64,000 nt of DNA. Origin: Candidatus Cloacimonadota bacterium (GTDB lineage Bacteria > Cloacimonadota > Cloacimonadia > Cloacimonadales > TCS61). The notes below the pieces were generated by a model that worked only from the letters and a program-made list of their open reading frames with translations, was not told the origin of the DNA and searched no databases. The translations under genes were made by a program, and so were the position numbers. Of the stretch, positions 1-64,000 are shown one piece after another (position 1 is the first letter of the stretch; every line of letters starts with the position of its first letter). The stretch lies in assembly GCA_021157525.1 (NCBI GenBank), contig JAGGWK010000060.1, forward strand, positions 11,293 to 75,292. The letters are read 5' to 3'.

Positions 1-907
1 GCTCCGTCAGGAAGGCTCCATCGAAGAGGTGCTCAGTTACCTTGCAGAAGCTCACGTTACCTTTGAAAAAGACGATGCAATCTGGTTTCAATCTACCAAA
101 TATGGCGATGAAAAAGACCGGGTTCTGATGAAAGCCGACGGCACAATCACCTATTTTGTTCCCGATCTTGCCTACCATCTTACCAAATATCAACGGGGCT
201 TCGACATCATCATAGACGTTTTGGGCCCAGACCATCATGGTTACGTACCCCGTCTTCGGGCTGGCATCGAGAGCCTGGGATACGATGTCAATAAGCTGGA
301 AGTGGTCTATTTGCAGCACATCAACCTCTATCAGGATGGTGAGCTGGTGAAGATGTCTAAACGGGCCGGCCGTATAGTGAGCATGGACGACCTCTTCTTT
401 GAGGTAGGCAAGGATGCAGCCCGCTATTTCTTCCTGGATCGCAAACCCAGCGCACATCTCAATTTCGACATGGAACTGGCGAAAAAGCAATCTGCAGAAA
501 ACCCGGTATTTTATGTTCAATACGCACACGCACGCATCAACAGCATCCAGAGAAAAGCGAAAAAAGCCAAAATCTCGTTGAAAAATTTCGATGAGAAAGC
601 ACTACGAAAACTGGATAAGCCCGAAGAACTGGCTTTGATAAAAAAGATGTTGCAACTGCCGGAATTATTAAAATCCATAGCCGACACCCGGGAGCCTCAC
701 CGCCTTTGCACGTACGTTCATGACCTTGCGGGAATGTTGCACAAATATTATGCCCGCTATAAAATAGTAGATGAAAACCACATAGCCCTTTCTGAAGCCC
801 GGCTTTTCCTGCTGGTTTCGGTTAAAGGGGTAATTCGCCTCGTGCTGGGTTTATTGGGTATTTCGGCTCCGGAAAAAATGAAAAAGACCAAGAAAAAGCA
901 GGCATGA
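1..907 (+). CDS. argS: arginyl-tRNA synthetase, C-terminal part (5' end lies outside the window)
   Basis: The ORF is open to the left edge (frame of nt 2; the listed M at 29 is an internal GTG). It has GPDHHGY, an MSKRAG KMSKS-type loop, and a C-terminal helical DALR-type anticodon-binding region. Confidence 0.9.
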   Translation, partial: LRQEGSIEEVLSYLAEAHVTFEKDDAIWFQSTKYGDEKDRVLMKADGTITYFVPDLAYHLTKYQRGFDIIIDVLGPDHHGYVPRLRAGIESLGYDVNKLEVVYLQHINLYQDGELVKMSKRAGRIVSMDDLFFEVGKDAARYFFLDRKPSAHLNFDMELAKKQSAENPVFYVQYAHARINSIQRKAKKAKISLKNFDEKALRKLDKPEELALIKKMLQLPELLKSIADTREPHRLCTYVHDLAGMLHKYYARYKIVDENHIALSEARLFLLVSVKGVIRLVLGLLGISAPEKMKKTKKKQA

Positions 908-1416
908 GTAAGATAGTCATTATCTCTGATACCCATGGCAATCAGGCATTTCTACGGCAGGTTCTCAGCCGGGAAATGCCCTATACTCATCTTTTTCATC
1001 TGGGAGACAATTTTGGCGACCTGGATACCAATCCCGACTTACTGGAGGGCGTTACCTACGCCCACGTGCCGGGAATTTACCACCCGGGATATCGAAATCA
1101 TACCATCTCTCCCACCCTCAATGTAACAGTGGAGGGATGGCATTTTACGCTGGTTCACGCTATCCAAGATGCCAGAAAACTTCCGGTATCCTGCGATTTT
1201 ATCTGTTTTGGCCACACTCATAAGTGGTTTTTTAAACAGGAAGATAGCCACTATCTTCTCAATCCGGGACACCTAAAAGAGAGAATTAATCGTAACCAAA
1301 TGGCCTCATACTGCATTATTGTGGTAAGTGCGATGCAGGCCGACGTCACCTTTTACGGTCTCGACGGCAAAGCAATACATCATGATTGCATAGTAAAGAA
1401 CAGGGAGGAAGCATGA
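904..1416 (+). CDS. metallophosphoesterase (YfcE/MJ0936-like phosphodiesterase)
   Basis: It carries the DTHGN, LGDNFGD and GHTH motifs of calcineurin-like phosphoesterases. It overlaps the argS stop by 4 nt. Confidence 0.8.
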   Translation: MSKIVIISDTHGNQAFLRQVLSREMPYTHLFHLGDNFGDLDTNPDLLEGVTYAHVPGIYHPGYRNHTISPTLNVTVEGWHFTLVHAIQDARKLPVSCDFICFGHTHKWFFKQEDSHYLLNPGHLKERINRNQMASYCIIVVSAMQADVTFYGLDGKAIHHDCIVKNREEA

Positions 1417-2399
1417 CGATAGAAGAAATCAATCGGCGGGTAATGGAAAAAAGTCAACTGATCGACCGCATCGAAGAAGAAGTAAGCAGGGTCGTAGTAG
1501 GTCAGAGCTACATGATCAAACGGATGCTTATCGGGCTTTTGGCAGATGGGCACATCCTTCTGGAAGGGGTTCCCGGCCTGGCAAAAACCCTCGCCGTAAA
1601 CACTTTGGCGAATACAATAAAAGCCGATTTTAAGCGAGTGCAATTCACTCCAGACCTTTTGCCGGCCGACTTGGTAGGCACCTTGATATTTAATCAGAAA
1701 ACCGGGGAATTCGTCCCCAAAAAAGGGCCTCTTTTTGCTCACTTTGTGTTGGCTGATGAGATAAACCGCGCACCGGCCAAAGTACAAAGTGCTCTGCTGG
1801 AAGCCATGCAGGAACGGCAGATCACCATCAGTGAAACCACCTATCCTCTGCCAAAGCCCTTTTTGGTTATGGCCACCCAAAACCCTCTGGAGCAGGAAGG
1901 AACCTATCCGCTCCCCGAAGCTCAGGTGGATCGTTTCATGCTGAAACTTCTGATAAATTACCCCACCCGCCAAGAAGAAAAGCTCATCCTCACCCGCATG
2001 GTGCGAGATGAAAAGATCGAGGTTTCTCCAGTGCTCACACCTACAGACATCCTTGAACTGCGGGAGCTGGTAAAAGACATCTACATGGAGGACAAAATAA
2101 ATGAGTACATCCTGGATCTGGTATTTGCCACCCGCAATCCCGAAAACTACTCCAAACTGGCAGACCTGAAAAACCTCATCGAATGCGGCGCTTCGCCACG
2201 GGCCACCATCTACTTGGCTCGAGCAGCAAAAGCCCACGCCTTCCTGGATCATCGGGGCTACGTAACTCCCGACGACATCAAGGCCATCGGTAGAGATGTG
2301 CTGCGCCATCGACTGATTCTTTCCTACGAAGCGGAAGCTGAGCAAATCACCCAAGAAGATATCGTTAGCAGACTCTTTGACGAAATAGAAGTTCCCTAG
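1413..2399 (+). CDS. moxR: MoxR-family AAA+ ATPase
   Basis: Walker A is GVPGLAKT and Walker B is LADEINRA, and the gene is followed by DUF58 and vWA genes. I moved the start to ATG 1413 (GGGAGGAAGC RBS, ATGA overlap with the upstream stop). Confidence 0.9.
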   Translation: MTIEEINRRVMEKSQLIDRIEEEVSRVVVGQSYMIKRMLIGLLADGHILLEGVPGLAKTLAVNTLANTIKADFKRVQFTPDLLPADLVGTLIFNQKTGEFVPKKGPLFAHFVLADEINRAPAKVQSALLEAMQERQITISETTYPLPKPFLVMATQNPLEQEGTYPLPEAQVDRFMLKLLINYPTRQEEKLILTRMVRDEKIEVSPVLTPTDILELRELVKDIYMEDKINEYILDLVFATRNPENYSKLADLKNLIECGASPRATIYLARAAKAHAFLDHRGYVTPDDIKAIGRDVLRHRLILSYEAEAEQITQEDIVSRLFDEIEVP

Positions 2400-2415
2400 C
2401 CAAGGCGAGACAACT

Positions 2416-3297
2416 ATGGAAGCAACGGATATCATCAAACGAATCCGTAAAATCGAGATAACCACCCGGAACCTCGTGAATGAGCTGTTTTCCGGAGAAT
2501 ACCACAGCCTCTTTAAAGGTCAAGGTCTCGAGTTTTCGGAAGTTCGCGAATATCAGGATGGCGACAGCTATCGGCAAATAGACTGGAATGTGTCGGCCCG
2601 CATGGGCGCTCCCTATATCAAGAAATTTGAAGAAACTCGGGAGCTCAACGTCTTTTTCCTTATAGATACCAGCGCTTCAACACTCTTCGGCACCCGCCAC
2701 TATCTCAAGTCCGAGATGATCACTGAAATCGCCGGTGTCCTCTCCTTCTCTGCGCTGTCTAATAACGACAAAGTAGGGATGCTGCTCTTCACCGACCAGA
2801 TAGAGACCTACATTCCCCCTCGAAAAGGGAAAAAAGCTGCACTGCGTCTGTTGCGAGACATCCTCTATCATCAGCCAAAGGGCACCGGAACCGACATCAA
2901 CATGGCGGTGGAATACATTTACCGTCTCATCAAAAAGCGCAGCATAATCTTCGTGATCTCCGACTTTTTGGATAGCGATTATGAAAACAGCCTCAAGCTC
3001 TTGGCCAGGAAGCATGACGTCGTTGCCCTGCGGGTGATAGACAAAGCCGAAATGGAGCTTCCCAAAGCCGGTTTATTGCAATTCAGCGACCCTGAAACCG
3101 GAGAAAAACTCACCGTCAACACCTCATCAGAGAAGATTCGCACCCGTTACAGGGAATTGGCCCTCCAGCAACAAACCGCCCTGGAAGAGCGTTTCAAGCG
3201 CAACCAGATTGACCTGGTAACCATCCATACTGATGAATCTTATACCAAAGAACTGATGAAATTCTTTAAGTTACGCATAAAACGGAAAAACCGATGA
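2416..3297 (+). CDS. DUF58 domain protein (vWA-like), MoxR partner
   Basis: It has the IDWNVSARMG motif and a VFFLIDTSAS region typical of DUF58 proteins encoded directly after MoxR. Confidence 0.85.
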   Translation: MEATDIIKRIRKIEITTRNLVNELFSGEYHSLFKGQGLEFSEVREYQDGDSYRQIDWNVSARMGAPYIKKFEETRELNVFFLIDTSASTLFGTRHYLKSEMITEIAGVLSFSALSNNDKVGMLLFTDQIETYIPPRKGKKAALRLLRDILYHQPKGTGTDINMAVEYIYRLIKKRSIIFVISDFLDSDYENSLKLLARKHDVVALRVIDKAEMELPKAGLLQFSDPETGEKLTVNTSSEKIRTRYRELALQQQTALEERFKRNQIDLVTIHTDESYTKELMKFFKLRIKRKNR

Positions 3298-4208
3298 AGA
3301 AAATGATCATACTTCTCCTGCTTTTAGTTGGATGCATCCTGCTGGGAGCCCAGCAGATAGAATCTGAGCTGATCAAGCCCGATACCCTCTATGTGGGTAC
3401 ACCGATGCAACTCCTGGTATCGGTCACCTGTGCGCCGGGAGACAGCGTTTTGGTGCCTGAACCCGACGTGATGGACATCTTCGTCCCTACGGATGTGCAG
3501 GAAAACGAGCAGCTCACCGATACCGCCCAACTCACGCAGTTTCTCTACACCTTTCAACCCTTTGATGTGGGCACCTTTACCTTTCCCGCGCTCCCCTTTA
3601 CGGTGCAACATCAGGGCACCCTCACCGAGCTCAAGACCAAACCCTTTGATGTAACTATTTATTCTGTTCTGCCAGACAGCGCCGGAGCTATCCGGGATAT
3701 CGCACCTCCGGTGGCGGTGAAACTGGGCTGGCTGGATATCCTGCTTCCCTTCCTGCTCATTGCCCTCATCATCGCAGCAATTATTTTTATCAAGCGCAGG
3801 CGAGGCAGGGATACATCCGTGCCAAAATCCCCGGTGCCCGAAGATACCCGCCCGGCATGGCGTATCGCCCTGGAAATGCTCTACCGGTTGCAGGATAAAA
3901 AACTGCTTTTCAATGGTGAATTCCTCGCTTTTCACTTTGAGCTTTCCATGATCTTACGCTTTTTCCTGGAACGACAGTTTCACTTTAATGCCATGGAAAT
4001 GACGACGATGGAGATCAAAGAAAATCTGCCTATGAAAGATGTGCAAAAACGCCGGGATGTACTGGAAAAATTGCGCTGGTTTGATATGGTAAAATTTGCC
4101 AGATATGCGCCAACTATGGCCGACAGTGAAGATGCGATGGCCTGGGTAGAATCCTTTTTAAAATCCTATGGATCTACACCCAAAACCACGGAGGCGAAGG
4201 ATGCTTGA
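3294..4208 (+). CDS. Bat-operon membrane protein (DUF4381-like C-terminal region)
   Basis: It has a signal peptide and a central TM helix followed by KRRRGR. It sits between DUF58 and BatA and overlaps both neighbours. Confidence 0.6.
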   Translation: MKKMIILLLLLVGCILLGAQQIESELIKPDTLYVGTPMQLLVSVTCAPGDSVLVPEPDVMDIFVPTDVQENEQLTDTAQLTQFLYTFQPFDVGTFTFPALPFTVQHQGTLTELKTKPFDVTIYSVLPDSAGAIRDIAPPVAVKLGWLDILLPFLLIALIIAAIIFIKRRRGRDTSVPKSPVPEDTRPAWRIALEMLYRLQDKKLLFNGEFLAFHFELSMILRFFLERQFHFNAMEMTTMEIKENLPMKDVQKRRDVLEKLRWFDMVKFARYAPTMADSEDAMAWVESFLKSYGSTPKTTEAKDA

Positions 4209-5184
4209 GTATGTAAATCCTCAATGGTTCTGGGCGCTACTCCTTCTTATTCCGGTGATTTTGTATGAGATTTTTGTACGGCCAAACAAGCAGGTACACC
4301 TCAGCCATAGTCGCCTTGATTTGCTCAAACAGGCTGCGGGGTACAGTAACTTTTTGCGGTTTATCCCTCTGATTTTGCGGGTGTTGGCCATCCTGTTTCT
4401 GGTGATAGCTCTGGCACGTCCGCGGCTGGCACACAAGCAACAGCACATCACAGGCAAAGGCATCGATATCATGCTGGCCATCGATGTGAGCGGTAGTATG
4501 AAAGCCCTGGATTTCAAACCGGTAAATCGTCTGGAAGCAGCAAAAAAAGTGGCCAGAGATTTCATTGATAAACGGGTGAATGACCGCATCGGCTGCGTGA
4601 TTTTCGCGGAAAATGCCTTTACCCAGTGCCCCCTCACCATTGATTACAACATCCTCATGAACATCATGGATCACATCCAGATAAATGAAGAAGCCAACGG
4701 CACATCCATCGGGCTGGGGTTGGCAACGGCAGTGGCGCGGCTCAAAGATTCCCCGGCCAAAACCAAGATCATCATCCTGATAACCGATGGCCGCAACAAC
4801 TCCGGTGAGATAGATCCCTCCACAGCAGCCGATCTGGCTGTCGCCTACGGCATCAAGGTATATCCCATAGGTGTCGGAAGTCGCGGACTAGTGGATTTTC
4901 CGGTGCAAACCGCCTGGGGTATGCAAACCAAGCAAGTGCAGATAGACATCGACATGGATGCTTTGGATGCCATTGCCGAAGCAACCGGCACCAGGCACGC
5001 CCGACTGGCTACAAACACCGACGAATTGGAAGAGATCATCCAGACCATCGATAAGATGGAAAAGACCGAAATAAAGATAAAAAATTATTTCACCTACGAC
5101 GAGCTTTTCCCCCGCTATCTGCTGCTGGCCCTTATATTTCTGGCACTGGAGCTGGGATTCAGGCTCTTCATTTTAAAATATTAA
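4201..5184 (+). CDS. batA: vWA-domain membrane protein BatA
   Basis: It has N-terminal TM helices and a vWA domain with the MIDAS motif AIDVSGSM. I moved the start to ATG 4201 (MLEYVNPQWF...), which overlaps the upstream stop. Confidence 0.85.
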   Translation: MLEYVNPQWFWALLLLIPVILYEIFVRPNKQVHLSHSRLDLLKQAAGYSNFLRFIPLILRVLAILFLVIALARPRLAHKQQHITGKGIDIMLAIDVSGSMKALDFKPVNRLEAAKKVARDFIDKRVNDRIGCVIFAENAFTQCPLTIDYNILMNIMDHIQINEEANGTSIGLGLATAVARLKDSPAKTKIIILITDGRNNSGEIDPSTAADLAVAYGIKVYPIGVGSRGLVDFPVQTAWGMQTKQVQIDIDMDALDAIAEATGTRHARLATNTDELEEIIQTIDKMEKTEIKIKNYFTYDELFPRYLLLALIFLALELGFRLFILKY

Positions 5185-5194
5185 TGAGGCACAT

Positions 5195-6208
5195 ATGAGA
5201 TGGGAACATCCTTTATACCTGATTTTTCTGATAGCTATTCCACTCATGGGAGCTGTTGCTTCGGTTATCGCGCACCGACGCAAACAACGGATGAGCGCCT
5301 TTGCCGAAACCCGCTTTTATGATTTTTTCATGCAGGAATTTTCCGCTTTTCATTGGGGACTCAGAAACGTGGTCTTTTTCCTGGCTCTGGTGTTTTTGAT
5401 TATTGCCCTGGCCCAACCCCAATGGAATAAAGAAGTGCAGATCATGAAAAAGGAAGGCATCGACATCGTGGTTTGCGTGGACGTATCCAAAAGCATGGAT
5501 GCGCAAGACATCAAACCCAGCCGCATCGATCGCGCCAAAGACCAGATCAGCCGCTTCATTGATGGATTGCGGGGAGACCGGATCGCTATCGTGGCCTTTG
5601 CAGGACGCAGCTTCGTGCAGTGCCCTCTCACCGATGACTACGGCGCTGCCAAGCTTTTCCTCAGTTTACTGGACACCGAAACCGTAACATCCTACGGCAC
5701 GGATATCGGTGGCGCTCTGCGAACAGCGATGCCCCTATTTTCCGAAGCGGAAAAGCATAAGGTGATCATCGTGGTGAGTGATGGCGAAGATCTGGAGGAA
5801 AATGCTCTGAAAGTGACGGAAGAAAGCGTAAAACAGGGGGCTGTAATCTACACCCTGGGCGTAGGCACCCCTCAGGGTACCACCATCCCGATATTAGATA
5901 AACAAGGTAACACCGTCTATGCAAAAGACGATGATGGCAACATTGTATTCACCAAGCTGGATGTATCCACCCTCACTGATATCGCCCGCAAAGGGAACGG
6001 TCGATTCTACCCCATCACGCCACAGCAATCGGAGATTTTCGAAATCCTCAACACCATTAATCAGATAGAAAAGAAGAAATTCGACAGCAAAGAGTATCTG
6101 CGCTACAAAGAACAGTATGCCTGGTTCGCCGCTATCGCTTTGCTGATACTGTGCATCGAGTGGCTCATTGTTACCCGCCGCAAAACCACCTTGAGGAGAA
6201 CAGTATGA
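5195..6208 (+). CDS. batB: vWA-domain membrane protein BatB
   Basis: It has a vWA MIDAS motif (CVDVSKSM) and N- and C-terminal TM helices, and it directly follows batA. Confidence 0.85.
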   Translation: MRWEHPLYLIFLIAIPLMGAVASVIAHRRKQRMSAFAETRFYDFFMQEFSAFHWGLRNVVFFLALVFLIIALAQPQWNKEVQIMKKEGIDIVVCVDVSKSMDAQDIKPSRIDRAKDQISRFIDGLRGDRIAIVAFAGRSFVQCPLTDDYGAAKLFLSLLDTETVTSYGTDIGGALRTAMPLFSEAEKHKVIIVVSDGEDLEENALKVTEESVKQGAVIYTLGVGTPQGTTIPILDKQGNTVYAKDDDGNIVFTKLDVSTLTDIARKGNGRFYPITPQQSEIFEILNTINQIEKKKFDSKEYLRYKEQYAWFAAIALLILCIEWLIVTRRKTTLRRTV

Positions 6209-6948
6209 GACGCACAATTCTGGGGCTTATCTGCATCCTGCCTGCCTTACTGATGGCACAACCTATGCAATATGGCAAGGCTCTGAATAATCTCAAAGGC
6301 ATCCGGCACTACAAAAAAGGAGAGCTGGAGCCGGCGGAAAAAAACTTCAGTGAAAACGCCCTCACTCATCCCGATGACGGACGGCTGCACTTCAACCTGG
6401 GAAACGCCTATTACAAAGAGGGAAAATACGAACAAGCCGAAGCGGAATATCAGTTGGCCGCAAAAGACAAAAAATTCTCGGCGCAATCACAAATTCAGCA
6501 CAACTTGGGAAACGTAAAATATCAGCAGCAGGATTTCAAAACCGCCGTTGAACATTATCGCAATGCCCTCATCGCCGATCCAAACAACCGAGAAGCCCGT
6601 TACAACTATGAATTGGCAGCAAAAAACTTGCAGCGTCAGCAAAACCAGCAGCAACAGCAAAACGATGATAACAAAAATAAAGACGACAAGGAGAAACAAA
6701 AGCAACAGCAGCAATCTGACGACCAGCAAAAACAGGATAAAGAAAAACAGCAGAAACAGGAACAACAGAAGCAGGAACAACAACAGAAACAGGATGCTCA
6801 ACAAAAGCAGCAAAAACTGAAAAAAGACGAAGAGAAAAAAGATGCTGAGCAATTGCTGGAAGCTCTCTTGGCCAAAGAAAAAGAAGAGATGAAAGAAGAA
6901 AAGCGAAAGTTGAACGTTGACAAATCGAAATCCGGTAAATATTGGTAA
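6205..6948 (+). CDS. batC: TPR-repeat protein BatC with a Q/K/E/D-rich tail
   Basis: It has a signal peptide (MRRTILGLICILPALLMAQ), TPR repeats (GNAYYKEGKYEQAEAEY, GNVKYQQQDFKTAVEHY), and an ATGA overlap with the batB stop. Confidence 0.8.
   Translation: MRRTILGLICILPALLMAQPMQYGKALNNLKGIRHYKKGELEPAEKNFSENALTHPDDGRLHFNLGNAYYKEGKYEQAEAEYQLAAKDKKFSAQSQIQHNLGNVKYQQQDFKTAVEHYRNALIADPNNREARYNYELAAKNLQRQQNQQQQQNDDNKNKDDKEKQKQQQQSDDQQKQDKEKQQKQEQQKQEQQQKQDAQQKQQKLKKDEEKKDAEQLLEALLAKEKEEMKEEKRKLNVDKSKSGKYW
6640..6945 (+). repeat. low-complexity CAG/CAA/AAA/GAA-rich coding tract (poly-Q/K/E/D tail of BatC)
   Basis: The translation reads QQNQQQQQNDDNKNKDDKEKQKQQQQSDDQQKQDKEKQQKQEQQKQEQQQKQDAQQKQQKLKKDEEKK... 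The antisense strand gives a spurious L/F-rich ORF. Confidence 0.9.
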
Positions 6949-6977
6949 ATTCCTATAGAACGTGGATAGAGGAAATC

Positions 6978-8765
6978 ATGAAGCAACGAATCATCATTCT
7001 TTGGATACTGCTCCTTGCCTGCTCAGTAGCCTTTGGCGCCGAGCTGGAGGTACAGTCATACGTCGATCGCACCACTGTGGGTTTAGATGATTATCTGAAA
7101 TTCACCGTAGAAGTTACAGGATCTAAAGCGAACAAAGCTTCCATTCCCAGCCTCAGCGGTCTGAAGGGATTTCGGAATCTTGGCGCCTCCACATCGTCAT
7201 CATCCAGCTACTCGGTGGTAAATGGCAAAATGACATCCAGTGTTTCCGCCAGTACCACCTTCACATTACAACCTCTGGCTACGGGAGAGCAGATTTTACC
7301 GCCGGTGAGTGTGCAATTCAAAGGCAAAACCTACACCACCAAACCAATTCGCATCAAGGTAAAGGAAGGGAGCACAGAACCGGCTCCACCGGTTTCTCAG
7401 CAGATGCAGCAAAGGGGAAGCACCCATCAATCCTCGGATAAGTTAGCAGATAATATGTTCATTATCGCCGATGTTTCACAAAAATCGGTGTATAAATCTC
7501 AGCCCATCACGGTAGATTTTTACCTCTATACCAAGTATGATGTGCGCAATCTTTCTTTTGGTGAAGAGTCTTCTTACAGCGGTTTTTGGAAGGAAATCAC
7601 CTATACTCCCGACCATATTAATTTCCGCCGCACCACCTATGATGGCCAACTTTTCAATGTGATGCGGCTGCGCAGTATTACCCTGCTTCCCACCCGCAGT
7701 GGAGAACTATCCATTCCTCCTCTGGAGATGCTGATAGATGTAACCGTGCCAGCCCGCAGTTTCTTTGATTTTGGCTCCACCAAACGTTACACCATCCGCA
7801 GTAAAAAAATTCCTATAAAAGTGCGGGACATCCCTCTGGAAGGAAGACCGGAAAGCTACAGCGGCGCAGTGGGTTCGTTCACCATAAAAAGTGAAATCAG
7901 TGATACTCAAGTGAAATCCGGGGAATCCCTTACCTATACCATCACCATATCGGGTAGTGGAAATTTCAGCAATATCGAGCCGCCGGCTATGCCGGATGTT
8001 AATCATCTGCGCTTTGTTGAGCCGGAAATAACCAACGACGTTTCCAGCGGAGGCGTGAAGGGTAGCAAAGTCATCCGTTCTCTGGTGATTCCGGAAGAGC
8101 AGGGAACCTACACCATCCCAGCCCTGAGTTTTGCCTATTTCGATCCTCAGCAAAAAGCCTATAAAGTTCTCAAAACTGCTACTCACACCATCAATGTGGA
8201 CAAGGGTGAAACCCTCTACATCCCATCAGCCGGAGCTCAAAACGTGGTTCACATAGAAGGCGCAGACATCGGTTTTATTCAGATTCCCGACACGGTAACG
8301 TCTTTTCATCTTTACTTTGATGCAGCAGGATTCTGGCTCATCTGGCTTATTTTGGCTCTGTGCATTCCGGCAGCTGTGATCTTTGCAAAAGAGCAGGAAA
8401 AATTGCGTGGAAACCTGCATTATCAGCGGAAGCGCCTGGCTACACGCATCCTGAAGAAATACCTGAGACAGGCCACCGAATACGCACAAAACAAAGACAG
8501 AGCCTTTTACACCGCCGCTCAAACCGGACTTCTTACCTACCTTGCCGATGTGTTACACATAGCCCGCGGCAGTACCGCAGACGCAGTTTTGCTTGAGCTG
8601 AAAAGCCGTATCGATTCAGCAACGCTGTATCAGCGCACCAGTAGCATGATAGAGCGTTGCAACCAGGCGCGCTTCATGCCGGGAGGCTTTGCCAGCGAAA
8701 ACATCCCTCGGGATTTTGAATTGCTGAAGGAAATCATGGCCGACATCGCCAAACTGAAATTGTGA
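6978..8765 (+). CDS. batD: BatD-like oxygen-tolerance protein
   Basis: It has a signal peptide, a large extracytoplasmic region, a late TM (FWLIWLILALCIPAAVIF) and a cytoplasmic tail. Its position after batC fits BatD, and GAGGAAATC lies before ATG 6978. Confidence 0.8.
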   Translation: MKQRIIILWILLLACSVAFGAELEVQSYVDRTTVGLDDYLKFTVEVTGSKANKASIPSLSGLKGFRNLGASTSSSSSYSVVNGKMTSSVSASTTFTLQPLATGEQILPPVSVQFKGKTYTTKPIRIKVKEGSTEPAPPVSQQMQQRGSTHQSSDKLADNMFIIADVSQKSVYKSQPITVDFYLYTKYDVRNLSFGEESSYSGFWKEITYTPDHINFRRTTYDGQLFNVMRLRSITLLPTRSGELSIPPLEMLIDVTVPARSFFDFGSTKRYTIRSKKIPIKVRDIPLEGRPESYSGAVGSFTIKSEISDTQVKSGESLTYTITISGSGNFSNIEPPAMPDVNHLRFVEPEITNDVSSGGVKGSKVIRSLVIPEEQGTYTIPALSFAYFDPQQKAYKVLKTATHTINVDKGETLYIPSAGAQNVVHIEGADIGFIQIPDTVTSFHLYFDAAGFWLIWLILALCIPAAVIFAKEQEKLRGNLHYQRKRLATRILKKYLRQATEYAQNKDRAFYTAAQTGLLTYLADVLHIARGSTADAVLLELKSRIDSATLYQRTSSMIERCNQARFMPGGFASENIPRDFELLKEIMADIAKLKL

Positions 8766-8772
8766 GGAAATC

Positions 8773-9531
8773 ATGCGGAAATTAATGATCATCTTTACCC
8801 TGATACTCCCGCTTCTGGTGGGAGCCAACTCAACCATAGACACCGCTTTTCAGCGGGGTGTAACGGCCTACGAGAACCAGGAATATCAAGAGGCTCTGGA
8901 TATATTTTTACAGATTCAGGAGCAGGGCATCACCAATGCTGATGTGGCCTACAACATAGGTAACTGCTATTTTCGTCTGCAAAATATCGGCCTGGCAATT
9001 CTCTACTACAAGCGTGCCCTCCGCATCAATCCGGCCCACGGCCCTGCAGAGAAAAACCTCCGTTACGCCATGGAACTCACCGTGGATAAACAGCACCCCG
9101 CTACTGAGGATGCCTTCAGCAGCACCGTGTCGCGATCTTTCAATCGCATCCCGGCAAATGCCCTGGCTATCGCTGCGTTGATTCTTTTTGCGTTGATCGT
9201 TATCACCCTGTGCGCAATGATCATTTTTTGGCGGGGGCGTGAAAAATCGCTGCCCACCTTTATCCTCACCATCATCATCGTTTTCTGGATAATCGCTCTC
9301 TTTGGGGCCAATCTCAAGTGGCGGCAGTTTCATCATGATCCCACAGCGGTCATTATCGCTGACACAGTAATGGGCTATAGTGGCCCAAATGCAGAATACA
9401 CACGGGTTTTCACCATTCACGAAGGAATGATCTGCCAGATTGAACGGCAAGAAGAAGGCTGGAGTTTGATCAAATTGTCCAATGGTCTGGGAGGCTGGGT
9501 AGAGAACACAACATTTGCAAAGGTGCGTTAA
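8773..9531 (+). CDS. batE: BatE-like TPR / SH3b protein
   Basis: It has a signal peptide, TPR repeats, two TM helices and a C-terminal SH3b-like segment (EGWSLIKLSNGLGGWV). Confidence 0.75.
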   Translation: MRKLMIIFTLILPLLVGANSTIDTAFQRGVTAYENQEYQEALDIFLQIQEQGITNADVAYNIGNCYFRLQNIGLAILYYKRALRINPAHGPAEKNLRYAMELTVDKQHPATEDAFSSTVSRSFNRIPANALAIAALILFALIVITLCAMIIFWRGREKSLPTFILTIIIVFWIIALFGANLKWRQFHHDPTAVIIADTVMGYSGPNAEYTRVFTIHEGMICQIERQEEGWSLIKLSNGLGGWVENTTFAKVR

Positions 9532-9532
9532 T

Positions 9533-10069
9533 ATGAAAGAGATGCTCACGGTTCCAAATCTTTTGGGATTCGCCAGAATTTTGTTAGCTCCGGTCATTTT
9601 CTGGATGCTGATAACCGGAAATGATGCAACTTTTTATGTCATGGGAGCAGCTCTATTTACCGACCTTCTGGACGGCCTGCTGGCCCGGCTTTTGCACCAG
9701 ATCACCAACTTTGGCCGCATCCTCGATCCTATCGCCGATAGAATACTTTTCACCTTCGCTTTACTGGGTCTGTGCATCCGTTACAATTACACTGCGTGGC
9801 TGCTGTTCTTTAGCATCATCATTGTGCTCTACACCACGGTTTATATCGTGGTTCGCAAAGATCTCCAGCACTACGGCGTGCACCCAAATATGCTGGGGAA
9901 AGTCTGCGTGTTCCTCAATAGTTTCGTGTTGTGGGCTATGACTTGGGGGGTTTCATCCCAGTGGCTTTTAGCCCTTTTCACCCTGCTATTATTGATTCCC
10001 CAGTTCAATTATTTATTCATTTACCTTAAAATCAGACGGAATATCAATATTCGAAAAAAAGCTGATTAG
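9533..10069 (+). CDS. CDP-alcohol phosphatidyltransferase family protein
   Basis: It carries the DG(x2)AR(x8)G(x3)D(x3)D signature (DLLDGLLARLLHQITNFGRILDPIADR) and is polytopic. The start is ATG 9533, just after the batE stop. Confidence 0.8.
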   Translation: MKEMLTVPNLLGFARILLAPVIFWMLITGNDATFYVMGAALFTDLLDGLLARLLHQITNFGRILDPIADRILFTFALLGLCIRYNYTAWLLFFSIIIVLYTTVYIVVRKDLQHYGVHPNMLGKVCVFLNSFVLWAMTWGVSSQWLLALFTLLLLIPQFNYLFIYLKIRRNINIRKKAD

Positions 10070-10769
10070 CAGGGTAAACCGCGATATATCCAGGAGATTT
10101 GCCTTCCCTTATCACCGTTTTTTCTATAGGAAAAGTAGTTGTCAGATTCCCACGTGCAGGTGGCATCATTCTGGATTCGATCTACACAAACACCGGCCTC
10201 AACTAATTGTGCGATAAGTACTTTTTTCATATCCAGCCAGGGATGCCGTTGCGTTTGGCCGGTATCTTTCACAAATTGCCAAAACAGTTCATCATTCACC
10301 GGATAGTGCTTGCTGCAGATCGCCGGCCCCAACAATGCATAAATTCTCTGACTCTCTGCACCCAGAATCCGCATATTTTTTACCGCTTCAGCAATGATGT
10401 TTTGCCTTGTGCCATCCCGGCCTGCATGGACAGCACCAATCACTTCTGCATGAGCATCATACAGTAGCACCGGCACACAATCTGCCGTCTTTATACAGAG
10501 GAGCACATTTCTCTGCTTTGTTACCAGACCATCCACATGGGGCACCACTATCATCTGCTGAGTAAGGTCGGATGGATTGATGATTTTCACCTCGTTTCCA
10601 TGCACCTGCTCACCCAACACAATATTGGTCACAGGAGTTTCGCGCACACTGTCCTGACAGCGGGAAAGTGCATCCAGACTGTATTTGTGGTCTCCGAAGT
10701 GGTAATACACCGCTTGATGTGAAGAGAGGGGCACCTGAGTGCCCCTCTCTAATATCTGATGAAATTTCA

Positions 10770-10770
<1 letters not shown>
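10066..10770 (-). CDS. pgeF: YfiH/PgeF family (DUF152) purine nucleoside phosphorylase / laccase-domain protein
   Basis: It carries the motifs QVHGNEV, KTADCVPVLL and VHAGRDGT. Confidence 0.8.
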
Positions 10771-12155
<1,385 letters not shown>

Positions 12156-12166
12156 AGATTCTCCTG

Positions 12167-13153
12167 TTATTGCATTTTATTCTTTTCAATCTCTCGCACA
12201 ATTTCCAGTGCGATTTTCAGCGCCCGTGTACCTGCACGGCCATCCACCACCGGATTCAAGCCAGCTTCCACCGCATGAACAAAGGATTCCAGCTCTGTGG
12301 TCAGAGCATCTTTGGTGCGGTGAGAAGCATCCACCTCCCGGGTATCAACCACCATTGAGGGATCAATATTGTCATATTTGCCCATCAGAATTTTGGGCAT
12401 CACCTTATAAAGCTGTTTTGATTTTGTAATATAGGTCGCCTTTTTGTTTTGAAAATCGATGGAGAAATAAGCATCTTTCTGGAAAATCCGTAGTTTGCGG
12501 GAACGCTTCATGGAGATGCGGCTGGCCGTAACATTACACACAGCGCCGTTTTCAAATTCGATACGAGCGTTGGCGATGTCGATGCTTTTGGTAAGCACAC
12601 CAGCACCGCTGGCACTAATGTGTTTTACCTTGCTGGGAATGAAGGCCAAAAAGAGGTCGATGTCATGAATCATGAGCTCCAGCACCACAGGAATATCGGT
12701 GCCCCGTGGCGTAAATGGCGCAATGCGGTGGCATTCGGCGAAGATGGGATCTTTGATATCCTTCTCGATTTCCATGATGGTGGGATTAAACCGCTCGATG
12801 TGCCCCACCTGAATTTTCAGCCCCTTTTCCTCTGCCAAATCACACAGCTCTTCCGCCTGCCACAGATGCTCGGTTATAGGTTTTTCAATAAACACATGCT
12901 TCCCCTGCTCCAGCGCTTGCCGGGCCAGATCATAGTGAGAAAGAGTAGTAACTACGATGGCTAACGCGTCAACCGCATCCAGTAATGACTGAAAATCCGG
13001 GAATATGCGCGCATCGATGCGTTCACCAATTTCGCGAGCACGCTTGGGATTTTTGTCGTACAATCCCATGAATTCACAAACCGAGCTGTTCCTTAAAATC
13101 CGCGCATGGTTCTGACCAAACTGTCCAACCCCTGCGATGCCTACCTTGAGCAT
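12167..13153 (-). CDS. Gfo/Idh/MocA family oxidoreductase
   Basis: It has a Rossmann motif ([12 protein letters not shown]) and the FIEKP motif. I moved the start to ATG 13153 (GGAGAG RBS); the longer listed ORF would run through the gpmI upstream region. Confidence 0.8.
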
Positions 13154-13256
13154 GTGCTCTCCTTCGTTTTTTATCGGTGATAAACATGATTTCGCCGATG
13201 TGCTGTCAAGAAAAGAAACCCCATACAGGGCGAGAGTTGATGGCAATAAACTTTGC

Positions 13257-13284
13257 TTGACAGCTGGATGGGCTAGATTGTTTG
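13257..13284 (+). promoter_or_regulatory. candidate promoter (TTGACA-N18-TTTG) for gpmI
   Basis: TTGACA lies at 13257-13262 and TTTG at 13281-13284, 29 nt upstream of the gpmI ATG. The same box pattern recurs upstream of four other operons. Confidence 0.3.
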
Positions 13285-13312
13285 CAAGAATGATAAAGAC
13301 AAGGATGGAAAC

Positions 13313-14860
13313 ATGAAAGATAAAGTACTTTTGCTTATTCTGGATGGATTTGGTAAAAACCCTTCGACCTATGGCAATGCCATCGCAGCGGCAGACACGC
13401 CGTTCCTGGATGCCTACTTTTCCCAAAAGCCTACGGCACAATTACTTCCATCAGGACTATCGGTGGGACTGCCGGAAGGTACCATGGGTAATTCTGAAGT
13501 CGGGCATCTCAATATCGGTGCCGGCCGCATCGTGTATCAACTGAATACCCTGATCAATAAAGCCATCGCCGACGGCAGCTTTGATACAAATCCGGCACTG
13601 CTGAAAGCGATAAACCATGCCAAAGAAGCCGGGAGCGCTCTCCACTTGATGGGGCTTCTCAGTAACGGCAATGTTCACAGCCACAATTCCCATCTACGGG
13701 CGTTGCTGCGTCTATGCAAGGATACCGGTTTGCAGCGGGTTTATCTCCACGCCTTTATGGATGGTCGTGATACTCTGCCCCATTCGGGCAAAGGTTTTAT
13801 GTCAGAATTTTTGGACATGGCGGCAAAAATCGGAGTGGGTCGCGTGGCCACCATCAGCGGACGCTACTACGCTATGGATCGGGATAATCGTTGGGAGCGG
13901 GTGGAACAGGCCTACCGCGCCATGGTAGATGGCACAGGGGTGGCAGCTACCGATCCGCTGGGTGCAATCCAGCAGAACTACGATGCCGACATCACTGATG
14001 AGTTTATCCAGCCGGCAGTAATGATGCAGGATGGCAGGCCGGTCGCCCGCATCCGCAAAGACGATGCTGTCATCTTCTTCAATTTCCGTGCAGACCGAGC
14101 CCGGGAGATCACCCGTGCGCTGGTTGCCCCGGGCTTTGATGCATTCCCCCGCACCGATCTCACGGGCATCCCCTATATCACCTTTAATGACTACGATATT
14201 CAATTCGCCGATTTCACCGATGTGGCCTTCCATTTGCCGGCACTTACGCACATCCTGGGTGAGGAAGTGAGTGCTGCCGGTATGCATCAACTGCGGCTGG
14301 CGGAGACCGAAAAATATGCTCACGTCACCTTCTTCTTCAACGGCGGCGTAGAAGCGCCATTCAAAAACGAAGACCGAATTCTGGTACCTTCGCCCAAAGT
14401 TGCAACCTATGATCTGCAACCACAGATGAGTGCACCGGCAGTTTGCGACACATTGATAGAAAAGCTCCAATCCGGCACTTATGAGATGATCATTACCAAC
14501 TTTGCCAATTGCGACATGGTGGGCCATACTGGCGTATTTGAAGCTGCTGTAAAAGCTGTGGAGACGGTGGATAATTGCATGAGCAAAGTGATTCCTGCCG
14601 CCCAGGCTGCCGGATATCACATCCTGCTTACTGCCGACCATGGGAATGCTGAAAAAATGCTGGACGAAGAGGGAAACATCTTTACTGCTCACTCCACCAA
14701 TCCAGTACCCATCGTGATAGACCTGCGCACAACAGGCGATTATACCATAAAAGACGGCATCCTGGCCGATATCGCCCCCACCATGCTTCACCTGCTGGGC
14801 ATCGGCATCCCGCCGGAAATGACCGGCTGCATCCTGGTACAACCAAAAGAAGAGGAATAA
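13313..14860 (+). CDS. gpmI: 2,3-bisphosphoglycerate-independent phosphoglycerate mutase
   Basis: The full-length 515 aa carries iPGM motifs LLILDGFG, GNSEVGHLN(I)GAGR and ADHGNAE. Confidence 0.93.
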   Translation: MKDKVLLLILDGFGKNPSTYGNAIAAADTPFLDAYFSQKPTAQLLPSGLSVGLPEGTMGNSEVGHLNIGAGRIVYQLNTLINKAIADGSFDTNPALLKAINHAKEAGSALHLMGLLSNGNVHSHNSHLRALLRLCKDTGLQRVYLHAFMDGRDTLPHSGKGFMSEFLDMAAKIGVGRVATISGRYYAMDRDNRWERVEQAYRAMVDGTGVAATDPLGAIQQNYDADITDEFIQPAVMMQDGRPVARIRKDDAVIFFNFRADRAREITRALVAPGFDAFPRTDLTGIPYITFNDYDIQFADFTDVAFHLPALTHILGEEVSAAGMHQLRLAETEKYAHVTFFFNGGVEAPFKNEDRILVPSPKVATYDLQPQMSAPAVCDTLIEKLQSGTYEMIITNFANCDMVGHTGVFEAAVKAVETVDNCMSKVIPAAQAAGYHILLTADHGNAEKMLDEEGNIFTAHSTNPVPIVIDLRTTGDYTIKDGILADIAPTMLHLLGIGIPPEMTGCILVQPKEEE

Positions 14861-14862
14861 CT

Positions 14863-15279
14863 ATGAAGGTATTTGCAGAACACGAAACGCCACGGCGCTA
14901 TCCCATCCCTGCCTGGGTGAAATTTGCCCTGATGATAGCAGTGATTATGGGATTTTCGATGAGAAGTTGCTACTTAAAAAATCAAAGTAAGAGCTTTGTG
15001 ATCTCCCACGTAACCATTCAGGAAAAAACCCGCGTAAGCGCCGATGTGGCCTTTACCATTACCAATCTAGCTAAGGTGAAATTGAAGAAATCCGTGATGA
15101 TACAGGTGTATGACATCAACGGTGATCTGCTGGCCAACAAGCTGTCTCAGGTAGAAGTTCCCGGCAGTTCGGAGCGCAGATTTCTCAAGGTGCTACAGAA
15201 GTTTGTGCGACCTATCAAGGACACCTCGGAAATCGAGCTGGCCACTGTGGATATCTACAACAGCAAATTGTTTCAGTAG
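14863..15279 (+). CDS. hypothetical membrane-anchored protein
   Basis: It has a GAGGAA RBS and one N-terminal TM (VKFALMIAVIMGF), and it starts 2 nt after the gpmI stop. I recognise no family. Confidence 0.55.
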   Translation: MKVFAEHETPRRYPIPAWVKFALMIAVIMGFSMRSCYLKNQSKSFVISHVTIQEKTRVSADVAFTITNLAKVKLKKSVMIQVYDINGDLLANKLSQVEVPGSSERRFLKVLQKFVRPIKDTSEIELATVDIYNSKLFQ

Positions 15280-15356
15280 AAGATTGAGACGGTATTGCAG
15301 GAGGGTTGGAATAGACGGTGTTTGACTTTGCCGACACAGTTATCTCCGATCATGAT

Positions 15357-15497
15357 TCAATTTGAGACAGCAGGGCATCTATATCGCTGCGGTTTCTTTT
15401 GATTGCATTTTTGCACCGGAAGCAGTAGGATCATTATTTTCAGGCGGGCAGGCTCAAGGATGATTTTATCGATCACAGGTTTGAAATTCCATCGGTA
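15357..15497 (-). pseudogene. possible decayed winged-helix (HTH_34-like) regulator remnant
   Basis: This start-less frame reads NFKPVIDKIILEPARLKIMILLL..., resembling the HEPxRLxIMxLL N-terminus of HTH_34 wHTH proteins. It then loses similarity and hits a stop; another frame continues with ...DIDALLSQIES. Confidence 0.2.
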
Positions 15498-15501
15498 TCA
15501 T

Positions 15502-15816
15502 TCACTTCATGAGTAGGATAATTCCAATGTTGATATCATCAACACCATCGCTGAACATTTCCCGCAAAACCTGTTTTTCCAATTTGTAAATGTTCCAGAG
15601 CATATTCTTCAGCAAGGGAGAACGTAATGCCGAGCCCAGGGGAAATTTGCCAATCCACTTGGTAATGCGATGCGAGCGGTTAATTGCCTCAATCTTGTCG
15701 TCGGCTACCGTAACTTGCATCCCTATCTCCACCCGATCACCGTCATACTGAAAGATGTTGATTATCAGCGTGAGTACAGCGCCGGTAATAGCCAGGATGC
15801 GTACAATTTTTTTCAT
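15502..15816 (-). CDS. hypothetical protein with an N-terminal TM/signal anchor
   Basis: It has a strong RBS (AAAGGAGGAGATAGA before the ATG) and a TM (ILAITGAVLTLIINIF). I recognise no family. Confidence 0.5.
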   Translation of the reverse strand: MKKIVRILAITGAVLTLIINIFQYDGDRVEIGMQVTVADDKIEAINRSHRITKWIGKFPLGSALRSPLLKNMLWNIYKLEKQVLREMFSDGVDDINIGIILLMK

Positions 15817-16422
15817 CTATCTCCTCCTTTGTGCATCATTCTTTTCCCGGATTCTGCAATGCAGGGAGTAACACTAAGGAGTAATACCATTATAGTAAGA
15901 GCAAGATAGAAAACGATGGAGCTGACTTGATGGACACACAAACTGCCTATGCAACACGACGCTGCAGATATCCTTGGAATTTATAACATTTATAATATCG
16001 ATGAGTTTAGAAACTTTGTCAACAAGAAAACATGAATAAGCTCTAATATTTTGTTATAAAGGAGATAATGGGTTCTGCATAATAGACACCTGAAGAGAAA
16101 GCGATCACTGGCACCCACACTCAATTCTCATTGCATCATAAAACCCGGGGATTTTGTGATATTTCTTCACCGGTTCCAATAACTTTAACCACCATTTCGA
16201 GTGAAGAATCCGCACTATTTTCAGTACAGATGAAAACAACGAACTGCCGCCATCCAGAATGAGTACCAAGAGTTTTAATCGGCAACGACATCCCGCAATT
16301 GAGACAAAATGTATGACCCTTGCAACATGCCATTTACGATCCGAGCTCCTGTTCTTTTCTCCCATTATCCTCCCTATATTCCCCTTTGAATGAATCTGAG
16401 GTTTCAAATTGAGAAATTGCTA

Positions 16423-16452
16423 TTGACACAGGAGACAATAACTAAAGTTTTG
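16423..16452 (+). promoter_or_regulatory. candidate promoter (TTGACA-N20-TTTG) for the small zinc-ribbon gene and ileS
   Basis: TTGACA lies at 16423-16428 and TTTG at 16449-16452, 21 nt upstream of ATG 16474. Confidence 0.3.
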
Positions 16453-16473
16453 GAGCAAATTTAGGAGTGTTGT

Positions 16474-16740
16474 ATGTTTAAATTAGATGAGATACATTTA
16501 GAGAAAGCCAGGGAGATGGCGGTTCGTAACAGAACAAAGAAAAAGTGCAAGCTGTGTTACGACCGCGGATATATTGGAGTTACTCCCGAGAACCTGCTGG
16601 TTCCGTGCCATAAATGCGTTGATCTCGACAAAGTTATGGAAGAGTGGAAGGCCTATGTTGCCGAGATTCCCGAACTGAGAGAATACTTTGCCGACCTCTT
16701 TGAAGAAGAAAAAGAGGATGAAAATACCGAACAGGAGTAA
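16474..16740 (+). CDS. small CxxC...CxxC zinc-ribbon protein with an acidic tail
   Basis: It has an AGGAG RBS and two Cys pairs (CKLC, CHKC) separated by 22 residues, with an acidic C-terminus. Its stop lies 2 nt before the ileS ATG. Confidence 0.6.
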   Translation: MFKLDEIHLEKAREMAVRNRTKKKCKLCYDRGYIGVTPENLLVPCHKCVDLDKVMEEWKAYVAEIPELREYFADLFEEEKEDENTEQE

Positions 16741-16742
16741 CT

Positions 16743-19700
16743 ATGTATAAACCGGTAAATTTAAAAGAAAATATCGCCAACCTTGAAAAACGGGTGCAAG
16801 AGTACTGGATGCAGCACGGCACTGCCGGCAAGAGCATCGAAAACCGTGAAGGCGCCCCCAGATACATCTTTTTCGAAGGCCCCCCCACGGCCAACGGAAA
16901 ACCTGGCATCCATCACGTGATGGCGCGCACCATCAAAGATACGGTGTGCCGCTACAAAACCATGAAAGGATTTCAAGTAAAACGCAAAGCAGGATGGGAT
17001 ACCCATGGCCTACCCGTGGAAATCGAAGTGGAAAAGCGCCTTGGCCTCCATGACAAACGGGAAGTAGAAGCCTACGGCCTGAAAGAATTTTGCGAAAAAT
17101 GCCGTGACTCGGTATTTTCCTATGAAAAAGAATGGCGGGAAATGACCCGGGAAATGGCCTATTGGGTCGACATGGACAATCCCTACATCACTCTGGAAAA
17201 TAACTACATTGAAACCGTGTGGTGGATTTTGAATAATTTTTACCAAAAGGGCATCATCTACAAAGGCCACAAAATCGTGCCTTACTGCCCCAAATGCGGC
17301 ACCCCCCTTTCCAGCCACGAAGTTGCTCAGGGCTATCACGATGTGGAAGACCCCTCCGTCTTTGTAAAATTTAAAGCAAAAGACGAAGAAAATCTCTACT
17401 ACCTGGCCTGGACAACCACTCCATGGACCCTTATCTCCAACGTCGCACTGGTAATGCATCCGGACGAAACCTATGTAAAAGTGCGCCACAATAACGAATT
17501 CCTCATCCTGGCAAAAGCGCGCTTGGAAGTGCTGGATGGCGATTATGAGATCGTGGAAGAATACATCGGCAAAGAGCTGGAACACAGAGAATATGAACAA
17601 ATGTTCCCCTTTGTGATCCCCGAAGAAAAAGCCTTTTTCATCGGCTGCGCAGACTACGTAACCATGGGCGATGGCACCGGCGTAGTTCACACCGCCCCCG
17701 CCTTCGGTCAGGATGACTACAATCTGGGAATGAAATACGGTCTGCCCTTTATTCAACCTGTTGACGGTGCCGGGTGTTTTACCGACGTCATCACTCCCTG
17801 GGCCGGACAATTTGTAAAAGATGCCGACAAAAGCATCATCCGCAACATGAAGGATCGCGGTGTACTGTACAAACGGACACAGATCAAGCACAGCTATCCC
17901 TTCTGCTGGCGCTGCGACAGCCCGCTGATCTACTACGCACGCTCCAGCTGGTACATCCGCACCAGCGACTACAAAAAGCAACTCATCGCCAACAACAAAA
18001 AGATAAATTGGACACCTCCGTTTGTGGGGGAAAAACGCTTCGGCGCCTGGCTGGAAAACAATGTGGACTGGGCCATCAGCCGTGACCGCTTTTGGGGAAC
18101 ACCCCTCAATATCTGGAAATGCGACGATTGTGACGAGCTGGAAAGCATCGGTTCCATCGCAGACCTCTGTGCCAAAGGCCGGATGCAAGACGGCAGCGCC
18201 GTCCCTGCAGATATCGAGCTGCACCGCCCCTCTGTGGATGATGTGCTCCTCACCTGCCCAAAATGCGGCGGCACAATGCACCGCACACCAGAAGTTATCG
18301 ACTGCTGGTTTGACAGCGGAGCCATGCCCTTTGCTCAATGGCATTATCCCTTTGAAAATAAAGAAAACTTCGAGACGGAGCTCTTTCCTGCCGATTTCAT
18401 CGCCGAAGGCATCGACCAAACCCGTGGATGGTTTTACTCCCTCCTTACCATTTCCACCATCCTCATGGGAAAATCATCCTACAAAAATGTGCTGGTGAAC
18501 GACCTGATCCTGGATAAAAATGGGATCAAAATGAGTAAGTCTAAAGGCAACTCGGTAAATCCCATGGCGCTGATGCAAAAATACGGCGCAGACGCCATCC
18601 GCTGGTACCTCCTGGCGGTGAGTCCACCATGGGTTCCTACTAAGTTTGACGAAAAAGGCGTGGTCGAAATCCTCAATAAATTCTTCGGCACCCTGAAAAA
18701 TGTCTATTCCTTCTATGTCACCTATGCCAATATCGATGGTTTTGATGCCATGCAGCACCGGCATACCGATGAGAAGGAAGAGGAAATCGACAGCTGGATC
18801 ATCTCACGCCTGAACTCGGTGATAAAAGAAGTCACCCAGAATAATGACAATTATGATCTCACCCGCTCGGTACGCGCCATCCAGAGCTTTATGATGGATG
18901 ACGTGAGCAACTGGTATGTACGCCGGTGCCGTCGTCGTTTCTGGGCAATGGAACTCACCGACGACAAGAAAGAAGCCTACCTCACTTTGCACCACATATT
19001 GGTGGCGGTGAGCAAACTGATGGCGCCCTACGCGCCCTACCTTGCCGAAGAGATATACACAAATCTCACCGGCAATGAAAGCGTGCATCTGGACGTCTAT
19101 CCTGTAGCCAATGAAGCGGTAATCCGCCCGACTCTGGAAAAGGAAATGCAAACAGTGATCGACTTGGTTTCTCTGGGACGGGCTGCCCGGAACAGCTGCC
19201 AGATCAAGGTACGCCAAACCCTGCAAACCCTTCATGTACCCGAAAGCGCCAGGCCCCTGATGGAACGCATGGAAAACCTGATAAAAGAAGAAATCAATGT
19301 GAAAGATATCCGCTACATCAGTGAAGAGAGCGGCTTTGTACAGTTTGACATCAAGCCGAACTTCAAGGTGATGGGGCCCAAATTTGGCAAAGAGATGAAG
19401 CGCATCGCCGCAGCACTGAAGCAGAAAAACGGCAACGAAATCATCACAACCCTGAATAACAGAGACAGCTATACCCTGAAAATGGACGGACAGGAATTTC
19501 TCCTCACCACCGAGGATATAGCGGTTTCCATCCAACAGAAAGAGGGCTTTGTCTTTGAATCCCACAAAGAGCTTTATGTGGCGTTGGACACCCAACTCAC
19601 CCCCGAACTCATCACCGAAGGCTACGCCCGGGAACTGGTAAATAAAATCCAATATACCCGAAAAGAACAGGGCTTCGAGATCATGGATCGCATCACTGTT

Positions 19701-19868
19701 CGCTACAGCGCAGATGATGAAATTGCCGCCGTCTTTGCCGCCTATGATGACTATATCCGGCAAGAAACCCTTACCGACAGTGTGGAACGCATCCGGGATG
19801 CAAGCAGCCTGCCCACCTGGGATATCAACGGCAAAACCGTATATTACGAGATTACGAAAAATAAATAA
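16743..19868 (+). CDS. ileS: isoleucyl-tRNA synthetase
   Basis: The 1041-aa protein has a HIGH-type motif (PTANGKPGIHH), KMSKS, a CP1 editing insertion and a Cys-rich zinc site (CPKCGGTMHR). Confidence 0.95.
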   Translation: MYKPVNLKENIANLEKRVQEYWMQHGTAGKSIENREGAPRYIFFEGPPTANGKPGIHHVMARTIKDTVCRYKTMKGFQVKRKAGWDTHGLPVEIEVEKRLGLHDKREVEAYGLKEFCEKCRDSVFSYEKEWREMTREMAYWVDMDNPYITLENNYIETVWWILNNFYQKGIIYKGHKIVPYCPKCGTPLSSHEVAQGYHDVEDPSVFVKFKAKDEENLYYLAWTTTPWTLISNVALVMHPDETYVKVRHNNEFLILAKARLEVLDGDYEIVEEYIGKELEHREYEQMFPFVIPEEKAFFIGCADYVTMGDGTGVVHTAPAFGQDDYNLGMKYGLPFIQPVDGAGCFTDVITPWAGQFVKDADKSIIRNMKDRGVLYKRTQIKHSYPFCWRCDSPLIYYARSSWYIRTSDYKKQLIANNKKINWTPPFVGEKRFGAWLENNVDWAISRDRFWGTPLNIWKCDDCDELESIGSIADLCAKGRMQDGSAVPADIELHRPSVDDVLLTCPKCGGTMHRTPEVIDCWFDSGAMPFAQWHYPFENKENFETELFPADFIAEGIDQTRGWFYSLLTISTILMGKSSYKNVLVNDLILDKNGIKMSKSKGNSVNPMALMQKYGADAIRWYLLAVSPPWVPTKFDEKGVVEILNKFFGTLKNVYSFYVTYANIDGFDAMQHRHTDEKEEEIDSWIISRLNSVIKEVTQNNDNYDLTRSVRAIQSFMMDDVSNWYVRRCRRRFWAMELTDDKKEAYLTLHHILVAVSKLMAPYAPYLAEEIYTNLTGNESVHLDVYPVANEAVIRPTLEKEMQTVIDLVSLGRAARNSCQIKVRQTLQTLHVPESARPLMERMENLIKEEINVKDIRYISEESGFVQFDIKPNFKVMGPKFGKEMKRIAAALKQKNGNEIITTLNNRDSYTLKMDGQEFLLTTEDIAVSIQQKEGFVFESHKELYVALDTQLTPELITEGYARELVNKIQYTRKEQGFEIMDRITVRYSADDEIAAVFAAYDDYIRQETLTDSVERIRDASSLPTWDINGKTVYYEITKNK

Positions 19869-19880
19869 TGAGGTAGAATT

Positions 19881-21122
19881 ATGGCCAAAATCAAGCCTTT
19901 TAAAGGAGTGCGTCCCGCCTTCGACAAAATCAAGGATGTGGCATCGCCACCCTACGATGTGCTGAATTCGGCAGAGGCGCGGGTAGCGGTGCAAGGCAAA
20001 CCCTACAGCTTTTTGCACGTGATTAAGCCCGAAGTTGATCTTCCCGAAGATATCGACCTGTACGACGAAAAAGTGTACCAAAAGGGTAAAGAAAACCTCT
20101 ATCGCATGATGCAGGAAGGCGTGCTCATCCAGGATGCAACTCCCTGCTACTACATCTACCGTTTAATCATGGGCGATGTTTGTGAAGTCGGTCTGGTGGC
20201 TGGCACATCGGTGGAAGATTATGAAAACGATGTTATCAAGAAACATGAGCATACCCGCGCTGACAAGGAAGCTGACCGCATCAAACACGTTGACACCCTC
20301 AATGCCAACACCGGTCCAGTGTTCCTTACCTACCCGGCTCGTGAAGACCTTGATGCACTTATGAATGAGCTGATGAAAGCCACTCCTGACTACGACTTTA
20401 CAGCAGATGACAATGTAAGACATACCTTCTGGAAAATCGAAGATGCCGACGTGATTAACAAGATCACCGACATCTTTACTAGAATTCCCAATCTGTATGT
20501 AGCAGATGGTCATCACCGTTCTGCATCCGGCACAAAAGTGGGACAACAGCGCAGAGCTGCTAATCCCAACCACACTGGTGACGAAGAATACAACTACTTC
20601 CTCTCGGTGATTTTTCCTCACGACCAGCTGTACATCATGGATTACAATCGCGTGGTGAAAGACCTCAATGACCTTTCCAATGGTGAATTCATAGCCAAAG
20701 TTGAAGAAAAATTCTCCGTGGAAAAAATTGGATATGAGCCCTACAAACCAGAAGCTCTGCACACCTTCGGTATGTATCTGGATGGCGCATGGTACAAGCT
20801 TACCGCTATCGACGGCACCTTCCCGGCCAATGACCCCGTGAAATCTCTGGATGTTTCCATCATGCAGGAAAACCTGCTCCATCCCATCCTGGCTATTGGT
20901 GATCCCCGTACAGACAAACGCATCGATTTCGTAGGCGGCATCCGCGGATTAGACGAGCTGTCACGTCGCGTAGATGCTGGCGAAGCAGTGGCGTTCTCGA
21001 TGTTTCCCACATCTATAGAACAGCTGATGGCCATAGCCGATGCCGGCAAAGTAATGCCGCCAAAATCTACCTGGTTCGAGCCGAAATTACGCTCCGGCGT
21101 GATCGTGCATCTGCTTGATTAG
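19881..21122 (+). CDS. DUF1015 family protein
   Basis: The N-terminus MAKIKPFKGVRP...SPPYDV and the ADGHHR motif are typical of DUF1015/COG4198. Confidence 0.8.
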   Translation: MAKIKPFKGVRPAFDKIKDVASPPYDVLNSAEARVAVQGKPYSFLHVIKPEVDLPEDIDLYDEKVYQKGKENLYRMMQEGVLIQDATPCYYIYRLIMGDVCEVGLVAGTSVEDYENDVIKKHEHTRADKEADRIKHVDTLNANTGPVFLTYPAREDLDALMNELMKATPDYDFTADDNVRHTFWKIEDADVINKITDIFTRIPNLYVADGHHRSASGTKVGQQRRAANPNHTGDEEYNYFLSVIFPHDQLYIMDYNRVVKDLNDLSNGEFIAKVEEKFSVEKIGYEPYKPEALHTFGMYLDGAWYKLTAIDGTFPANDPVKSLDVSIMQENLLHPILAIGDPRTDKRIDFVGGIRGLDELSRRVDAGEAVAFSMFPTSIEQLMAIADAGKVMPPKSTWFEPKLRSGVIVHLLD

Positions 21123-21171
21123 CTCAATAAATAATGGCATTCGGGGCGGTGCGTATCGCCCCGATTTTCAT

Positions 21172-22452
21172 ATGAGAAAATTCCACATTATCAGTTTGGG
21201 ATGCCCAAAAAATCTGGTGGACAGCGAAGTCTTCACGGCTCTTGCCCAGCAGGGCGGCTACACCTATACTCAGGATGCAGAAACCGCTGAGCTGATCATT
21301 GTAAACACCTGCGGTTTCATCAATGATGCCAAAGAAGAATCCATCGCTGCCATACTGGATGCAGTAGAGTATAAAAAGGATGGTGCATGCAAAACCTTGG
21401 TAGCCACCGGATGCCTGGTGCGGCGCTACATGGCACAACTGCGGGAAGAAATACCGGAAGTGGATCATTTCGTTGATCTCAAGGATTTTGCCGATTTTGC
21501 CCACATCCTCCACACCACACCCTCAACAGATCGTGAATTACTCACACCACCCCATTACGCCTACATCCGCATCAGTGACGGCTGCAACAACCATTGCAGT
21601 TACTGCGCCATCCCCGACATTCGTGGACCATTGATAAGCCGCAGCATCACCGATGTGGTGGCCGAAGCTGGTAATCTGGCAGGTCGCGGTGTGAAGGAAC
21701 TCATCGTTACCGCCCAAGACACCACACAATTCGGAGCAGACAGCCACGGTAAATCGTTGCTGGCACCTCTTTTGAAGCAGCTTCACGACATTGAAGGATT
21801 TGAGTGGATTCGCCTGTTGTACCTCCATCCTGCCCACATCACCAGCGAGCTCATAGATATGATTGCGGGGTTGCCTAGAGTGTGTAACTATTTTGAGATT
21901 CCGCTTCAGCACATATCTCAGGGCATCCTGCAACAGATGAACCGCCATGTTGGCCAGGAACGTATTAAGGAAATTTACCGGGAAATCCGTGCCAAGATCC
22001 CCGATGCAGTGATGCGCACCACTCTCATTGTAGGGTATCCGGGAGAGACAGAGGAAGATTTTGCCGAGCTGAAACAATTCATCCAGGAATATCCTTTTGA
22101 ACGTTTGGGCATATTCACCTACTCTCAGGAAGAAGGAACTGTTGCAGGAGCATGTGAGAATCAGGTGGATGCAGCCATAGCCCAGCAGCGCAAAGACGAG
22201 CTTATGCAAATTCAGATACAGATTTCCACAACCCAGCTGGCCCGTTTTGTTGGCCGCCGCATCCCGGTAATCATCGATGCCATGGGGGAGGAATATCCCT
22301 TTGAAGGACGCAGTTATTTTGATGCCCCCGATATCGACGGCACCGTGTTCATAACCAATGAAGATGCAGCCATTGGGGAAGTGGTGGAGGTGGAAATCAT
22401 CGATTCATGGGAATATGATCTGGTGGGCACCATCGTCACACCCATCCCATAG
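21172..22452 (+). CDS. rimO: ribosomal protein S12 methylthiotransferase RimO
   Basis: It has a UPF0004 N-domain (SLGCPKNLVDSE), a radical-SAM CNNHCSYC motif and a C-terminal TRAM domain. I moved the start to ATG 21172. Confidence 0.88.
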   Translation: MRKFHIISLGCPKNLVDSEVFTALAQQGGYTYTQDAETAELIIVNTCGFINDAKEESIAAILDAVEYKKDGACKTLVATGCLVRRYMAQLREEIPEVDHFVDLKDFADFAHILHTTPSTDRELLTPPHYAYIRISDGCNNHCSYCAIPDIRGPLISRSITDVVAEAGNLAGRGVKELIVTAQDTTQFGADSHGKSLLAPLLKQLHDIEGFEWIRLLYLHPAHITSELIDMIAGLPRVCNYFEIPLQHISQGILQQMNRHVGQERIKEIYREIRAKIPDAVMRTTLIVGYPGETEEDFAELKQFIQEYPFERLGIFTYSQEEGTVAGACENQVDAAIAQQRKDELMQIQIQISTTQLARFVGRRIPVIIDAMGEEYPFEGRSYFDAPDIDGTVFITNEDAAIGEVVEVEIIDSWEYDLVGTIVTPIP

Positions 22453-22497
22453 CCCCATGCATCCATACTGCAAAAAACCAGATACGAGGAGAAACGA

Positions 22498-23493
22498 ATG
22501 AGAAGAAAAATTGCCTGCACCGGCATCAAACCCACCGGTGTCCCTCATATTGGAAATTATTTTGGCATGTACAAACCAGCTCTGGAGCTGGCAAAAGAGT
22601 ATGACACCCGCTATTTCATCGCCGATTATCATGCGCTGAATTCGGTAAAAGACCCTGCCGTGCTCAAGAAAAATATCTACGAAGTCACCGCCACATGGCT
22701 TGCCTGCGGGCTTGATCCCGAGACGCAGATTATCTACAAACAATCTGATGTGCCCTGGACCTTTGAGCTTTCTACCATGCTCATGGCCTTTACTCCCAAA
22801 GGCCTGATGAATCGGGCTCATGCCTACAAAGCCATGGTGCAAGCCAATACCGAAAACGGTAAAGACCCCGATAATGGCGTGAATGTGGGACTTTTTACCT
22901 ACCCCATCCTCATGGCTGCCGACATCCTGCAATTTGATTCTGACGTGGTGCCGGTGGGGAAAGATCAGGTTCAGCACCTGGAAATGGCCGTGGACATCGC
23001 GGAGGCCATCAACCGCAACTATGGCAAGGAGCTTCTCACCATCCCCAAAGGCGTAGTCCGCAAGGAGACAGGCCTGGTTATCGGGATGGATGGGCGCAAA
23101 ATGAGCAAAAGTTACAACAACACGATTCCCCTCTTTTTGCCTGCCAGGAAATTGCGTAAGCTGGTGATGAAAATCGTCACCAATTCCCAAACCATAGATG
23201 AGCCCAAAAACCCTGATGAATGTAATGTGTTTACCCTGTACAAACTCTTCGCAAATGAAGAGCAACAGGAAGCCCTCCGACGACGGTACCTGGCTGGTGG
23301 CATGGGCTGGGGAACTGCCAAGCAGGAATTGTTTGAGGTAATGGACGCCTATCTGGCACCAATGCGCCAAAAGTATGAAGCCCTCATGGCAGACACCGCC
23401 TATATGGAAACCGTTTTGCGCCAAGGTGCTGAAAAAGCAGCAGCTATCGTTTCTGAAAAAATGACGTTTTTACGAGCTCACATGGGTATGTAA
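22498..23493 (+). CDS. trpS: tryptophanyl-tRNA synthetase
   Basis: It is a class I enzyme with a HIGH-like motif (GVPHIGNYFG) and KMSKS. Confidence 0.92.
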   Translation: MRRKIACTGIKPTGVPHIGNYFGMYKPALELAKEYDTRYFIADYHALNSVKDPAVLKKNIYEVTATWLACGLDPETQIIYKQSDVPWTFELSTMLMAFTPKGLMNRAHAYKAMVQANTENGKDPDNGVNVGLFTYPILMAADILQFDSDVVPVGKDQVQHLEMAVDIAEAINRNYGKELLTIPKGVVRKETGLVIGMDGRKMSKSYNNTIPLFLPARKLRKLVMKIVTNSQTIDEPKNPDECNVFTLYKLFANEEQQEALRRRYLAGGMGWGTAKQELFEVMDAYLAPMRQKYEALMADTAYMETVLRQGAEKAAAIVSEKMTFLRAHMGM

Positions 23494-23523
23494 GAAATTT
23501 TAAGAGCAATCGGGAAATAATAT

Positions 23524-23552
23524 TTGACACTAAAACCGGAGCTCAATAATTG
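23524..23552 (+). promoter_or_regulatory. candidate sigma70-type promoter for secG-tRNA-Leu
   Basis: The pattern is TTGACA (23524-23529), a 17-nt spacer, then TAATTG (23547-23552), 29 nt upstream of the secG ATG. Confidence 0.3.
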
Positions 23553-23580
23553 TGCTTTGATATTAAGAAAAGGAGAGTAA

Positions 23581-23937
23581 ATGTATACTCTATTAATGAT
23601 ATTGTTTGTGATCGTTTGTGTCGCATTGATAGGTGTGATTCTGGCTCAGTCCAGTAAAGGTGGTGGTCTTGAAGGTATCGTTGGCAACACAGCATCCGGC
23701 CTTCTTGGTGGTCAAGGAGCTTCATCATTTTTGAAAAACGCAACACGGGTTTTGGCTATTATTTTTGTGATACTGTGCATCCTCTTGGCATTTCAGAAGC
23801 CGGGAGGCCCCAAAAGCTCTTCCAATAAAGCTGTGAAAGCATTGCAAAAAGAAGCAGCTCAAGAACAGACTCAGGAATTGCCTCCTATGCCGGCAAATGA
23901 AAATCCTGCACCGGCTGCCGAAGGCACAACAGAATAA
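23581..23937 (+). CDS. secG: preprotein translocase subunit SecG
   Basis: It has two TM helices flanking a G-rich loop (SSKGGGLEGIVGNTASGLLGG) and a GGAGAG RBS. Confidence 0.85.
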   Translation: MYTLLMILFVIVCVALIGVILAQSSKGGGLEGIVGNTASGLLGGQGASSFLKNATRVLAIIFVILCILLAFQKPGGPKSSSNKAVKALQKEAAQEQTQELPPMPANENPAPAAEGTTE

Positions 23938-23945
23938 AAAAATTA

Positions 23946-24033
23946 GCAGAAGTGGTGGAATTGGCAGACACGCAAGACTAAGGATCTTGTGCCCCTATCG
24001 GGTGTGCGGGTTCAAGTCCCGCCTTCTGTACCA
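23946..24033 (+). tRNA. tRNA-Leu; the anticodon loop CTAAGGA reads as anticodon AAG
   Basis: Hand-folded cloverleaf: acceptor GCAGAAG/CTTCTGT, anticodon stem CAAGA/TCTTG, long variable arm, T-arm GCGGG-TTCAAGT-CCCGC. CCA is encoded. Confidence 0.85.
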
Positions 24034-24041
24034 TACTAAAG

Positions 24042-24064
24042 CGACTCTTCGGAGTCGTTTTTTT
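24042..24064 (+). terminator. rho-independent terminator after tRNA-Leu
   Basis: The hairpin is CGACTC-TTCG-GAGTCG, followed by T7. Confidence 0.85.
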
Positions 24065-24145
24065 GTACCTGCACCGGTATCCGGTTTTACAAAACTTACG
24101 TTTCACGATGTTTTGAACTTTTTATCAAATCTTTCAATATTATGC

Positions 24146-24174
24146 TTGACATCAATATCCCTTTCCTATTTTTG
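24146..24174 (+). promoter_or_regulatory. candidate promoter (TTGACA-N15-TATTTTTG) for the TetR gene
   Basis: TTGACA lies at 24146-24151. TATTTTTG at 24167-24174 matches the Bacteroidota-type -7 box TAnnTTTG exactly. Confidence 0.35.
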
Positions 24175-24212
24175 AATATGGTAAAAAAGGTTCAAAATAA
24201 AAGGAGTAACCT

Positions 24213-24782
24213 ATGGGGCGTAAAGAAGAGATTATTGCTGCCGCAGAAAAAGTGTTCATCAAGTACGGGCTGGAGAAAATAACCCTTGATGATATTGCTT
24301 TCGAGTGCGGCATCAAAAAGACCGCTCTCTACTACTATTTCAAAAACAAAGATGAGATATTGAGCGCCATGATTAAAACGAAGGCTATGGCCATCTCCGA
24401 CCACATTCGTAGTAAAGTAATGGAATGTGACAACGTAAGGGATAGACTGCGTACATTTATGCGATCCAAGATTTCCATCATGCAGGAAAACATGCGTTTT
24501 ATGAAACTTTTTGAACGGGAAGGTCTCCCTAAAAGAGCCATGGAGTTTCTCAACAAGGTTGAACGCTCGATGACAGATTCCGATTTTTCCCTGGTAAAGG
24601 AAGTAATCAGCCAAGGAATCAAAAACAATCGTATCTCCTACCAGATGAGCGACTCCCTGGTACTGATGATCCTTGGCGTGGCCTACGGCTCCTTCATAGG
24701 GAAGCACTACAACAAATGCAATTGGAATACCGATGCCATGATCGAAACTGCAATTGATGTCATTTTTAGAGGAATAGAATAG
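24213..24782 (+). CDS. TetR/AcrR family transcriptional regulator
   Basis: It has an N-terminal HTH (ITLDDIAFECGIKKTALYYYFKNKDEI) and an AGGAG RBS. Confidence 0.85.
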   Translation: MGRKEEIIAAAEKVFIKYGLEKITLDDIAFECGIKKTALYYYFKNKDEILSAMIKTKAMAISDHIRSKVMECDNVRDRLRTFMRSKISIMQENMRFMKLFEREGLPKRAMEFLNKVERSMTDSDFSLVKEVISQGIKNNRISYQMSDSLVLMILGVAYGSFIGKHYNKCNWNTDAMIETAIDVIFRGIE

Positions 24783-24794
24783 GGATGTTAATCC

Positions 24795-25040
24795 ATGAAA
24801 AAACAAATCCCTCTGTTCTTCGTGCTGATAGGCAGCCTTGTGCTGGGAGCTCAGGTAGAGCTAACCCTTCATCAGAGCATGGAACTGGTTCAAAAGAACA
24901 ACAAAACCCTGCAAAAAGCCCGTGAAGAGGTGAGCAAATACCGTGAGGAATACAACAACGTCCGGGGCAATCTGCTGCCTGATGTTTCTCTGGAAGCAGG
25001 CTGTCAGTTCAGCAAAATCTGGATGCCGGATGCCCTCTGA
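24795..25040 (+). pseudogene. TolC-family outer-membrane efflux protein, N-terminal ~67-aa remnant
   Basis: The signal peptide plus LTLHQSMELVQKNNKTLQKAREEVSKYREEYNNVRGNLLPDVSLEAG matches the TolC/OEP N-terminus. Similarity then ends and a stop follows at 81 aa. Confidence 0.6.
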
Positions 25041-25128
25041 AACCACCGAAGAAACACTTCTGGAAGCAAGTCCTACCAGGCTCAAGCCCATTCTTATCAG
25101 TAGCATAGCCATCAAGGAACGGGTTTAA
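25039..25128 (+). pseudogene. possible RND (AcrB-like) pump internal fragment
   Basis: In a different frame, TLLEASPTRLKPILISSIAI resembles the conserved AcrB segment ...RLRPILMTSLA... It is only ~30 codons long and bounded by stops. Confidence 0.35.
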
Positions 25129-25182
25129 CATAGAGATGATGGCACAAGTCCTTCCGCTTTTCCCCAAAGGGAATCAGAGAAA

Positions 25183-25665
25183 ATGAAAATCAAAAGGATC
25201 ATATCCATCAATGCTATTTTACTTCTGGTGGTTTGTGTACAGGCTCAGGAGCCAACACCCGAAAATCCTCTGGAAAAAATCAGGGTAAATCACCCGGCCA
25301 CACACCATACCGGGATTTCTATCTCTCCCGCATCAGGGGTATGGCAGGATGCACCTACGTCCAGCCCTTCAGCCTATCACACCCGAGCGCTGTGTGAGGC
25401 GGGTGGATTTATCGCCGGATTGTGGAGTTACGATCGTTACGTAACCAAACAGCCTTGGGCGATGATAGGAACAAACAGCATCAAAGCAAATTTCCAGCAT
25501 GGCTTTGAGTGGGATCGGGGAGAATTTGGCATGAATCAGATTTTACACCCCTATAGCTACGGCTTAAGTTATACCTGTTATCACCGTAACGGCCAATATC
25601 ATAACCATCCCGATATCAAAAGTTTCAGCGATATGCTGAGAACCTATATAAAGGTAACCATCTGA
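25183..25665 (+). CDS. hypothetical secreted protein
   Basis: It has a signal peptide (MKIKRIISINAILLLVVCVQAQ). The segment FEWDRGEFGMNQILHPYSYGLSY is vaguely DUF3943-like, but I am not certain of that. Confidence 0.45.
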   Translation: MKIKRIISINAILLLVVCVQAQEPTPENPLEKIRVNHPATHHTGISISPASGVWQDAPTSSPSAYHTRALCEAGGFIAGLWSYDRYVTKQPWAMIGTNSIKANFQHGFEWDRGEFGMNQILHPYSYGLSYTCYHRNGQYHNHPDIKSFSDMLRTYIKVTI

Positions 25666-25782
25666 TGCAGCGGTACAGTACTCATTATTGTCTTACACGA
25701 CCGAATAAATATGTTCCCCTTCTCAGTTGTTGTGCGCTTTTGTGTGAATCTACGTGGTACACATCTACTAAAGAGTGTTAGT

Positions 25783-26643
25783 ATGAAAAATAAAAACATC
25801 ATTTCCATCGAGTCTCAAGCAAGCTTGCAGCTGTTTGAGACATATAAGGATATAGCTACTGCCGAGTTCCGTGGCAGGATGCATCCTCTTCTGGCCACAA
25901 AGATAAAAAAACAGGGATTCAAGGCTCTATTTCATCAGGATATCACCATCAACCTGCGCAAAACGAAGCGCAATGTGGTGATGGATATTTCATTGCCCGA
26001 AGATGATCAACTGGCAGGACAGCACATGACAGTCAAGCACAACGAAATGAATCTCTTTCGTCAGCTGGAATCACTGGTGAAAACCACCAAGGCAAAACGC
26101 GCCTGGCAGGCAGCTCTCAAACTGATTGATCTGGGTCTGCATACCCCCTTGCCCTTGGGATATTTAGAGCGCTTCAAGGGACCTTTAATTCACAAAACCG
26201 CCTATTTCACCAAAACCATTGAACAGGGTCAGAGTGTGAAAACATGGTTTTGGGATGAACAGCGCAACGAAGCAGAACAGCAGCAAATGATTGCGGCGGT
26301 GGCAGCCTATAGCCGGCGGATGCATGACAACGGAATTACCCATAATGATCTGCATCTCTCTAACTTTATGGTAAGCCCTACTGATGAAGGATTGCAGCTC
26401 AGCTGCATTGACCTCAATCGGTGCCGATACCACCGACGCCTGACTCTGTGGCAACGTTGTCTGGATCTCAGCCGCTTTTCCTGGAGAGGCTATCTCCCGC
26501 AATTCCTTGATGCTTACTGTGGTTCTGATTTCTCCCTTGATGGCTGGTGGTGGGTAGCTCGCTGGTCACGGAAACTACGGAAAAAACGGCGTCAACTGAA
26601 GAGAGTTTCTAATAGGCTGAATAACTGCATGCATCCAGCTTGA
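25783..26643 (+). CDS. lipopolysaccharide kinase (Kdo/WaaP) family protein
   Basis: It has a kinase catalytic loop (ITHNDLHLSNFMV) and IDLNR. The start is uncertain: ATG 25783 is preferred over 25711, and neither has a strong RBS. Confidence 0.6.
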   Translation: MKNKNIISIESQASLQLFETYKDIATAEFRGRMHPLLATKIKKQGFKALFHQDITINLRKTKRNVVMDISLPEDDQLAGQHMTVKHNEMNLFRQLESLVKTTKAKRAWQAALKLIDLGLHTPLPLGYLERFKGPLIHKTAYFTKTIEQGQSVKTWFWDEQRNEAEQQQMIAAVAAYSRRMHDNGITHNDLHLSNFMVSPTDEGLQLSCIDLNRCRYHRRLTLWQRCLDLSRFSWRGYLPQFLDAYCGSDFSLDGWWWVARWSRKLRKKRRQLKRVSNRLNNCMHPA

Positions 26644-26730
26644 AGATGTGGTAAGCACAAAAGCCAAATCCCGATTGACATGAATTCCCCGGCAAGAAAC
26701 ATGACGGGCAATGAATATTCAGAGGTAATA

Positions 26731-27555
26731 ATGCAAAGTGATTTGATACAGATGGCATTGCAAGAGGATTTAGGCACTGAGGGAGACGTTACTTCCGATG
26801 CCATCTTTTGTGATGAAGTGGCAGAATATTGGCTGATAGCCAAAGACGAAGGTGTCCTTTGCGGAATGGATGTAGTGCGGGAAGTGTTACACAGGGTTGA
26901 CCCTGACATCGCGCTGGACACCACCTATACCGACGGGGACAAGGTATTTCCCGGTGATGAAGTAGCCAAAATAAGTGGCCCCACCAAACAGATTTTGTGC
27001 GCTGAGCGCACCCTCCTCAATTTCCTTTCCCATCTCAGCGGCATCGCCACCAGTACCGCCCGTTTTGTAGAAGCGGCAAAGGGTAAAGTAAAAATTCTGG
27101 ACACCCGCAAAACCCTTCCGGGCTGGCGAAAACTGCAAAAATACGCAGTGAAATGCGGCGGCGGAACCAATCACCGCATGGGGCTGTACGACATGGTTCT
27201 CATCAAAGACAACCATGTGGACGAAGCCGGAGGCGTAACCGAAGCCGTCCAGCGTGTACGGGATGCATGGGGTAACCGCTTCAGTATTGAAGTAGAGACC
27301 CGCACCCTCAAGGAAGTGATCGAAGCCGTGGAATCCGGTGCCGATATCATCATGTTGGATAATATGGACAACAGCACCATGCATAAGGCGGTGGAGGTTA
27401 TCGATGGACGGGCCGAGACCGAAGCCAGCGGCAATATGAGCGTTGAGCGAGTAGCTGGCGTTGCCGCCACCGGCGTCGATTTCATCTCGGTAGGCGCACT
27501 TACCCACAGCGTGATAGCTCTGGATTTCAGTTTGAAAAAGCGGGAGCAGATATGA
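26731..27555 (+). CDS. nadC: nicotinate-nucleotide pyrophosphorylase (carboxylating)
   Basis: The N-terminus ALQEDLGTEGDVTS and motifs TRKT.PG, LIKDNH and MLDNM mark it. I chose the start at ATG 26731 (AGAGGT RBS). Confidence 0.88.
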   Translation: MQSDLIQMALQEDLGTEGDVTSDAIFCDEVAEYWLIAKDEGVLCGMDVVREVLHRVDPDIALDTTYTDGDKVFPGDEVAKISGPTKQILCAERTLLNFLSHLSGIATSTARFVEAAKGKVKILDTRKTLPGWRKLQKYAVKCGGGTNHRMGLYDMVLIKDNHVDEAGGVTEAVQRVRDAWGNRFSIEVETRTLKEVIEAVESGADIIMLDNMDNSTMHKAVEVIDGRAETEASGNMSVERVAGVAATGVDFISVGALTHSVIALDFSLKKREQI

Positions 27556-28589
27556 CAAACCTCGAGAAAATTTCCTCCATAAAAAAAACATTGGGTAGCA
27601 AACTCACCATTCCGGCTCATCATTATGAGACTGATGACATCGTTGCATGCGCCGATTTTGTGGGAGATTCCTATAAACTGGCAGTGGATTGTTCTCACAC
27701 CGATGCCCAATACATCGTTTTTTGCGGCGTACGGTTTATGGCCGAAAGCGCTGCCATCCTGGCCAAACCAGGCCAGAAAGTTCTGCATCCGGAACCTGGC
27801 TCCGGCTGTCCTATGGCAGATATGATCACCGCAGAGCAGGCTCACGCGGCACTGAAATTGGCCGCCACAAGAACATCCAGGGAAATCATTCCCGTGGTTT
27901 ACATGAACTCCTATGCCGACACCAAGGCCTTTGCCGGTGAGCATGGCGGCGCAGTGTGCACCAGCAGCAATGCGGCAAAAATCGTGCAGCATTTTCTGGA
28001 TGCCGGTAAAGCTGTGCTTTTTGCACCGGATTACAATCTGGGGATAAACACTGCCGATCTGCTGGGCATTGGCGCTCAAACCATTAAAATCACCCGGGAT
28101 ATTCAGCTGGAGAGCATAGCCGATGATCCTCGCATGTTTTTATGGGATGGATTTTGTCATGTGCACAAAGAGTTTTCATTGGCACAGATCAGCCGGCAGC
28201 GGGCTTCCGATGCAAAGATGCAGGTGATCGTGCATCCCGAATGCAATCGTGAGGTGGTGCAAACAGCCGACATCAGCGGATCAACATCCCAGATTTACGC
28301 CGCCATCGCACAATCCCCCGCAGGAAGCAGCTGGGCGGTGGGAACCGAATATCAGTTTGTAAACCGCATGGCAGAGAAATTCCCTGAAAAGACCATCGTT
28401 CCCATTACCACATCCATCTGTGTTGAGATGAGCAAAATTGATCAGGAAAAACTTCTGCTGTCTCTGGAATCCATAACCAACCATGAGGAATCCGGAAGTC
28501 CATTGCTTCATGAAGTGATTGTGCCGCACCATTTGAGGGATCATGCCCGGATGGCATTGAATCGAATGCTTGCCATAATGGAGAATTGA
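27552..28589 (+). CDS. nadA: quinolinate synthase
   Basis: It has an ATGA overlap with nadC, NadA motifs (HHY...D.VGDS, GVRFMAESA, HPEC), and sits between nadC and nadB. Confidence 0.9.
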   Translation: MTNLEKISSIKKTLGSKLTIPAHHYETDDIVACADFVGDSYKLAVDCSHTDAQYIVFCGVRFMAESAAILAKPGQKVLHPEPGSGCPMADMITAEQAHAALKLAATRTSREIIPVVYMNSYADTKAFAGEHGGAVCTSSNAAKIVQHFLDAGKAVLFAPDYNLGINTADLLGIGAQTIKITRDIQLESIADDPRMFLWDGFCHVHKEFSLAQISRQRASDAKMQVIVHPECNREVVQTADISGSTSQIYAAIAQSPAGSSWAVGTEYQFVNRMAEKFPEKTIVPITTSICVEMSKIDQEKLLLSLESITNHEESGSPLLHEVIVPHHLRDHARMALNRMLAIMEN

Positions 28590-28590
28590 G

Positions 28591-30159
28591 ATGCGTAGAA
28601 AATTTGATGTCGTCATTATCGGGACGGGAATCGCCGGATTAACCGCCGGCATTTTTTTGCATAAGGCAGGACGTAATGTAGCGATAATCACCAAAGAAGA
28701 TGACATCGCTGCCACTGCCACCAACCTTGCACAGGGCGGAATAATCGCCTGGCAGCCCAACGACTCGGCCCAAATCCTGGCCGATGACCTCATAAAGGCC
28801 GGGTGCGGTGTGAATAACCGGCAGGCGGTGGAACAATTGGCACGTGAAGGGCCGCAACTGGTTTTTGATTTTCTCATCGATGAAGTAGGATTGCAGTTCA
28901 GCACAGCTGATGACGGCTCTCTGGATTACACCGAAGAAGCTGCCCATGCTGTCCGACGCATCCTGCACTACCACGATTTCACCGGCGACCGCATCCAGCA
29001 TAGTTTGATGGATTATGCCAGAAGCATCGGACTTTCCATCCTGAGTGGTCGCACCAGCATAGACCTTATCACAAACATCCACCATTCTCAAGACTCCCAG
29101 GAGATTTACCGACCCCGGGAAGTGATGGGCGTGTATGTGCTCAACAATAACACCAAAAAGATCGATACTTTTTTAGCATATGACGTAATCTTGGCCACCG
29201 GGGGCGTAGGCAACCTGTATCAGCACACCACAAATCCGTCGGGAGCTACGGGGGACGGCATGAGCATGGCCCATCAGGCTGGTGCCGAAATCATCAATGC
29301 CGAGTACATTCAGTTTCACCCCACAGCCCTGTATCATCGGGATATAAAGCGCTTTTTGATATCGGAATCCTTGCGCGGTGAGGGAGCAATTTTGCTGAAT
29401 CATACTGGGGAAGCCTTTATGAAAAGGTATGCATCCAAACGGGAATTGGCGCCTCGTGATGTGGTTGCCAGAGCCATCTACGAAGAGATGGCTAAAACGG
29501 GAAAAGAGTATCTTTATCTGGATGCAGCGAATCATTACAAGGGAGCAAAGCCGTTGAAAGACCGGTTTTCCAAGATCTACGCCACATGTCTGGAAGGGGG
29601 TATTGATATCACCAGAGATCCCATCCCCATCGTGCCGGCAGCCCACTATTTTTGCGGTGGCATCAAGGTCGATCTGGATGGGCGTTCCACCCTGAAAAAT
29701 CTCTATGCTGTCGGTGAGACCAGTTGTACCGGACTGCACGGGGCAAATCGTCTGGCATCATCATCACTGCTGGAAGGCTTATTGTGGGGTAAGCGCTCTG
29801 CAATGGCTATAATCAAGGAAGATACAAAGATCTCCGCAGCCCGATTCAGCGCCATCCCAAACTGGCAGCCCCCAGAGCACACCGAGATTTTCGATCCCAT
29901 TCTATTTGTGCAGGATTGGAGTATTATTCAACAAACCATGTGGAATTATGCCGGGATCATTCGCACCCAAAAGGGATTGGAACGAGCCCGTGCGGATATC
30001 AATTATCACTCCCATCGTATTTTCAAATTTTATCAAGAGGCACAGCTGTCCAAAGAGATTATCGAATTGCGCAATGGCATCGTGAATGCGTCTATAATAG
30101 TACATGCTGCACAGCACAATAATAAATCCTTAGGCTGCCACTTTGTTGCATCCAAATAA
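28591..30159 (+). CDS. nadB: L-aspartate oxidase
   Basis: It has an FAD-binding motif (DVVIIGTGIAGL), LAQGGI, HPTAL and GLHGANRLASSSLLEG. Confidence 0.92.
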   Translation: MRRKFDVVIIGTGIAGLTAGIFLHKAGRNVAIITKEDDIAATATNLAQGGIIAWQPNDSAQILADDLIKAGCGVNNRQAVEQLAREGPQLVFDFLIDEVGLQFSTADDGSLDYTEEAAHAVRRILHYHDFTGDRIQHSLMDYARSIGLSILSGRTSIDLITNIHHSQDSQEIYRPREVMGVYVLNNNTKKIDTFLAYDVILATGGVGNLYQHTTNPSGATGDGMSMAHQAGAEIINAEYIQFHPTALYHRDIKRFLISESLRGEGAILLNHTGEAFMKRYASKRELAPRDVVARAIYEEMAKTGKEYLYLDAANHYKGAKPLKDRFSKIYATCLEGGIDITRDPIPIVPAAHYFCGGIKVDLDGRSTLKNLYAVGETSCTGLHGANRLASSSLLEGLLWGKRSAMAIIKEDTKISAARFSAIPNWQPPEHTEIFDPILFVQDWSIIQQTMWNYAGIIRTQKGLERARADINYHSHRIFKFYQEAQLSKEIIELRNGIVNASIIVHAAQHNNKSLGCHFVASK

Positions 30160-30246
30160 AATCATAAAAATCGACGTACAGGATTTACACTCTTTTGCGC
30201 CGGTTTTTTATCATTTTTTACAGATGAGCTCCATCACAATTTTCCC

Positions 30247-30567
30247 CTAGAACCACTCGTTGGTGGGAGCAAACCCAAAACCACGATAAAAAGCTTCAGC
30301 CCTTTCGTTTCCCTCTGCAAGATTCAGAGTGATGCGGTTGCATTGAGGTAATACCGAGAGGTCATCGAGCAATTCCCGAAAGGCGGCGGAACCCAGCCCT
30401 TTGTGTTGGTGGTTTTTATTGATCATCATGGTAAGGATGTCATGATGGTCAGCCCGAGATCCTTTTTCATATACCGGCAGCCCCACTGGGACGTCGTCTT
30501 CTACTGTCACCAGAGGAATCCGGGTGTTATGAGCATTACAATTGGCAATGGTTGAGCATTTGAAGGG
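30247..30567 (-). pseudogene. GNAT acetyltransferase, 5'-truncated
   Basis: The frame is open only from 30567, with a stop at 30568-30570. It retains the acetyl-CoA motif (HQHKGLGSAAF) and C-terminal strands but lacks ~40-50 N-terminal residues and has no ATG (only GTG at 30510). Confidence 0.5.
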
Positions 30568-30614
30568 CTAAAAGGTTTTTGGGTATCGGTAACGTCCATC
30601 TTGAGAACATCTGC

Positions 30615-30641
30615 AAAAAAAAGCCGCATCAAATGATGCGG
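30615..30641 (-). terminator. rho-independent terminator after the Ser-Ser-Gln-Gln tRNA array
   Basis: On the minus strand the hairpin is CCGCATC-ATTT-GATGCGG, followed by CTTTTTTTT. Confidence 0.8.
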
Positions 30642-30645
30642 TAAA

Positions 30646-30719
30646 TGGTTGGGCTAGAAGGAGTTGAACCCTCACATACGGAACCAGAATCCGCTGTACT
30701 ACCATTATACTATAGCCCA
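30646..30719 (-). tRNA. tRNA-Gln (anticodon CTG)
   Basis: Hand fold: acceptor TGGGCTA/TAGCCCA (U1-A72 as in bacterial tRNA-Gln), anticodon loop TTCTGGT, T-loop TTCAACT. CCA is encoded. Confidence 0.85.
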
Positions 30720-30727
30720 GAGAAACA

Positions 30728-30802
30728 TGGTTGGGCCGGGAGGATTCGAACCCCCGCATACATGGACCAAAACCATGTGTCTTACCACTTGACGACGGCC
30801 CA
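30728..30802 (-). tRNA. tRNA-Gln (anticodon TTG)
   Basis: Hand fold: acceptor TGGGCCG/CGGCCCA, anticodon stem CATGG/CCATG with loop TTTTGGT, T-loop TTCGAAT. CCA is encoded. Confidence 0.85.
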
Positions 30803-30825
30803 ACAAAACTTCTCAAAAATATAGC

Positions 30826-30916
<91 letters not shown>

Positions 30917-30933
30917 AAAATAGCAAAGATCAA

Positions 30934-31019
30934 TGGCGGAGGATGAGGGACTCGAACCCCCAAGGGCATAGCCCGGCGGTTTTCAAGACCGCTGCCTTAC
31001 CAATTAGGACTAATCCTCC
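30934..31019 (-). tRNA. tRNA-Ser (anticodon TGA)
   Basis: Hand fold: acceptor GGAGGAT/ATCCTCC, anticodon stem GCGGT/ACCGC with loop CTTGAAA, long variable arm. CCA is encoded. Confidence 0.85.
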
Positions 31020-31074
31020 GTTCAGGCTGGATCAAATAATTTTAGCCGGGTTTGAATGTCAAACAATTTTTCCC

Positions 31075-31959
31075 TTAAAGATACCCAAATTCGTTTAAGG
31101 CGTTCTTCTTCTTACGCCAGTTTTGTTTTATCTTCACCCATACCTCAAGTTTAACCCGTTTGCCCACAATTGAATGTATCTCCTTCTCTGCTGCAAGGCG
31201 CAATTCTTTGATCTTCTTTCCACCAGCCCCCAAAAGAATCGGCTTCTGACTATTGCGTTCCAACCACAGATTCACCGAGATCTCAACTTTGTTGGGAAAC
31301 TCTTTGTATTGCTCACAGGTAACGGTGGATGCATAGGGGATTTCTTCACGATACCGCAGAAATATCTGTTCCCGCACAATCTCCTGCACAAAGAACCGCA
31401 TCGGGAGGTCGGAGATTTCATCGGTAGCATAGTAGGGTTGTGCAAAGGGTAAAAAGGAAGAAATCCGGGTGATGAAAGAATCGGCAGATTCCATGTATAA
31501 AGCCGAGATAGGTATGATTTCGTCGAAGAAAAGCGCTTCCATCTGAGCCATCTTTGCCTTGGTCACTTCCTGACTTACCAGATCCATTTTGTTCAGGATG
31601 GCCAATTTTGGTGCTGAGGAGTGTTTGAGTATCTGGCACACTTGTTCATCATAATCGGTGGGATAGGTGGAGACGTCGGTAATGAAGAGGATAAGATCGG
31701 TATTTTTCAGGGAGCCCTTGATGTATTCCACCATGCGTTCCTGCAGTTCGTATCGGGGCTTAAGAAAGCCGGGAGTATCCAGAAAGATAATCTGAGATTC
31801 CGGGCTGTTATATATTCCCTTCACCTGTTGCCTAGTAGTTTGGGGTTTGGGGGAGATGATGGAGAGTTTTTCCCCCATCAGTCGATTCATAAGTGTTGAT
31901 TTTCCTACGTTTGGCTTGCCCACGATAGAGACAAATCCGCTTCGGAATTGTTTGTTCAT
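31075..31959 (-). CDS. era: GTPase Era
   Basis: It has G1 (GKPNVGKST), G3 (DTPG), G4 (NKMD) and a C-terminal KH domain. Confidence 0.92.
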   Translation of the reverse strand: MNKQFRSGFVSIVGKPNVGKSTLMNRLMGEKLSIISPKPQTTRQQVKGIYNSPESQIIFLDTPGFLKPRYELQERMVEYIKGSLKNTDLILFITDVSTYPTDYDEQVCQILKHSSAPKLAILNKMDLVSQEVTKAKMAQMEALFFDEIIPISALYMESADSFITRISSFLPFAQPYYATDEISDLPMRFFVQEIVREQIFLRYREEIPYASTVTCEQYKEFPNKVEISVNLWLERNSQKPILLGAGGKKIKELRLAAEKEIHSIVGKRVKLEVWVKIKQNWRKKKNALNEFGYL

Positions 31960-31967
31960 GCTTCCTC

Positions 31968-32984
31968 CTAGCTGGTGCAGATCATATAGATCAGTCGTTC
32001 GAGAATAATCCGCTGCAACCAGGTTTCTTGTGATTTCAGGTCTATATCGGCCTGAAGCAGCAAAGAAAAGGTATTTCGCAGAGATGGCCGCCGATACCGC
32101 TGAGCAAAGGCGATGTAATCGTTGCGGAATTTATAATAAACTTCGGGGATATGTTTTGCCGCGATCTCGCCGGTATCCATACCGCTATCCAGCAGAGTTC
32201 GGATTTTCCACAATATCGTAAAGAAACGGGTCAGCATCACCACTACCAAGATGGGTGGCTCATCGGCTTCGATCATACTTTCCAGCATGGTCAGTGCTTT
32301 TTTCCGGTCTCGCATGCCCAAAGTATTTTGTAGCTCAAAAATGCTGTTTGAACGGGATTTCCCCACGCAGGCATGTACTGCCGCCAGAGATATTCTGGCG
32401 CTGCCTTTGGCATAAATCAGCACTTTTTCCAGTTCATTTGATGCCACCATATAGTCGTTTTCCACGCTATTTGAAAAAAGCTCCACTGCAGCCCGATCCA
32501 TAATGATATTGCGGTCTCGCAACTCATTTGTCACCCATCGCTGGATGTCCCGAGCATCGTAGGGCTGCTTGCATTGCACCACCGTAGCGTTGTTCATAAT
32601 GGTTTTCCATGCCACCTGCCGCTTATCGGTTTTTGTGGCGGTAAGTACCAGGATGGTGGTGTCCATGGGGTTTTTACAATACTCTGCAATGGCGTTGCGA
32701 TCTGCTATATCCATCTCGTCCAATCGACGCAAAAGCAATACCCGTTTCGCCGCAAGAAAGGGCATCATGTCCAGTTGCTCCAGAAGGTCTGAACTTTTTG
32801 CTGTATCACCATAAAACTGTGCGTAATCAAAATCTTCGGAATCCGGGGTAACAAACCGCTTGGTGATAGCCTTCAGCACTTTGTCGATAAGATAGGTCTC
32901 CGGTCCAAAAATAAGATAAACAGACACCGGCTTTTCTTTGGGAAATCGGCGCAAAAATTCGTAATGTGCAAGCTGGGCAGCCAT
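31968..32984 (-). CDS. holA: DNA polymerase III subunit delta
   Basis: At 338 aa, the N-terminus YLIFGPETYLID and overall helical domain pattern fit HolA. Its position next to era is weak support. Confidence 0.75.
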   Translation of the reverse strand: MAAQLAHYEFLRRFPKEKPVSVYLIFGPETYLIDKVLKAITKRFVTPDSEDFDYAQFYGDTAKSSDLLEQLDMMPFLAAKRVLLLRRLDEMDIADRNAIAEYCKNPMDTTILVLTATKTDKRQVAWKTIMNNATVVQCKQPYDARDIQRWVTNELRDRNIIMDRAAVELFSNSVENDYMVASNELEKVLIYAKGSARISLAAVHACVGKSRSNSIFELQNTLGMRDRKKALTMLESMIEADEPPILVVVMLTRFFTILWKIRTLLDSGMDTGEIAAKHIPEVYYKFRNDYIAFAQRYRRPSLRNTFSLLLQADIDLKSQETWLQRIILERLIYMICTS

Positions 32985-32987
32985 GAA

Positions 32988-33791
32988 CTATCCCTTTAAA
33001 ATAACGATGGAAACGATCGAAATCACCCAGCAATAATAGGCAAAATACTTCAGTTTGTTCTTTGCCACCAGATTGATAAGCCATGAGATAACGGCATAGC
33101 CAGAGATGCCGGCTGCAACGCTTCCCGCCATATAATTAAGCAGGGTTGCCGAAGGCAACGCCGTAAGCTCTGGTAACTTGGTAATTGTCGCTCCCAGAAT
33201 TGCAGGAATGGATATCAGGAAGGAGAAGCGGGCAGCCGAACGGCGATCCAGCCCCAGATACACAGAGGTGGCAATAGTGGTGCCAGAACGGGAAATCCCC
33301 GGCAACAAAGCCACAGATTGTCCTAATCCGATAACCACACTGCGCCATAAGCCCATCTTGTCTGCCGGAATCCCTTTGCTGGGAACCAGATCGGAAATAA
33401 ACAGAATGGCCCCGGTGACTGAAAGCAAAACGGCAGCATAGATGGGATGTTCAAAAGCTGCATCCACCCTGTCTGACAGCAGAAAATAGATCACGCCCGT
33501 AACCGCCGTGGCAACAATGAGATAAAGCAGTATCAACCGGTTCTTCCGATGAGCGGGAGCAGGATTTTTTATAGCCACCAGCGAACCGGCCATTCCCAGA
33601 AGGTCTTTAAAAAAATAGACCAATACGGCAATAAGGGAGCCAAAATGTACGATCACTTCAAAACTGATCCCCGGATCCTGGATGTGCATAAAACGTTGCA
33701 CCAAGACCAGATGGCCAGAGCTGCTCACGGGCAAAAACTCGGTAAGGCCCTGAATGATCCCTAAAAGGATCGCTTGTAACGTCGTCATCAT
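32988..33791 (-). CDS. uppP: undecaprenyl-diphosphate phosphatase
   Basis: It has BacA/UppP motifs (QGLTEFLPVSSSGH, PGISRSG) and 8 TM segments. Confidence 0.92.
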   Translation of the reverse strand: MMTTLQAILLGIIQGLTEFLPVSSSGHLVLVQRFMHIQDPGISFEVIVHFGSLIAVLVYFFKDLLGMAGSLVAIKNPAPAHRKNRLILLYLIVATAVTGVIYFLLSDRVDAAFEHPIYAAVLLSVTGAILFISDLVPSKGIPADKMGLWRSVVIGLGQSVALLPGISRSGTTIATSVYLGLDRRSAARFSFLISIPAILGATITKLPELTALPSATLLNYMAGSVAAGISGYAVISWLINLVAKNKLKYFAYYCWVISIVSIVILKG

Positions 33792-34984
33792 GATATCTCC
33801 GGAACTGCTGAGCGGAAAAGCTCAGAGGCAGGGATTAACTGGATGTCCATTCCATCCAGCTTCTTCAGAAACTTTTTCAAATAATCATACCGTTCGCGGG
33901 TTGTACAATGGGTTATCACCACAATCTTATCTTTCTTTTTCATCAATATTTTTATCTTTTCCATTTTTTTATTCAGCGTAGCGTCGCTGTGGTCCGGTGC
34001 ATCCAGAAAAATATCCCGTCGAATGCTGGGGATCAGCATTTCCTGAGCTGTCTGAAAGGCTACAGATGATGAGGTGGTAAAGCTGTCGATAAAAAACATG
34101 CTATGCCGTTTCAGCACCTCCAGCACGGTGGTCATCACCTGTTTATCGGCAGTGGCCAGGGAGCCCATGTGGTTATTTGCCCCGATGCAATAGGGCAGTT
34201 CTTTCATATAATTTTGCACCCGTCGCACGATTTCTTTTTGGGTAAGATGCACATAAATCGCTTCTTTGCCAGGATTGTTTTTGGGGTAGCTGACAGGCTC
34301 CATAGGCATGTGGATAATGCTCTCGTGGCCACTGTTATATGCGGCATCCATGGCATCCCGTGAGTGAGCAAGGTGCGGCATAATGGCAAAGGTTATTGCC
34401 GGATCGAGGGCACAAAAATCCTGCAACAATTGCCCATCGAAATTGCCAAAGTCATCCACGATTATCGCCAGTTTTGTTTTATCGGATGCCTGTTTCTGTT
34501 GCTTTGTGTAGTATAGTTTCACCACGTAAGTTATCTTATTTTCAGTATCTTTGTAGGTGAGAAGCTGGGTCGATCCGTTGTACAATTCCTTGCCCGTAAG
34601 CAACTCGCCTCCCGCCATTTCTATCTGGCCGGTGATCACCATATTGGCATAATTCAGATCCGAAATTTTTCCATCTATACCGATGTACACGTACACCTTA
34701 TTGTCCTTCACTCGGGTGGAATAATAGTCATCCGGTACACTGAGGCTCTTGCGGGCATGGTCTATGGCATCCTGGATGGACGCTTTTTCTTCTATCTCAG
34801 TAGGGGTTACAGAGGTTTTGGCTTTGGGAGTGAAATTGATATCGTAGCGACTGATGAAGAAGTAGAGTGCAAACAGTAATATCAGGGCAACCAAAAAGAT
34901 CAGGGCGGAAGCAGAGGATCCGGCCTTCTTTTTCGTCTGTTTTTTCTTTTTCTTCGGGCTTGGTTTTTTCTTCTTTACTGCCAT
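33788..34984 (-). CDS. divergent polysaccharide deacetylase family protein (YibQ-like) with a Lys-rich N-terminus and TM anchor
   Basis: It has LAIIVDDFG, FAIMPH and IIHMPME motifs. I moved the start to ATG 34984 (GAGGAGATT RBS). Confidence 0.75.
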   Translation of the reverse strand: MAVKKKKPSPKKKKKQTKKKAGSSASALIFLVALILLFALYFFISRYDINFTPKAKTSVTPTEIEEKASIQDAIDHARKSLSVPDDYYSTRVKDNKVYVYIGIDGKISDLNYANMVITGQIEMAGGELLTGKELYNGSTQLLTYKDTENKITYVVKLYYTKQQKQASDKTKLAIIVDDFGNFDGQLLQDFCALDPAITFAIMPHLAHSRDAMDAAYNSGHESIIHMPMEPVSYPKNNPGKEAIYVHLTQKEIVRRVQNYMKELPYCIGANNHMGSLATADKQVMTTVLEVLKRHSMFFIDSFTTSSSVAFQTAQEMLIPSIRRDIFLDAPDHSDATLNKKMEKIKILMKKKDKIVVITHCTTRERYDYLKKFLKKLDGMDIQLIPASELFRSAVPEIS

Positions 34985-35136
34985 AATCTCCTCAGACTTT
35001 TTTGGGGACTTCATGGTGAGCCCTCTGGTGCGTCAAGCAAAAAGAGCAAATAGGATAAATGGAAAAGCAAAACCTTGACGCCTGAAAGGGTATAAATAAT
35101 TTCCAGCAAATTCCGTGAAAGGAGACGCAGCTGAGA

Positions 35137-35994
35137 ATGGAAAGATCCGCACCAACACAGAATCGGCTTTCAGGCATCGTGATTGCACTGATTATCTCGC
35201 TGTTGCTGCACCTATTGGTCATTGTGGTGATCTCCTTTTTGCAAACCGATTTCCTTCATCATTTTGTGCAGGATGTACCATTGGTACCGCCATCCCGGGA
35301 AAAACCGCTGGTTTTCGAGTTGGTAGAAACCCCGGATGTTCCCTCTTCACCACCAGAGCAACCAACCGATCTGGCATCAGATACCGCCACTTCAGCCCGG
35401 GATGCGGTGGACAAACAGCTTCCCATCAGTGATACACCTTATGCCGAAGGAACTGCCAGCACCAGAGATGTCACAGCTCCCGCAAAGCCTGAGAACCAGC
35501 CCCGGGCAGAGCCGTCCAGCGCAACTGCTGCCGTTGAAGGACAGGGGAAAGAAACCGCCACTCCGGCAGAACAGCAGCCGGTAGTAATTCCTCAGATGCT
35601 GGCATCGAATCAGCAGAGTTTTAGAAATCTGCGCTCTGAGGTTGCATCCAGAGGCGGGATGATGTTGAACACCTATCAGTGGAAATATGCACCATACCTG
35701 CTCAAGCTCAAACGGAGAATTTCCGGTAACCTGAGACCGCCCTACGCCTTTACCCGACTGGGCATCATCGGCGGTCAAAACCTTATCCGCTTCCGCATCA
35801 ACCCCGATGGAGCTATTGTGAATGTGACGCTTTTGTGGAGCAATTCCCACGAATCCCTGGAGCAGAGCAGCATAGCAGCCATAGAAAAGTCCCATCCATT
35901 TTTGCCGCTTCCTGCGGGATTTCCCAAAGAATACCTGGAGATAACGGCCCTCTTTACGTACAATAACAAACCACCAACAGAAGGTAGAAAATGA
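35137..35994 (+). CDS. tonB: TonB family energy transducer
   Basis: It has an N-terminal TM, a Pro/Ala/Glu-rich spacer and a C-terminal TonB_C-like domain, and it is followed by exbB-exbD. Confidence 0.75.
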   Translation: MERSAPTQNRLSGIVIALIISLLLHLLVIVVISFLQTDFLHHFVQDVPLVPPSREKPLVFELVETPDVPSSPPEQPTDLASDTATSARDAVDKQLPISDTPYAEGTASTRDVTAPAKPENQPRAEPSSATAAVEGQGKETATPAEQQPVVIPQMLASNQQSFRNLRSEVASRGGMMLNTYQWKYAPYLLKLKRRISGNLRPPYAFTRLGIIGGQNLIRFRINPDGAIVNVTLLWSNSHESLEQSSIAAIEKSHPFLPLPAGFPKEYLEITALFTYNNKPPTEGRK

Positions 35995-36614
35995 AAGAAT
36001 TTATCGCATTACTCCAGCAGGGCGGCATCATTATGTATCCGCTACTGCTCTGCTCGGTGATCTCCCTGGCCATCGTTATCGAGCGCTGTTTTACATTACG
36101 GCACAAGCACATAATCGTTCCGGAGATCGAGAAGGTTGTACGCTCTATTCGCACAGCCGAAGACATCCCGTTGGCACTGAAGGTCTGTAGTCAGAACAAA
36201 GGGCCCTTTGCCGCTATTATGCGGGTAGGACTGGAGAATCACACCCTCCCCGCTGCGATTCTCAAAGAGGAAATCACCAACCACGGACGCCAGCAGGTAC
36301 GGGTGCTGGAGCGGGGATTGGTGGTATTGGAAACCGTTGCTGCGGTGAGTCCCATCCTGGGCTTGCTGGGAACGGTGGTAGGGATGATCAAAGTGTTTAA
36401 AGTCATCTCCTTGCAAGGTGTGGGAGAAGCATCCGCTCTATCGGGGGGTATTTCCGAAGCACTCATCACCACAGCAGCAGGTTTGACAGTGGCCATCCCG
36501 ACCGTGATATTTTATAATTTTCTCTCCCAGAAAGCCGAGAACCTGATAATGGACATTGAGGATAATGCCAACAATCTGGTGCGGACGATTCGAGAGTTTT
36601 CCAAGGATGCATGA
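35991..36614 (+). CDS. exbB: MotA/TolQ/ExbB proton-channel protein
   Basis: It has 3 TM helices and the conserved segment LGLLGTVVGMI...ALITTAAGL. It overlaps tonB by 4 nt. Confidence 0.88.
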   Translation: MKEFIALLQQGGIIMYPLLLCSVISLAIVIERCFTLRHKHIIVPEIEKVVRSIRTAEDIPLALKVCSQNKGPFAAIMRVGLENHTLPAAILKEEITNHGRQQVRVLERGLVVLETVAAVSPILGLLGTVVGMIKVFKVISLQGVGEASALSGGISEALITTAAGLTVAIPTVIFYNFLSQKAENLIMDIEDNANNLVRTIREFSKDA

Positions 36615-37012
36615 TGAATTTTCGTGAAAAGAAGAGACGTAACGTCACTATCAATATCACTTCCCTCATCGACGTGGTATTGCTGTTGCTCATCTTTTTC
36701 ATGCTTACCACCACCTTTTCCGAGCAGCCGGGGATGAAGCTGGAATTGCCGGAAGCCAAGAGTTTTGGAACCCAGCGATTTTCTCAGTTGGAAGTTTCCA
36801 TCGGTGCTGATGGCACTCTCGTCCTCAATGGCAACAAGATTGCCACCGAGGATTTGAAGCAGGCAATCACCGACCTGGTTCCTCAGATCGAAGAAAAAAC
36901 CATCATCCTGCGGGCTGATAAAGCGGTGCAACACGGTGTGGTGGTGATGGTGATGGATGTGGCCCGCAGTGCAGGAATAGAAAAGGTGGTAATCGCAGCA
37001 AAACCCCGATAA
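36611..37012 (+). CDS. exbD: ExbD/TolR biopolymer transport protein
   Basis: The N-terminus is INITSLIDVVLLLLIFFM, and the C-terminal region (ILRADKAVQHGVVVMVMD) is periplasmic. It overlaps exbB by 4 nt. Confidence 0.88.
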   Translation: MMNFREKKRRNVTINITSLIDVVLLLLIFFMLTTTFSEQPGMKLELPEAKSFGTQRFSQLEVSIGADGTLVLNGNKIATEDLKQAITDLVPQIEEKTIILRADKAVQHGVVVMVMDVARSAGIEKVVIAAKPR

Positions 37013-37016
37013 AAGC

Positions 37017-37038
37017 AGTTTCATGATATCATGAAACT
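37017..37038. repeat. perfect 22-nt palindrome AGTTTCATGAT|ATCATGAAACT
   Basis: Read directly from the sequence, 5 nt after the exbD stop. No U-tract follows, so it is either a weak terminator hairpin or a dimeric protein-binding site. Confidence 0.7.
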
Positions 37039-37081
37039 ATATCGAGACAGGAAAACGGTGTGAACGTGACTTTAAAAATGT

Positions 37082-37301
37082 AAAAAAGGGGCCGTCCCGC
37101 AACCGCAAAACTGAGACCTCTACTCTCCATGCCTGCGGCAGGTCGCCGCACAAGTCCGCTTCCGTCTTCGTTCATTGTAACACATGAACTACGACGCGAA
37201 AAGACGATCCGATGTGACAGCGACTTGGAGAGAGGCTCAAAACGAAGATTTCAATCTCGAATCTCGATTTTCTTGTTCTTCTCTCGGTTGTGGGACGACC
37301 C
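37082..37301 (-). ncRNA. unclassified structured RNA-like element, copy 1 (paralog of 52684-52893)
   Basis: A 17-bp closing helix pairs 37088-37105 with 37285-37301. It shares invariant blocks with copy 2 (20-nt ctgagacctctactctccat, 13-nt gtgacagcgactt) and has inner hairpins with compensatory differences. A T6 run follows on the minus strand. The strand call is tentative. Confidence 0.6.
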
Positions 37302-37312
37302 TTATATTAATC

Positions 37313-38290
37313 CTATTTAAATTCCCAGACGAAGGGATCCGGGCTATTGAATACAAAACGTTTCAGATAGGAAATCATGGTGTGGAGATCATAACCTGCA
37401 GGCACCACAAAGTAATCGTATTTGGCGACGAGAGCGGCAAATTCGGCATTTTCCATGAGGGCTGCATCGACGAAATAGATACCATGGCCAGGAAGGCTTA
37501 AGTCGGATGCATCCGTTGGCTCCACCTGACGATACAACACAACGTCCTGCTCTTTCAGCAGCTCTTCTTTGAGATGAGAAAAGTATTGGCCGTTGGATGG
37601 AGTAGCCAACACCACCAGTTGCTGCCCTGGTCGGAAGACATCAATGAGACGCTGTTGTTCCTCTGGAGCACTGGTGTCGGAAAGACCTGCCAGACCCCGC
37701 ACACCGCTCACGATAAACCATAGGGCAATAAGCACCGAGGCGATGCGTCCGATGAGTTTCAGCTCTTTTACTTTACTGAAAAAACCCACAAATCCCATGG
37801 GAACGAGGTATAATGTGGTGCCCAGAAAAAAGCCGAAAAAGAGGGTTGCGCCGTTTATGGGCCCCCCGAGATTCACCGCTTTTGAGAGAGCAATAAGAAA
37901 GGATGGACAGAAATTTACTCCCGTGAGCACCCCCAGCAAAAAAGCGCTTTTGGTGATGTTTGCCATCTTCGGAATGTGACATTTTTTTGCTTTTTGATGG
38001 GATCGTACTGCGGTGAGCAGCAGATACAATGAGAGTAAAATATAGGCAATGGATGTGAAAAACGTTCGGTTGATTTCGGTGATATTTTTGCCCAGATAGC
38101 CAGCGACAGCACCAAACGCCAAGTAGGTAAAGAAGCGGCCCAGAGAAATTTCCATTACCGCAAGGAAGGTTTTACCCACTTTTTTGTCATCGCTCAGGAG
38201 ATAGGGCAGGTAAATGGGTGAGCAGGTTGCCAGACACACCACCCCCGTGGCCAGTCCTAAACCCCAGCCTTCGATCAAACTTTGTATCAT
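37313..38290 (-). CDS. DsbD_2/CcdA-type polytopic membrane protein with a ~110-aa C-terminal soluble extension
   Basis: It has six predicted TMs. Cys lie in TM1 (VCLATCSPIYLP) and TM4 (VNFCPSF), as in thiol-disulfide electron-transfer membrane proteins. It is the last gene of the ferredoxin/FN3 operon. Confidence 0.65.
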   Translation of the reverse strand: MIQSLIEGWGLGLATGVVCLATCSPIYLPYLLSDDKKVGKTFLAVMEISLGRFFTYLAFGAVAGYLGKNITEINRTFFTSIAYILLSLYLLLTAVRSHQKAKKCHIPKMANITKSAFLLGVLTGVNFCPSFLIALSKAVNLGGPINGATLFFGFFLGTTLYLVPMGFVGFFSKVKELKLIGRIASVLIALWFIVSGVRGLAGLSDTSAPEEQQRLIDVFRPGQQLVVLATPSNGQYFSHLKEELLKEQDVVLYRQVEPTDASDLSLPGHGIYFVDAALMENAEFAALVAKYDYFVVPAGYDLHTMISYLKRFVFNSPDPFVWEFK

Positions 38291-38299
38291 AGTTGTTCC

Positions 38300-39427
38300 T
38301 TAATATCTGTAAGCAAGGCTGATGCCGTGGGTAAGCCGATCTTTCACAGTATCCCGCAACAGCACGTCGTAGCGATAGCCGATGCGCAGGGAATCATGCA
38401 GCAAAAAGCCCCCCAGTTCCCCGCTGATACCCATATCGTTCACCGACACATTGCCCAGATAATAGTTGTATTCTGCAAAGAAAACAAGCTGCCACAGGTT
38501 GTACTGCATGTTTGCCTTGAGAAGGGTTTCTTCATCGTAAAAATAGTGTTTGGCAGCCAGCCGGATACGATTGATCCGATTGCCCTCTGTGCTGATGGTG
38601 CGCTGAACGATGGATTCCCCAAAGCTTTTTCCCAGCAGCATTTCGTTGTTTTCGGTATCGTACCAGTTTTGGATATCCAGTTTTTGCACCAGCATCCAGT
38701 CTGGATGCAGCTTTGTGCTGAAGCGGGTAGTATAATGCACAAAATAAGGCACGTCGTCATAACGATCCGATTGTCCCAGGATGAGCTGCTGCTGCCAGAT
38801 GTGAGGACGTCCAAAGTAGTGCATCGTCTGTATCCCGGCACCGGCGGTATAGTAGTTAAAAACGTCTTCCTCATTCAAATCGTCGAAATGCTCAAGGGCG
38901 ATTACCGGCATCCAGGTATCGCTTTGCATCCAGGTAAGAGTCACATTGTTGCGGGTATCGAACTCGGTAATATCTTCGTCGCCGGAGTAATCGCGGATAT
39001 TGTAGCGCAGGTTTGCATCCATCAGAAGGTTCCCCACCTGATAGTGAATATTGGCGCCGAGGCCCCAGCCATTTTCCAGCAGGTATTCGCCATTAACACC
39101 GCCGACGTGGGATGGGAAATTATCTGCCGGAGAGAGTTGAACGCTGCCGAAAAATTGAACCATCCCGCCGGATAATGTACGGGTGAGGGATAGTTTGTTA
39201 CGCAGATAGTTGCGTAGATAGGTCTCTTCCAGAGTCTCTGTTTCTTCGCTGAATTTGGCAAAGGTGATGTTATCGATCTGCCATTGGCCAAATTTTTGCG
39301 TGATATAGGAGGTCATCCGAGAAGAAAAGCCCTCTTGGTTATCGGAGACAACGGAGACGGAAATCTGCTGAAGGGCCGAGAGGGAAAGCATCCCAAAAAG
39401 AATACTAAAAAGAAAGGACTGGCGCAT
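38300..39427 (-). CDS. predicted outer-membrane beta-barrel protein
   Basis: It has a signal peptide (MRQSFLFSILFGMLSLSALQ), alternating aromatic/polar strands and a C-terminal ...HGISLAYRY beta-signal. I moved the start to ATG 39427 (AAGGAG RBS). Confidence 0.65.
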   Translation of the reverse strand: MRQSFLFSILFGMLSLSALQQISVSVVSDNQEGFSSRMTSYITQKFGQWQIDNITFAKFSEETETLEETYLRNYLRNKLSLTRTLSGGMVQFFGSVQLSPADNFPSHVGGVNGEYLLENGWGLGANIHYQVGNLLMDANLRYNIRDYSGDEDITEFDTRNNVTLTWMQSDTWMPVIALEHFDDLNEEDVFNYYTAGAGIQTMHYFGRPHIWQQQLILGQSDRYDDVPYFVHYTTRFSTKLHPDWMLVQKLDIQNWYDTENNEMLLGKSFGESIVQRTISTEGNRINRIRLAAKHYFYDEETLLKANMQYNLWQLVFFAEYNYYLGNVSVNDMGISGELGGFLLHDSLRIGYRYDVLLRDTVKDRLTHGISLAYRY

Positions 39428-39437
39428 TGGGGCTCCT

Positions 39438-39683
39438 TTAGTGGATGGCGTTTTCCGGACAGACGTCGGCGCACTTGCCACAGGATACGCATTTGCTTGA
39501 GATAATAACGGGTTTATCGCCGTCGTAATCGATGGCGTTGTGGGGGCATACGTCGTAGCATTGGCCGCAGGCAACGCAGGATGTTTCATCTATTTCGTAG
39601 CTGGCGCCGGTGAGCTTTTTGCAGCTAATGAAGAAGAGCCCTAACATCAACAGTACCAGCAGGATGGGTAAAATTCGTTTCAT
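39438..39683 (-). CDS. small lipoprotein-type 2x[4Fe-4S] ferredoxin-domain protein
   Basis: I moved the start to ATG 39683 (AGGAG RBS). It has a signal peptide with a lipobox-like FFIS|C, then CVACGQCYDVCP and CVSCGKCADVCP. Confidence 0.7.
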   Translation of the reverse strand: MKRILPILLVLLMLGLFFISCKKLTGASYEIDETSCVACGQCYDVCPHNAIDYDGDKPVIISSKCVSCGKCADVCPENAIH

Positions 39684-39691
39684 GGATACTC

Positions 39692-39925
39692 CTACTTTAT
39701 GGCGTTGTATGTACAGGTGGTGATGCACATTTTGCAGTCGATGCAGACATCGGTATCGATCACCGCTTTGCCATTTTGCAGACTGATAGCCTGGACGGGA
39801 CAGTAATTGACACAATCGCCACAGCCGACACAGCTTTGTTTGGAAACCTCCGGCTTGCTCTGAACCATGGCAAACAGCACGATGGTGGCCAGCAACAATA
39901 TCGCTATCACTACGTTCTTTTTCAT
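39692..39925 (-). CDS. small signal-anchored 2x[4Fe-4S] ferredoxin-domain protein
   Basis: It has an N-terminal hydrophobic segment (MKKNVVIAILLLATIVLFAMV), then CVGCGDCVNYCP and CIDCKMCITTC. Confidence 0.7.
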   Translation of the reverse strand: MKKNVVIAILLLATIVLFAMVQSKPEVSKQSCVGCGDCVNYCPVQAISLQNGKAVIDTDVCIDCKMCITTCTYNAIK

Positions 39926-39938
39926 CTTATATCCTTTA

Positions 39939-42416
39939 TTAATATTCTACTACTTTCAGTTTTATGGCATTTCGCGGACACCAGCTCACGCAATCACCGC
40001 AGGCTACACAAGCATCGGGATCGATGGTGGCATAGGAGCCGTGGTCAGTGATGGCATCTTCAGGACAGTGACTTACACAGTGGCCGCAGCCATTACAGGG
40101 GGGACGGTTTATCTGGTACACCAGTTTTCCGGCCGGAGAATTTGAGATTTCCGACGTATTCCCATTGTCGTCGGTGGTACGGATGGCGAAGTAGATAACT
40201 TCGCCAGAGTTCAGGCCATTCACGTCGCAGGTTTGTGATGATCCGCCAGCCAGTGGAGCCGGGGGATTGCTGAAGATATTGGCATCATCCCAGTTTGCAT
40301 CGGTGATGGGTTCATCCCAGTACCGGATGTCGTAAATCAGGGCTGTGCCGGTGGTTCCATCATCGCCGGGTGCCGTCCAGCTGATGCGGATAGTGCTGGC
40401 ATTGATTGCCAAACCGGCGACGACAGCCAAATCTGAGATGGTGGCCGGTGGCGTGGTATCTTCGGTAAGCTGGGCGATGGCAATGTTCGAGATGGCCGCC
40501 GCATTGTTATTTTCGTCATAGGCCTTGATGGCAAAATAGTAGTCCATTCCCATGGAGAGACCGGTTACCTGGTAGGTTTCGGCAGAGCCGGATGGAGCCG
40601 GAGCAGGTAGATTGGGCAACAGGTCGGCAGTTTCCCAGTTTGCCTCGGTAATCAGTGCGTTGGATGAGCGAATCTGGTAATGATCGGCAAGGCCGTCCAA
40701 TCCGTCATCTCCCACAGCGCTCCAGCTGAGGGTAATAAAAGAGTCACCTGATTCTGCCGCCAGATCGCCGATAGTGGCGGGTGGTGTAGTATCCTCCAGC
40801 AAGGTGGCAGAGGCATTGTTTGATGCTTCGGAGGTATTTTGAGAATCGTCGGTAGCTCTGATGGCAAAGTAGTACTGGATGCCAGGTTGTGGCACATCGG
40901 TAAGATAGCTTTGCACCGTGCCGGCCACTTGGGGTGCGGGTGGGTTTGGTAATGTGGTGGCATCCTGCCAGTTTGCAGTGGTAATCTGGTTTTCCGAGAT
41001 TTTTATCTCGTAGGAAACCGCCGTTCCTTCATCGCCGTCATCACCGGGAGCTGTCCAATTCAGAGTCATATCGTTCTGGGATGCCGTTACCGCCAGATCA
41101 CTGATAACAGCCGGAGGAACGGTATCGGGGATTTCGGTAGTTTCGCCGGATGGCACGTTGCTCAGGGACGATGCGTTCAGGGCGTCATCCAGTGCGATGA
41201 TGGCAAAATAGTAGGTAGTAAGGGGTTGCAATCCTTCTATCAAAAGTGCTTCGGTAGTGCCGGCTGTCTGAGGTACCATGTTTTGGGGGTAGGCTTCCAG
41301 TGCAGCCCAGTTGTCTGGTGTGATGACCTCGGTATCCACTTTGATGATGTAGGCCGATGCGGTTCCGATATTCTGGTCGTCACCCACAGCGGTCCAGTTC
41401 AGCAGGATGCTGTTCACCGATAGCGAGGCAACAGCCAGGTCGTCAATCGGTGCCGGCGCCATGATATCCCCGATGATCTGAGCCTGTACAACATTGGAGA
41501 TGGCGGCGTAATTGAGGGCATCATCGTAGGCGCGGATGGCAAAATAGTAGTTTTGCTGCAAAGGCAGATCGCTGATGATGAGGGTTTCGGCATCTCCTGC
41601 AGCAGCGGGAACCAGAGACTGGCTGTAGGTGGATGCATCCGGCCAATTGTCTGAAGTGATTTCCTGGGTGCTGTAGCGAATATCATAGCCGGCGGCAAGG
41701 CCTTCCATGGCATCGTCACCTACCGCTGTCCATCCCAGAGTGATGGTGGCTTCGGCAGAAGTTGCCGTAAGGTCTGTGATCTCTGCCGGAGCTGTGGCAT
41801 CGATGATCTCTCCAGCCACCAGGACCTGGCACACCGAGGTGCCGCTGGAGTGGTTCACCTCGTCGAAGGCTTCCAGTTCCACTGATATCTGGGCATTTTG
41901 GGGAAGATCCCGAATAATCCAGTTTTCTTCAAACCCGGCAGGAGAAGGTAGCGGAAGGATAAAATTGTAGGCAATGGGATTGTTCAACGTGTCCCGCAAT
42001 GTAAGGCCATATCGGAAGGAGTTGCCAGATGTTCCGTCATCTCCGGTAGCCACAAACTGTATCTGCACCACGCCGATGGAATCTGAAACGACGGAAAAAG
42101 AATCGATGGCGGCAGGAGCAACGACATCCGGGGTGGTGGTAAAGGCGTCTTCCGGACACTGAAATTGGTCAACACAGCGCATGCACTGTACGCATGCATC
42201 CTGATCGATATAAACGGTAAAGGTGCGGGGATCTTTTTTTATGGCGTCATAGGGACAGGAAAAGTCATCCAGACATTCGTAGCAACCCACGCATCGGGAG
42301 AACTCTACCCGAACCGGTTGTGAATCCGGCCCGACTTTCCGGGCATCATCACTACAGCTGATAACAGTAAAGAAAACAATGACTATCGCTACAACTAACA
42401 AAAAACTCTTATTCAT
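39939..42416 (-). CDS. 825-aa lipoprotein: N-terminal ferredoxin-like Cys domain, six FN3-like repeats, C-terminal 2x[4Fe-4S] ferredoxin domain
   Basis: The start is ATG 42416 (GAGGA RBS; the listed upstream start is TTG). It has lipobox VIS|C and N-terminal CVGCYECLDDFSCP and CVQCMRCVDQFQCP. Six repeats carry W(T/S)A.GDD...Y.IRY...YYFAI. The C-terminus has CNGCGHCVSHCP and CVACGDCVSWCP. Confidence 0.8.
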   Translation of the reverse strand: MNKSFLLVVAIVIVFFTVISCSDDARKVGPDSQPVRVEFSRCVGCYECLDDFSCPYDAIKKDPRTFTVYIDQDACVQCMRCVDQFQCPEDAFTTTPDVVAPAAIDSFSVVSDSIGVVQIQFVATGDDGTSGNSFRYGLTLRDTLNNPIAYNFILPLPSPAGFEENWIIRDLPQNAQISVELEAFDEVNHSSGTSVCQVLVAGEIIDATAPAEITDLTATSAEATITLGWTAVGDDAMEGLAAGYDIRYSTQEITSDNWPDASTYSQSLVPAAAGDAETLIISDLPLQQNYYFAIRAYDDALNYAAISNVVQAQIIGDIMAPAPIDDLAVASLSVNSILLNWTAVGDDQNIGTASAYIIKVDTEVITPDNWAALEAYPQNMVPQTAGTTEALLIEGLQPLTTYYFAIIALDDALNASSLSNVPSGETTEIPDTVPPAVISDLAVTASQNDMTLNWTAPGDDGDEGTAVSYEIKISENQITTANWQDATTLPNPPAPQVAGTVQSYLTDVPQPGIQYYFAIRATDDSQNTSEASNNASATLLEDTTPPATIGDLAAESGDSFITLSWSAVGDDGLDGLADHYQIRSSNALITEANWETADLLPNLPAPAPSGSAETYQVTGLSMGMDYYFAIKAYDENNNAAAISNIAIAQLTEDTTPPATISDLAVVAGLAINASTIRISWTAPGDDGTTGTALIYDIRYWDEPITDANWDDANIFSNPPAPLAGGSSQTCDVNGLNSGEVIYFAIRTTDDNGNTSEISNSPAGKLVYQINRPPCNGCGHCVSHCPEDAITDHGSYATIDPDACVACGDCVSWCPRNAIKLKVVEY
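40122..42131 (-). repeat. tandem array of six ~111-codon FN3-like coding repeats
   Basis: The DNA motif GATGGC(A/G)AA(A/G)TAG(T/A)(A/T) (antisense of YYFAI/IYFAI) starts at 40182, 40527, 40860, 41199 and 41534, a period of 333-345 bp. The first repeat is divergent. Confidence 0.8.
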
Positions 42417-42770
42417 ACACCATCCTCTTTTTGCTATCAAACCAACATTCAGGTAACCAGAGAGGTGTCAAATGCAAAATTTCCGGTAAATCCGGAATAC
42501 ATACTTATGCAAGATGCCTGGAGAGGGGAACAAAGTATTTTCGTAAAAAATCTTAGATCCGGATAAAGAGTGTATTATTCACGCCACTGCTTTGTATTCA
42601 CCCGAATCCCGCTTCCAGAGCAGAGATCAATTATTTCTTGAAACGTTAGGAAGAGGTTTTGGACAAAACATAGCCTCCATTGGTAGCCCGTCCAGATCAT
42701 CCAGCCAGAGGCGATATCATGCTATTTAAGTAGATATTAACACCAGAATCCCCTTTTAGCTATCCAGAAG

Positions 42771-43418
42771 CTACATCATGCGCACATTAGATGTAATCAA
42801 TTGTTGCAGTTCGTTGATAGATTTTGACACTGCATGTCCGATGAGATTCATGCGGGAAATCTGATAAATCCGCTCATATGCCTTCTTCTGCTCTTCCCGG
42901 GTAAATACCTGGTCAACCAGGTTGCAGCTATTAATCAGGGACACCAGCACGATATCCCGGGGCTGGGGAATATCATCTGACAGCACCAAAGCCCGGATGC
43001 GGGTTTTCACTTCCACCTCTTCCCGATCATCTATCACGGGGTAACGGCGTTGGTTGAAGACCCAGAGGATTTTGTGTTCTTCTTTCTTCAGGATGCCTTT
43101 GGCGATCAGCTTATCCAGCATCAGTTCCCGGAGGTTTTCTATGCGGTTACGAATTTCCCACACCCAAAAAATCGAGCTCTTGTGGTCGGGGACTTCGGCA
43201 ATCATACCCAGAACACAGTCAAAGAGCTCATCGCCGGTGGGATCGCTGTTTATCAGAATGAGGTTTTCCAAGTCGGTATCGATGCGGTTCATCAGAGCCA
43301 GATCCATCAATATCGCGCCAGCCAGAGCATATTCAAAGGAAACCAGGGACATATTGATAAAGGTTCCTTTTTGGTCATCTAATGCCAGCAGCACCAGTTC
43401 TTCACCGAACGTAATCAT
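42771..43418 (-). CDS. GPP34/GOLPH3 family protein
   Basis: The N-terminus EELVLLALDDQKGTF...FEYALAGAILMDLAL is typical of bacterial GPP34 family members. Confidence 0.7.
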   Translation of the reverse strand: MITFGEELVLLALDDQKGTFINMSLVSFEYALAGAILMDLALMNRIDTDLENLILINSDPTGDELFDCVLGMIAEVPDHKSSIFWVWEIRNRIENLRELMLDKLIAKGILKKEEHKILWVFNQRRYPVIDDREEVEVKTRIRALVLSDDIPQPRDIVLVSLINSCNLVDQVFTREEQKKAYERIYQISRMNLIGHAVSKSINELQQLITSNVRMM

Positions 43419-43503
43419 ATAGTATTTCCTTCACAAATTTACCTGAAGGATTTTTGCTCAGTCGGCTATCGTGTGTCAATCATAAAACTCCGTAGCGGTA
43501 AGA

Positions 43504-43534
43504 TTGACAAATTTACCGGCGGCAGATTATTTTG
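43504..43534 (+). promoter_or_regulatory. candidate promoter (TTGACA-N21-TTTG) for the EamA transporter gene
   Basis: TTGACA lies at 43504-43509 and TTATTTTG at 43527-43534. The ATG at 43540 is only 6 nt downstream, so the mRNA would be leaderless or nearly so. Confidence 0.25.
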
Positions 43535-43539
43535 TCGTT

Positions 43540-44439
43540 ATGAAAAAGCTTGAAAGGATCACAGCTGAGCCAGCCCTGTTATTGGCGGCGATAATCTGGG
43601 GCTTTGCCTTTGTGGCACAGCGAAGCGGTGCACGTTTTGTGCAGCCCCTCACCTTCAATGGTGTGCGGTTTCTCCTGGGAACCATCAGTGTGGTGCCGAT
43701 ACTTTTTGCCTTTGGAAAACACCGTCTGGATTTCCATTCTGCCCTTGTACCGGGTTTTGTGGCAGGATGCCTCCTCTTTTTGGCGTCGACGTTTCAACAG
43801 TATGGCATCATGTTTACCACCGCCGGTAAGGCAGGTTTCATCACCGGGATGTATGTGCTTTTTGTACCCATTTTCGGGATTTTTTTCCGTCACAAAGCCA
43901 CTAAGATGCTGTGGCTGGCCGTCGGATTTTCTGTTTTGGGATTGTATCTTCTGGCAGGAAGGATGGATAAAACCATGATGAAGGGCGATGCCCTGGTACT
44001 CATTTCTGCCGTATTTTGGGCTTTTCACGTGTTGTCGATCAAACATTTCACACAAAAGGCCGATCCTCTGCTCATTGCCTTTTTGCAGTTCTTTTTTTGT
44101 GCAATGTTCAGTTTGGTGGGAGCACTGTTATTCGAGCCCGTCGCGCTGGAGCCCCTCTTCCAGGCCGCAGGGCCAATACTCTATGCCGGCGTGTTTTCTG
44201 TGGGAATTGCCTTTACCTTGCAGGTGGTTGGCCAGAAAAACACCCATCCCACATCGGCCGCCGTTATCTTGAGTATGGAAGCAGTTTTCGCCGTGATCGG
44301 TGGTGTGATTATTTTACATGAAACCCTGGAATTGCGTGAAGCTATGGGATGCGTGAGTATGCTCTGCGGCATACTTCTGGCACAACTCCCGACTCGTGAT
44401 TCAGGCATCCTGTACCAAAAAGGAAACGCGAGAAATTGA
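43540..44439 (+). CDS. DMT superfamily (EamA-like) transporter
   Basis: It has ten TM segments in two EamA-type halves. I moved the start to ATG 43540; the listed start is TTG inside the putative promoter. Confidence 0.8.
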   Translation: MKKLERITAEPALLLAAIIWGFAFVAQRSGARFVQPLTFNGVRFLLGTISVVPILFAFGKHRLDFHSALVPGFVAGCLLFLASTFQQYGIMFTTAGKAGFITGMYVLFVPIFGIFFRHKATKMLWLAVGFSVLGLYLLAGRMDKTMMKGDALVLISAVFWAFHVLSIKHFTQKADPLLIAFLQFFFCAMFSLVGALLFEPVALEPLFQAAGPILYAGVFSVGIAFTLQVVGQKNTHPTSAAVILSMEAVFAVIGGVIILHETLELREAMGCVSMLCGILLAQLPTRDSGILYQKGNARN

Positions 44440-44493
44440 TGTAATTTCCCCATTCTTGTAACTGTTTTTTAAATAAAATGAAGGAGACGCAGC

Positions 44494-46881
44494 ATGGAAA
44501 AAGAAAAGAACCTTCCAAAAATCGAGGAAAAAACAACCTCTGACATCATGGTCATGTCTGATATTCTTCCTCCCCATCTGACCATTATTCCCATCAATCA
44601 CCGCCCGATATTTCCGGGATTTATGATCCCTCTCACCTTCAGTGGACGGCGGGTAGTCAAAAAGCTACAGGAAGTCTTTGACTCTGACCCTAAGGTAATC
44701 GGCCTGGTACTGATAAAGGAACTGGATGAGACCGATTTCTTCAAGTCTCCGTTGCACGATGTGGGCACTGTCATCAAAATCTACAAACTCAATGTCATCG
44801 ATGAATTTACCGTCCAGATTATCGCCCAGGGATTGCAACGCTTCCGGCACGCCCACACACTGGCATCCCGCCCTCTTCCTCATTGGAAAGTCACGTACCT
44901 TGTTAACCCCACAGAGAAACCGACCGGGGAGCTGAAAGCCTACACCCTTTCTTTGATGAATTCCATGAAGGATCTGCTGAAGCTTAACCCGATATTTCAG
45001 GAACAATTAAAGCTGGTGATTCAGCATATTTCTCACGACAATCCGGGCCTGTTGATGGATATGGTGGCATCAATGCTTAACGCAGATCAGGAAAAATTAC
45101 AGCAATTACTCGAGACCACCGAGCTCATTCCCCGGGCAGAATTGCTCTTGATTTTGCTGCGTGAAGAGATCGAGCTAACTGCGCTGCAGGAGCAGATTGA
45201 GAAGAAAATCGAGGAAAAAGTTTCAAAGCAGCAACGAGAGTTTTTTTTGCGGGAACAGCTGAAAATCATCAAGAAAGAGCTGGGACTGGAGAAAGACGAC
45301 AAAGCAGCCGAATTGGAAAAATTTCAGAATCGAATTATGGATCTGCAGCTGTCTCAAGAGGCGGCCAAGGTTGTAAAGGAAGAGATGGAGAAGCTGGCAA
45401 TGCTGGAGCCGGCATCGCCAGAATTCAATGTCACCCGCAGTTATCTCACCACCATCACCGAGCTTCCCTGGGGAAAATATTCACCGGACAATCTGAATAT
45501 TGCCCAAGCCCGTGCCATTCTGGATCAAGATCATTATGGGCTTCAGGATGTAAAACGGTTGATCCTGGAATTTATCGGAACCATCATCAAACGTGGGACT
45601 GTAACCGGTTCTATCCTCTGTTTTGTCGGGCCTCCGGGGGTAGGTAAAACTTCCCTCGGAAAATCCATTGCCAGAGCATTGGGACGAAAATTTTTCCGCT
45701 TTTCCGTGGGAGGAATGCGGGATGAAGCAGAGATAAAAGGACACCGCAGAACCTATATCGGTGCGATGCCCGGCAAGATTCTGCAGAGCCTCAAACGTAC
45801 CGGCACTGCCAATCCTGTGATAATGCTGGATGAGATCGACAAGCTGGGAAAGAGTTTTATGGGTGATCCGGCCTCTGCTCTACTGGAAGTGCTGGATCCC
45901 GAACAAAACCGGGATTTCCTCGACCACTACCTGGACATCCGCTTCGACCTCTCAAAAGTGCTTTTCATCACCACAGCCAACCAACTGGACACCATCCCCC
46001 GGCCACTGCTGGACAGGATGGAGATCATTTCGCTGTCGGGATACATCATGGAAGAAAAGGTGAAAATAGCCAAGCGACACCTCGTTCCACGGCAACGAGA
46101 AGCTCATGGATTGAAGGCATCTGAGGTAAAAATCAGCACACCAGCTCTCCGGCAGATTGTAGAAAATTATGCCCGGGAAGCAGGGGTACGCAATCTGGAA
46201 AAAATGATCCGCAAGATCATGCGCCAAGTTACTTTGTTACAGGCAGAAGGAGCCAAGGAACATTTTTCCATCACGGTAAAAAGCCTTACCCGCTACCTGG
46301 GAAACCCCCGTTTTGCCACCGAGAAATTGTATCAACGTGCCATCCCTGGTGTTACCCTGGGTCTGGCCTGGACGTCTTTTGGCGGCACCACACTATACAT
46401 CGAAGCCTCCGCTCTCAAGGGCAAGCCCGGATTTCAGCAAACCGGCCAGCTGGGAGCGGTGATGAAGGAATCGGCAGAAATAGCCTATTCCTACGTCCGT
46501 TCAATCTTATGCAGAGATGAACACTATTGTTCCTTCTTCAATGAGAATTTTATCCATCTTCACGTGCCAGCTGGTGCTACCCCAAAAGATGGGCCATCGG
46601 CTGGAATCACTATGGCTTTGGCACTGTATTCTCTGGCAAAAGCCACACCGGTACGTAAGGGAGTGGCCATGACAGGTGAATTGACCCTGACAGGAAAAGT
46701 ACTCCCCATCGGTGGGCTGAAAGAGAAAACCATTGCCGCCCGCCGCGTTGGCATCAGAGAATTGATTTTCCCCATCGATAATCGACCTCAGTTTGAGGAA
46801 TTACCACATGTTATCAAAGACGGCATCACTCCGCATTTCGTCGATTACTTTGAGGATGTAATAAAAATTGCCTTCGCTTGA
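44494..46881 (+). CDS. lon: ATP-dependent Lon protease (LonA)
   Basis: It has a LON N-domain, AAA+ Walker A (GPPGVGKTS), Walker B (MLDEIDK) and the protease motif PKDGPSAG. Confidence 0.95.
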   Translation: MEKEKNLPKIEEKTTSDIMVMSDILPPHLTIIPINHRPIFPGFMIPLTFSGRRVVKKLQEVFDSDPKVIGLVLIKELDETDFFKSPLHDVGTVIKIYKLNVIDEFTVQIIAQGLQRFRHAHTLASRPLPHWKVTYLVNPTEKPTGELKAYTLSLMNSMKDLLKLNPIFQEQLKLVIQHISHDNPGLLMDMVASMLNADQEKLQQLLETTELIPRAELLLILLREEIELTALQEQIEKKIEEKVSKQQREFFLREQLKIIKKELGLEKDDKAAELEKFQNRIMDLQLSQEAAKVVKEEMEKLAMLEPASPEFNVTRSYLTTITELPWGKYSPDNLNIAQARAILDQDHYGLQDVKRLILEFIGTIIKRGTVTGSILCFVGPPGVGKTSLGKSIARALGRKFFRFSVGGMRDEAEIKGHRRTYIGAMPGKILQSLKRTGTANPVIMLDEIDKLGKSFMGDPASALLEVLDPEQNRDFLDHYLDIRFDLSKVLFITTANQLDTIPRPLLDRMEIISLSGYIMEEKVKIAKRHLVPRQREAHGLKASEVKISTPALRQIVENYAREAGVRNLEKMIRKIMRQVTLLQAEGAKEHFSITVKSLTRYLGNPRFATEKLYQRAIPGVTLGLAWTSFGGTTLYIEASALKGKPGFQQTGQLGAVMKESAEIAYSYVRSILCRDEHYCSFFNENFIHLHVPAGATPKDGPSAGITMALALYSLAKATPVRKGVAMTGELTLTGKVLPIGGLKEKTIAARRVGIRELIFPIDNRPQFEELPHVIKDGITPHFVDYFEDVIKIAFA

Positions 46882-46887
46882 TTAATT

Positions 46888-46935
46888 TCCATCCCGCATT
46901 ATTATCACTGTTAATGCGGGATGGACTTCTTTATC
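46888..46935 (+). terminator. probable terminator after lon
   Basis: A perfect 14-bp stem (TCCATCCCGCATTA / TAATGCGGGATGGA) has a 10-nt loop and is followed by CTTCTTTATC, a modest U-tract. Confidence 0.5.
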
Positions 46936-47038
46936 TCCTTCTGAATCTATCGGGTAGCAACAACAGATTATTATTTTTCCTTTGACAATAAATCCCGCAT
47001 TTTAAAGAGTTTTATAGAATTTCTCAGCAGGATGGCAA

Positions 47039-48061
47039 ATGAAAATACAAACAGCGGCAACGCCCATTACCAATCTGTCGGTGATCTGTATCCTACTCAT
47101 TGCAGGCACCGTCCTCAGTGGCGGTATCTCCAGCAGTTTCATCGCAGCCAACAGGCAGCTTTTGCACTCGGTGTATAAGGCGCGGCTTTTATTGCAAGAT
47201 GCCTGTACTCATGATGATTTACAGAAGAATCAGCCGACGATTTCACCTCAGTTGAACAGCAGTATCCGATCAATCGTTCAGTTTCCAGCACACAAGTTTT
47301 TTTGGCAAGGGGCAGCCATCGCCGCATTGCAAAGTAAGCTGGATACATCCTGGAACCGCTTCCTGCAAGCATCTCGTAGAGATAGTGCTCAGACAGACAC
47401 CAAGGAATTTCAGCAGGTTGTGCTTGCCTGTGATGAGATGATCAATGAGCTATCCCGATTTCCCACAATCAATGCCATCAATAGTGGGCTTTTTTCCATA
47501 TTACTCGGCACCTGTGTGATTATACTTTTGTATATTCTCTACTACTCACACCATTTCATTCGGGATAAACTGGCTTTCCAGGCAAGTCATGATCCTCTCA
47601 CCAAGCTTTTAAACCGTAATGTGTACAATGAGCTGGTAGAGACGGAGATCGCTCGTAGTGAGCGATACAAGTATTCAATGTCCCTCATTCTATTTGATAT
47701 TGATAACTTCAAAAAGGTGAATGACACTTATGGTCACGATGTAGGAGATATGGTACTGGTACAGCTGTCACAATTGGTGAAAAGCCTGATTCGTATGAGT
47801 GATTCACTGTTTCGTACCGGTGGGGAGGAATTTGCCATCATCGCGCCAGAAACGGGAACTAAGGCAGCGACGTTTTTGGCAGAAAAACTTCGATCAGCGA
47901 TCAACAGCGCAACCTTCGATGAAGCAATCAATATAACGGTGAGTTTTGGATTGGCGGAATATCACTATCACGAAGGATCTGCCAAGCTATTTCGGCGAGC
48001 AGATCAAGCACTCTACAGAGCCAAAAACACAGGGCGTAATCGCGTAGAAGGAGCGGAGTAA
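47039..48061 (+). CDS. diguanylate cyclase (GGDEF) with an N-terminal two-TM sensor region
   Basis: It has the GGDEF domain with an RTGGEEF active site, and DHFK-type upstream motifs (LFDIDNFKKVND). Confidence 0.88.
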   Translation: MKIQTAATPITNLSVICILLIAGTVLSGGISSSFIAANRQLLHSVYKARLLLQDACTHDDLQKNQPTISPQLNSSIRSIVQFPAHKFFWQGAAIAALQSKLDTSWNRFLQASRRDSAQTDTKEFQQVVLACDEMINELSRFPTINAINSGLFSILLGTCVIILLYILYYSHHFIRDKLAFQASHDPLTKLLNRNVYNELVETEIARSERYKYSMSLILFDIDNFKKVNDTYGHDVGDMVLVQLSQLVKSLIRMSDSLFRTGGEEFAIIAPETGTKAATFLAEKLRSAINSATFDEAINITVSFGLAEYHYHEGSAKLFRRADQALYRAKNTGRNRVEGAE

Positions 48062-48101
48062 CTTCGTAATGCAAGCATCGCTGAAATAGAAATCTGGGTA
48101 T

Positions 48102-48127
48102 AAAAAAACCGTTACCAGAGGCAACGG
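48102..48127 (-). terminator. rho-independent terminator after the fMet-Met-Arg-His tRNA array
   Basis: On the minus strand the hairpin is CCGTTGCC-TCT-GGTAACGG (one G-U pair), followed by T7. Confidence 0.75.
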
Positions 48128-48138
48128 CATCTATTCTA

Positions 48139-48216
48139 TGGGGTGGCTGAGGGGATTCGAACCCCCGACTCCAAGAGCCACAATCTTGTACTCTAACCAA
48201 CTGAGCTACAGCCACC
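48139..48216 (-). tRNA. tRNA-His (anticodon GTG) with an encoded G-1
   Basis: Hand fold: an extra 5' G opposite C73, acceptor GTGGCTG/CAGCCAC, anticodon stem CAAGA/TCTTG with loop TTGTGGC. CCA is encoded. Confidence 0.85.
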
Positions 48217-48229
48217 ATAAAATTACTTA

Positions 48230-48306
48230 TGGTACGCCAGCGGGGACTCGAACCCCAGACCTACGGATTAGAAATCCGTTGCTCTATCCAGCTGAGCTAC
48301 TGGCGC
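48230..48306 (-). tRNA. tRNA-Arg (anticodon TCT)
   Basis: Hand fold: acceptor GCGCCAG/CTGGCGT, anticodon stem ACGGA/TCCGT with loop TTTCTAA. CCA is encoded. Confidence 0.85.
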
Positions 48307-48315
48307 ATAAAAAAA

Positions 48316-48392
48316 TGGTAGCGGCGCAGGGACTTGAACCCCGGACACTCGGATTATGATTCCGATGCTCTAACCAACTGAGCTACGCCGCC
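48316..48392 (-). tRNA. tRNA with anticodon CAT (elongator Met, or Ile2 if lysidine-modified)
   Basis: Hand fold: acceptor GGCGGCG/CGCCGCT, anticodon stem TCGGA/TCCGA with loop ATCATAA. It lacks the 3 G-C initiator signature. CCA is encoded. Confidence 0.8.
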
Positions 48393-48406
48393 ACTCATTA
48401 AAAAAA

Positions 48407-48483
<77 letters not shown>

Positions 48484-48704
48484 TCAAATTATCATAAAGA
48501 TTCTCTGCAAATTTGCATGCTCAAGATCATGATCAACTATGCATCAAATCTGTTCTCACTACGTTTTAAAGATCCTTTTCCTGACTGTCTTGATCATTCA
48601 AAACATCAGGATGGACATATTTTGAGCTAAGGATTTGGTGTCAAGAAATAGTTTAAAAGAAAATCCTTGACGATTTTTCTGATATCACGAGTACGTATTA
48701 CCCT

Positions 48705-50210
48705 ATGAAAGAAAAAGTATTTAGTGAGCTTATTATTAATGTACACCCGTTTGAAACACGGGTGGCGTTACTAGAAGACAATAAACTCGTTGAGCTGTTT
48801 ACCGAAAAAAAAGAACAGCAGATTGTTGTAGGTAATATCTACAAAGGCATTATCCGGAATGTGCTCCCCGGAATGGGGGCAGCATTTGTGGACATCGGCC
48901 TCGCCCGTACCGCATTTTTACACTTCTCTGACATTGATGGGCAATTCCTTCCCCCCGCCAAACGACGCATGCTGAAATCCCGGGATTCTTCAAAAATCAG
49001 CAGAGTTTTGTCTCCAGGACAGGAAATCCTCGTTCAAGTAAAAAAAGACCCACTGGGCAAAAAGGGCGCACGCATCACTGGAAAAATATCCATCCCTGGA
49101 AAATTCCTGGTTTATATGCCCAGCCAGAACAAGGTTTCTATCTCGAGGAAAATTACATCCAATGCAGAGAAGAACCGCATCCGGGAAATCATTCGAGAAA
49201 TCAAAGATCCGGCGGTTGGCCTTATTGTTCGTACCGATACCGAAGGAATTACCAAAGAGGACTTCATTCAGGAATATAATGGATTGCACAAAACCTGGAA
49301 ATTCGTGGAAAAGCAAAATAAGTATGCAAAAGCACCTTATTGCCTTTTTAATCAGAGTGATTTGTCATTTTCCCTTATCCGAGACCTTTTCAGCACAGAG
49401 ATCGAACACCTTGTGGTTGATGACAAACGGATGAAAAACGAGATTGTCAGCAATCTGAAAACCGTGATGCCTGAACTGATTGATCGGGTAGAATACTACA
49501 ATGAAGAGTCGCCGATATTCGACACCTTTGGCATTGAAAAAGAGCTTCAAATGATTTTCCGATCTCGTATCGGCTTACCAAGCGGTGGTAACATTACCAT
49601 CCAACAAACCGAAGCACTGGTAGCCATAGACGTCAATACCGGCAGTTTTACCGGCAACAGAAATTATGAGGAAACGATATGCCGGACGAATATCGAAGCG
49701 GCAATTGAACTTGCCAGACAAATCCGCTTGAGAGATCTTTGCGGGATTATGGTTGTGGACTTCATAGACATGACAAGCGAAGCAGATCAGGATGAAGTAT
49801 TCAGCGTGTTGAAATACTCGATGAAACGAGACCGCGCGAAGAATAAGATTTTCCCCTTCTCACCATTGGGACTGGTAGAAATTTCCCGTAAACGGACTCG
49901 TCCCAGTCTGTTGCTCTCCTATTCGGAGATGTGCCCATATTGCAACGGTACCGGGCGTTTGCTCTCTCGAGATTCGATGGCAGTGCAGATATCTCGCTGG
50001 CTTCAGCGGGCAAAGTTCTTCATTAAAAACGAACCACTCAAGCTCCGTGCTCATCCCAATGTTATCACGTTTTTGAAAACCAATTCCGAGGTTTTGGAGA
50101 GCACAAGCAACCAGATTACATTCGAGGCATCAGAAGACATGAAGCTTGACGAATTCGTCATCCTGTCTGGGATTACAGGCAAAGAGCTTACCCGTCAATA
50201 TAATGCTTGA
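48705..50210 (+). CDS. rng: ribonuclease G/E family (Rng/CafA-like)
   Basis: It has an N-terminal S1 domain (GNIYKGIIRNVLPGMGAAFVDIG), the catalytic motif AIDVNTG and a zinc-link (CPYCNGTG). Confidence 0.88.
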   Translation: MKEKVFSELIINVHPFETRVALLEDNKLVELFTEKKEQQIVVGNIYKGIIRNVLPGMGAAFVDIGLARTAFLHFSDIDGQFLPPAKRRMLKSRDSSKISRVLSPGQEILVQVKKDPLGKKGARITGKISIPGKFLVYMPSQNKVSISRKITSNAEKNRIREIIREIKDPAVGLIVRTDTEGITKEDFIQEYNGLHKTWKFVEKQNKYAKAPYCLFNQSDLSFSLIRDLFSTEIEHLVVDDKRMKNEIVSNLKTVMPELIDRVEYYNEESPIFDTFGIEKELQMIFRSRIGLPSGGNITIQQTEALVAIDVNTGSFTGNRNYEETICRTNIEAAIELARQIRLRDLCGIMVVDFIDMTSEADQDEVFSVLKYSMKRDRAKNKIFPFSPLGLVEISRKRTRPSLLLSYSEMCPYCNGTGRLLSRDSMAVQISRWLQRAKFFIKNEPLKLRAHPNVITFLKTNSEVLESTSNQITFEASEDMKLDEFVILSGITGKELTRQYNA

Positions 50211-50237
50211 CAATGTAATGGGGTGAAAACTTCTTTG
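50207..50237 (+). promoter_or_regulatory. candidate promoter (TTGACA-N21-TTTG) for rplU-rpmA
   Basis: TTGACA at 50207-50212 overlaps the rng stop, and TTTG lies at 50234-50237, 40 nt upstream of the rplU ATG. Confidence 0.3.
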
Positions 50238-50277
50238 ATTTTTCCAAAAGAATATAGTGATAAATAAGGAGATAGAG

Positions 50278-50592
50278 ATGTACGCGATTGTAGATTTTAA
50301 GGGTACCCAGTTTACCGTTGAAAAAGATATGACGGTAAAAGTGCCTTATATGAAAGAATATGAAATCGGTACCGAGGTGGAACTTGATCGCGTTCTTTTC
50401 GTACAAGATGGTGATGACACAATGATTGGCCGTCCTACAGTGGAGAATGCAAAAGTTGTTGCAGAACTGACAGGCCACTCAAAAGATAAAAAGATCATCG
50501 TCTTCAAGAAAAAACGCAGAAAAGGGTACCAGAAAAAACAGGGCCATCGTCAAAACTGGTCAACGTTAAAAATCAAGGATATCGTTAAATAA
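50278..50592 (+). CDS. rplU: 50S ribosomal protein L21
   Basis: The N-terminus is MYAIVDFKGTQF... and the RBS is AGGAG. I moved the start to ATG 50278. Confidence 0.93.
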   Translation: MYAIVDFKGTQFTVEKDMTVKVPYMKEYEIGTEVELDRVLFVQDGDDTMIGRPTVENAKVVAELTGHSKDKKIIVFKKKRRKGYQKKQGHRQNWSTLKIKDIVK

Positions 50593-50607
50593 CACGGGAG
50601 GATTTCC

Positions 50608-50871
50608 ATGGCACATAAGAAAGGTGTTGGTAGTAGTAAAAACGGTCGGGACAGTAATCCTCAATATTTAGGCGTGAAAAAATATGGTGGTCAGTTTGTT
50701 CTGGCTGGAAATATCATTGTTCGTCAACGGGGAACCAAGTTTCACAAAGGCGAAAATGTTGGATTAGGCAAAGATTATACGCTTTTTAGTCTGGTAGATG
50801 GTTATGTCAAATTCGAAACCAAAAAAGCCGGGAGAAAATTTGTAAGCGTGCATCCGGAAAAAGCCAACTAG
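50608..50871 (+). CDS. rpmA: 50S ribosomal protein L27
   Basis: The sequence begins [24 protein letters not shown]...[13 protein letters not shown]. Confidence 0.95.
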
Positions 50872-50896
50872 ATACGCGATCCCGTCGGATTTTTTA

Positions 50897-50919
50897 AGCA
50901 GCCAGCAGGCTGCTTTTTT
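50897..50919 (+). terminator. rho-independent terminator after rpmA
   Basis: The hairpin is AGCAGCC-AGCA-GGCTGCT, followed by T6. Confidence 0.85.
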
Positions 50920-51007
50920 ATTTTCATTTTTTTTTACTTTGCACTTGACCTCTTACCCTCACCTTAACAATCTATGCGTCATATTTAAATTATCTATGGG
51001 AGGAGAG

Positions 51008-52669
51008 ATGGCTTTAATGACCATGAAAGAGATGTATAGTCGCGTAGATTCAGCAATTACGCAACATCAGGATGTAAAGAATAACATACCCCGTACTGAA
51101 ATGATACGTGATGCTGTGGCTAATGGAGAAGCTCTGCCGGCGGCAAATGGTGCCCTCGCTACCTGGACACCTCCAGAATCTACCGGACGGAGCCCAAAAG
51201 ATACAATCACCGTAAAACACCCGGACTCATACCACAATATCGACTGGGATTCACCTAATAATTTGCCCCTGGAACCTTCTACCTTTGATATGCTGTTTGA
51301 AGACGCCCTGACCCTGATCAATAACAAAAAGACCCTTTACATCACAGACAGAGTGGTGGGAGCCGATTCCTCCTATGCCCTGCCTACTCGCGTCATTACC
51401 GATTGCGCACTCACCGCACTTTTCACAGATAATATGTTCCGTCCCGTACCCGAAGATATCGAAAGCAGCTGCTTCGCAGATAAACCTTTCACACTGATGG
51501 TTTTCCCCTATAATAAACTTCAGCGGGACCGCTACAAAGGCCTTCTGCGCACCATGCCAGATGGTCAAACATCCAACATGGCTGTTGCAATGGACTTCGA
51601 TCGCCGCATGGGTATTATCATCGGCTCCGCCTATGGTGGTAGCGTGAAAAAACTGATGTTCACCGTTATGAACTACTATCTGCCATTGATAGGCATCCTT
51701 CCTTTGCACTGTTCGGCAAATGAAGGCAAAGACGGCGACTCTGCTCTGCTTCTGGGCTTATCGGGAACCGGGAAAACCACTCTCTCTGCAGATCCAAATC
51801 GCGCCCTGCTGGGTGACGATGAGCATGGCTGGAGCAACGAAGGTATCGCCAACTTTGAAAACGGCTGCTATGCCAAACTGATCAACCTCAGTGTCCAAAA
51901 AGAACCGGAAATTTACAAAGCCGTCTTCCACGATGATGACTACCTCAAACATGGTTCCATCATAGAAAACTGCATGATGTACCCCAACGGACATTTTGAT
52001 CTGGATGATGAACGCCTGACACCAAATTCCCGTGGCTCATACCCCCTTACCTTCCTCAGCAATATCAAGCCATCATCAAAATCGGGACATCCCACGACCA
52101 TCCTCTTCCTCACTGCAGATGCAAATGCGGTAGTGCCTCCGGTATCCAAACTCACCGCACCCCAGGCAATGTTGTGGTTCCTCATGGGCTACACCAGTAA
52201 ATTGGCTGGCACCGAAACCGGCATCGTAGAGCCGGTATCAACCTTCTCGCGCTTCTTTGGTCAGCCTTTTATGCCCTGCAATCCAAACAGATATGCCACG
52301 ATGCTGGGAGAGAAAATGAAGGAACACGGCACCAACGTCTATCTGGTAAATACCGGATGGAGCGGAGGCCCCTACGGCGTGGGCTCACGTATGGATATCA
52401 ACCTTACTCGCAGCCTGGTAAATGCCGCCCTTACCGGAGAACTGGAAAAAGTAGATTACCGCGAGGATACGCTGTTGCACATCATGGTACCTACCTCCTG
52501 CCCAGGAGTGGATGCCACTATCCTGAACCCCAGAAACACCTGGGAAGACAAAGCTGCTTTTGATGCTCGCGCACAAAAACTGGCTCAAGACTTCAGTGAT
52601 TATTTCGACAAAGCCTACGGCAATAAAGAGCTGGATCCCGCTATTGTAGCTCAATGCCCGGGAAAATAG
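51008..52669 (+). CDS. pckA: phosphoenolpyruvate carboxykinase (ATP)
   Basis: It has the kinase-1a P-loop GLSGTGKTTLS and LLGDDEHGW. I moved the start to ATG 51008 (GGAGGAGAG RBS). Confidence 0.92.
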   Translation: MALMTMKEMYSRVDSAITQHQDVKNNIPRTEMIRDAVANGEALPAANGALATWTPPESTGRSPKDTITVKHPDSYHNIDWDSPNNLPLEPSTFDMLFEDALTLINNKKTLYITDRVVGADSSYALPTRVITDCALTALFTDNMFRPVPEDIESSCFADKPFTLMVFPYNKLQRDRYKGLLRTMPDGQTSNMAVAMDFDRRMGIIIGSAYGGSVKKLMFTVMNYYLPLIGILPLHCSANEGKDGDSALLLGLSGTGKTTLSADPNRALLGDDEHGWSNEGIANFENGCYAKLINLSVQKEPEIYKAVFHDDDYLKHGSIIENCMMYPNGHFDLDDERLTPNSRGSYPLTFLSNIKPSSKSGHPTTILFLTADANAVVPPVSKLTAPQAMLWFLMGYTSKLAGTETGIVEPVSTFSRFFGQPFMPCNPNRYATMLGEKMKEHGTNVYLVNTGWSGGPYGVGSRMDINLTRSLVNAALTGELEKVDYREDTLLHIMVPTSCPGVDATILNPRNTWEDKAAFDARAQKLAQDFSDYFDKAYGNKELDPAIVAQCPGK

Positions 52670-52683
52670 GCAATACATCTATG

Positions 52684-52893
52684 AAAAAGGCCATCCCACA
52701 ACCGAAAAGCTGAGACCTCTACTCTCCATTCCTCAACGGAAGGTCGCCGTGCAAGTCCACTACGGTCCCGGCTTCTACGGCTAAAGCCGATACGCCGCGA
52801 CACAGCGGGGTGACAGCGACTTAGAAGTGGCGGCTTAAAACGGAAATTTGAATTTCTGCTTTTTTGCTTCTCTCTCGGTTATAGGATGGCTCC
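52684..52893 (-). ncRNA. unclassified structured RNA-like element, copy 2 (paralog of 37082-37301)
   Basis: A closing helix pairs 52689-52704 with 52876-52891. It has the same invariant blocks (52710-52729, 52810-52822), and its hairpins covary with copy 1. A T5 run follows on the minus strand. It lies between pckA and marR. Confidence 0.6.
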
Positions 52894-53073
52894 TTTTTCT
52901 CTATGCTGAAATTCAATCCCATCTTCACTCCTTCTGGGTATCTGAAAAGCAGTAAATTTATGCGTAATCTTCCCCTAAAACGGTGTAATGACACCGGGCA
53001 GAAGACATTTTCTTTGACACAGCATCCCACCCTTCAAAGTGTTGCGCATGCAACAAAAAGGTGAGGGATAACA

Positions 53074-53517
53074 ATGTGGAGAGACAAAGCTGTAGCCTAC
53101 TGGATAAATCTGATTTCTCAGACATCCAGGACCCATATCGATCGGGAACTTGCTCCCCTTAAACTCAGCTCGGGAGCCTGCAATATCCTGATGGTGCTGT
53201 TTCGCCAAAATGGCATGTCTCAGCGGGATCTCTGCCGGATACTGCTGGTGCACAAGGCAAACATCACCAGGGCATTGCAGAAGCTTGAAAAGCAGGGATT
53301 TGTTCGCCGCAAACCAGACCCCTCCGACAGTCGCACCTACCGCATTTACCTTACGAACAAAGCCCATGACCAGCGAAGCAACATCAAGGAGCAACTCAGG
53401 GCCTGGGATATCCATCTGCGGGAATCACTACTGCCCCGGGAACAGGAAGAATTACTTCGATTACTCCGCAAGATTGCCAAATATCTGCATCCATCCAAAG
53501 CCGGTGACGCCTTATGA
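53074..53517 (+). CDS. MarR family transcriptional regulator
   Basis: It has a winged HTH (MSQRDLCRILLVHKANITRALQKLEKQGFVRRKPDPSDSRTYRIYLT) and a GAGGGA RBS. Confidence 0.88.
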   Translation: MWRDKAVAYWINLISQTSRTHIDRELAPLKLSSGACNILMVLFRQNGMSQRDLCRILLVHKANITRALQKLEKQGFVRRKPDPSDSRTYRIYLTNKAHDQRSNIKEQLRAWDIHLRESLLPREQEELLRLLRKIAKYLHPSKAGDAL

Positions 53518-54857
53518 GCCAAAAGCCCATACTGGCAGATACCAATATTCCCCGGCTTCTGATTAAACTCTCGGCTCCGGCCACGGTAGGGATGGCTGTG
53601 ATGGCCCTTTACAACGTGGTTGATACAATTTTCGTCAGTCGCGGCATAGGCTCTCTGGCCATCGCTGGCATTGCCATTGTGTTTCCTATTCACCTCATGA
53701 TGCTGGCTCTTGGTCAGCTTATAGGGATGGGAACCGCATCGCTGATTTCCCGCAGTTTAGGAGCCGGAGATACGCAAAAAGCCCACTACGCTTTCGGCAA
53801 TGCCATGGTGTGCATCGGAATCATTGGTGCCATCATCACCGCACTGAGCTATATTTTTATGGATAATCTACTGGTACTCTTTGGCGCTACCGAAGCCATC
53901 CTGCCTTACGCCCGCCAATACCTGGGCATCATTGTGGGAAACACCACCGGTTTCATGTTTATCATCACCAGCAACAACATCATCCGCTCCGAAGGCCACG
54001 CCCGCACAGCCATGAAACTTATGATGAATTCCGCCATCATCAACATCATCTTGGACCCTATTTTCATCTTCGGCTTTCATCTGGGCATCCAGGGAGCCGC
54101 CATCGCCACTGTTATCGCCCAACTCACCACGGCCGTGAGAGCCATCATCTTTTTCCAGTCAGGCGTGAGCATCCTGCACATCAAGCTCCGTTATTTCAGG
54201 ATGCAGTGGCGTATCATCAGCGAAGTAATGGCAGTGGGGAGCTCGTCCTTTATCCGCCAGATCGCCGGCAGCATCGTAGTGATAGCGATAAACAAAGCTC
54301 TGGCCTGTTATGGAGATGACCTCTACATCGCAGCCTACGGCGTAATCAATCGACTGATGAGCTTTGCCATCATGCCAATTTCCGGTATTGCTCAGGGGAT
54401 GCAGCCTATCATCGGCTTCAACTATGGTGCTGGCCGTAACGAGCTGGTGAAGAAAACCATTCGCCTGGCAATGATGCTTGCAACTCTTTTTTCCTGCGTG
54501 AGTTTTGTTGTGTTCTACTTTTTCCCGCAACTGCTGTTCCGCATCTTTACCGATGATCAACAACTCATCGCCCGGGGTATTCCCTCCATCAAGCTTCTCA
54601 TTTTGGCAGGACCGATTATCGGGTTTCATATTATCGGGACGGTGGTATTTCAGTCCCTGGGAAAAGCCTTCCCCTCCCTGATGCTCTCACTGTCGCGACA
54701 GATTATCTTTCTCATTCCCATATTGCTGCTGTTGCCCCGAGCTATCGGGATGCCGGGGGTATGGCTTGCCTTTCCTCTGTCGGATTTTTTGGCAGCCATC
54801 GTTACCCTTATTCTCATTATCCCACTCTTCCGGCATCAATTGAACAGCGGGGAATAG
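53514..54857 (+). CDS. MATE family efflux transporter
   Basis: It has 12 TMs and the typical N-terminus (RLLIKLSAPATVGMAVMALYNVVDTIFVSR). It has an ATGA overlap with marR. Confidence 0.88.
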   Translation: MSQKPILADTNIPRLLIKLSAPATVGMAVMALYNVVDTIFVSRGIGSLAIAGIAIVFPIHLMMLALGQLIGMGTASLISRSLGAGDTQKAHYAFGNAMVCIGIIGAIITALSYIFMDNLLVLFGATEAILPYARQYLGIIVGNTTGFMFIITSNNIIRSEGHARTAMKLMMNSAIINIILDPIFIFGFHLGIQGAAIATVIAQLTTAVRAIIFFQSGVSILHIKLRYFRMQWRIISEVMAVGSSSFIRQIAGSIVVIAINKALACYGDDLYIAAYGVINRLMSFAIMPISGIAQGMQPIIGFNYGAGRNELVKKTIRLAMMLATLFSCVSFVVFYFFPQLLFRIFTDDQQLIARGIPSIKLLILAGPIIGFHIIGTVVFQSLGKAFPSLMLSLSRQIIFLIPILLLLPRAIGMPGVWLAFPLSDFLAAIVTLILIIPLFRHQLNSGE

Positions 54858-54965
54858 GCTGATGAGAAACTACAGGCTTATTGCATCCATAAAGAAAATA
54901 ACTTGTCAGAACAGAGCACAGATTCCAGTTAGGCTAAATAGTATGGGTAATAAGGAATCAGAGAT

Positions 54966-55838
54966 ATGACGAATTATATATTGGCAATGGTTCTTGGAAT
55001 CATTGGTACCGTCACGATACATCTGGCAAAATGCTTTCAGCGGCAGGGCATACATACTTTCCATCAGTCGTTGAAAAACCTCTCAAACGGCAAAAAACCA
55101 CATCGTTCTAAGACCTATATGATGGGCGTAATCTTGGCAAACAGTGCTTTTTTCTTTGTCATCATCGCAAACCGATTAGCCCCGCCGTCGTACTACACAT
55201 CGATGTTTGGCTTTGGCCTTGTAGTCCTGATGGTTTACTCCGACAAGGTTTTGAAAGAGCCCATACGCACCCGGGAATATATTGGCACTGCCATCCTTGT
55301 GGTGGGCACTGTCGCCCTGGGAGTGGAGAACATCCGCAATCCATTAGAAGACTTTTCGATAATTAACTATCACCTAGTATGGATAACACTGGGGATTTTT
55401 CTCCTCATCAGTGGGCCACTGTTGATTTTTAGTCTGAAAAAAGACAATCACATTCTCATCGGAGTCATTTTTGGTCTCATCACCGGTGCCACCGCCAGCA
55501 TGGATCCTTTCTTCAAGGGCATTGGCCAGCATCTGGGGGGTACCCCCGGTTTCATACCATCGGTACCCATTGGCTGGTTCTATTTCATCATCAGCTTCGC
55601 CTTTTCCACCACCCAATTTCTTCTCACGCAACTGGGATTTCTGCGCCGCGCCCACGCCTCAGTGCTGGTTCCCATTCACAACACCGCCTACATCATATTT
55701 CCCATCCTCATCCAGCAGGTAGCTGTACCAAACTACTCTATCACTATGCTTACCGGGGTGGGACTCGGTCTCATCATCTTTGGTGCTTCACTGCTGCATC
55801 CTTTGAACAAACAGAAATTCTCTCTGGATTTGATGTAA
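54966..55838 (+). CDS. polytopic membrane protein, NIPA-like / DMT superfamily
   Basis: It has about nine TMs. The segment LAPPSYYTSMFGFGLVVLMVYSDKVLKEPIRTREYIGTAILVVGT resembles the NIPA/EamA core. Confidence 0.5.
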   Translation: MTNYILAMVLGIIGTVTIHLAKCFQRQGIHTFHQSLKNLSNGKKPHRSKTYMMGVILANSAFFFVIIANRLAPPSYYTSMFGFGLVVLMVYSDKVLKEPIRTREYIGTAILVVGTVALGVENIRNPLEDFSIINYHLVWITLGIFLLISGPLLIFSLKKDNHILIGVIFGLITGATASMDPFFKGIGQHLGGTPGFIPSVPIGWFYFIISFAFSTTQFLLTQLGFLRRAHASVLVPIHNTAYIIFPILIQQVAVPNYSITMLTGVGLGLIIFGASLLHPLNKQKFSLDLM

Positions 55839-55904
55839 CAAACCAGTTGCTGACAATCCCTGAAAAGATAGTTTATTTACATTAGGAAATACACAGGAGG
55901 AATT

Positions 55905-56651
55905 ATGGATCCATTATTACTGAGAGTACTTATCGGCGTTGCCGTCATCTTTGTCCTTAGCGCATTGCGCATCGTGCGAGAATACGAGCGTGGTGTGATT
56001 TTCCGTTTAGGCAGATTGCTCAAAGCAAAAGGCCCCGGCCTTATTATCGTTATTCCCATCATCGATAAAATGGTGAAAGTAGAGCTCCGTACCGTTACTC
56101 TGGACGTTCCTCCTCAGGATATCATCACCCGTGATAACGTGCCGGTGAAGGTAAATGCGGTGGTGTACTTTAAAGTGGTAAATCCCGAAGACGCCATCGT
56201 GAAGGTGAAAAATTACTACCATGCCACCTCTCAGATTGCCCAGACGACGCTGCGTAATATCTTGGGAAAATCCGATCTGGACGAGCTCTTATCAAATCGC
56301 GACAAAATCAGCCATGACCTGCAAAAAATCATTGATGAGCAGACCGATCCCTGGGGCATAAAGGTGAGCATCGTAGAAGTTAAGGATGTGGAACTCCCCC
56401 AATCCATGCAGCGGGCTATGGCCAAACAGGCTGAAGCAGAGCGGGAACGCCGCGCCAAAATCATTCATGCCGAAGGCGAATTCCAGGCATCAACCAAACT
56501 TTCCGATGCTGCCGGCATACTGGCGAAAAACGAAGCCGCCATCCAGTTGCGCTTCTTACAAACCCTCACCGAAATCTCCGCTGAGAAAAATTCCACCATC
56601 ATCTTCCCCGTGCCGATAAACCTCTTAAATTCATTTATAAAAAAGGATTAG
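55905..56651 (+). CDS. SPFH/band-7 (stomatin-like) protein
   Basis: It has an N-terminal TM, then [15 protein letters not shown]...TRDNV.V.V.AVVYF and a coiled [11 protein letters not shown] segment. The RBS is AGGAGG. Confidence 0.9.
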
Positions 56652-56653
56652 CC

Positions 56654-57610
56654 ATGCATAAACTCCCTCTCTTGCTCGTTGCAGTTTTGCTGGTTCTGGC
56701 AGGATGCGCATCCCAAAAAGCCACCTCCGCCCCATCTCTGCCTATCTTCGATCTTCAGTGGGATTACCAGCATCCCGACTCCACCGAAACACACTTTACC
56801 GCCATCCTGCGGCAGGCGGAAAATCGCCATCTGGCCACATACAATCCCTCGTATCACGCCCAATTACTCACCCAGATCGCTCGCGCCCAGGGGCTCCAAG
56901 GCAAATTTGCCGAAGCACAAACATCCCTGGATGCAGCCGCCAAAATCATCACCGATGAGATGCCATCAGCCCACATCCGCTATCTGCTGGAACAGGGCCG
57001 CATCGATAATGCATCCGGCAAAAAAGAAGAAGCCAAAGCACTTTTTATGGATGCCTGGGAGTTTGGACGTGACAAAAATCTGGAACTTTACGCCCTGGAT
57101 GCTGTGCACATGCTGGGTATTGTGGATGTTCCGGAGAAACAGCTGGAATGGAATCTCAAAGCCCTTCAAATAGCTGAAGATTCTTGGGATAAACGCTGCA
57201 AAGCCTGGCTGGGCGCACTCTATAACAACATCGGCTGGAGCTATTATGACATGGGAAACTACCAGACAGCTCTGGAGTATTTTGAAAAAGGACTGGCCTG
57301 GCGGCAGAAAAAAAATGATGCCTATGGCACTCGCATCGCCAAATGGGCGGTTGCCCGAACACATCGGTCGTTGGGTCATACGGACATTGCCCTGAAGATG
57401 CAGTTGGAGCTGCTGGATGAGATTTCCCGGCTCAATCTACCGCCAGACGGCTATGTACACGAAGAATTGGGAGAGCTGTATCTGCTCAAAGGCGATGCGG
57501 ATGCGGCAAAACAACAGTTCGCCGCAGCCTGGAAAATACTCTCTGCTGACTCATGGCTGCAACAGAATGAACCAGCACGACTACAACGATTGAAGGAGCT
57601 GAGTAATTAA
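56654..57610 (+). CDS. TPR-repeat lipoprotein
   Basis: It has the lipobox LLVLAG|C and TPR-like repeats (YNNIGWSYYDMGNYQTALEYFEKGL). Confidence 0.7.
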   Translation: MHKLPLLLVAVLLVLAGCASQKATSAPSLPIFDLQWDYQHPDSTETHFTAILRQAENRHLATYNPSYHAQLLTQIARAQGLQGKFAEAQTSLDAAAKIITDEMPSAHIRYLLEQGRIDNASGKKEEAKALFMDAWEFGRDKNLELYALDAVHMLGIVDVPEKQLEWNLKALQIAEDSWDKRCKAWLGALYNNIGWSYYDMGNYQTALEYFEKGLAWRQKKNDAYGTRIAKWAVARTHRSLGHTDIALKMQLELLDEISRLNLPPDGYVHEELGELYLLKGDADAAKQQFAAAWKILSADSWLQQNEPARLQRLKELSN

Positions 57611-58918
57611 ATGGCCATTACCATTGAAACCATCCATTCCCACAGTCTGGCCGCTGCCGCCGGTTTGCAGGCCGATGATAAAATCGTCAGCATCAATGGC
57701 CACACCGTCACCGATTTTCTCGATCTGCAATTTTACGGCGCAGACAAAGAACTTACCATCCAATTTTTGCGGGATGGAAAAGCTCACACCCTCCACATCA
57801 GTCAAGACTGGGAAACCCCTCTGGGCATCGAACCGGTGGAGCATCGCTGCCGCACCTGCGTCAACCACTGCATCTTCTGCTTTGTGGACCAGATGCGCCC
57901 CGGCATCCGCGACACGCTGCATATCAAAGATGATGACTTTCGCCTTTCCTTCGTGTTTGGCAATTTCATCACTCTCACCAATCTGAATCAACTGGACATT
58001 GCGAAAATCATTGAACAACGTCTCAGCCCACTCTATATCTCCGTGCATACTACCAATCCTGAACTGCATAAACGCATGCTGCGCTACCACCATGATTTCA
58101 ACATCCTGCATACCCTGCGCTATCTCTCTGCTGCGGGCATCAGTTTTCATACCCAGATCGTGGTGATTCCCGGATGGAATGATGCCACTGAGCTGCAACG
58201 CACTCTGGATGAACTTTCCGCACCAGACATCAGCACCCTCACCATCGGCATCGTACCCGTGGGCATCACCAGATACAGGGAATCCCTTACACCGCTGTCA
58301 CGCATCGATGCGCTCCAGGCTACCCGCATCCTGGAGCTGGCATCCCGCTATCCAAAAGCCTTTTGCTCCGATGAATTCTATCTGCTAAGCAATACCCCCA
58401 TCCCGCCCACAAAGTTCTATGACGACTTTGCCCAATTGGAAAATGGCATCGGCATGACCCGTCTGCTGCTGAATAACTGGGCCGTGGTGAAGGAAGATTT
58501 TTGCGATGACCTGGCCTTGGTGGGCAACCGTTTCGTCTTTGTCTGTGGCATGCTTATCCGCCCGATTATCGAGAAAATCGTAGAAGAAATTTCGGCGATT
58601 TCAGGTTTGGATGCCCGGATGCAGACCATCGAAAATAACTTCCTGGGCCCGCAGGTAACGGTTACCGGCCTCTTAGCTGCTGATGATATTTTTGCGCAGC
58701 TGGAACTTACCGATGATGAAATCCCGATTTTTTCTGCCGGGATGTTTAACGACAACCTGCTTACGATTGATAACGTGGAGCAGGCAGTAATCCCGCAGCA
58801 TTTTGGCAGAGCCATCATGGTGGTGCAGGAAGAATTTGATGATTGGAAAGTGGTGGCGGGAAATGATGGATGTGAGACAGAAAATGAAATCTTGTGTTAC
58901 AAAAATGCAAAGGAATGA
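57611..58918 (+). CDS. DUF512 / radical-SAM-like Fe-S protein with an N-terminal PDZ domain
   Basis: It has a PDZ-like N-terminus (SLAAAAGLQADDKIVSINGH) and a Cys cluster (CRTCVNHCIFCF) in the typical DUF512 layout. Confidence 0.7.
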   Translation: MAITIETIHSHSLAAAAGLQADDKIVSINGHTVTDFLDLQFYGADKELTIQFLRDGKAHTLHISQDWETPLGIEPVEHRCRTCVNHCIFCFVDQMRPGIRDTLHIKDDDFRLSFVFGNFITLTNLNQLDIAKIIEQRLSPLYISVHTTNPELHKRMLRYHHDFNILHTLRYLSAAGISFHTQIVVIPGWNDATELQRTLDELSAPDISTLTIGIVPVGITRYRESLTPLSRIDALQATRILELASRYPKAFCSDEFYLLSNTPIPPTKFYDDFAQLENGIGMTRLLLNNWAVVKEDFCDDLALVGNRFVFVCGMLIRPIIEKIVEEISAISGLDARMQTIENNFLGPQVTVTGLLAADDIFAQLELTDDEIPIFSAGMFNDNLLTIDNVEQAVIPQHFGRAIMVVQEEFDDWKVVAGNDGCETENEILCYKNAKE

Positions 58919-58928
58919 CTTATGGAGT

Positions 58929-59108
58929 ATGAGTACTTTGACTCACAATTTGATGATAGTAAGAGAAGCAAACAGAGAAGGAGCTCCTCAGGTGGAGCTA
59001 GTTGATGGAGAAAAGTTAGTAGAGATGTTTCATAGTTTGGAATTGGGCGTAAAGCCTAAAACCGTTTATGATGTCGATTTACAATTCTTTGATCAATACA
59101 TGGAGTGA
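58929..59108 (+). pseudogene. 3' remnant of an Mrr-type restriction endonuclease gene
   Basis: ...REANREGAPQVELVDGEKLVEMFHSLELGVKPKTVYDVDLQFFDQYME resembles the Mrr C-terminus (...I.LIDGE.L..L....LGV......ID.DYF). It is only ~59 codons, AT-rich, and lacks the catalytic domain. Confidence 0.45.
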
Positions 59109-59144
59109 AGGTAAAACGCTTTTTCAGAGTTCGTTTTCTCATTT

Positions 59145-59588
59145 CTAATCAAATGACTCCCATGGCCTGCCATAGCCCTGCCGGAATTCGATGGTGAGGG
59201 ACGAATTTTCCGAGGGTTTAAATTGCAGCTGAAATTCCGGTAACACTTTGCTCTGATTATCGTTATTGCCATCAAACTCGACCCCTTGCTGATAGGTTGC
59301 AGAGCCATAATTCACAAAATTCAGATTCACTTTCAGATTCCATTTTTCATTGAATTTATAGGAAATATGGTTGGTATAGGTCGATTGATAATAGGTTTGA
59401 TCGGAGCCGGAGGAAAAGCCCGACGTAAAGGAAATGGAGTGATGCATATCCAGGTTATTTAGATTCAGTACTGAATTTTGCAACCGGTTTGGTATGAAGT
59501 AATTCGGGGCAAAAAGCTTGGATTGATACTGGGCAGACAATGCACCAACCAGCATCAAAAGGGCACAAACAACAACTCTCTTTTTCAT
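59145..59588 (-). CDS. hypothetical secreted beta-rich protein
   Basis: I moved the start to ATG 59588 (GGAGG RBS). It has a signal peptide (MKKRVVVCALLMLVGALSAQ) and N/S/Y/F-rich alternating strands. Confidence 0.55.
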   Translation of the reverse strand: MKKRVVVCALLMLVGALSAQYQSKLFAPNYFIPNRLQNSVLNLNNLDMHHSISFTSGFSSGSDQTYYQSTYTNHISYKFNEKWNLKVNLNFVNYGSATYQQGVEFDGNNDNQSKVLPEFQLQFKPSENSSLTIEFRQGYGRPWESFD

Positions 59589-59628
59589 ATGAGCCTCCGT
59601 GTCTAATTTCTCGGACAGATAATTTATG

Positions 59629-60279
59629 TCAATCCCCGGTTTTTGCAACGGAGAATTGGTCAAAGGGTATTACCGAGCGGTGGGGGGTTTGCCTGAGCTC
59701 TGCGATCAAAGCGTGGCAGGCGGTTTCCAGCTCTGCGGGAGTACCGTCGTTTTTCAGCAGGATGTCTGCACGCGGCGCTTTTTCTGCATCATCCATCTGG
59801 GATGCAATTTTCTTCCGGGCATAGGCGGTGTCGATGCCGTCTCGGGTACAAAGTCGTGCGATACGTTGCTCCAGCGGCGCCACTAACAGAACACTTACAT
59901 CCACGCATCTCTCCAGTCCACTCTCGAAAAGCAGAGGAATCTCCAGAAACAGAAGATCGCCATCAAATGCATCGATGCGCTTTTGCGCCAGAGCACGTAT
60001 GGCAGGATGCATCAGAGCATTGAGCTGCGACAGTGTATCAGCGTTTTCGTACACCATCTTCCCCAGCGCTTCTCGAGAAACTACACCGTCCTTGAGGATT
60101 TCGTCACCAAAAAGTAACTGCACCCGCCGAATGATGGCTGCATCCTGTAATACCTCGTGCCCCAGCTCATCGAAATTAATTACCGTATAACCCTGTTGCA
60201 TCAACCACGAAGCTATCAGGGATTTTCCTGAGGCAATGCCGCCGGTGATTCCTACTAAAAGCGCTCTATTCGATTTCAT
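59629..60279 (-). CDS. coaE: dephospho-CoA kinase
   Basis: It has the P-loop GITGGIASGKS. The start is ATG 60279, which overlaps the cdaA stop by 14 nt. Confidence 0.88.
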   Translation of the reverse strand: MKSNRALLVGITGGIASGKSLIASWLMQQGYTVINFDELGHEVLQDAAIIRRVQLLFGDEILKDGVVSREALGKMVYENADTLSQLNALMHPAIRALAQKRIDAFDGDLLFLEIPLLFESGLERCVDVSVLLVAPLEQRIARLCTRDGIDTAYARKKIASQMDDAEKAPRADILLKNDGTPAELETACHALIAELRQTPHRSVIPFDQFSVAKTGD

Positions 60280-61009
60280 CTTTGAGCAATTGCGAAAGTT
60301 CATCGATGGTAATATCGCCGGTGAGATTTCCCTGTTTCACAAAGGAAATCTCCCCGGTTTCCTCCGATACCACCACGGCGATGGCGTCGGTAATTTCTGT
60401 AATGCCGATGGCCGCCAGATGGCGGGTGCCAAATTTCCGGGTGTATTGTAATTTCTCTGAGAGGGGCAACACCACTTTCACCGCCAACAACCGCTCTCCC
60501 CGTATCACCGCCGCACCGTCATGCAGGATGGATTTGTTGTTAAACACCGTAAGCAGCAATTTCACCGAGATAAGTGCATCCACCATTTCGCCGCTTTCCA
60601 GATAATTGTTGAGACGCCGCTTGTTTTCGATGACGAAAAGCCCGCCGATTTTGCGGAATGACATGATGGAAATAGCATTGAGAAGCGGGGCAAATTCCAC
60701 CTTTTTTCGCTGATGAAAAAGGTCGCGGAAATTGTGGTCGTGAGCAATCCGCGCCAGGGTAGCACGGATTTCCGGTTGAAAAAGAACGATGAGCACGATG
60801 ACCCAATATTGCCGTAACATGCTCAGAAAACGGGAAAGCATCTCCAGTTTGAGTCCTGCCGCAACCAGAGACAAAAGGAGAATCACCACCAGTCCCAGCA
60901 AAATCTGGTAGCCGCCGGTTCGCTTGAAAAGCAGATAAACACGGTAGAGAATCACCCACACTACCAGGATGTCAACGATAGAAGCCAGTGATGGTATCAG
61001 AAATTCCAT
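60266..61009 (-). CDS. cdaA: diadenylate cyclase CdaA (DacA)
   Basis: It has three N-terminal TMs and a DAC domain with the LHDGAAVI and GTRHLAA motifs. It overlaps the folP stop by 1 nt. Confidence 0.9.
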   Translation of the reverse strand: MEFLIPSLASIVDILVVWVILYRVYLLFKRTGGYQILLGLVVILLLSLVAAGLKLEMLSRFLSMLRQYWVIVLIVLFQPEIRATLARIAHDHNFRDLFHQRKKVEFAPLLNAISIMSFRKIGGLFVIENKRRLNNYLESGEMVDALISVKLLLTVFNNKSILHDGAAVIRGERLLAVKVVLPLSEKLQYTRKFGTRHLAAIGITEITDAIAVVVSEETGEISFVKQGNLTGDITIDELSQLLKDEIE

Positions 61010-62205
61010 TAGCCCTCCCTGATGGCGCGCAGTACGTCCAGCAGACGTTTATGCGCTTTTACGTCGTGCACCCGTACAATGGCCGCACCCTGATAAAACG
61101 CCTGAGCCGTGGTTGCCAGACTCCCTTCCAGCCGATCTTCCGGCACTGCGGGATAGATGCGATTGATAAAACTTTTTCGTGATGCCCCCAGCAAAACCGG
61201 TACCCCAAGAGCCCGGAATTCCTCCAGCCGCCGCAGAATGGTGAGGTTATCTGTGTGACTTTTGCCAAAGCCCACCCCGGGGTCTATGATGATGCGCTCT
61301 CTGGCAATTCCCGCCTCGGTGCAGTACTGGATGCGTCCCGCCAGGTAGCCCAGGATGTCATTCATCACATCGTGGTAATGGGGATTATTCTGCATGGTTT
61401 GTGGTGTACCCTGCATGTGCATCAGGATGAGTGGAGCGGCAGGGTAATGCAGTGCCACATCCACCATGGCGGCATCCATTGTAAAGGCGCTGATGTCGTT
61501 GATAATGCTGGCGCCAGCGGCCAGAGCAGCATCGGCCACCACAGCTTTGTGGGTATCTATGGATATGGGGCAATCGGTGTGGCGACGCAGGGTTTCTATC
61601 ACGGGCATCACCCGGGCAATCTCCTGCTCAGCAGTGACTTCAGCAGCGCCGGGGCGGGTCGATTCTCCACCGATATCGATGATTTGTGCGCCATCTTCGA
61701 TCATCTGCAGGGCATATTCCACCGCCGCATCGTGGCTGAGCCACTTATTGCCGTCGGAAAAACTATCCGGCGTTACATTGAGTATCCCCATGATGGCTGG
61801 CGTGGAAAAATGCAGGGTTGTAGCACCGCACTGCATGGATGTGATGGGCGCAAGTTGGAGCCGGATGCACTGCGCCACCTCCTGACGGATGGCATCCAGA
61901 CCAAAAAAGGACTGCCGTGAAAGTTTATCTACCAGCTTCTGCAATTTTGCCACGGTGCCCAGCAGCAGCACATCGCTGCGGAGTGTGGAGCCATTTACCA
62001 CGCCACGAGCCACCGCAGCATCCCCACCCAGAGAGAGCATCTCCTGCTTGAGAATATTGGCAGCCCCCACAGCTACGTCATGAAGCTTGATGCACAGAGA
62101 AAGGCATTTGGGAGCCATACATGCCACTCCGCCATCGGTTACACCCAGTTGGCGAAGCTGCTCTTCAGCCTCTTGAATGGTTTGTATCTTCATGTTTCGA
62201 TTCAT
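61009..62205 (-). CDS. folP: dihydropteroate synthase with a ~125-aa N-terminal extension
   Basis: The pterin-binding domain starts at IMGILNVTPDSFSDG and includes DIGGESTRPGA and GASRKSF. Confidence 0.88.
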   Translation of the reverse strand: MNRNMKIQTIQEAEEQLRQLGVTDGGVACMAPKCLSLCIKLHDVAVGAANILKQEMLSLGGDAAVARGVVNGSTLRSDVLLLGTVAKLQKLVDKLSRQSFFGLDAIRQEVAQCIRLQLAPITSMQCGATTLHFSTPAIMGILNVTPDSFSDGNKWLSHDAAVEYALQMIEDGAQIIDIGGESTRPGAAEVTAEQEIARVMPVIETLRRHTDCPISIDTHKAVVADAALAAGASIINDISAFTMDAAMVDVALHYPAAPLILMHMQGTPQTMQNNPHYHDVMNDILGYLAGRIQYCTEAGIARERIIIDPGVGFGKSHTDNLTILRRLEEFRALGVPVLLGASRKSFINRIYPAVPEDRLEGSLATTAQAFYQGAAIVRVHDVKAHKRLLDVLRAIREG

Positions 62206-62370
62206 TATTTATTCCTTTGGCGCAGAGGGTGTGGAAGGGTAAAAATCTGTCAAGTGTGCCGATGTGAAAAAATAAACAAATGAAATGTTGGCACGAAAAT
62301 GTTCTAACGTATTTTTTACTTTGTAGATTAAATAATGAAAAGAAAAACAAATCCTTATAAAGGAGGAGAG

Positions 62371-64000
62371 ATGAAGAAAATTGGGATTTTGGTTTTAATG
62401 GTTCTTAGTATAGTGTGGGTGTGGGGAGCAGATTACGGTTCTATGTATATTACTGCCGGAGAAGCATCAAAGTCAACTTCAACAGCCTTTTCGCTAATTA
62501 CAGGATATACAAGTATGGCAACATCTGGCTGCACTTACACAACCGATGGAATTACAACTGGTGCAACTGTTGGTGAGAAGCGATATTTGATCCGCTATTC
62601 TTTAAGTTTCTATGGAGACGCTGCTCTTTGGAGTTTTGGAGTTAAAATTGGTGACGGCACAACTAGAGGTATTATTGAACGTAGGATTTCAGAAGGAGGT
62701 ACTGATGTTGGAAACGCGGCTGGTAGTTTTATTGCTACTATACCTCAAAATACCGAAATAGTACTTCAAATAAAAGCAGACTCTGGAACAGCGAATTACA
62801 CTCCTGTTCATAGCCAATTAGTTGTAGTTGAGTTAAGCGAAGCTGGAACTCCAAAATATGGCGAAATGCAGATAGTTAATAATGATAGTCCGCAAATATT
62901 AGATAACTCTGGTAATTCTTACTACAATCCTCTTTTCACTACCGTAGAACATTTTGGAAATACGCATTCAAATTTGTCGGGATGGGTATTTGCTTCAAAT
63001 GCATTAACTGCCAGTTCAGGTTCTGCTGGTACGTATTTAGCAATTTTATCTACTAGTTTTAATAGTACTTTAAGTACTAGTTTTGAATTTGGCGTTTCAT
63101 TAAACGGATATGATCCCTACGGAGAATCTTCCGATACACAAATTGTTCTTAAAAGAACTGTTGGTGATACAGATATCGGAAATGGAGGTGCTTGCGGTAT
63201 TATCTCGATTTCTGATGATGATGTAGTGAGTATTCAAGCAAAAGCGGCTGGTACTGGGGCACAAACAATTACAACGCAATATGCATCTCTTACTTTGTTG
63301 AAGATTGCAGATAATACTTTGCCACCCTACGCAGGGATGAGAGTCAACAATAACGTAACCAAGATTGACTTACCTCATTCAATCTGGGTTAAAGAAGTTG
63401 ATTTTGTTTCAGATATACTGCATCCAACATATTGGGATTTTTCAGATACAGAAGTTCAATTAACACCAAAGAATTCATCAGCTGGTGATTATCTGGTAAA
63501 CTATTATTTGTCCATCTCTGTACCTTTAGGTTCAGATACAAAATATACTTTTAACACCTTGTGTGCTATTTTCAATAATGGTTCACAGTTATCCGATTTA
63601 ACAACGGAAAGAACTCTTGAAAGGAAAAAGAATGATGCAAACAATCAGCCTGATGTTGCAGCAATTGCTGGGACAGCGATTATCACTATTGAACACCCTG
63701 ATGACGCATTATATCTTCAATTGCAAAATATTGACCAAGATAACACCATGAATCCAATTATAAGATATGCAAATGTGAATCTATTCCGAATTAGCACTAA
63801 AGGCGACGGAGCCCTTCCCGTCACTCTTTCCAACTTCTCGGCAGCCTATATCGGTAGTGTACCGATTATCGCCTGGACTACCCAGAGCGAAAGCGGCAAT
63901 GCCGGCTGGAATGTCTATCGGGGAGATTCCCCAGAAGCTCTGCAAAATGGTGACGCCTTCTTGGTTAACGGCAGCCTTATCAATGGCGCCGGCACCACCA
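62371..64000 (+). CDS. secreted three-module repeat protein with a C-terminal surface-sorting-type region (3' end lies outside the window)
   Basis: This ORF is not in the ORF track because it has no stop in the window. It has a GGAGGAGAG RBS and a signal peptide (MKKIGILVLMVLSIVWVWGA). The frame is open for 543 codons, with three paralogous ~135-155-aa modules followed by ALPVTLSNFSA...AWTTQSESGNAGWNVYRG. Confidence 0.75.
   Translation, partial: MKKIGILVLMVLSIVWVWGADYGSMYITAGEASKSTSTAFSLITGYTSMATSGCTYTTDGITTGATVGEKRYLIRYSLSFYGDAALWSFGVKIGDGTTRGIIERRISEGGTDVGNAAGSFIATIPQNTEIVLQIKADSGTANYTPVHSQLVVVELSEAGTPKYGEMQIVNNDSPQILDNSGNSYYNPLFTTVEHFGNTHSNLSGWVFASNALTASSGSAGTYLAILSTSFNSTLSTSFEFGVSLNGYDPYGESSDTQIVLKRTVGDTDIGNGGACGIISISDDDVVSIQAKAAGTGAQTITTQYASLTLLKIADNTLPPYAGMRVNNNVTKIDLPHSIWVKEVDFVSDILHPTYWDFSDTEVQLTPKNSSAGDYLVNYYLSISVPLGSDTKYTFNTLCAIFNNGSQLSDLTTERTLERKKNDANNQPDVAAIAGTAIITIEHPDDALYLQLQNIDQDNTMNPIIRYANVNLFRISTKGDGALPVTLSNFSAAYIGSVPIIAWTTQSESGNAGWNVYRGDSPEALQNGDAFLVNGSLINGAGTT

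Follow-up and report, generated by a model that had tools for sequence, protein, structure and literature searches.

A three-copy, imperfectly palindromic intergenic element with terminator-like ends in one uncultured Cloacimonadota species

Does the strongly folding element that lies just past a membrane protein gene on the minus strand of the 64,000-nt stretch of Cloacimonadota DNA analysed here (the window) represent the gene of a structured RNA, or a repeat that folds because its ends are inverted? The original prediction described it as one of two diverged copies and offered a 3'-UTR-derived RNA, an elaborate terminator and a regulatory RNA as possible identities. We found an intergenic, imperfect palindrome of ~175–220 bp with three copies (copies 1, 2 and 3) in one uncultured Cloacimonadota species, each with inverted ends forming a helix of 14–18 bp, A- and T-runs at its flanks and an interior that differs between copies. 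The elaborate terminator was the identity that fitted best, and a conserved structured or regulatory RNA gene was not supported. Our preferred reading, held tentatively and with slightly less than even confidence, is a low-copy MITE/SPRITE-like palindromic repeat acting as a terminator, which would make the element a young, species-restricted, three-member family, kin in type to Correia, ERIC, bcr1 and SPRITE.

Copy 1 in its full-length form, comprising closing helix and U6 tail, occupies 37082..37303 on the minus strand (nhmmer family profile, E=4e-64). As predicted, it starts just past the stop codon of a DsbD_2-family membrane protein gene (37313..38290, minus strand), at a measured distance of 11 nt, and it has the same sense as this gene. 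The closing helix P1 joins 37088-37105 with 37285-37301 in 17 pairs, with one G.T and one C.A mismatch on the plus strand (one U.G and one A.C on the minus strand). In minus sense its 5' arm is GGGUCGUCCCACAACCG (37285..37301) and its 3' arm is CGGUUGCGGGACGGCCC (37089..37105), directly followed in the DsbD_2 direction by the U6 run (37082-37087) that had been proposed to end the element. Inside the helix, all on the minus strand, are the small 5' hairpin P2 (GAGAU-UGAA-AUCUU, 37245..37258; copy 2 counterpart at 52843-52856), adjoined by a 7-nt tandem duplication (37254-37267); the P3 pyrimidine strand UGAGCCUCUCUCC (37227..37239), which pairs with a purine block; a deletable 48-nt internal segment holding a variable hairpin and a GGACUUG block (37150..37197); and a 20-nt block, AUGGAGAGUAGAGGUCUCAG (37111..37130), that is the same in copies 1 and 2. 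Downstream stands a separate, perfect 10-bp hairpin followed by CUUUUAU (37016..37039, minus strand), which drew only a spurious miRNA match from Rfam and probably serves as the DsbD_2 operon's native terminator. Read in plus sense, copy 1 faces a convergent gene.

Copy 2 (52684..52896, minus strand; E=1e-54), 15.6 kb from copy 1, is closed by a helix with the 5' arm GGAGCCAUCCUAUAACCG (52876..52893, minus strand) and the 3' arm CGGUUGUGGGAUGGCCUU (52687..52704, minus strand), so that both copies are, as predicted, diverged paralogues closed by a 17–18 bp helix. It is antisense to pckA (50996..52669, plus strand), whose stop codon lies 14 nt away, and is separated by 177 nt from a marR-family gene (53074..53517, plus strand) that diverges from it in minus sense. 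A5 and U5 flank copy 2 and give it a terminator-like look in both directions, with U5 after the helix both in the pckA direction and in the opposite one, the latter being the counterpart of the U6 at copy 1. No other terminator-like site was found between pckA and marR. An 11-nt match, TTTTCATAGAT, between the copy 2 flank and the 3' region of pckA in a sister lineage was in opposite orientation and was therefore not taken as an empty site.

Copy 3 came from a metagenome scan with an 18-mer of the conserved block, which matched copies 1 and 2 and one new locus, and which may miss diverged copies since it needs an intact 18-mer. This copy (contig L026, 7998-8206, same species) is a mosaic, retaining the closing helix and ~70 nt at its 3' end, with 5' ~120 nt that are unrelated to copies 1 and 2. 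It lies 25 nt past the stop codon of yitT and antisense to it, diverges from the next gene at a spacing of 169 nt, and is followed in the yitT direction by a separate small hairpin with a U-rich tail. In minus sense, no U-run directly follows its helix, the U-run and CAU(AGA) being displaced by a 10-nt insertion; U4 follows in the yitT direction. All three copies of the element, then, lie 11–25 nt behind a stop codon, in mixed orientation relative to that gene, and the helix is directly followed by a U-tract in the direction of the preceding gene (U6, U5 and U4 in copies 1, 2 and 3, respectively). Copies 1 and 3 have the preceding gene's stop codon on one side and, on the other, a small terminator hairpin of ordinary appearance.

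The main rival explanation, which we consider unlikely, is that small RNAs of ~200 nt, acting in trans or binding protein, form a lineage-specific family transcribed from the minus strand of the window. Copy 2 would be the intact gene, sharing a bidirectional terminator with pckA, copy 1 would be embedded in a 3' UTR and copy 3 would be decaying; GGAGAGUAGAGGUCUCAG, the purine block, would serve as working site, with the closing helix and U-run as the terminator belonging to the RNA itself. The similar spacing at which copies 2 and 3 diverge from the next gene favours this explanation, as do the lack of indels in copy 2 in 10 of 10 contigs and the U6 and U5 that follow the helix in minus sense; copy 3, however, is without a terminator in that sense. 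DsbD-type genes lie next to two of the three copies; this again favours the small RNA and would not be expected from random insertion. An extended version, somewhat more doubtful still, sees in copy 2 and its paralogues a previously unknown ~200-nt small RNA class of one Cloacimonadota lineage, with GGAGAGUAGAGGUCUCAG as a putative site for a protein or a pyrimidine-rich RNA, a helix partner free to vary, and a tie to thiol-redox membrane proteins, the tie being drawn because, besides the two copies next to DsbD-type genes, copy 2 diverges from a MarR-family regulator gene. If the small-RNA explanation were true, the locus would reveal a new Cloacimonadota small-RNA family with a possible tie to disulfide/redox membrane proteins, which would be of moderate interest.

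Across the element, copies 1 and 2 are identical in 66% of alignment columns (143/218); a figure of 81% is the aligner's mean column identity, with flanks included in the alignment. Most of the blocks listed in the original prediction are indeed shared by these copies (the 20-nt and 13-nt blocks, ggtcgccg and caagtcc), while the 12-nt cttctctcggtt is exact in copy 1 only and shrinks to a shared tctctcggtt (10 nt). Within the window, matches to the 20-nt block were confined to 37111-37130 and 52710-52729, and matches to the 13-nt block to 37214-37226 and 52810-52822; for the 20-mer, shuffles expect 0 matches, even with 3 mismatches allowed. Both identical runs exceed uniform divergence (column shuffling, P=0.008 for 20 nt and P=0.02 for 13 nt), and the clustering of conservation (P=0.008) is a point for the small RNA and counts against the preferred reading. 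The last 18 nt of the 20-nt block are present in the reference haplotype of copy 3, and the P3 partner strand differs in sequence and register (UGAGCCUCUCUCC in copy 1, CUUCU in copy 2, UGAGAUAUCUCC in copy 3); the persistence of the block with a different pairing partner in each of the three copies likewise favours the small RNA. The 20-nt block is not invariant, contrary to the original prediction: one copy 1 strain reads GGAGGG within it, and four of six copy 3 haplotypes have GG->AA there.

Homology among the copies reaches ~14 nt beyond the helix on its 5' side and ~12 nt on its 3' side, and the U-run with CAU(AGA) belongs to the homologous unit in all three, a further point for a small RNA with its own terminator. 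These limits leave no promoter common to the copies; neither a promoter-like site nor upstream likeness among the copies was seen, which weighs against the small RNA. In minus sense, no sigma-70-like site was found upstream of any copy, although the promoter consensus of Cloacimonadota may differ, and the aligned flanks held no common upstream motif. A likeness between copies 1 and 2, GAATTT...ATAG, was dropped because in copy 1 it is conserved C-terminal coding sequence of DsbD_2. No open reading frame is conserved across the three copies. A small protein was rejected: the AUG in the block opens 33 codons in copy 1 and 16 in copy 2 (read by eye, below the 50-aa cutoff of the open reading frame lists), is AGG in copy 3 and has no Shine-Dalgarno sequence.

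At the boundaries themselves, the flank alignment held only a CAT/GAT...CAT trinucleotide, plus CATAGA on both sides of copy 2, the right-hand one of which, common to copy 3, is probably part of the element, judging from the alignment. No copy-specific target-site duplication was found in the aligned flanks of the three copies. The original prediction had named terminal inverted repeats with target-site duplications as the mark of a MITE; the closing helix supplies the first, and a clean duplication was not found. TTAC/TTTC adjoins the 3' boundary. This sequence, together with the missing duplication, which IS200/IS605-type elements do not make either, would suit a site whose action is at the DNA level, in cruciform or single-stranded hairpin form (for instance a site of recombination, a single-strand origin or an IS200/IS605-type end), and templated repair of a DNA palindrome would likewise yield complementary ends with paired changes. 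We nevertheless regard such a site as very improbable: the Pfam lists for the neighbourhoods contain no recombinase, transposase, relaxase or Rep gene, no plasmid or phage match to the block or the terminal pattern was obtained, and G.U-type strand asymmetry favours RNA over DNA. An integron attC site was rejected, as the arms, inspected by eye, do not fit RYYYAAC/GTTRRRY.

How far, then, does the element extend beyond these three loci? A profile search (nhmmer, family profile) of all the DNA examined here returned no further copy, and the 18-mer block had 0 matches in 185,579 GTDB species. The terminal 20-mer had 60 taxonomically scattered matches in GTDB species, judged to be chance; none came from a record with Cloacimonadota in its title, had a convincing partner arm or gave a profile match past the pattern region. 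Scans of viral sequences for the block and the terminal pattern yielded chance matches only, and a phage or plasmid origin was rejected on that ground. No parent insertion sequence or transposase with the same ends was found in the GTDB terminal 20-mer scan, the viral scan or the Pfam lists of the three neighbourhoods, which also lack RAYT, RVT, IscB, TnpB and IS110. Closing-helix arms matched 8 times in the window, against 4.35 expected, and half of these matches were the arms of copies 1 and 2 themselves, so that solo arms were not in excess of chance. A likeness of ~10 nt between the arms of the Lon terminator (46888-46925) and the closing helix was also judged to be chance.

Both strands of the element fold better than shuffles (minus strand, z = -5.9 for copy 1 and -6.8 for copy 2; plus strand, z = -5.0 and -3.1). 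As predicted, the minus strand folds better in 3 of 3 copies, with minimum free energies of -93.1 vs -83.7, -91.4 vs -72.8 and -88.5 vs -77.8 kcal/mol (minus vs plus, copies 1, 2 and 3), which supports the small RNA and counts against the preferred reading. The predicted minimum-energy folds are branched in all three copies, those of copies 1 and 2 pair GUCGCUG with CGGCGAC, and the nested inner fold that had been proposed (an AAGUC/GACUU helix with a CGACCU-loop hairpin) did not hold up, enforcing it costing 7.3 (copy 1) and 20.6 (copy 2) kcal/mol relative to the minimum-energy fold. The paired changes between copies 1 and 2 were present as described (closing-helix G-C to A-U, TGCGG/CCGCA to ACGG/CCGT and AGATT/AATCT to GAAATT/AATTTC). 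The closing helix was 94% paired over 18 variants, with four pairs altered on both sides, and it was the only helix in which pairing was maintained. For P2, comparison of copies 1 and 2 by eye gave one pair altered on both sides (G-C to A-U), and the covariation count does not bear on this comparison, because the copy 2 rows were gapped and the both-sides changes came from misaligned copy 3 rows.

A further possibility is that the element belongs, in diverged form, to one of the known classes of RNA, such as 6S RNA, a retron msr-msd, a riboswitch or leader, a guide-RNA scaffold or a ribozyme. 6S RNA (RF00013) is ~200 nt long, has its 5' and 3' ends paired in a long closing stem and occurs as paralogue pairs in some bacteria, and the length and closing helix of the element resemble both 6S RNA and retron non-coding RNA. 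Membership in such a class is nonetheless extremely improbable, given that, in agreement with the original prediction, none of the three copies matched Rfam 15 on either strand at the gathering score or at E<=10, beyond spurious short matches, and that the fold is branched and not a rod with a central bubble; at gathering score, Rfam 15 returned only tRNAs in the whole window. 6S RNA was rejected on its lack of a covariance-model match, the branched fold and the absence of the element even from sister lineages and from GTDB, and it also differs from the element in view of the latter's neutral-level polymorphism. Retrons, guide-RNA scaffolds and bridge RNAs were rejected because none of the neighbourhoods contains a gene for reverse transcriptase, IscB, TnpB or IS110. 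A riboswitch or leader was rejected because, in minus sense, nothing downstream of copy 1 or 2 could be regulated, and copy 1 in plus sense faces the convergent gene.

Between strains, segregating sites numbered 6/174, 3/213 and 5/~205 in copies 1, 2 and 3, compared to 35/1384, 6/2140 and 14/1349 at third codon positions of the adjacent genes, so that 14 sites were observed vs ~7 expected from third codon positions (~2x), a rate near that of neighbouring non-coding DNA. The 48-nt internal segment of copy 1 was deleted in seven of nine full contigs, with GCG microhomology at the ends of the deletion. Purifying selection on the element was thus not seen, in view of twice the third-position density, the common 48-nt deletion and the common GG->AA change. 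Polymorphism at or above the level of third codon positions is difficult to reconcile with a small RNA, as is the fact that both the deletion and the GG->AA change in its supposed working site are common.

Within helices, substitutions between strains were mostly C->U or A->G and preserved pairing on the minus strand. In the 5' arm of copy 1 (37285..37301), for example, C->U gives a U.G pair and A->G repairs the A.C mismatch. Such changes favour the small RNA and count against the preferred reading, as RNA from the minus strand would show them. However, pairing was kept on the minus-sense strand five to six times vs two on the other, a bias that is not significant (~6 vs 2), and a copy 2 change at 52890 breaks the helix on the minus strand while keeping it on the other.

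The element was present in all contigs examined (14 for copy 1, 10 for copy 2, 13 for copy 3), and no empty site was found among these contigs within the species; evidence for presence and absence therefore comes from between lineages and not from between strains. In the two nearest sister lineages, relatives with 75% identity in DsbD_2 and 85% in PckA, both orthologous sites carry plain terminator hairpins and no element, one relative contig (L036) being uninformative for the pckA site as it stops at the pckA stop codon. That both loci lack the element in sister lineages, and that 185,579 GTDB species lack it too, argues against the small RNA. Given three copies in one species, absence from both orthologous sites in relatives, strain evolution at a neutral rate or faster, the 48-nt deletion, the lack of a common promoter and the mixed orientation, we consider the RNA-gene reading unsupported. 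The locus also offers genome scans a useful warning: a structured RNA gene should not be called solely on the strength of long closing helices, paired substitutions and 'invariant blocks' shared by two paralogues, and strain polymorphism and orthologous sites in sister lineages here signalled the opposite.

In the low-copy repeat that we prefer, the unit would have spread into 3' untranslated regions by transposition or ectopic duplication, and the transcript of the neighbouring gene would include it as a tail, whichever way round it had come to lie. The long closing helix with its U-tract may terminate transcription intrinsically or block 3' exonucleases, possibly in both directions at the convergent gene pair of copy 1. 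Selection, perhaps aided by hairpin-templated repair of the palindrome, would preserve the complementarity of the ends, and the interior would meanwhile drift, lose segments and be replaced. The repeat seems to have been taken over as a terminator of housekeeping genes such as pckA. If this reading is true, the element adds one more palindromic intergenic repeat family, in a phylum without cultured genetics. Several observations count against its parts. Three is a low copy number for a mobile repeat, neither an unambiguous target-site duplication nor a transposase or matching parent element was found, and no strain with an empty site was seen. A helix around ~180 nt is no efficient canonical terminator, copy 3 has just U4 in the direction of its gene and no U-run immediately past the helix in minus sense, and the 'loop' is so large that the full helix goes unscored in a consensus terminator scan.

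In another explanation, improbable in our judgement, ordinary terminator or stabiliser modules of 3' UTRs were copied by rare ectopic recombination without any mobility mechanism, the interior being an oversized loop. The low copy number, the mere 15.6 kb between two of the copies, the lack of a target-site duplication or transposase and the retention of the closing helix and U-tracts around a drifting interior are all in line with such copying. It leaves unexplained, however, the sharp homology boundaries common to three unrelated intergenic regions, the opposite orientations relative to the upstream gene, and the position of copies 1 and 3 upstream of a second, ordinary terminator hairpin.

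Small RNAs derived from 3' UTRs are known, e.g., CpxQ and SroC, and copy 1 resembles them in that it lies within an operon's 3' UTR, shares the operon's sense and ends in a terminator-like helix with U6, whereas copies 2 and 3 are antisense to the preceding gene and the element is not conserved in relatives. REP/REPIN sequences, like the element, are extragenic hairpin-forming palindromes, often between convergent genes and without target-site duplication (PMC3337134, PMC3116915). REPINs, however, consist of two inverted REPs of ~25–40 nt with a short spacer, number tens to hundreds of copies and are associated with RAYT, whereas the element has one long-range helix around ~180 nt and just three copies, and no RAYT gene was seen near it.

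The element also resembles Correia/CREE of Neisseria, ERIC of Enterobacteriaceae, bcr1 of the Bacillus cereus group and RUP of pneumococcus, which are non-coding units of 100–220 bp (Correia in ~104 and ~157 bp forms; PMC3184786, Table 1) with terminal inverted repeats around a variable core, located near gene ends in either orientation. In the same source, MITE-like intergenic repeats of this kind are described with discrete internal deletion variants, predicted long RNA stem-loops, compensatory changes in the case of bcr1, and a distribution that differs among relatives (PMC3184786). Two features by which MITEs are recognised were found here: terminal inverted repeats around a short non-coding core (14–18 bp ends, three copies) and presence/absence between related genomes (a plain terminator at both sister-lineage sites). 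Those families, by contrast, run to tens or hundreds of copies, with target duplications of a defined kind (TA; 5 bp in bcr1), compared to three copies and no clean duplication found for the element, and no sequence likeness to them was apparent, as judged solely by the GTDB, phage and metagenome pattern scans. SPRITE differs in being half the size, with many copies and a Gram-positive host, and the element's helix encloses ~180 nt with a conserved purine block in the interior. Both are nevertheless dispersed repeats with a predicted RNA structure that mimics an intrinsic terminator (for SPRITE, PMC3184786), and SPRITE copies, by analogy, presumably also lie downstream of genes, matching the helix and U-tract predicted for the element downstream of a gene and in its direction.

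Our tentative interpretation is that the element is a palindromic repeat of low copy number, in which the closing helix (the long pairing of its ends) and U-tract serve as a terminator or 3′-end protector of the adjoining gene. Both copies predicted in the window were present on the minus strand, copy 1 at 37082–37303 and copy 2 at 52684–52896, and they constituted the sole non-coding repeat family within the 64 kb. In minus-sense alignment, 143 of 218 element columns were identical (66%), with identical runs of 20, 13, 10, and 9 nt; the two longest exceeded column-shuffling expectation (P = 0.008 and P = 0.02), and conservation was thus clustered. The 20-nt run was a purine block (37111–37130 and 52710–52729). 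Another supposedly shared block, cttctctcggtt, matched exactly in copy 1 only, and two tested shared blocks had no occurrence in the window beyond the two copies. The closing helix had 17 pairs in copy 1 and 18 in copy 2, and both copies folded far more stably than shuffled versions of themselves. Copy 1 also carried a 7-nt tandem duplication (37254–37267; UCGAGAU twice, minus sense) beside a small 5′ hairpin, absent from copy 2. Rfam 15 gave no match to either copy even at E ≤ 10, its only matches across the window at gathering score being tRNAs: two clusters of four genes each (30649–31019, 48142–48483, −) and a single gene (23946–24030, +).

The 18-mer core of the purine block had no exact match in 185,579 GTDB species genomes, and in JGI metagenomes the 18-mer with one R allowed recovered copies 1 and 2, ten chance matches, and one new locus, copy 3, on metagenome contig L026 (7998–8206). 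Copy 3 had a perfect 14-bp closing helix in which several pairs differed from copy 1 on both sides; its 3′ ∼70 nt were retained (∼85% identical to copy 1), while its 5′ ∼120 nt were unrelated to either copy. That terminal inverted repeats enclose a variable, mosaic, non-coding core argues for a MITE-like or terminator-like repeat. Judging by neighboring proteins, the source is an uncultured Cloacimonadota species, and copy 3 is assigned to the same species because its flanking YitT occurs in the same samples and the YitT homologues follow the identity ladder of the window proteins (100%, 78%, and ∼71%). Searching all retrieved sequence with a family profile turned up no fourth copy. When the GTDB genomes were scanned again, with a degenerate 20-mer from the element's end, the 60 matches were scattered across taxa, none in a Cloacimonadota-titled record, none with a convincing partner arm, and none with a profile match outside the pattern region; in two viral scans every match was attributable to chance. 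Within the reach of these data, the whole family consists of three members and is confined to one species. The sequence family is new, matching nothing in Rfam, GTDB, or the viral sequences scanned; the kind of element is already known, MITE-like and terminator-like intergenic repeats being described in PMC3184786, compared with which the copies here are unusually few. Several independent metagenome contigs broke inside copy 1 or copy 3 (L006 at 11053, L010 at 4009, and L045 at 1386), probably due to the palindrome and a strain-level indel confusing assemblers, and copies may therefore be under-represented in assemblies.

Each copy abutted the stop codon of a gene, copy 1 in the sense of that gene and copies 2 and 3 antisense to it. 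Copy 1 began 11 nt past the stop of a DsbD_2-family gene (37313–38290), the last gene of the ferredoxin operon, and was convergent with tonB-exbB-exbD. Copy 2 lay 14 nt past the pckA stop, antisense to pckA, and a marR-MATE operon began 177 nt away; copy 3 lay 25 nt past the yitT stop, antisense to yitT, with the dsbD start 169 nt away. A-/T-runs flanking copies sited just past stop codons in either orientation again point to a MITE-like or terminator-like repeat. Read with the adjoining gene, the helix was followed by U6, U5, and U4 in copies 1–3, and in minus sense by U6, U5, and none, the homologous UUUUACAUAGA of copy 3 having been shifted away from the helix by a 10-nt insertion. The helix and U-tract would terminate the adjoining gene's transcript or protect its 3′ end. 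Beyond copies 1 and 3, in the gene's direction, stood another hairpin, small, of ordinary type, and trailed by U-rich sequence, as expected if the repeat had inserted between stop codon and native terminator. The hairpin past copy 1 (37016–37039), a perfect 10-bp palindrome beginning 4 nt after the exbD stop with a U-run on the minus strand only, probably serves the convergent DsbD_2 operon as its native terminator; Rfam's only match there, to a miRNA, was spurious. The hairpin past copy 3 (L026 7976–7994) reads in the yitT direction. In the pckA–marR interval, the terminator scan found no terminator-like site other than copy 2. Elsewhere, the arms of the Lon protease gene's terminator hairpin (46888–46925), CCATCCCGCA, resembled the closing-helix arms of copies 1 and 2 over ∼10 nt, a likeness that we judged to be chance.

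The nearest homologues of DsbD_2 (75% identity) and PckA (85%) came from a sister lineage, where the element was absent from both sites and a short canonical terminator hairpin followed the gene instead, which indicates recent acquisition or fast turnover. Similarity among the flanks of the three copies ended ∼14 nt upstream and ∼12 nt downstream of the helix, so the unit does not appear to include a shared promoter, and a sigma-70 scan found no minus-sense site upstream of any copy. No copy-specific target-site duplication was visible in the flanks; a CAT/GAT...CAT trinucleotide stood at both element boundaries, and CATAGA flanked copy 2 on both sides, the right-hand one also being present in copy 3. 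What the data show directly is the element's anatomy, distribution, polymorphism, and maintained pairing; its mobility, like termination, is something that we infer.

The main alternative, a lineage-specific small-RNA family transcribed from the minus strand, seems somewhat less likely to us. Points in its favor are the consistently better folding of that strand (z = −5.9 and −6.8 against shuffles for copies 1 and 2, vs. −5.0 and −3.1 for the plus strand), a U-run belonging to the homologous unit, the clustered conservation, and copy 2 being intact. The nested inner fold of the original prediction fared poorly, lying 7.3, 20.6, and 6.9 kcal/mol above the minimum-energy fold in copies 1–3, and from copy to copy the pyrimidine partner strand of the purine block changed in both sequence and register. 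In the minimum-energy fold of copies 1 and 2, GUCGCUG pairs with CGGCGAC, a helix that outlasts a 48-nt deletion and takes two strain substitutions as G·U pairs. Strain substitutions keeping helix pairing numbered 5–6 for the minus-sense strand vs. 2 for the other, a suggestive bias that was not significant. Over 18 distinct variants, the closing helix was 94% paired, with four pairs changed on both sides and six on one. The whole structure model exceeded 500 of 500 shuffles for percentage of cells paired and covariation score; the number of pairs changed on both sides, in contrast, was within the shuffled range (8 vs. 6.1 in shuffles, the observed value being reached by 43/500). Since the sample is effectively three sequences, covariation is weak support, and DNA-level repair templated on the hairpin could likewise produce paired changes in a palindrome.

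Population data were the most informative line of evidence, and the strain polymorphism of the three copies gave no sign of purifying selection. In copy 1 (nine contigs), 6 of 174 comparable nt were segregating vs. 35/1384 third codon positions in five neighboring genes, copy 2 had 3/213 vs. 6/2140, and copy 3 had 5/∼205 vs. 14/1349, in sum 14 sites vs. ∼7 predicted from the third-position rate. With ten contigs, copy 2 had 6/213, equal to what the neighboring 177 nt of non-coding DNA showed. Seven of nine full copy 1 contigs, from independent assemblies, lacked 48 internal nt (37150–37197) bounded by GCG microhomology, the window carrying the rarer full-length form; the caagtcc block, proposed as invariant, is lost with this deletion. 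Nor was the purine block constant, with GG→AA in four of six copy 3 haplotypes and GGAGGG in one copy 1 strain. The GG→AA change, an adjacent double substitution at L026 8167–8168 (other strains L040–L043), turns U·G into U-A in a helix UGAGAU/AUCUCA in one register and could be a templated, palindrome-correcting mutation. This neutral drift and discrete deletion form, together with sister lineages without the element and no shared promoter, favor the MITE-like or terminator-like reading.

DsbD/CcdA-type membrane thiol-disulfide genes adjoined two of three copies, copy 1 lying downstream of its DsbD_2 gene in the same sense and copy 3 upstream of dsbD (L026 6182–7831) and divergent. This placement would also suit a small-RNA family; we roughly estimate its chance probability at a few percent, allowing for post hoc choice of category. 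Copy 2 was divergent from the MarR-family regulator gene, and these neighbors may reflect chance or a functional link. Upstream of copy 2, a terminator-like hairpin, CGGUGU-CAUU-ACACCG followed by UUUU, lay at 52981–52996 (−), and just ahead of the marR start a palindrome, GTGTTGCGCATGCAACA (53039–53055), resembles a MarR operator. The ferredoxin operon is headed by an unusual fusion, an 833-aa ORF (39939–42440) whose ends are ferredoxin-like and rich in cysteine and whose interior holds four repeats (family D2) at intervals of ∼336 nt.

Follow-up and report, generated by a model that had tools for sequence, protein, structure and literature searches.

Five tightly packed genes from a Candidatus Cloacimonadota bacterium encode what we tentatively read as a self-contained envelope module of exported ferredoxin-type proteins, which may form a heme-free path for electrons from the inner membrane to the cell surface; we regard this reading as a serious possibility that stops just short of being probable. 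The module is apparently new, as the literature searched describes no system of such composition, in line with the first-pass annotation of this DNA. The sequence observations of that annotation were correct in every detail that could be checked. Its redox-conduit interpretation agrees with the Fe–S profile matches, the DsbD_2 domain, the conserved export signals and the co-conservation described below, and is the best-fitting one that we can infer.

The operon lies within a 64,000-nucleotide stretch of DNA that was analysed as a whole (the window). The host is a cytochrome-free Cloacimonadota bacterium. The open reading frames were called as follows:

39939-42416, minus strand: P1, 825 aa from ATG
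39692-39925, minus strand: P2, 77 aa
39438-39683, minus strand: P3, 81 aa
38300-39427, minus strand: P4, 375 aa
37313-38290, minus strand: P5, 325 aa

Gaps computed from the ORF coordinates were 13, 8, 10 and 9 nt, exactly as first annotated, and an AGGA/GGAG-type Shine-Dalgarno motif was found 6-8 nt before the start of each of P1-P5; for P1, an open TTG is also present 8 codons upstream of the ATG. This tight, co-directional arrangement with its Shine-Dalgarno motifs speaks for the electron path. A motif scan confirmed that none of the five proteins contains CxxCH, and they gave no cytochrome matches in Pfam either. Two further features flank the genes:

42417-42770, minus strand: upstream intergenic region, 353 nt
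37016-37039, minus strand: terminator-like hairpin with a weak consensus match, ~270 nt downstream of P5

The operon promoter is presumably located in the former region, where a sigma-70 consensus scan returned no more sites than shuffled sequence and Rfam gave no match. The hairpin falls between the operon and exbD, which is convergent with it, and terminator-like sites are no more frequent in this region than expected from shuffled sequence. Genes for ExbB, ExbD and TonB adjoin the operon in the window.

P1 is a predicted surface lipoprotein made of four parts:

42354-42416, minus strand: signal peptide and lipobox (aa 1-21)
42117-42299, minus strand: N-terminal ferredoxin-like domain with two Cx2Cx2Cx5CP motifs (aa ~40-100)
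40122-42116, minus strand: six FN3-like repeats (aa ~101-765)
39942-40121, minus strand: C-terminal canonical 2x[4Fe-4S] ferredoxin domain (aa 766-825)

The VIS/C lipobox, the six-repeat stalk and the cysteine clusters at both ends had all been proposed at first pass and were recovered here. Cys21 stands within ...TVIS/C-SDD, six W/F-x-A-x-GDD motifs follow one another at a spacing of ~110 aa, and the two N-terminal Cx2Cx2Cx5CP motifs are matched by two Cx2Cx2Cx3CP motifs at the C-terminus. Pfam searches returned fn3 at 97 bits over 5 stretches, as well as Fer4, Fer4_6, Fer4_7 and Fer4_9 above their cut-offs at residues 769-820, while Por_Secre_tail was matched by none of the five window proteins. 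The N-terminal domain, with its variant Cx5CP spacing, was aligned to the 2x[4Fe-4S] domain of RnfB with an E-value of 2.5e-5. Among P1 orthologs the lipobox Cys is present in 32 of 33 and opens a C-[ST]-D pattern (T/S at +2 in 25/32, D at +3 in 29/32); two or more acidic residues follow it in only 10/32, P1 itself reading C-S-D-D. The pattern resembles the surface-lipoprotein export signal SDDDD/SDDFE of Bacteroidota, which has been validated only in that phylum (PMC5080379); if it works likewise in Cloacimonadota, it would speak for surface sorting of P1 and so for the electron path. The stalk ranges from 3 to 14 repeats among relatives, a variability that we count for the electron path, and a Chitinispirillaceae homolog again has a ferredoxin at the end of an FN3 stalk, there of a different FN3 type.

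P2 and P3, annotated at first pass as ferredoxins of ~80 aa, matched Fer4, Fer4_6, Fer4_7 and Fer4_9 above the Pfam cut-offs (66.6 bits for Fer4 in P3). P2 opens with MKKN and a hydrophobic stretch, which make up a signal peptide or signal anchor of the Sec type; the 2x CxxCxxCxxxC ferredoxin comes next. P3 is a predicted lipoprotein in which the lipobox FIS/C and a KK pair, giving K at +3 unlike the D of P1, precede a canonical 2x CxxCxxCxxxCP ferredoxin. Their Cys counts are 8 and 9, the ninth Cys of P3 being that of the lipobox. The expected fit of these motifs to Fe–S profiles was borne out, and PDB matches to solved 2x[4Fe-4S] domains from MvhB, FwdF, RnfB and clostridial ferredoxins (1FDN) were also returned, both of which argue for the electron path. 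All 8 Cys are retained in 67 of 68 orthologous P2 domains and in 57/62 P3 orthologs, where the sole recurrent change is Cys-II to Asp (5/62), which we take to be the cluster-ligand substitution known from Pyrococcus furiosus ferredoxin. Judging from these alignments, selection appears to act on the putative cluster ligands of both proteins. The export signals, which also favour the electron path, are conserved as well: the K-rich, hydrophobic N-terminal region of P2 is kept among orthologs, and the lipobox Cys is found in 62/64 P3 orthologs. In Cloacimonadota orthologs the n-regions are of the KK/KR Sec type or accompany a lipobox, and no RR motif was found. RR-type (Tat-like) n-regions occur only in the P2 and P3 homologs of one Chitinispirillaceae locus, as expected of cofactor-loaded periplasmic proteins, and this variant likewise supports the electron path.

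The public NCBI annotation gives P2 and P3 as MCD6182178.1 (58 aa) and MCD6182177.1 (69 aa), using internal Met starts that cut off the hydrophobic N-termini. If these starts were right, both proteins would be cytoplasmic ferredoxins and their signals merely untranslated leader, an annotation artefact that we find scarcely credible. Shine-Dalgarno motifs lie 6-8 nt before the long-form ATGs and none before the internal ones, and the 8-13-nt spacing of the operon comes from the long forms. The K-rich/hydrophobic segment and the P3 lipobox Cys are moreover conserved as protein in more than 60 orthologs, many of them without an internal Met, and the same export logic is seen in P1 and in the type IX variant described below.

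P4 is a signal-peptide protein ending in ...LAYRY, from which an outer-membrane barrel had been predicted. The prediction holds in an AlphaFold model, which is a confident plugless beta-barrel of ~20 strands with short loops only (the longest of 13-15 aa). P4 contains zero Cys, has no match in Pfam or NCBIfam and belongs to a small new family. Structure comparison placed its fold nearest to the barrels of TonB-dependent transporters; it carries neither an N-terminal plug domain nor a TonB box, however, and is not a 22-strand transporter of this type. It also shows no sequence relationship to the MtrB/PioB/OmbB porins, which counts against the electron path. By a rough size argument, a ferredoxin of ~24 Å might fit the P4 lumen of ~25 Å.

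P5 matched DsbD_2 (PF13386) at 80 bits against a cut-off of 24.9 (residues 11-192) and is an inner-membrane protein with six TM helices, a topology on which model and loop charges agree. As first annotated, this DsbD_2/CcdA-type protein has Cys19 and Cys23 (CLATCSP) in TM1 and Cys128 (FCP) in TM4; to these we add Cys104, in a cytoplasmic loop and absent from that annotation, and all four are invariant across P5 orthologs. At its C-terminus, an acidic alpha/beta domain of ~125 aa without Cys is predicted to face the periplasm, and in long P5 variants a periplasmic CxxC linker joins duplicated C-terminal domains. Pfam searches revealed no thioredoxin-fold partner of the ResA, CcsX or TlpA type in the operon, which weighs against the electron path. 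Of the inner-membrane reductant relay proposed earlier, the DsbD_2 domain with its TM1/TM4 cysteines stands, but P5 is less plausible as the main relay. It is more likely to supply thiol reductant in the manner of CcdA, or to act in the maturation of the exported Cys-rich apoproteins, a role favoured because the NapH-like protein and ~176-aa ferredoxin of relatives are better candidates for electron entry.

In 74 non-redundant relative loci, from Cloacimonadota plus some Fibrobacterota, P2, P3, a barrel-sized ORF and P5 were found together 58 times. Dozens of relatives repeat the gene order, with protein identities of 40-57% and amid unrelated flanks, and no flanking gene is conserved among the loci. 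The cluster is a module rather than a chance neighbourhood. The co-conserved quintet suggested at first pass was thus confirmed beyond close relatives for these four components, but its surface component is variable, being either an FN3-stalk lipoprotein or a ferredoxin with a type IX sorting domain. Among the 58 loci that have 6 kb or more of upstream sequence, 13 carry the latter, a ~178-aa signal-peptide ferredoxin with Por_Secre_tail (31.4 bits against a cut-off of 27), which may be taken as independent evidence of a surface ferredoxin. Of the same 58 loci, 16 have a NapH-like Fer4_5 protein next to the module (25/74 overall), the Fibrobacterota versions likewise possess one, and in many relatives the module adds both this membrane Fe–S protein and the further exported ferredoxin (~176 aa). 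Such a predicted partner would again favour the electron path; its absence from the operon and from the rest of the 64-kb window counts against it.

The barrel is also kept at the type-IX-variant loci, which, taken with its confident plugless model, would support the electron path. This bears on an alternative that we think unlikely, namely an extracytoplasmic redox chain with no outer-membrane conduit, where the small ferredoxins serve a periplasmic or surface reductase encoded elsewhere or protect or repair envelope thiols, with P4 acting not as an electron channel but as a translocon or anchor dedicated to the surface protein. The CcdA-like character of P5, with its conserved TM1 and TM4 Cys, and the CxxC linker of its long variants are consistent with such a chain, searches of the module turned up no catalytic domain, and dedicated barrels for surface lipoprotein export exist elsewhere (e.g. 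Slam). Type IX cargo has its own export route, however, so that a lipoprotein translocon is not needed where the barrel accompanies it. Furthermore, no conserved reductase gene adjoins the module, and a surface protein made of ferredoxin domains and spacers alone is hard to explain without electron delivery.

For the electron path, we propose that P1, P2, P3 and P4 would leave via Sec as unfolded chains, while P5 would relay cytoplasmic reducing equivalents across the inner membrane and so keep each apoprotein's 8-16 Cys in the reduced state for [4Fe-4S] assembly after export; this role of P5 would parallel that of CcdA with apocytochromes. The low-potential carriers of the periplasm would then be P3, a lipoprotein facing that compartment, and P2, in soluble or anchored form. 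One small ferredoxin domain may fill the P4 lumen, which is proposed because this plugless, short-loop barrel would otherwise be an open hole. P1 would be flipped to the surface with one ferredoxin domain beside its lipid anchor, at the barrel mouth, and the other at the tip of the flexible six-FN3 stalk, where, still tethered, it could shuttle electrons to insoluble acceptors or to partner cells. Electrons would probably enter through the NapH-like membrane Fe–S protein and the further exported ferredoxin in many relatives; here, the operon encodes no such entry point.

The use of Sec-type rather than Tat-type signals is a real biochemical problem for cluster-loaded exported ferredoxins: we know of no machinery for Fe–S cluster loading outside the cytoplasm, and all established periplasmic Fe–S proteins use Tat to our knowledge. 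Also against the electron path, the FN3 stalk is without cofactors, so that long-range transfer would need physical swinging, and surface [4Fe-4S] clusters would be extremely oxygen-labile.

Since Sec export implies that the proteins arrive apo, they might instead capture metals or Fe–S clusters, scavenging aqueous FeS clusters, Fe(II) or thiophilic metals from sulfidic surroundings. The cargo would either be passed inward via the barrel to supply the cell with iron and sulfur or be sequestered for detoxification, with P5 as a reductant or a LysE-superfamily metal/cluster transporter. DsbD_2 is generically annotated 'sulfite exporter TauE/SafE' and lies within a transporter superfamily with many metal carriers, one relative's module is flanked by HMA, P-type ATPase and ArsP genes, HMA and E1-E2 ATPase neighbours account for 3 of 124 flanking proteins, ExbB, ExbD and TonB are encoded beside the operon here, and a surface lipoprotein with a barrel resembles the nutrient-capture pairs of Bacteroidota. 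Capture nevertheless seems to us improbable, as neither the metal-gene nor the TonB neighbours are conserved among relatives and P4, lacking both plug and TonB box, gives no energised import. The strict two-cluster geometry, the CP motifs and the Cys-to-Asp swap fit stable redox cofactors over transient cargo, and the NapH-like redox partners of relatives point to electron transfer.

Comparison with known systems sets the electron-path reading in context. The porin-cytochrome conduits (MtrCAB of Shewanella; Pcc/OmbB-OmaB-OmcB of Geobacter) share with this module a plugless outer-membrane barrel encoded beside redox proteins, here the modelled P4. They use multiheme c-type cytochromes in place of 2x[4Fe-4S] motifs, however, their barrel has 26 strands against ~20 in P4, and they have neither an FN3 stalk bearing a redox domain at each end nor a DsbD_2 protein inside the operon. 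DmsEFAB, the extracellular DMSO reductase of Shewanella oneidensis, is a precedent for a surface Fe–S subunit, with the ferredoxin-type DmsB on the outer face and fed through a barrel. There, electrons cross the outer membrane via a decaheme cytochrome, and DmsAB receives its cofactors in the cytoplasm before Tat export and type II secretion to the surface; the present module has Sec/lipoprotein signals, no heme protein and no molybdoenzyme. As in CcdA/ResA (System II), P5 combines a DsbD-superfamily fold of six TM helices with conserved Cys in TM1 and TM4, and its gene neighbours encode predicted Sec substrates that would have to keep their Cys reduced in order to take up a cofactor. It differs in belonging to DsbD_2 (PF13386) rather than DsbD, in the extra invariant Cys19 and Cys104, in its Cys-free periplasmic alpha/beta domain, in lacking a thioredoxin-like partner and in having putative apoferredoxins rather than apocytochromes as clients.

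The pairing of a NapH-like Fer4_5 membrane protein with an exported ferredoxin in relatives, absent from the window, recalls NapGH/NosGH/MauMN. Proteins of the NapG type are exported by Tat and supply periplasmic enzymes, without an outer-membrane barrel or surface component. More generally, 2x[4Fe-4S] ferredoxins are usually cytoplasmic, or exported by Tat if periplasmic, whereas P2 and P3 bear Sec-type or lipobox signals. The polar and acidic residues after the P1 lipobox resemble the export signal of surface lipoproteins in Bacteroidota, where lipoprotein-barrel pairs such as SusCD and BtuBG occur. P4 is closest in fold to TonB-dependent-transporter barrels but without plug or TonB box, and P1 bears redox motifs where those lipoproteins have a ligand-binding fold. 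The alternative surface ferredoxin of relatives shares Por_Secre_tail with type IX secretion cargo.

Neither cytochrome bc1 nor cytochrome c oxidase occurs in Cloacimonadota. Because hydrogenase and formate dehydrogenase genes are few in this group, direct interspecies electron transfer has been suspected in it (PMC8892533), an ecology that would fit the electron-path reading. If that reading is true, the module could represent a new heme-free route for taking electrons out of the cell.

Five minus-strand genes were identified by ORF calling at 37313-42416, as follows:

39939-42416, minus strand, P1, 825-aa lipoprotein
39692-39925, minus strand, P2, 77-aa small ferredoxin
39438-39683, minus strand, P3, 81-aa small ferredoxin
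38300-39427, minus strand, P4, 375-aa predicted barrel
37313-38290, minus strand, P5, 325-aa DsbD_2 membrane protein

By the ORF coordinates, neighbouring genes are separated by 13, 8, 10 and 9 nt, the same values as claimed in the first-pass annotation, and an AGGA/GGAG-type Shine-Dalgarno sequence was found 6-8 nt before every start codon (five of five genes). The absence of CxxCH from all five proteins also held in a motif check of P1-P5. A promoter and terminator scan of the operon region returned no sites above chance, nor did an Rfam scan of the same region return anything above chance. A 297-aa ORF antisense to P4 (38282-39175, plus strand) is without support and most likely a shadow ORF.

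Identical proteins are present in public Cloacimonadota MAGs, where the annotation goes no further than '4Fe-4S binding protein', 'hypothetical protein' or 'sulfite exporter TauE/SafE family protein'. The NCBI records corresponding to P2 and P3, MCD6182178.1 (58 aa) and MCD6182177.1 (69 aa), begin at internal Met codons and thereby lose the signal peptide and lipobox, so that database searches for 'exported ferredoxins' would miss both proteins. Cytoplasmic ferredoxins translated from these internal starts were considered and rejected, and it is very unlikely that the longer P2 and P3 forms are a start-codon artefact, as the Shine-Dalgarno positions and the N-terminal conservation of orthologs both support these longer, putatively exported forms.

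P2 and P3 each consist of an N-terminal export signal followed by a 55-aa clostridial-type ferredoxin. Mature P3 matched the polyferredoxin MvhB, FwdF, RnfB and the 55-aa ferredoxins 1FDN and 1CLF; these Fe-S structure matches, together with the conservation of the signals in orthologs, agree with the earlier description of P2 and P3 as small canonical 2x ferredoxins carrying export signals. All eight Cys are retained in 67 of 68 distinct orthologous P2 domains and in 57 of 62 P3 orthologs, the remaining five having Asp for the second Cys of motif 2, and this pattern fits Fe-S ligation better than disulfide formation or generic metal binding. The Asp-type P3 homologs, with a second motif C-x-Q-D-G-x-C-x3-CP, sit in loci L062 and L064-L067 (Cloacimonadaceae MAGs) and suggest that the cluster of this sublineage is ligated by Asp or convertible to [3Fe-4S]. 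The Cys-to-Asp substitution is well known from Pyrococcus furiosus ferredoxin, where the Asp ligates the cluster. The P2 orthologs have in common a K-rich n-region and a hydrophobic core, and the lipobox Cys is present in 62 of 64 P3 orthologs, with K at +3 in 44 of 62. The n-regions of all Cloacimonadota P2 and P3 orthologs are of the KK/KR, Sec type and not twin-arginine. RR-type n-regions (RIRRRTILKVF and NRRTVLRQLG) were found only in Chitinispirillaceae homologs (L083, JBNLDC010000008.1, ORFs at 7220 and 7435), and different phyla may use different export routes for the same module, by which we mean the P1-P5 operon and its counterparts in relatives.

Motif and Pfam analysis of P1 recovered the lipobox, the Cys-cluster domains at both ends and the six-repeat FN3 stalk that had been noted from the sequence. 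The signal peptide has the lipobox TVIS↓C at its end, with SDD directly after it. At aa ~40-100 lies a domain with two Cx2Cx2Cx5CP motifs, which could be aligned to RnfB's two-cluster domain with an E value of 2.5e-5. The stalk is made of six FN3 repeats of ~110 aa apiece, each marked by W-x-A-x-GDD (Pfam fn3, 97 bits over five stretches). At the C-terminus, a canonical 2x[4Fe-4S] ferredoxin domain exceeds several Pfam Fer4 cut-offs. Among orthologs of P1 the lipobox is present in 32 of 33, with T/S at +2 in 25 and D at +3 in 29 of those 32. The Bacteroidota surface-lipoprotein export signal has the consensus SDDDD or SDDFE (PMC5080379), which the post-lipobox pattern of P1 resembles, although that signal is known from Bacteroidota and the host here belongs to Cloacimonadota. 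A homolog search with the first 110 aa of P1 returned a self-fragment only and was uninformative on other architectures.

The last residues of P1 and its orthologs also follow a conserved pattern, hydrophobic-x-hydrophobic-x-Y (KVVEY, AVVAY, WVIGY; 39942-39965 in the window). This resembles an outer-membrane-protein beta-signal and is unusual in a ferredoxin domain, and the C-terminus might dock onto the barrel through strand pairing. Within the P1 FN3 repeats, at 40001-42000, G+C rises locally (0.544 versus ~0.48), as does the GC skew (+0.145); the likely cause is the composition of the Ala/Gly/Asp/Thr-rich repeats rather than foreign DNA.

P4 matched no Pfam or NCBIfam family. A word-indexed search with P4 returned two close relatives only, and an exhaustive HMMER search of 1.84 billion proteins found 27 representatives of its family. 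The AlphaFold2 model, from a 21-sequence alignment, is confident (pLDDT 90.2, pTM 0.79) and has a signal helix and then ~20 beta strands, the longest connecting loops reaching 13-15 residues; it agrees with the outer-membrane beta-barrel proposed earlier from the C-terminal end ...LAYRY. P4 has neither plug nor Cys and, being plugless with short loops, would form an open hole unless a partner fills the lumen. By our own calculation with standard barrel geometry, a 20-strand lumen measures ~25 Å and a 6-kDa ferredoxin domain is ~24 Å across, a rough size estimate by which a ferredoxin domain inside the lumen would be feasible.

For P5, the DsbD_2 profile scored 80 bits and a 23-sequence alignment revealed invariant Cys at positions 19 and 23 in TM1 (CLxTC[ST]PIYLPYL), 104 in a loop (KCH) and 128 in TM4 (NFCPSFL), consistent with its first assignment as a DsbD_2/CcdA-type protein with Cys in TM1 and TM4. 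Loop charges predict a cytoplasmic location for Cys104 and a periplasmic one for the acidic, Cys-free C-terminal domain, which models as a four-stranded alpha/beta fold; a search for structural neighbours of this domain gave none that was informative. In the longer P5 homologs P0008 (455 aa), P0047 (458 aa) and P0112 (438 aa), from loci L008, L034, L035, L041 and L082, the alpha/beta domain is duplicated, and conserved Cys in a CxxC-containing pattern (CP...C-S-[ST]-C) lie in the linker that joins the two copies, an indication of thiol or cluster chemistry in the periplasm. Several of these long variants stand alone beside a 1786-aa NosD/beta-helix protein, without the full module.

The conservation of the module was examined by scanning one genome per species with a P5 profile, which yielded 80 loci, nearly all from Cloacimonadota with a few from Fibrobacterota, Chitinispirillaceae, Coatesbacteria or Delongbacteria. 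Among the complete Cloacimonadales genomes with the module are OY759729.1 and OY782781.1. ORFs were called in every locus and searched with the window proteins and with profiles. Core components were counted in the 74 non-redundant loci that had 2.3 kb or more of upstream sequence, surface and partner proteins in the 58 that had 6 kb or more.

Occurrence of module components in the relative loci
P2 homolog: 66/74
P3 homolog: 62/74
Barrel-sized ORF immediately before P5: 60/74
P2, P3 and barrel-sized ORF together: 58/74
P1-like Fd-FN3-Fd lipoprotein (595-1720 aa, 3-14 repeats): 22/58
~178-aa signal-peptide ferredoxin with type IX sorting domain: 13/58
~176-aa exported protein with C-terminal ferredoxin domain: 33/58
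NapH-like Fer4_5 membrane protein: 16/58

The quartet core is therefore widely kept with variable flanks, in answer to the first-pass annotation's call for a gene-neighbourhood comparison, and a minority of loci have P5 only. By sequence the barrel candidates form two groups, distantly related to each other and found at the same position, with F (45/66), Y (5/66) or W (2/66) as last residue. Por_Secre_tail (31.4 bits, cut-off 27) is the sorting domain of the type IX variant and offers a second, independent argument for the predicted surface placement of a ferredoxin domain. Since the barrel is kept in these type-IX-variant loci, we rejected (lipoprotein) translocation as its sole role, which weakens the reading of the module as a redox network of the periplasm with P4 as a translocon only. 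The NapH-like protein scored 65.9 bits with Fer4_5; Fibrobacterota versions have a 508-aa NapH-like polyferredoxin after P5, and one Chitinispirillaceae version has a 1045-aa FN3 protein with a terminal ferredoxin domain.

No conserved flanks were found, no Pfam family occurring in more than eight of 124 flanking proteins, and we place the TonB-ExbBD, HMA/ATPase and DPD-like/molybdoenzyme genes outside the module, as local neighbours. TonB-like, ExbB and ExbD genes (35137-37012, plus strand) converge on the operon, an adjacency shared by the two closest relatives (NCBI MAG contigs, Logan contig) and not by more distant loci. Directly upstream lies a GPP34 gene (Golgi phosphoprotein 3-like, PF05719; 215 aa, 42771-43418, minus strand), syntenic in the closest relatives, and minus-strand tRNA clusters (Gln-Gln-Ser-Ser and His-Arg-Met-Met) are located at 30646-31019 and 48139-48483. 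In L062, L065, L066, L067, L069 and L080 a ~830-aa dihydropyrimidine-dehydrogenase-like protein (Fer4_20, Pyr_redox_2, DHO_dh, Fer4) directly precedes the module, joined in L062, L065 and L066 by a molybdopterin-binding (MoCoBD) oxidoreductase; they may supply electrons from the cytoplasm in this sublineage or be mere neighbours. Capture and import of Fe-S or metal, or detoxification, is suggested by the export of the ferredoxins as apoproteins and by metal-gene neighbours at some loci, but it is weakened by the plugless barrel, by the lack of conservation of those neighbours and by the NapH-like partners.

The data fit best with a chain of ferredoxin-type proteins spanning the envelope. The first-pass description was confirmed and extended. 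For the conduit that it proposed, support is partial: the architecture, localisation signals and co-conservation agree with it, and its function is what we infer. The small ferredoxins would thread the P4 barrel and pass electrons to a surface ferredoxin held by an FN3 tether or type IX anchor, the variable stalk length fitting a tether. As P1 comprises redox domains and spacers with no catalytic domain, delivery to insoluble acceptors or partner cells is suggested rather than to a specific soluble substrate, and the end use would be extracellular or interspecies electron transfer. P5 occurs in every version and the NapH-like protein does not; P5 was assigned, on the model of CcdA in the maturation of cytochrome c, the putative role of keeping the thiols of exported apoferredoxins reduced, direct electron entry being a possible alternative. 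Cofactor loading is the weak point of the conduit reading, as no extracytoplasmic pathway for Fe-S assembly is known. The [4Fe-4S] clusters would form outside the cytoplasm after Sec export, a dedicated CcdA-like protein supplying reductant; it is speculation that reduced apoproteins acquire them spontaneously, as the sulfidic, Fe(II)-rich habitats would allow. We regard as tentative, and rather doubtful in its entirety, the proposal that this is the first all-ferredoxin trans-envelope conduit, with clusters assembled after Sec export, providing a route for cytochrome-free syntrophs (Cloacimonadota, Fibrobacterota).

MtrCAB/Pcc conduits have a similar layout; however, heme, their defining feature, is absent from the module, and the module barrel is not homologous to theirs. 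The idea of a surface Fe-S protein is shared with DmsEFAB, while the export route and membrane-crossing component differ, and the module has a DsbD-superfamily reductant supplier in common with System II cytochrome maturation. In the literature searched, which covered ferredoxins that are exported or extracellular, ferredoxin cargo of type IX secretion, porin conduits without cytochromes, and Tat in Cloacimonadota, we found this gene set nowhere described, in keeping with the earlier remark that no described system of this composition was known. In our judgement the module is real and undescribed, and it fits no known system.

As a rule, Fe-S proteins enter the periplasm only pre-loaded, via Tat. 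The module challenges this rule, through either post-Sec cluster assembly or another extracytoplasmic use of the ferredoxin fold, and either answer on the cofactor state would be new biochemistry. If the conduit is real, cytochrome-based screens for electroactive organisms would all miss such a system, which would also supply small heme-free parts for electron-export engineering. Extracellular electron transfer in Gram-negatives is understood almost wholly via multiheme cytochromes. Anaerobic digesters and anoxic waters harbour abundant Cloacimonadota. According to reviews, these bacteria are without cytochrome bc1 and cytochrome c oxidase; they have few hydrogenase and formate dehydrogenase genes and are suspected of direct interspecies electron transfer, for which e-pili genes are the sole proposed route (PMC8892533). 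The conserved operon, with its exported ferredoxins, its barrel and its surface ferredoxin, provides a concrete, testable candidate for interspecies electron transfer in Cloacimonadota.

Follow-up and report, generated by a model that had tools for sequence, protein, structure and literature searches.

According to the literature, periplasmic Fe–S proteins depend obligately on Tat and are folded in the cytoplasm before export, and the partners that hitch-hike with them on the Tat pathway usually carry no signal themselves (PMC10924467). The locus described here lies within a 64,000-nucleotide stretch of a Candidatus Cloacimonadota contig (hereafter, the window) and encodes two adjacent small ferredoxins, FdA and FdB, whose N-termini look like Sec or lipoprotein signals rather than Tat signals. 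It raises the question of how such proteins would leave the cytoplasm and where they would obtain their clusters. The features of the locus are listed in Table 1.

Table 1. Features of the ferredoxin operon, in window coordinates.
Feature	Position	Strand	Description
Five-gene operon	37313-42416	minus	Gene order: 825-aa protein, FdA, FdB, outer-membrane-like protein, DsbD_2 protein
'Big' protein	39939-42416	minus	825 aa; lipoprotein-type signal (MNKSFLLVVAIVIVFFTVISC, followed by SDD), two ferredoxin domains, FN3 stalk
FdA	39692-39925	minus	77 aa, MKKNVVIAILLLATIVLFAMVQSKPEVSKQSCVGCGDCVNYCPVQAISLQNGKAVIDTDVCIDCKMCITTCTYNAIK; MKK, 20-aa uncharged hydrophobic segment, 8-Cys dicluster ferredoxin domain
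Shine–Dalgarno AGGAG of FdB	39689-39693	minus	Overlaps FdA stop codon
FdB	39438-39683	minus	81 aa, MKRILPILLVLLMLGLFFISCKKLTGASYEIDETSCVACGQCYDVCPHNAIDYDGDKPVIISSKCVSCGKCADVCPENAIH; MKR, h-region, lipobox F-I-S-C21, KK, 8-Cys dicluster ferredoxin domain
Outer-membrane-like protein	38300-39427	minus	375 aa; signal peptide (MRQSFLFSILFGMLSLSALQ), predicted all-beta, end ...SLAYRY
DsbD_2-family membrane protein	37313-38290	minus	325 aa; PF13386 2.8e-22, 80 bits (cut-off 24.9)

By sequence, the domains of FdA and FdB are canonical ferredoxin domains of the 2x[4Fe-4S] kind. Both proteins contain two Cx2Cx2Cx3C motifs, which account for eight Cys, and the ninth Cys of FdB is that of its lipobox. FdA scored 51.7 bits against Pfam Fer4_6 (cut-off 25) and FdB 66.6 bits against Fer4 (cut-off 21.1); their matches to Fer4 families in Pfam had E-values of 1e-12 to 1e-18 and exceeded the gathering scores. 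A profile built from both proteins matched the clostridial ferredoxins 1FDN and 1CLF (~1e-12), the polyferredoxin MvhB (6e-42) and the RnfB structures 9ERI_B and 7ZC6_B in the PDB. Among ORFs read from stop to stop in all six frames of the window (minimum 50 aa), those with at least two Cx2Cx2Cx3C-type motifs numbered only three and were all neighbours in one operon, indicating that the motifs did not arise by chance. All eight ferredoxin Cys were retained in the orthologs across seven lineages. Furthermore, both motifs were present in 58/58 distinct small ferredoxin ORFs located close to DsbD_2 homologs, in which motif 1 also retained Gly after Cys2 (47/58), Pro after Cys4 (53/58), Ala at +4 (56/58) and Ile at +5 (54/58). 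The retention of the motifs together with canonical second-shell residues in these 58 ORFs indicates selection for cluster binding.

The operon has intergenic spacers of 8–13 nt and a Shine–Dalgarno sequence before each gene. Its first product, the 825-aa protein, has a 2x[4Fe-4S]-type domain at its N-terminus and a 2x[4Fe-4S] ferredoxin domain towards its C-terminus, separated by five to six FN3-like repeats, and ends in KVVEY. Pfam recognized its fn3 repeats (7.8e-28) and its C-terminal domain (Fer4_6, 8.8e-16). The N-terminal domain has Cx2Cx2Cx5CP spacing, twice; in profile searches it matched Fer4 families in 9/9 orthologs, as well as MvhB and RnfB in the PDB. A lipobox-type Cys was found in all orthologs of this protein (loci L009, L012, L013, L025, L028, L035, L036 and L061), whose last four residues follow V-[VH]-[AEV]-Y (VVAY, VVEY or VHVY). 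The earlier note had described two tandem mini-ferredoxins, each with a hydrophobic N-terminus and an 8-Cys domain, and a DsbD_2-type gene in the same operon. Coordinates, motifs and Pfam matches all agree with that description, which understated the case: the operon encodes three proteins with signals, which hold four ferredoxin domains between them, and linkage to the PF13386-matching gene is, across the loci compared, the most conserved feature of the ferredoxin system. No CxxCH haem motif occurs in the operon, and no window ORF contains two or more.

The annotated starts of FdA and FdB are sound: AAGGA lies 6 nt before the ATG of FdA, and AGGAG 5 nt before that of FdB. NCBI record MCD6182177.1 (69 aa) starts FdB at the internal Met13, which has no Shine–Dalgarno sequence. 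In all seven lineages, FdA orthologs begin with M-K/R(2–4) followed by an uncharged segment of 18–20 aa, and FdB orthologs with M-K/R, an h-region and a lipobox [ILVF][IA][SGA]C at residue 18–21. The lipobox Cys was present in 7/7 lineages, in the ortholog forms VIGC, IISC, VISC, FAGC and LIAC. Across the orthologs of both proteins, the uncharged h-regions span 15–20 aa and the n-region charge is +2 to +4. The window copy of FdB (MKR, 17 aa, F-I-S-C21) has Phe at -3, a relaxed variant of [LVI][ASTVI][GAS]C, and FdB is a predicted lipoprotein. Small residues at -3/-1 of FdA form AXA-like sites in L007 (LAVA before S) and L013 (AGNA before K) and are poor in the window copy; FdA may be signal-anchored instead of cleaved.

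As the earlier note had observed, neither window copy has a twin arginine, and RR was likewise absent from the orthologs of FdA, FdB and the 825-aa protein in seven lineages, at identities down to ~34–65%. Among distinct metagenomic ferredoxin ORFs adjoining DsbD_2 homologs, 63/63 carried an export-type signal; RR occurred in two of the 63, neither of which fits the Tat consensus S/T-R-R-x-F-L-K. The maximum 10-aa Kyte–Doolittle mean was 3.23 for FdA, 3.30 for FdB and 3.80 for the 825-aa protein. The same homology search recovered genuine RR-signal polyferredoxins, with a median h-region value of 1.93 (n = 19), and RnfB-type anchors, with a median n-region charge of 0 and K/R after the helix (n = 8); both groups separated cleanly from the FdA/FdB class. 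In one lineage, a ferredoxin domain is fused to Por_Secre_tail (29.8 bits, gathering score 27). Two trivial sources of the non-Tat appearance had been named beforehand, start-codon miscalls hiding RR motifs and an N-out anchor that leaves the ferredoxin domain in the cytoplasm. Given the ortholog signals and their contrast with Tat and RnfB-type proteins, either is unlikely.

The DsbD_2 protein has six predicted TM helices, and its loop charges point to an N-out/C-out topology. Its Cys are arranged as C19-x3-C23-x-P25 in TM1, C104 in the cytoplasmic loop 3-4 and C128-P129 in TM4. These four Cys were invariant among 46 distinct homologs with identity down to 33%, as were the C23-x-P25 and C128-P129 motifs. 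The C-terminal domain (~125 aa) is Cys-poor, predicted to be periplasmic and devoid of conserved Cys, and had no Pfam match. Searching the PDB with the DsbD_2 profile returned kinase noise alone (E > 0.02); NCBIfam gave nothing for this protein and otherwise only generic ferredoxin matches below the cut-offs. A single-sequence AlphaFold model reached a pLDDT of 49.2, too poor for a fold search. No thioredoxin-like periplasmic gene occurs in the operon, and L013 alone has a gene for a cytoplasmic thioredoxin immediately downstream. Putative metal permeases, including Ni/Co ones, also fall within the DsbD_2 superfamily (PF13386), so any thiol-reducing role of this protein is tentative.

The outer-membrane-like protein matched no Pfam or NCBIfam family, and its divergent homologs were also without a Pfam match. 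In the related loci that were inspected directly, the protein measures 365–400 aa. The C-terminus ...G[ST]xhxF was found in 15 of the 19 recovered homolog ORFs, two of the 19 being from the window species; the window copy ends in Tyr. AlphaFold, run on a 10-sequence alignment and used for the secondary-structure pattern alone, gave an all-beta model with long beta hairpins at a pLDDT of 34.8, a value that does not allow a barrel to be called.

The distribution of the cluster was established mainly by an exhaustive representative search and a metagenome scan. Word-indexed homolog searches were insensitive (6, 2 and 10 matches), and a GTDB genome scan gave a single locus. The cluster was found in L007, L008, L009, L012 (Cloacimonadales), L013, L014, L082 and L084. 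Of 36 metagenomic loci anchored on the DsbD_2 gene and extending 2.5 kb or more upstream of it, 30 had same-strand ferredoxin ORFs on the upstream side; ferredoxin neighbours were absent at three DsbD_2 loci (L053, L066 and L060). A minimal version is seen in Zixibacteria and others, in which DsbD_2 is accompanied by a double ferredoxin that bears a signal. At least seven loci have NapH-like membrane proteins (Fer4_5) on the flanks of the cluster. An Mrp/ApbC Fe–S carrier was considered as a core component and rejected, being a neighbour in L082 and L084 only. No account of ferredoxins targeted by Sec or lipoprotein signals turned up in the open-access literature, which is absence of evidence and not proof of novelty; the five-gene envelope system appears to be undescribed so far.

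We propose, with a probability of roughly 0.4, that FdA and FdB belong to a conserved envelope ferredoxin module whose members are exported by Sec as apo-proteins, gain their clusters outside the cytoplasm with thiols reduced by the DsbD_2 protein, and form a non-heme redox chain from periplasm to surface. The very hydrophobic Lys/Arg-type signals would take the three ferredoxin-domain proteins across the inner membrane unfolded. FdA would then be periplasmic or signal-anchored, FdB lipidated at Cys21, and the 825-aa protein a lipoprotein displayed on its FN3 stalk, with a counterpart in another lineage that would be type IX secretion cargo. The DsbD_2/CcdA-like protein would keep the exported 8-Cys motifs reduced, relaying reducing power via its four invariant Cys, by the same logic as for Sec-exported apocytochromes c. 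In the periplasm of strict anaerobes, [4Fe-4S] clusters could assemble spontaneously out of Fe(II) and sulfide or arrive through a delivery step. Together with the beta-barrel-like outer-membrane protein, the holo-ferredoxins might pass electrons, presumably towards the surface, as a non-heme counterpart of porin–cytochrome conduits.

Several points count against this redox chain. We know of no periplasmic Fe–S assembly machinery. The translation of proteins of ~80 aa is over before co-translational targeting acts, so FdA and FdB could receive their clusters and fold while still cytoplasmic, and would then be barred from Sec. The 375-aa outer-membrane protein is probably too narrow to enclose a folded ferredoxin, unlike MtrB around MtrA, and electrons cannot pass along the FN3 stalk that separates the two ferredoxin domains in the 825-aa protein. 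We also counted against the chain the lack of a periplasmic thioredoxin-like partner and of conserved Cys in the C-terminal domain of the DsbD_2 protein, the putative metal permeases in PF13386, and the three DsbD_2 loci that have no ferredoxin neighbours. The wider proposal is more doubtful, namely that Cloacimonadota, Zixibacteria and related anaerobes practise Tat-independent export of Fe–S proteins along Sec, lipoprotein and type IX secretion routes, mature these proteins outside the cytoplasm with a four-cysteine DsbD_2 protein, and possess a haem-free ferredoxin conduit to the cell surface.

The stalk would suit capture better than wiring, and the exported Cys-rich domains might instead take up Fe, FeS or another thiophilic metal, both on the cell surface and in the periplasm, in a scavenging or import relay, leading from the outer-membrane protein to a DsbD_2 protein acting as a permease and not as an electron carrier. 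The putative Ni/Co permeases of the superfamily would fit such a role, as would the TonB-ExbB-ExbD genes adjoining the window operon and the HMA-domain proteins, heavy-metal P-type ATPase and ArsP permease flanking the L014/L015 cluster. However, this metal-gene context is found in one lineage only, and TonB adjacency is absent at L013, L014 and L016. Simple chelation would not need the full ferredoxin second-shell signature that is kept, and the NapH-like and thioredoxin neighbours indicate redox chemistry. We consider a metal relay unlikely.

The same signature bears on a second alternative, in which the exported domains hold no cluster and their eight Cys, once outside the cell, form disulfides or bind Zn in a small, stable structural or adhesive module derived from a ferredoxin, with DsbD_2 as the isomerisation reductant. 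An apo-protein is what Sec delivers, disulfide isomerisation and reduction are the normal job of DsbD-type proteins, and some C-terminal domains of the 825-aa protein have the altered spacing Cx2Cx2CxCP. In the small homologs, however, the exact motifs are accompanied by Gly, Pro and Ala-Ile at positions typical of cluster ligation, and several loci have NapH-like Fe–S membrane partners. Moreover, oxidative disulfide formation would be unlikely in the hosts, which are strict anaerobes. This makes a cluster-free module quite improbable.

Export in the folded state, after cluster insertion in the cytoplasm, would remove the need for extracytoplasmic assembly. It would require Tat to read KR/KK signals, hitch-hiking or another folded-protein pathway. 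Tat signals with KR in place of RR occur in nature and the window FdB begins with MKR, but KR is not conserved, being KK in 3/7 FdB orthologs. The cargo of type IX secretion depends on Sec. The h-region values of 3.2–3.8 also stand apart from the Tat-signal median of 1.93, and the operon encodes no RR-bearing protein that could carry partners, which in any case normally have no signals of their own (PMC10924467). Folded export thus seems highly unlikely. Least credible are N-out anchors as in RnfB, with cytoplasmic ferredoxin domains and conventional maturation: the uncharged FdA segment of 18–20 aa has the length of a TM helix and in some orthologs its two flanks differ little in charge, but the n-region charge, which is +2 to +4 in every ortholog (RnfB-type median 0, with K/R after the helix), the conserved FdB lipobox, and the FN3 stalks, Pro/Thr/Ser-rich linkers and type IX sorting domain of sister proteins all argue against them.

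Several known systems come close to the proposed envelope ferredoxins. Clostridial-type ferredoxins (1FDN, 1CLF) and polyferredoxins (MvhB, FwdF) share the ~55-aa domain with two Cx2Cx2Cx3CP motifs and the canonical Gly/Pro/Ala-Ile residues; they are cytoplasmic and have no signal, whereas the present proteins carry Sec-type, lipoprotein or type IX elements. The Tat-dependent proteins NapG, NrfC, HybA and DsrO, like the recovered RR-signal lipoprotein polyferredoxins, have ferredoxin-type domains predicted outside the cytoplasmic membrane. The recovered polyferredoxins (from Bacteroidales, Gemmatimonadota and Latescibacterota) include some lipoproteins and have NapH-like partners at some loci. 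Tat-dependent proteins show S/T-R-R-x-F-L-K and weak h-regions, in contrast to the K-type n-regions, strong h-regions (3.2–3.3) and lack of RR in FdA and FdB. RnfB also places [4Fe-4S] domains after an N-terminal hydrophobic segment, but its anchor has an uncharged n-region, no lipobox and faces the cytoplasm.

The operon follows the logic of MtrCAB-type porin–cytochrome conduits, in which one or more redox proteins in the periplasm are joined by a beta-barrel-like protein of the outer membrane and by a lipoprotein with redox domains at the surface. It contains no CxxCH, its cofactors would be Fe–S clusters and its barrel would reach about half of MtrB in size; the likeness does not go beyond functional analogy. 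CcdA/DsbD-assisted maturation of cytochrome c likewise combines a Sec-exported Cys-motif apoprotein with a membrane protein of the CcdA/DsbD superfamily (PF13386, 'cytochrome c biogenesis protein transmembrane region'). In the present case, the cofactor is not haem, the DsbD_2 subfamily has four invariant Cys instead of two, and its Cys-poor periplasmic domain comes without a thioredoxin-like periplasmic partner.

A multi-phylum cluster of canonical dicluster ferredoxins behind Sec, lipoprotein or type IX signals would mean either that clusters are installed outside the cytoplasm or that an export route not yet described is used, and either outcome would alter the genome-based prediction of exported redox proteins. 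It could also reveal a way for abundant uncultured bacteria of anaerobic digesters and sediments to pass electrons outside the cell or between species without cytochromes, and it offers a concrete candidate function for an uncharacterised DsbD_2 subfamily and a family-less outer-membrane protein. With regard to expression, promoter and terminator scans gave results at chance level, and the overlap between the Shine–Dalgarno sequence of FdB and the stop codon of FdA indicates that translation of the two ferredoxins is coupled.

The sequences of FdA and FdB obtained by translating the window were exactly those in the earlier note. Both proteins start with a short Lys/Arg-type n-region (MKK in FdA, MKR in FdB), followed by a long hydrophobic stretch without charges and a domain of ~55 aa with two Cx2Cx2Cx3C motifs that completes the protein. 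The Fer4 families of Pfam matched far over their cut-offs (51.7 bits for FdA and 66.6 bits for FdB), and a profile of FdA and FdB matched the solved clostridial ferredoxins 1FDN and 1CLF in the PDB at about 1e-12, as well as polyferredoxins and RnfB. These matches place both domains in the dicluster ferredoxin family. At least two such motifs occur in just three six-frame ORFs of the 64-kb window, all adjacent genes. The ninth Cys of FdB is located in a lipobox (F-I-S-C21, then KK), and FdB has the sequence characteristics of a lipoprotein; both sequence features expected of a Tat substrate are lacking in FdA and FdB.

A Shine-Dalgarno-like sequence lies 5-7 nt ahead of the chosen ATG in all five genes of the cluster (AAGGA for FdA; AGGAG, overlapping the FdA stop codon, for FdB), indicating that the chosen starts are real, and none was found upstream of the internal Met13 of FdB. 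The NCBI record MCD6182177.1 ('Candidatus Cloacimonadota bacterium') presents FdB as a 69-aa protein starting at Met13. This start removes the n-region and half of the h-region of the signal; automated annotation can thus hide signals of this class. In public records, the only names given to the proteins are '4Fe-4S binding protein', 'ferredoxin' and 'hypothetical protein'.

The five operon genes, separated by gaps of 8-13 nt, encode in order the large protein, FdA, FdB, the outer-membrane-like protein and the DsbD_2 membrane protein.

Features of the operon and its surroundings in the window
Feature	Position	Strand	Details
Large protein	39939-42416	minus	825 aa; N-terminus MNKSFLLVVAIVIVFFTVISC, then SDD
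FdA	39692-39925	minus	77 aa
FdB	39438-39683	minus	81 aa
Outer-membrane-like protein	38300-39427	minus	375 aa; signal peptide present
DsbD_2 protein	37313-38290	minus	PF13386, 2.8e-22
TonB-ExbB-ExbD genes	35137-37012	plus	
Polysacc_deac_2 gene	33788-35014	minus	divergent polysaccharide deacetylase
tRNA cluster	30646-31019	minus	Gln, Gln, Ser, Ser
tRNA cluster	48139-48483	minus	His, Arg, Met, Met
tRNA-Leu	23946-24033		

The N-terminal domain of the large protein has Cx2Cx2Cx5CP spacing twice. It matched Fer4 families in 9/9 orthologs and, as a profile, MvhB and RnfB in the PDB, and by sequence it is likewise a dicluster ferredoxin domain. This domain is followed by five to six repeats of FN3 type and then by a canonical ferredoxin domain at the C-terminus. 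All three ferredoxin-domain proteins carry non-Tat N-terminal signals and, with one such domain at each end of the large protein, the operon encodes four dicluster ferredoxin domains. All large-protein orthologs (L009, L012, L013, L025, L028, L035, L036 and L061) end V-[VH]-[AEV]-Y (variants VVAY, VVEY and VHVY), an ending that resembles a docking or sorting signal; many have Cx2Cx2CxCP as the second motif in their C-terminal domain. The outer-membrane-like protein had no family match in Pfam or NCBIfam. Its predicted secondary structure is all-beta, with a low-confidence model (pLDDT 34.8), and 15/19 homolog ORFs from the loci (2/19 being the window species itself) end ...G[ST]xhxF, which resembles an outer-membrane beta-signal. 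The window copy ends AYRY.

The gene order is kept in L009, a relative at 57% identity, on the short contigs L007 and L008, which diverge more, in the GTDB Cloacimonadales genome L012, where the outer-membrane protein is only 25% identical, in three complete genomes of 3-4 Mb from metagenomes (L013, L014 and L015), and in L082 and L084. The absence of a twin arginine, which the earlier note had reported for FdA and FdB, extends to their orthologs: in the seven lineages having both small ferredoxins, none contained RR. In all seven, the FdA n-region has a charge of +2 to +4 with an uncharged run of 18-20 aa, and FdB has its lipobox Cys at residue 18-21.

A metagenome scan anchored on the DsbD_2 gene gave 64 loci. 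Of the 36 loci that extended 2.5 kb or more upstream of DsbD_2, 30 had same-strand ferredoxin ORFs in that upstream part. An N-terminal hydrophobic signal was found on 63/63 distinct non-NapH ferredoxin ORFs and a lipobox-type Cys in 29; only two contained RR (MPRLNHRRLLVI and MRRRLFFG), neither fitting the Tat consensus. A shorter layout, with a signal-bearing double ferredoxin directly 5' of DsbD_2, occurs in Zixibacteria and other lineages. The scan and this layout identify the ferredoxin-DsbD_2 pairing as the conserved core of the system. As an exception, L053 and L066 5466-7961 encode, directly upstream of the DsbD_2 homolog, a flavoprotein of cytoplasmic type (831 aa; similar to dihydropyrimidine dehydrogenase/glutamate synthase, and with a ferredoxin domain at its C-terminus); no exported ferredoxin was found near this DsbD_2 homolog. 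On the Zixibacteria-type contig L016, a frameshift or an assembly error divides the DsbD_2 homolog (8510-9519) into two ORFs that overlap, and a HypE-like gene ending PRIC sits 5' of the double-ferredoxin gene. In a single lineage (L082 4072-4986; L084 2-751), the operon is preceded, at a distance of 15-50 nt, by a gene for an Mrp/ApbC/NUBPL-type Fe-S cluster carrier ATPase (PF10609, 1e-88, CPHC motif).

Four Cys are invariant in 46 distinct DsbD_2 homologs, down to 33% identity: C19-x3-C23-x-P25 in TM1, C104, and C128-P129 in TM4. Mean K+R counts were 2.7, 6.0 and 3.1 in loops 1-2, 3-4 and 5-6, and 0.5, 1.3 and 0.0 elsewhere. These charges give a predicted N-out/C-out topology, which would place C104 in a cytoplasmic loop and the C-terminal domain (~125 aa, without conserved Cys) in the periplasm. 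This domain was predicted, at low confidence, to be beta/alpha; a PDB profile search found no solved relative of DsbD_2. In L013, a cytoplasmic-type thioredoxin gene directly follows DsbD_2. At seven loci or more (L013 5114-5914 (-), L028, L036, L044, L052, L061 and L070), the cluster is flanked by NapH-like Fer4_5 proteins that are polytopic in the membrane and carry CX3CP motifs; the window has none. The thioredoxin gene and the NapH-like neighbours are indicative of redox chemistry.

L014 (5206-5739) and L015 (same coordinates) encode a 178-aa counterpart of the large protein, comprising a Sec-type signal, a dicluster ferredoxin domain (Fer4_7, 29.8 bits), FlgD-Ig and a type IX sorting domain (Por_Secre_tail, 29.8 bits versus a cut-off of 27), and predicted to be a cell-surface ferredoxin. 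Type IX cargo passes the inner membrane via Sec, and surface proteins typically show FN3 stalks and low-complexity linkers. The stalks, linkers and type IX domain are thus further sequence evidence for an extracytoplasmic placing.

The best-supported reading, to which we give a probability of about 0.4, is an exported ferredoxin module with extracytoplasmic cluster acquisition. The apo-proteins would pass through Sec, and FdB and the large protein would then be lipidated. DsbD_2 would hold the thiols of the exported apo-ferredoxins reduced, by the same logic as for Sec-exported apocytochromes c, or might itself be the electron entry point via its four Cys. The ferredoxins would receive their clusters outside the cytoplasm and, with the outer-membrane protein, make a redox chain from periplasm to surface, analogous to porin-cytochrome conduits. 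We know of no precedent for cluster insertion outside the cytoplasm, which is a weak point. Further weak points are the small putative barrel and an FN3 stalk unable to conduct electrons, for the redox chain, and the poor suitability of 80-aa proteins for co-translational targeting, for Sec export. According to a recent analysis, Fe-S proteins of the periplasm depend obligately on Tat (PMC10924467), and full-text searches of the open-access literature found no account of ferredoxins with Sec or lipoprotein targeting. Taken conservatively, the finding is a variation on known kinds of parts; a true insertion of clusters outside the cytoplasm would make the system categorically new.

A relay scavenging metal or FeS is an unlikely alternative to this exported module. 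In L014/L015 the cluster has flanking genes (at 2022-4475 and 10660-11929) for a heavy-metal P-type ATPase with an HMA domain, a permease of the ArsP_1 family and a small HMA protein, a possible metal-homeostasis context, but this context is that of one lineage. Somewhat less likely still are exported Cys domains without clusters. Both full motifs are kept in 58/58 distinct small ferredoxin ORFs of the loci; in motif 1, Gly follows Cys2 in 47, Pro follows Cys4 in 53, and Ala-Ile at +4/+5 is found in 56 and 54, respectively. This conservation is consistent with purifying selection for [4Fe-4S] ligation, and neither a disulfide knot nor simple metal chelation would be expected to need such a residue pattern.

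As an internal control, the alignment of FdA and FdB was used as a profile in an exhaustive search. Among the best 150 matches, three classes were told apart by their N-termini: signal-bearing ferredoxins (n = about 40; K-type n-region, charge +2), polyferredoxins with textbook RR signals (n = 19; for example SRRAFL and NRRDFI) and RnfB-type anchors (n = 8; uncharged n-region, K/R after the helix), with median maximum 10-aa hydrophobicities of 3.17, 1.93 and 2.58, respectively. FdA (3.23), FdB (3.30) and the large protein (3.80) clearly belong to the first class, in which many proteins consist of two ferredoxins joined by a Pro/Thr/Ser/Lys-rich linker. The RR-class polyferredoxins (within P0013-P0145; 270-400 aa), which come from Bacteroidales, Gemmatimonadota and Latescibacterota, are in many cases lipoproteins with a lipobox Cys after the signal, and are predicted to be Tat-dependent Fe-S lipoproteins. 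By these sequences, relatives do rely on Tat signals for other Fe-S proteins that they export. The start-codon miscall that the earlier note had raised as an objection is therefore unlikely: RR-less signals are a property of the family, not of annotation, as the RR class separates in the same search. A non-canonical Tat or other folded-export route appears improbable. The N-out anchor, also raised there, fits the data least and is very improbable, since RnfB-type anchors separate by their uncharged n-region.

The TonB-ExbB-ExbD genes converge on the operon end, an adjacency kept within the same species and absent from L013, L014 and L016. A Polysacc_deac_2 gene lies near DsbD_2 both in the window and in L016 (9721-10770), which may represent residual synteny.

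Follow-up and report, generated by a model that had tools for sequence, protein, structure and literature searches.

A repeated structured element at gene ends in one species of Cloacimonadota: a candidate minus-strand RNA module

The locus and the anatomy of the element

Copy 2 of the element occupies positions 52684-52898 of the window (the whole stretch of 64,000 nucleotides that was analysed), as folded on the minus strand and counted with its flanking A5 and U5 runs. It lies between pckA (50996-52669, plus strand), which converges on the 3' end of copy 2 and has its stop codon 15 nt before the A-tract, and a marR-MATE operon (53074-54857, plus strand), which is divergent from the minus-strand element and has the marR ATG at 53074, ~180 nt away. 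Between the pckA stop codon and copy 2, there is no further terminator. The proteins encoded in the window, including PckA, place the DNA in the Cloacimonadota, and an identical pckA is present on the MAG GCA_053985355.1.

Copy 2 is closed by a helix, P1, the plus-strand arms of which are GGCCATCCCACAACCG (52689-52704) and CGGTTATAGGATGGCT (52876-52891) with 16 paired positions. On the plus strand, this helix contains the C-A oppositions C52697/A52883 and C52699/A52881, both of which become G-U pairs on the minus strand. AAAAA at 52684-52688 is a U5 tail on the minus strand while TTTTT at 52894-52898 is a plus-strand T run, i.e. on the minus strand A5 marks the 5' side of copy 2 and U5 the 3' side. 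The helix, the two oppositions, the T5 runs and the distances to pckA and marR are all as described in the initial annotation. From pairing across the copies, the 5' arm of P1 in copy 2 is GGAGCCAUCCUAUAACCG (52876-52893, minus strand) and the 3' arm, followed by the U run, is CGGUUGUGGGAUGGCCUU (52687-52704, minus strand). Elsewhere in the window, an ordinary terminator with a 14-bp stem (46889-46924, plus strand) follows the ORF 44494-46881, and at 9 of 10 bases its stem, CCATCCCGCATTAT/TTAATGCGGGATGG, agrees with the outer part of P1; this terminator may be a precursor of the element, a relic of it or a chance match, ~4 such matches being expected in the window.

Inside P1, the predicted fold of copy 2 on the minus strand contains an A/U-rich hairpin, P2 (52837-52863), which on the plus strand is a hairpin followed by U6 and is terminator-like for pckA. 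Alignment and folding define a 13-nt block, AAGUCGCUGUCAC (52810-52822, minus strand), that is common to copies 1 and 2 and that forms the 5' strand of helix P4 in fold A with ACGGCGAC as its partner. A variable arm, P5 (52757-52808, minus strand), keeps a GUA/GAA internal loop in copies 1 and 2, although the two copies have dissimilar sequences in the stems next to it and in the terminal hairpin. Finally, a conserved 3' domain (52713-52758, minus strand), present in all three copies, forms the irregular hairpin GGACUU...AGGUCU in fold B. It overlaps a 20-nt block, AUGGAGAGUAGAGGUCUCAG (52710-52729, minus strand), that is identical in copies 1 and 2 and of which positions 3-20 are also identical in copy 3 of the reference strain. 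The exact 20-mer, CTGAGACCTCTACTCTCCAT, occurs at 37111 and 52710, and 0 matches are expected by chance (100 shuffles).

Copy 1 (37082-37301, minus strand) has a mean column identity of 80% to copy 2 along the whole element and shares with it the exact 20-mer and the exact 13-mer, in agreement with the initial proposal that the two have the same architecture. In a repeat search of the whole window, this pair was the sole dispersed non-tRNA repeat. The tRNA genes of the window form two four-gene clusters (30649-31019 and 48142-48483, minus strand) and one single gene (23946-24030, plus strand), and a 39-nt motif occurs four times at a spacing of 333-339 nt at 40504-41550 within the 833-aa ORF 39939-42440, which encodes a repeat-domain protein. 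On the minus strand, copy 1 starts 13 nt past the stop codon of the gene for a DsbD_2-family membrane protein (37313-38290, minus strand), which lies directly upstream on the same strand, and ends in U6, with exbD converging from the other side. Between the exbD stop codon and copy 1 lies a perfect palindrome, CAGTTTCATGATATCATGAAACTG (37016-37039), which on the minus strand is followed by CTTTTAT and forms a second terminator-like site ~50 nt past the U6 of copy 1.

A third copy was found at 8003-8200 of the metagenome contig L044, between yitT and dsbD, an unrelated third context. It is alignable with copies 1 and 2 only in the closing helix and the 3' ~70 nt. The YitT protein of this contig is encoded on contig JBMXKN010000055.1 of the MAG GCA_053985355.1.

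Three features are found in the whole family, the units of which are about 205-215 nt long: P1, with 17-18 bp and A and T tracts alongside; a 3' region of ~70 nt with 87-92% identity, containing GGACUU, the small hairpin UGCC-GCA-GGCA, a purine-rich block and CAGYUUUK; and GAGA right behind the 5' arm of P1. The 5' domain of ~130 nt is variable: P2, the 13-nt block and P5 with its GUA/GAA loop are common to copies 1 and 2, while copy 3 has a 130-nt 5' domain that aligns with neither and folds as four different hairpins. We refer to the strand bearing GGAGAGUAGAGG, which is the minus strand of the window, as the sense strand. Past P1, there is a U6 run on the sense strand of copy 1, a U5 run on both strands of copy 2 and, in copy 3, a U4 run on the antisense strand only. 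Homology between the copies ends at the closing helix or within about 25 nt of P1. The end of homology near the closing helix and the unrelated context of the third copy support the earlier suggestion that the element is an autonomous unit rather than a gene-specific terminator.

Base pairing, strand and variation among strains

Copy 2 has a predicted folding energy of -94.6 kcal/mol on the minus strand (z = -6.75 relative to shuffled sequences) and of -77 kcal/mol on the plus strand (z = -3.9); for copy 1, the corresponding energies are -93.1 and -83.8 kcal/mol. In all three copies, the sense strand folds better by 9-18 kcal/mol with z-scores that are equal or better, and folding with DNA parameters gave a strand bias in the same direction that was weaker.

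P1 comprises 18 pairs over the copies, with 93% of cells paired and three pairs with compensatory double changes, and its score collapses once the partners are slid by at least one column. For P1 and the 3' domain together, 91% of cells are paired compared with 40-48% with slid partners, and four pairs are double-changed, three of them in P1; these pair counts derive from eight distinct sequences that represent three paralogues of one species. On the sense strand, eight P1 columns have a G-U pair in at least one copy and three have A-C. Moreover, the tip of the 3' domain changes from UGCC/GGCA to UUCC/GGAA in copy 2, and the tandem G-A pairs CGAC/GGAG of copies 1 and 2 are replaced by the Watson-Crick pairs CUCC/GGAG in copy 3, which led us to reject a k-turn in the 3' domain. 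One hairpin of copy 3 holds three G-U pairs on the sense strand, and the internal loops are purine-rich on the sense strand and pyrimidine-rich on the plus strand. Among strains, five SNPs in helices are C to U changes giving G-U on the sense strand and one is a G to A change, a bias that is suggestive only (p = 0.1, roughly). The energies, the excess of G-U over A-C columns, the compensatory changes, the SNPs among strains and the G-U pairs and purine-rich loops of the sense strand all point the same way; altogether, they favour the minus strand of the window as the structured strand on which base pairing is maintained, and they place the minus-strand orientation, put forward tentatively in the initial annotation, on firmer ground. 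Because the two arms of P1 co-vary within each copy and pairing is strand-asymmetric, selection appears to act on an RNA or on a single-stranded fold.

The interior fold is not uniform among the copies. In copies 1 and 2, fold A, with the conserved block paired to the 5' domain, is favoured by 11-13 kcal/mol over fold B, with a 3' domain that folds on itself; for copy 3, only fold B is possible.

The copies are present in about 15 independent assemblies and are therefore not an assembly artefact. In copy 1, a 48-nt segment (37150-37197, minus strand) is deleted in two other samples of the species at a GCG microhomology, whereby P5 and GGACUUG are lost and fold A is kept. In copy 3 of three samples, GG is changed to AA within the 20-nt block, which then reads ...GUAGAAAUCUC...; thus, the block described at the outset as invariant is so between copies 1 and 2 but not in copy 3 of some strains. 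A further strain variant of copy 3 has a single C to A change that breaks a pair, and copy 2 has six variable sites, one of which has three alleles. The deletion and the pair-breaking variants indicate that constraint on the element is partial.

Distribution and genomic context

At the gathering threshold, Rfam 15, which includes 6S RNA, Y RNA, HEARO/omega RNA, riboswitches and ribozymes, matched only tRNAs in the window and nothing over the element; at an E-value of up to 10, there was still no match over copy 1 or copy 2. For copy 3, the only match was to M23 at 16.7 bits, relative to a cut-off of 41.2, with E = 1.7, which is meaningless. We conclude that the element belongs to no RNA family described in Rfam 15. 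Similarly, our search of the literature on Cloacimonadota RNA motifs or sRNAs found nothing relevant.

An exact 17-mer of the conserved block had four matches in GTDB (one genome per species), all by chance, and in IMG/VR a 16-mer, a 24-mer with degenerate positions and a two-block pattern gave chance matches or none. BLAST in distant mode detected no similar DNA in the phage and plasmid collections. Among metagenome contigs, an exact 16-mer was found in 87 stretches, two of which are real: L097, identical to copy 2, and L044, with copy 3. Both come from one sample that carries this species, which is the sole sample with true matches in the scanned collection. With L044 from the same sample as L097 and its yitT on the same MAG, all known copies come from one species. 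Exact-word scans miss diverged relatives, and the GG to AA variant demonstrates that the scanned word is not invariant; the absence of the element elsewhere is therefore weak evidence. Exactly three copies are present in the ~98 kb of the genome that was examined, made up of the window, a further ~15 kb past its ends and 19 kb surrounding copy 3; in the latter two regions, nhmmer detected no further copy. In the same genome, 16 nt within a Por_Secre_tail gene (L108, 907-922) are identical to the 3' end of copy 1 (TTTTGCGGTTGCGG...), in a setting that is otherwise unrelated to the element.

Read on the sense strand, all three copies run towards a convergent gene and meet its 3' end (pckA, exbD and yitT), and on the plus strand a gene ends 15-73 nt upstream of each copy. 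Upstream on the sense strand, the neighbours are the divergent marR for copy 2 and dsbD for copy 3, each at about 170-180 nt, and for copy 1 the co-directional dsbD_2, 13 nt away. A scan for the sigma-70 consensus upstream on the sense strand found nothing, and this consensus may not be that of the host phylum. No upstream motif is common to all three copies; copies 1 and 2 share a weak GAATTT stretch 15-17 nt before P1. The motif nTTTG(A), which may correspond to a Bacteroidota-like -7 promoter box, recurs upstream of the tRNA clusters, rplU, pckA and marR, and TAnnTTTG is not enriched overall.

Relatives with 71-85% protein identity lack the element at all three orthologous positions and have short hairpin-plus-T-run terminators there. 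These canonical terminators directly follow pckA (L012), dsbD_2 (L102) and yitT (L122-124); the nearest relatives by protein identity are at 85% for PckA (the next at ~74%), 75% for DsbD_2 and 71% for YitT. Moreover, the gene order past each of the three sites differs from that of the relatives. Since ordinary terminators occupy these sites in relatives, termination is probably among the roles of the element.

Some further observations concern these flanks. The 11-mer TTTTCATAGAT right after the pckA stop codon of the 85% relative (L012, 1747-1757) recurs in inverted form at 52677-52687 of the window, right next to the element, with E = 0.011 in this small comparison. In the related Cloacimonadota with 71% YitT identity, a non-coding block of ~190 nt is conserved past the yitT terminator (L122 4985-5175, L123 2949-3135, and L124), on contigs that share the block and have different downstream genes; it is a separate intergenic module without homology to the element. 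Genes of the DsbD family adjoin two of the three copies, i.e. copy 1 (37313-38290, DsbD_2) and copy 3 (L108 9608-11257, a DsbD_TM-thioredoxin fusion), and both sit in clusters of thiol-redox and ferredoxin genes. We do not take this as a link between the element and DsbD because the two genes are not oriented alike relative to the copies and genes of this type are frequent in these genomes; the association may be a coincidence.

Candidate explanations

Several known classes were considered and rejected. A riboswitch or leader is not supported because the minus strand faces convergent 3' ends in all three copies, and a plus-strand downstream gene is present in only two of three, 170-180 nt off. 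A retron msr-msd is disfavoured by the absence of an adjacent RT, the neighbours being pckA, marR-MATE, exbD, dsbD_2, yitT and dsbD. For a type I toxin-antitoxin, no small hydrophobic ORF is conserved: plus-strand frames are at most 10 aa long, and an AUG in the conserved block that opens frames of 36 aa in copy 1 and 16 aa in copy 2 is AGG in copy 3. The hallmarks of integron attC sites are outermost R'' (RYYYAAC) and R' (GTTRRRY) boxes, a length of 57-141 bp and a cassette array; in the element, AAC/GTT lies at the inner and not the outer end of P1, the unit, at ~210 bp, is longer and is not part of a cassette array. A DGR template/variable repeat was discarded since the copies do not differ specifically at adenines. 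Finally, 6S RNA was dismissed because Rfam gives no signal, conservation does not extend to the 5' half and relatives lack the element.

The element is best filed under structured intergenic repeats or sRNA paralogues, and we tentatively prefer, as the best of several possible explanations, that it is a young, species-restricted, duplicated structured-RNA module that is transcribed from the minus strand, with a closing helix that, together with its A/U tracts, is also a two-way terminator. The copies would have arisen by duplication within a single Cloacimonadota species. For copies 2 and 3, the minus-strand transcript may start from a promoter in the spacer of about 170-180 nt that is common with the divergent marR or dsbD, and as the flanking genes of these copies lie on the other strand, the minus-strand call would imply an independently transcribed RNA there. 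Copy 1 would instead be transcribed as the last part of the dsbD_2 operon. The transcript of the module would end at P1 and the U tract; given that A and T tracts flank P1, this helix may also stop transcription of the convergent pckA, yitT and exbD, so that the module would have assumed the role of the local terminator. With its 5' and 3' ends paired, the RNA would be stable and would present the purine-rich, SD-like 3' domain GGAGAGUAGAGG, which would more probably serve for binding, as a platform, than as a seed for base pairing.

Bidirectional intrinsic terminators resemble the element in having a G+C-rich helix set between an A tract and a T tract, directly past stop codons, and P1 with the U run past a stop codon is what an intrinsic terminator would contain; however, in the element the 'loop' closed by P1 is a conserved, structured insert of ~170 nt, the unit as a whole recurs at three unrelated loci, and copy 3 lacks a T tract on one side.

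Some observations run counter to the minus-strand module. Upstream of the three copies, we recognise no conserved promoter. Copy 3 lacks a U run after P1 on the sense strand and has one on the opposite strand, and in all three copies a gene reads into the antisense strand, making a role on that strand possible. Moreover, the deletion in copy 1 takes out a conserved block, and strains carry the pair-breaking GG to AA and C to A changes in copy 3. The copies also differ in their interior fold, and all of the statistics draw on three paralogues of one species.

A mobile repeat with terminators as its target sites is the main rival. In this explanation, which we consider unlikely, the element is low-copy, non-autonomous MITE-like DNA, closest to YPAL/RU-2 or ERIC, that inserts at or beside dyad-symmetric terminators; P1 would be its terminal inverted repeats, and the RNA structure and terminator activity would be by-products. 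The 17-18-bp helix that ends all three copies is indeed a MITE-type feature and bounds the homology between copies. Other observations in line with insertion are the restriction to one species with plain terminators at the orthologous sites of relatives, the indel polymorphism among strains and the gene order at all three sites, which is unlike that of relatives. YPAL/RU-2 and ERIC/IRU are enterobacterial intergenic MITE-like repeats of 127-168 bp, the transcripts of which form long stable stem-loops; they are co-transcribed with neighbouring genes, and the effects of ERIC on mRNA depend on its orientation (PMC2229807). The YPAL of Yersinia is 168 bp long, is not A+T-rich and targets dyad symmetry or adjacent sequence (PMC2229807). 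Like these repeats, the element is bounded by an inverted repeat and lies at terminator positions; unlike them, it lacks TA termini and a TSD, has been seen in three copies, has co-varying arms and a one-strand pairing bias, and has a multi-branched interior with a conserved 3' domain rather than a single long hairpin, and there is no sequence similarity.

Three observations argue against mobility. Direct repeats in the flanks are at most 6 nt long in two copies (p = 0.17 and p = 0.06) and are lacking in the other, i.e. they are no longer than expected by chance, and they lie at inconsistent distances from the element; the arms of P1 co-vary in each copy and have no single consensus; and pairing is strand-asymmetric. 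In addition, only three copies lie in the ~98 kb examined and the two metagenome matches come from one sample, none of the listed genes near the copies in these ~98 kb encodes a transposase, an RT or a Cas-like protein, and no empty site was found at the element loci in about 15 assemblies. The outcomes that the initial annotation had named as making the element ordinary, i.e. a known family or scattered copies with TSDs, were not observed: Rfam 15 contains no such family, no TSD is significant and the exact-word scans of GTDB and the metagenome contigs give no sign of a high copy number.

Trans-acting base-pairing sRNA paralogues, with AUGGAGAGUAGAGGUCUCAGYUUU as a seed for mRNA leaders or for the pyrimidine-rich 3' end of 16S rRNA, are an explanation that we regard as improbable. 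Multi-copy sRNA paralogue families are known, e.g. Sib/QUAD, Qrr and OmrA/B, with 2-5 dispersed copies of about 100-200 nt that have a conserved and a variable segment and a terminator end, and in these features the element resembles them; unlike them, it has no conserved promoter, no toxin ORF on the opposite strand and no detectable target in the window, and is confined to one species. A seed would account for the persistence of the conserved block even though its intramolecular partner differs by copy, and the block contains the SD-like GGAG and GAGG; the low copy number and the terminator-like 3' end of two of the three copies also fit. However, complementarity of the block to mRNA leaders, a check suggested in the initial annotation, gave no significant site: the best duplex with the -60 to +30 regions of 57 crude gene starts of the window had an energy of -27.4 kcal/mol, which was matched by 11% of shuffled seeds, and the complement of the block has no other occurrence in the window. 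Moreover, the block is paired in every predicted fold, and strains tolerate the GG to AA change inside it.

A cis element on the plus strand, serving as a long 3'-UTR or terminator of pckA, yitT or exbD or as a leader of marR-MATE or dsbD, with an incidental minus-strand bias, is in our assessment quite improbable. The gene ends 15-73 nt upstream of all three copies, the U-rich sequence that follows P1 on the plus strand in each, and the internal hairpin with U6 in copy 2 are compatible with it; by contrast, the plus-strand fold is weaker in every copy, P1 then contains C-A mismatches, the internal loops are pyrimidine-rich, copy 1 has no downstream plus-strand gene, and marR has its own promoter-like TTTG box ~60 nt before its ATG, downstream of the element.

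Lastly, and by analogy with guide or adaptor RNAs, it is highly improbable, though conceivable, that the element is the first representative of a novel class of modular structured RNAs, in which P1 and the 3' domain would be a scaffold for an exchangeable 5' domain of ~130 nt and a putative protein partner, and of which diverged Cloacimonadota relatives would be invisible to exact-word scans.

Returning to the minus-strand RNA module, its general importance is limited by the narrow range, with three copies in one species, and by the tolerance to deletion. The Cloacimonadota are an uncultured phylum that is common in anaerobic digesters. If the minus-strand RNA is real, it would be the first structured ncRNA candidate specific to this phylum, none having been found in the literature searched, and it would provide a clear case of a structured module that has replaced the terminator of several unrelated genes. 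As such, it would be informative about evolutionary transitions among intergenic repeats, terminators and small RNA genes.
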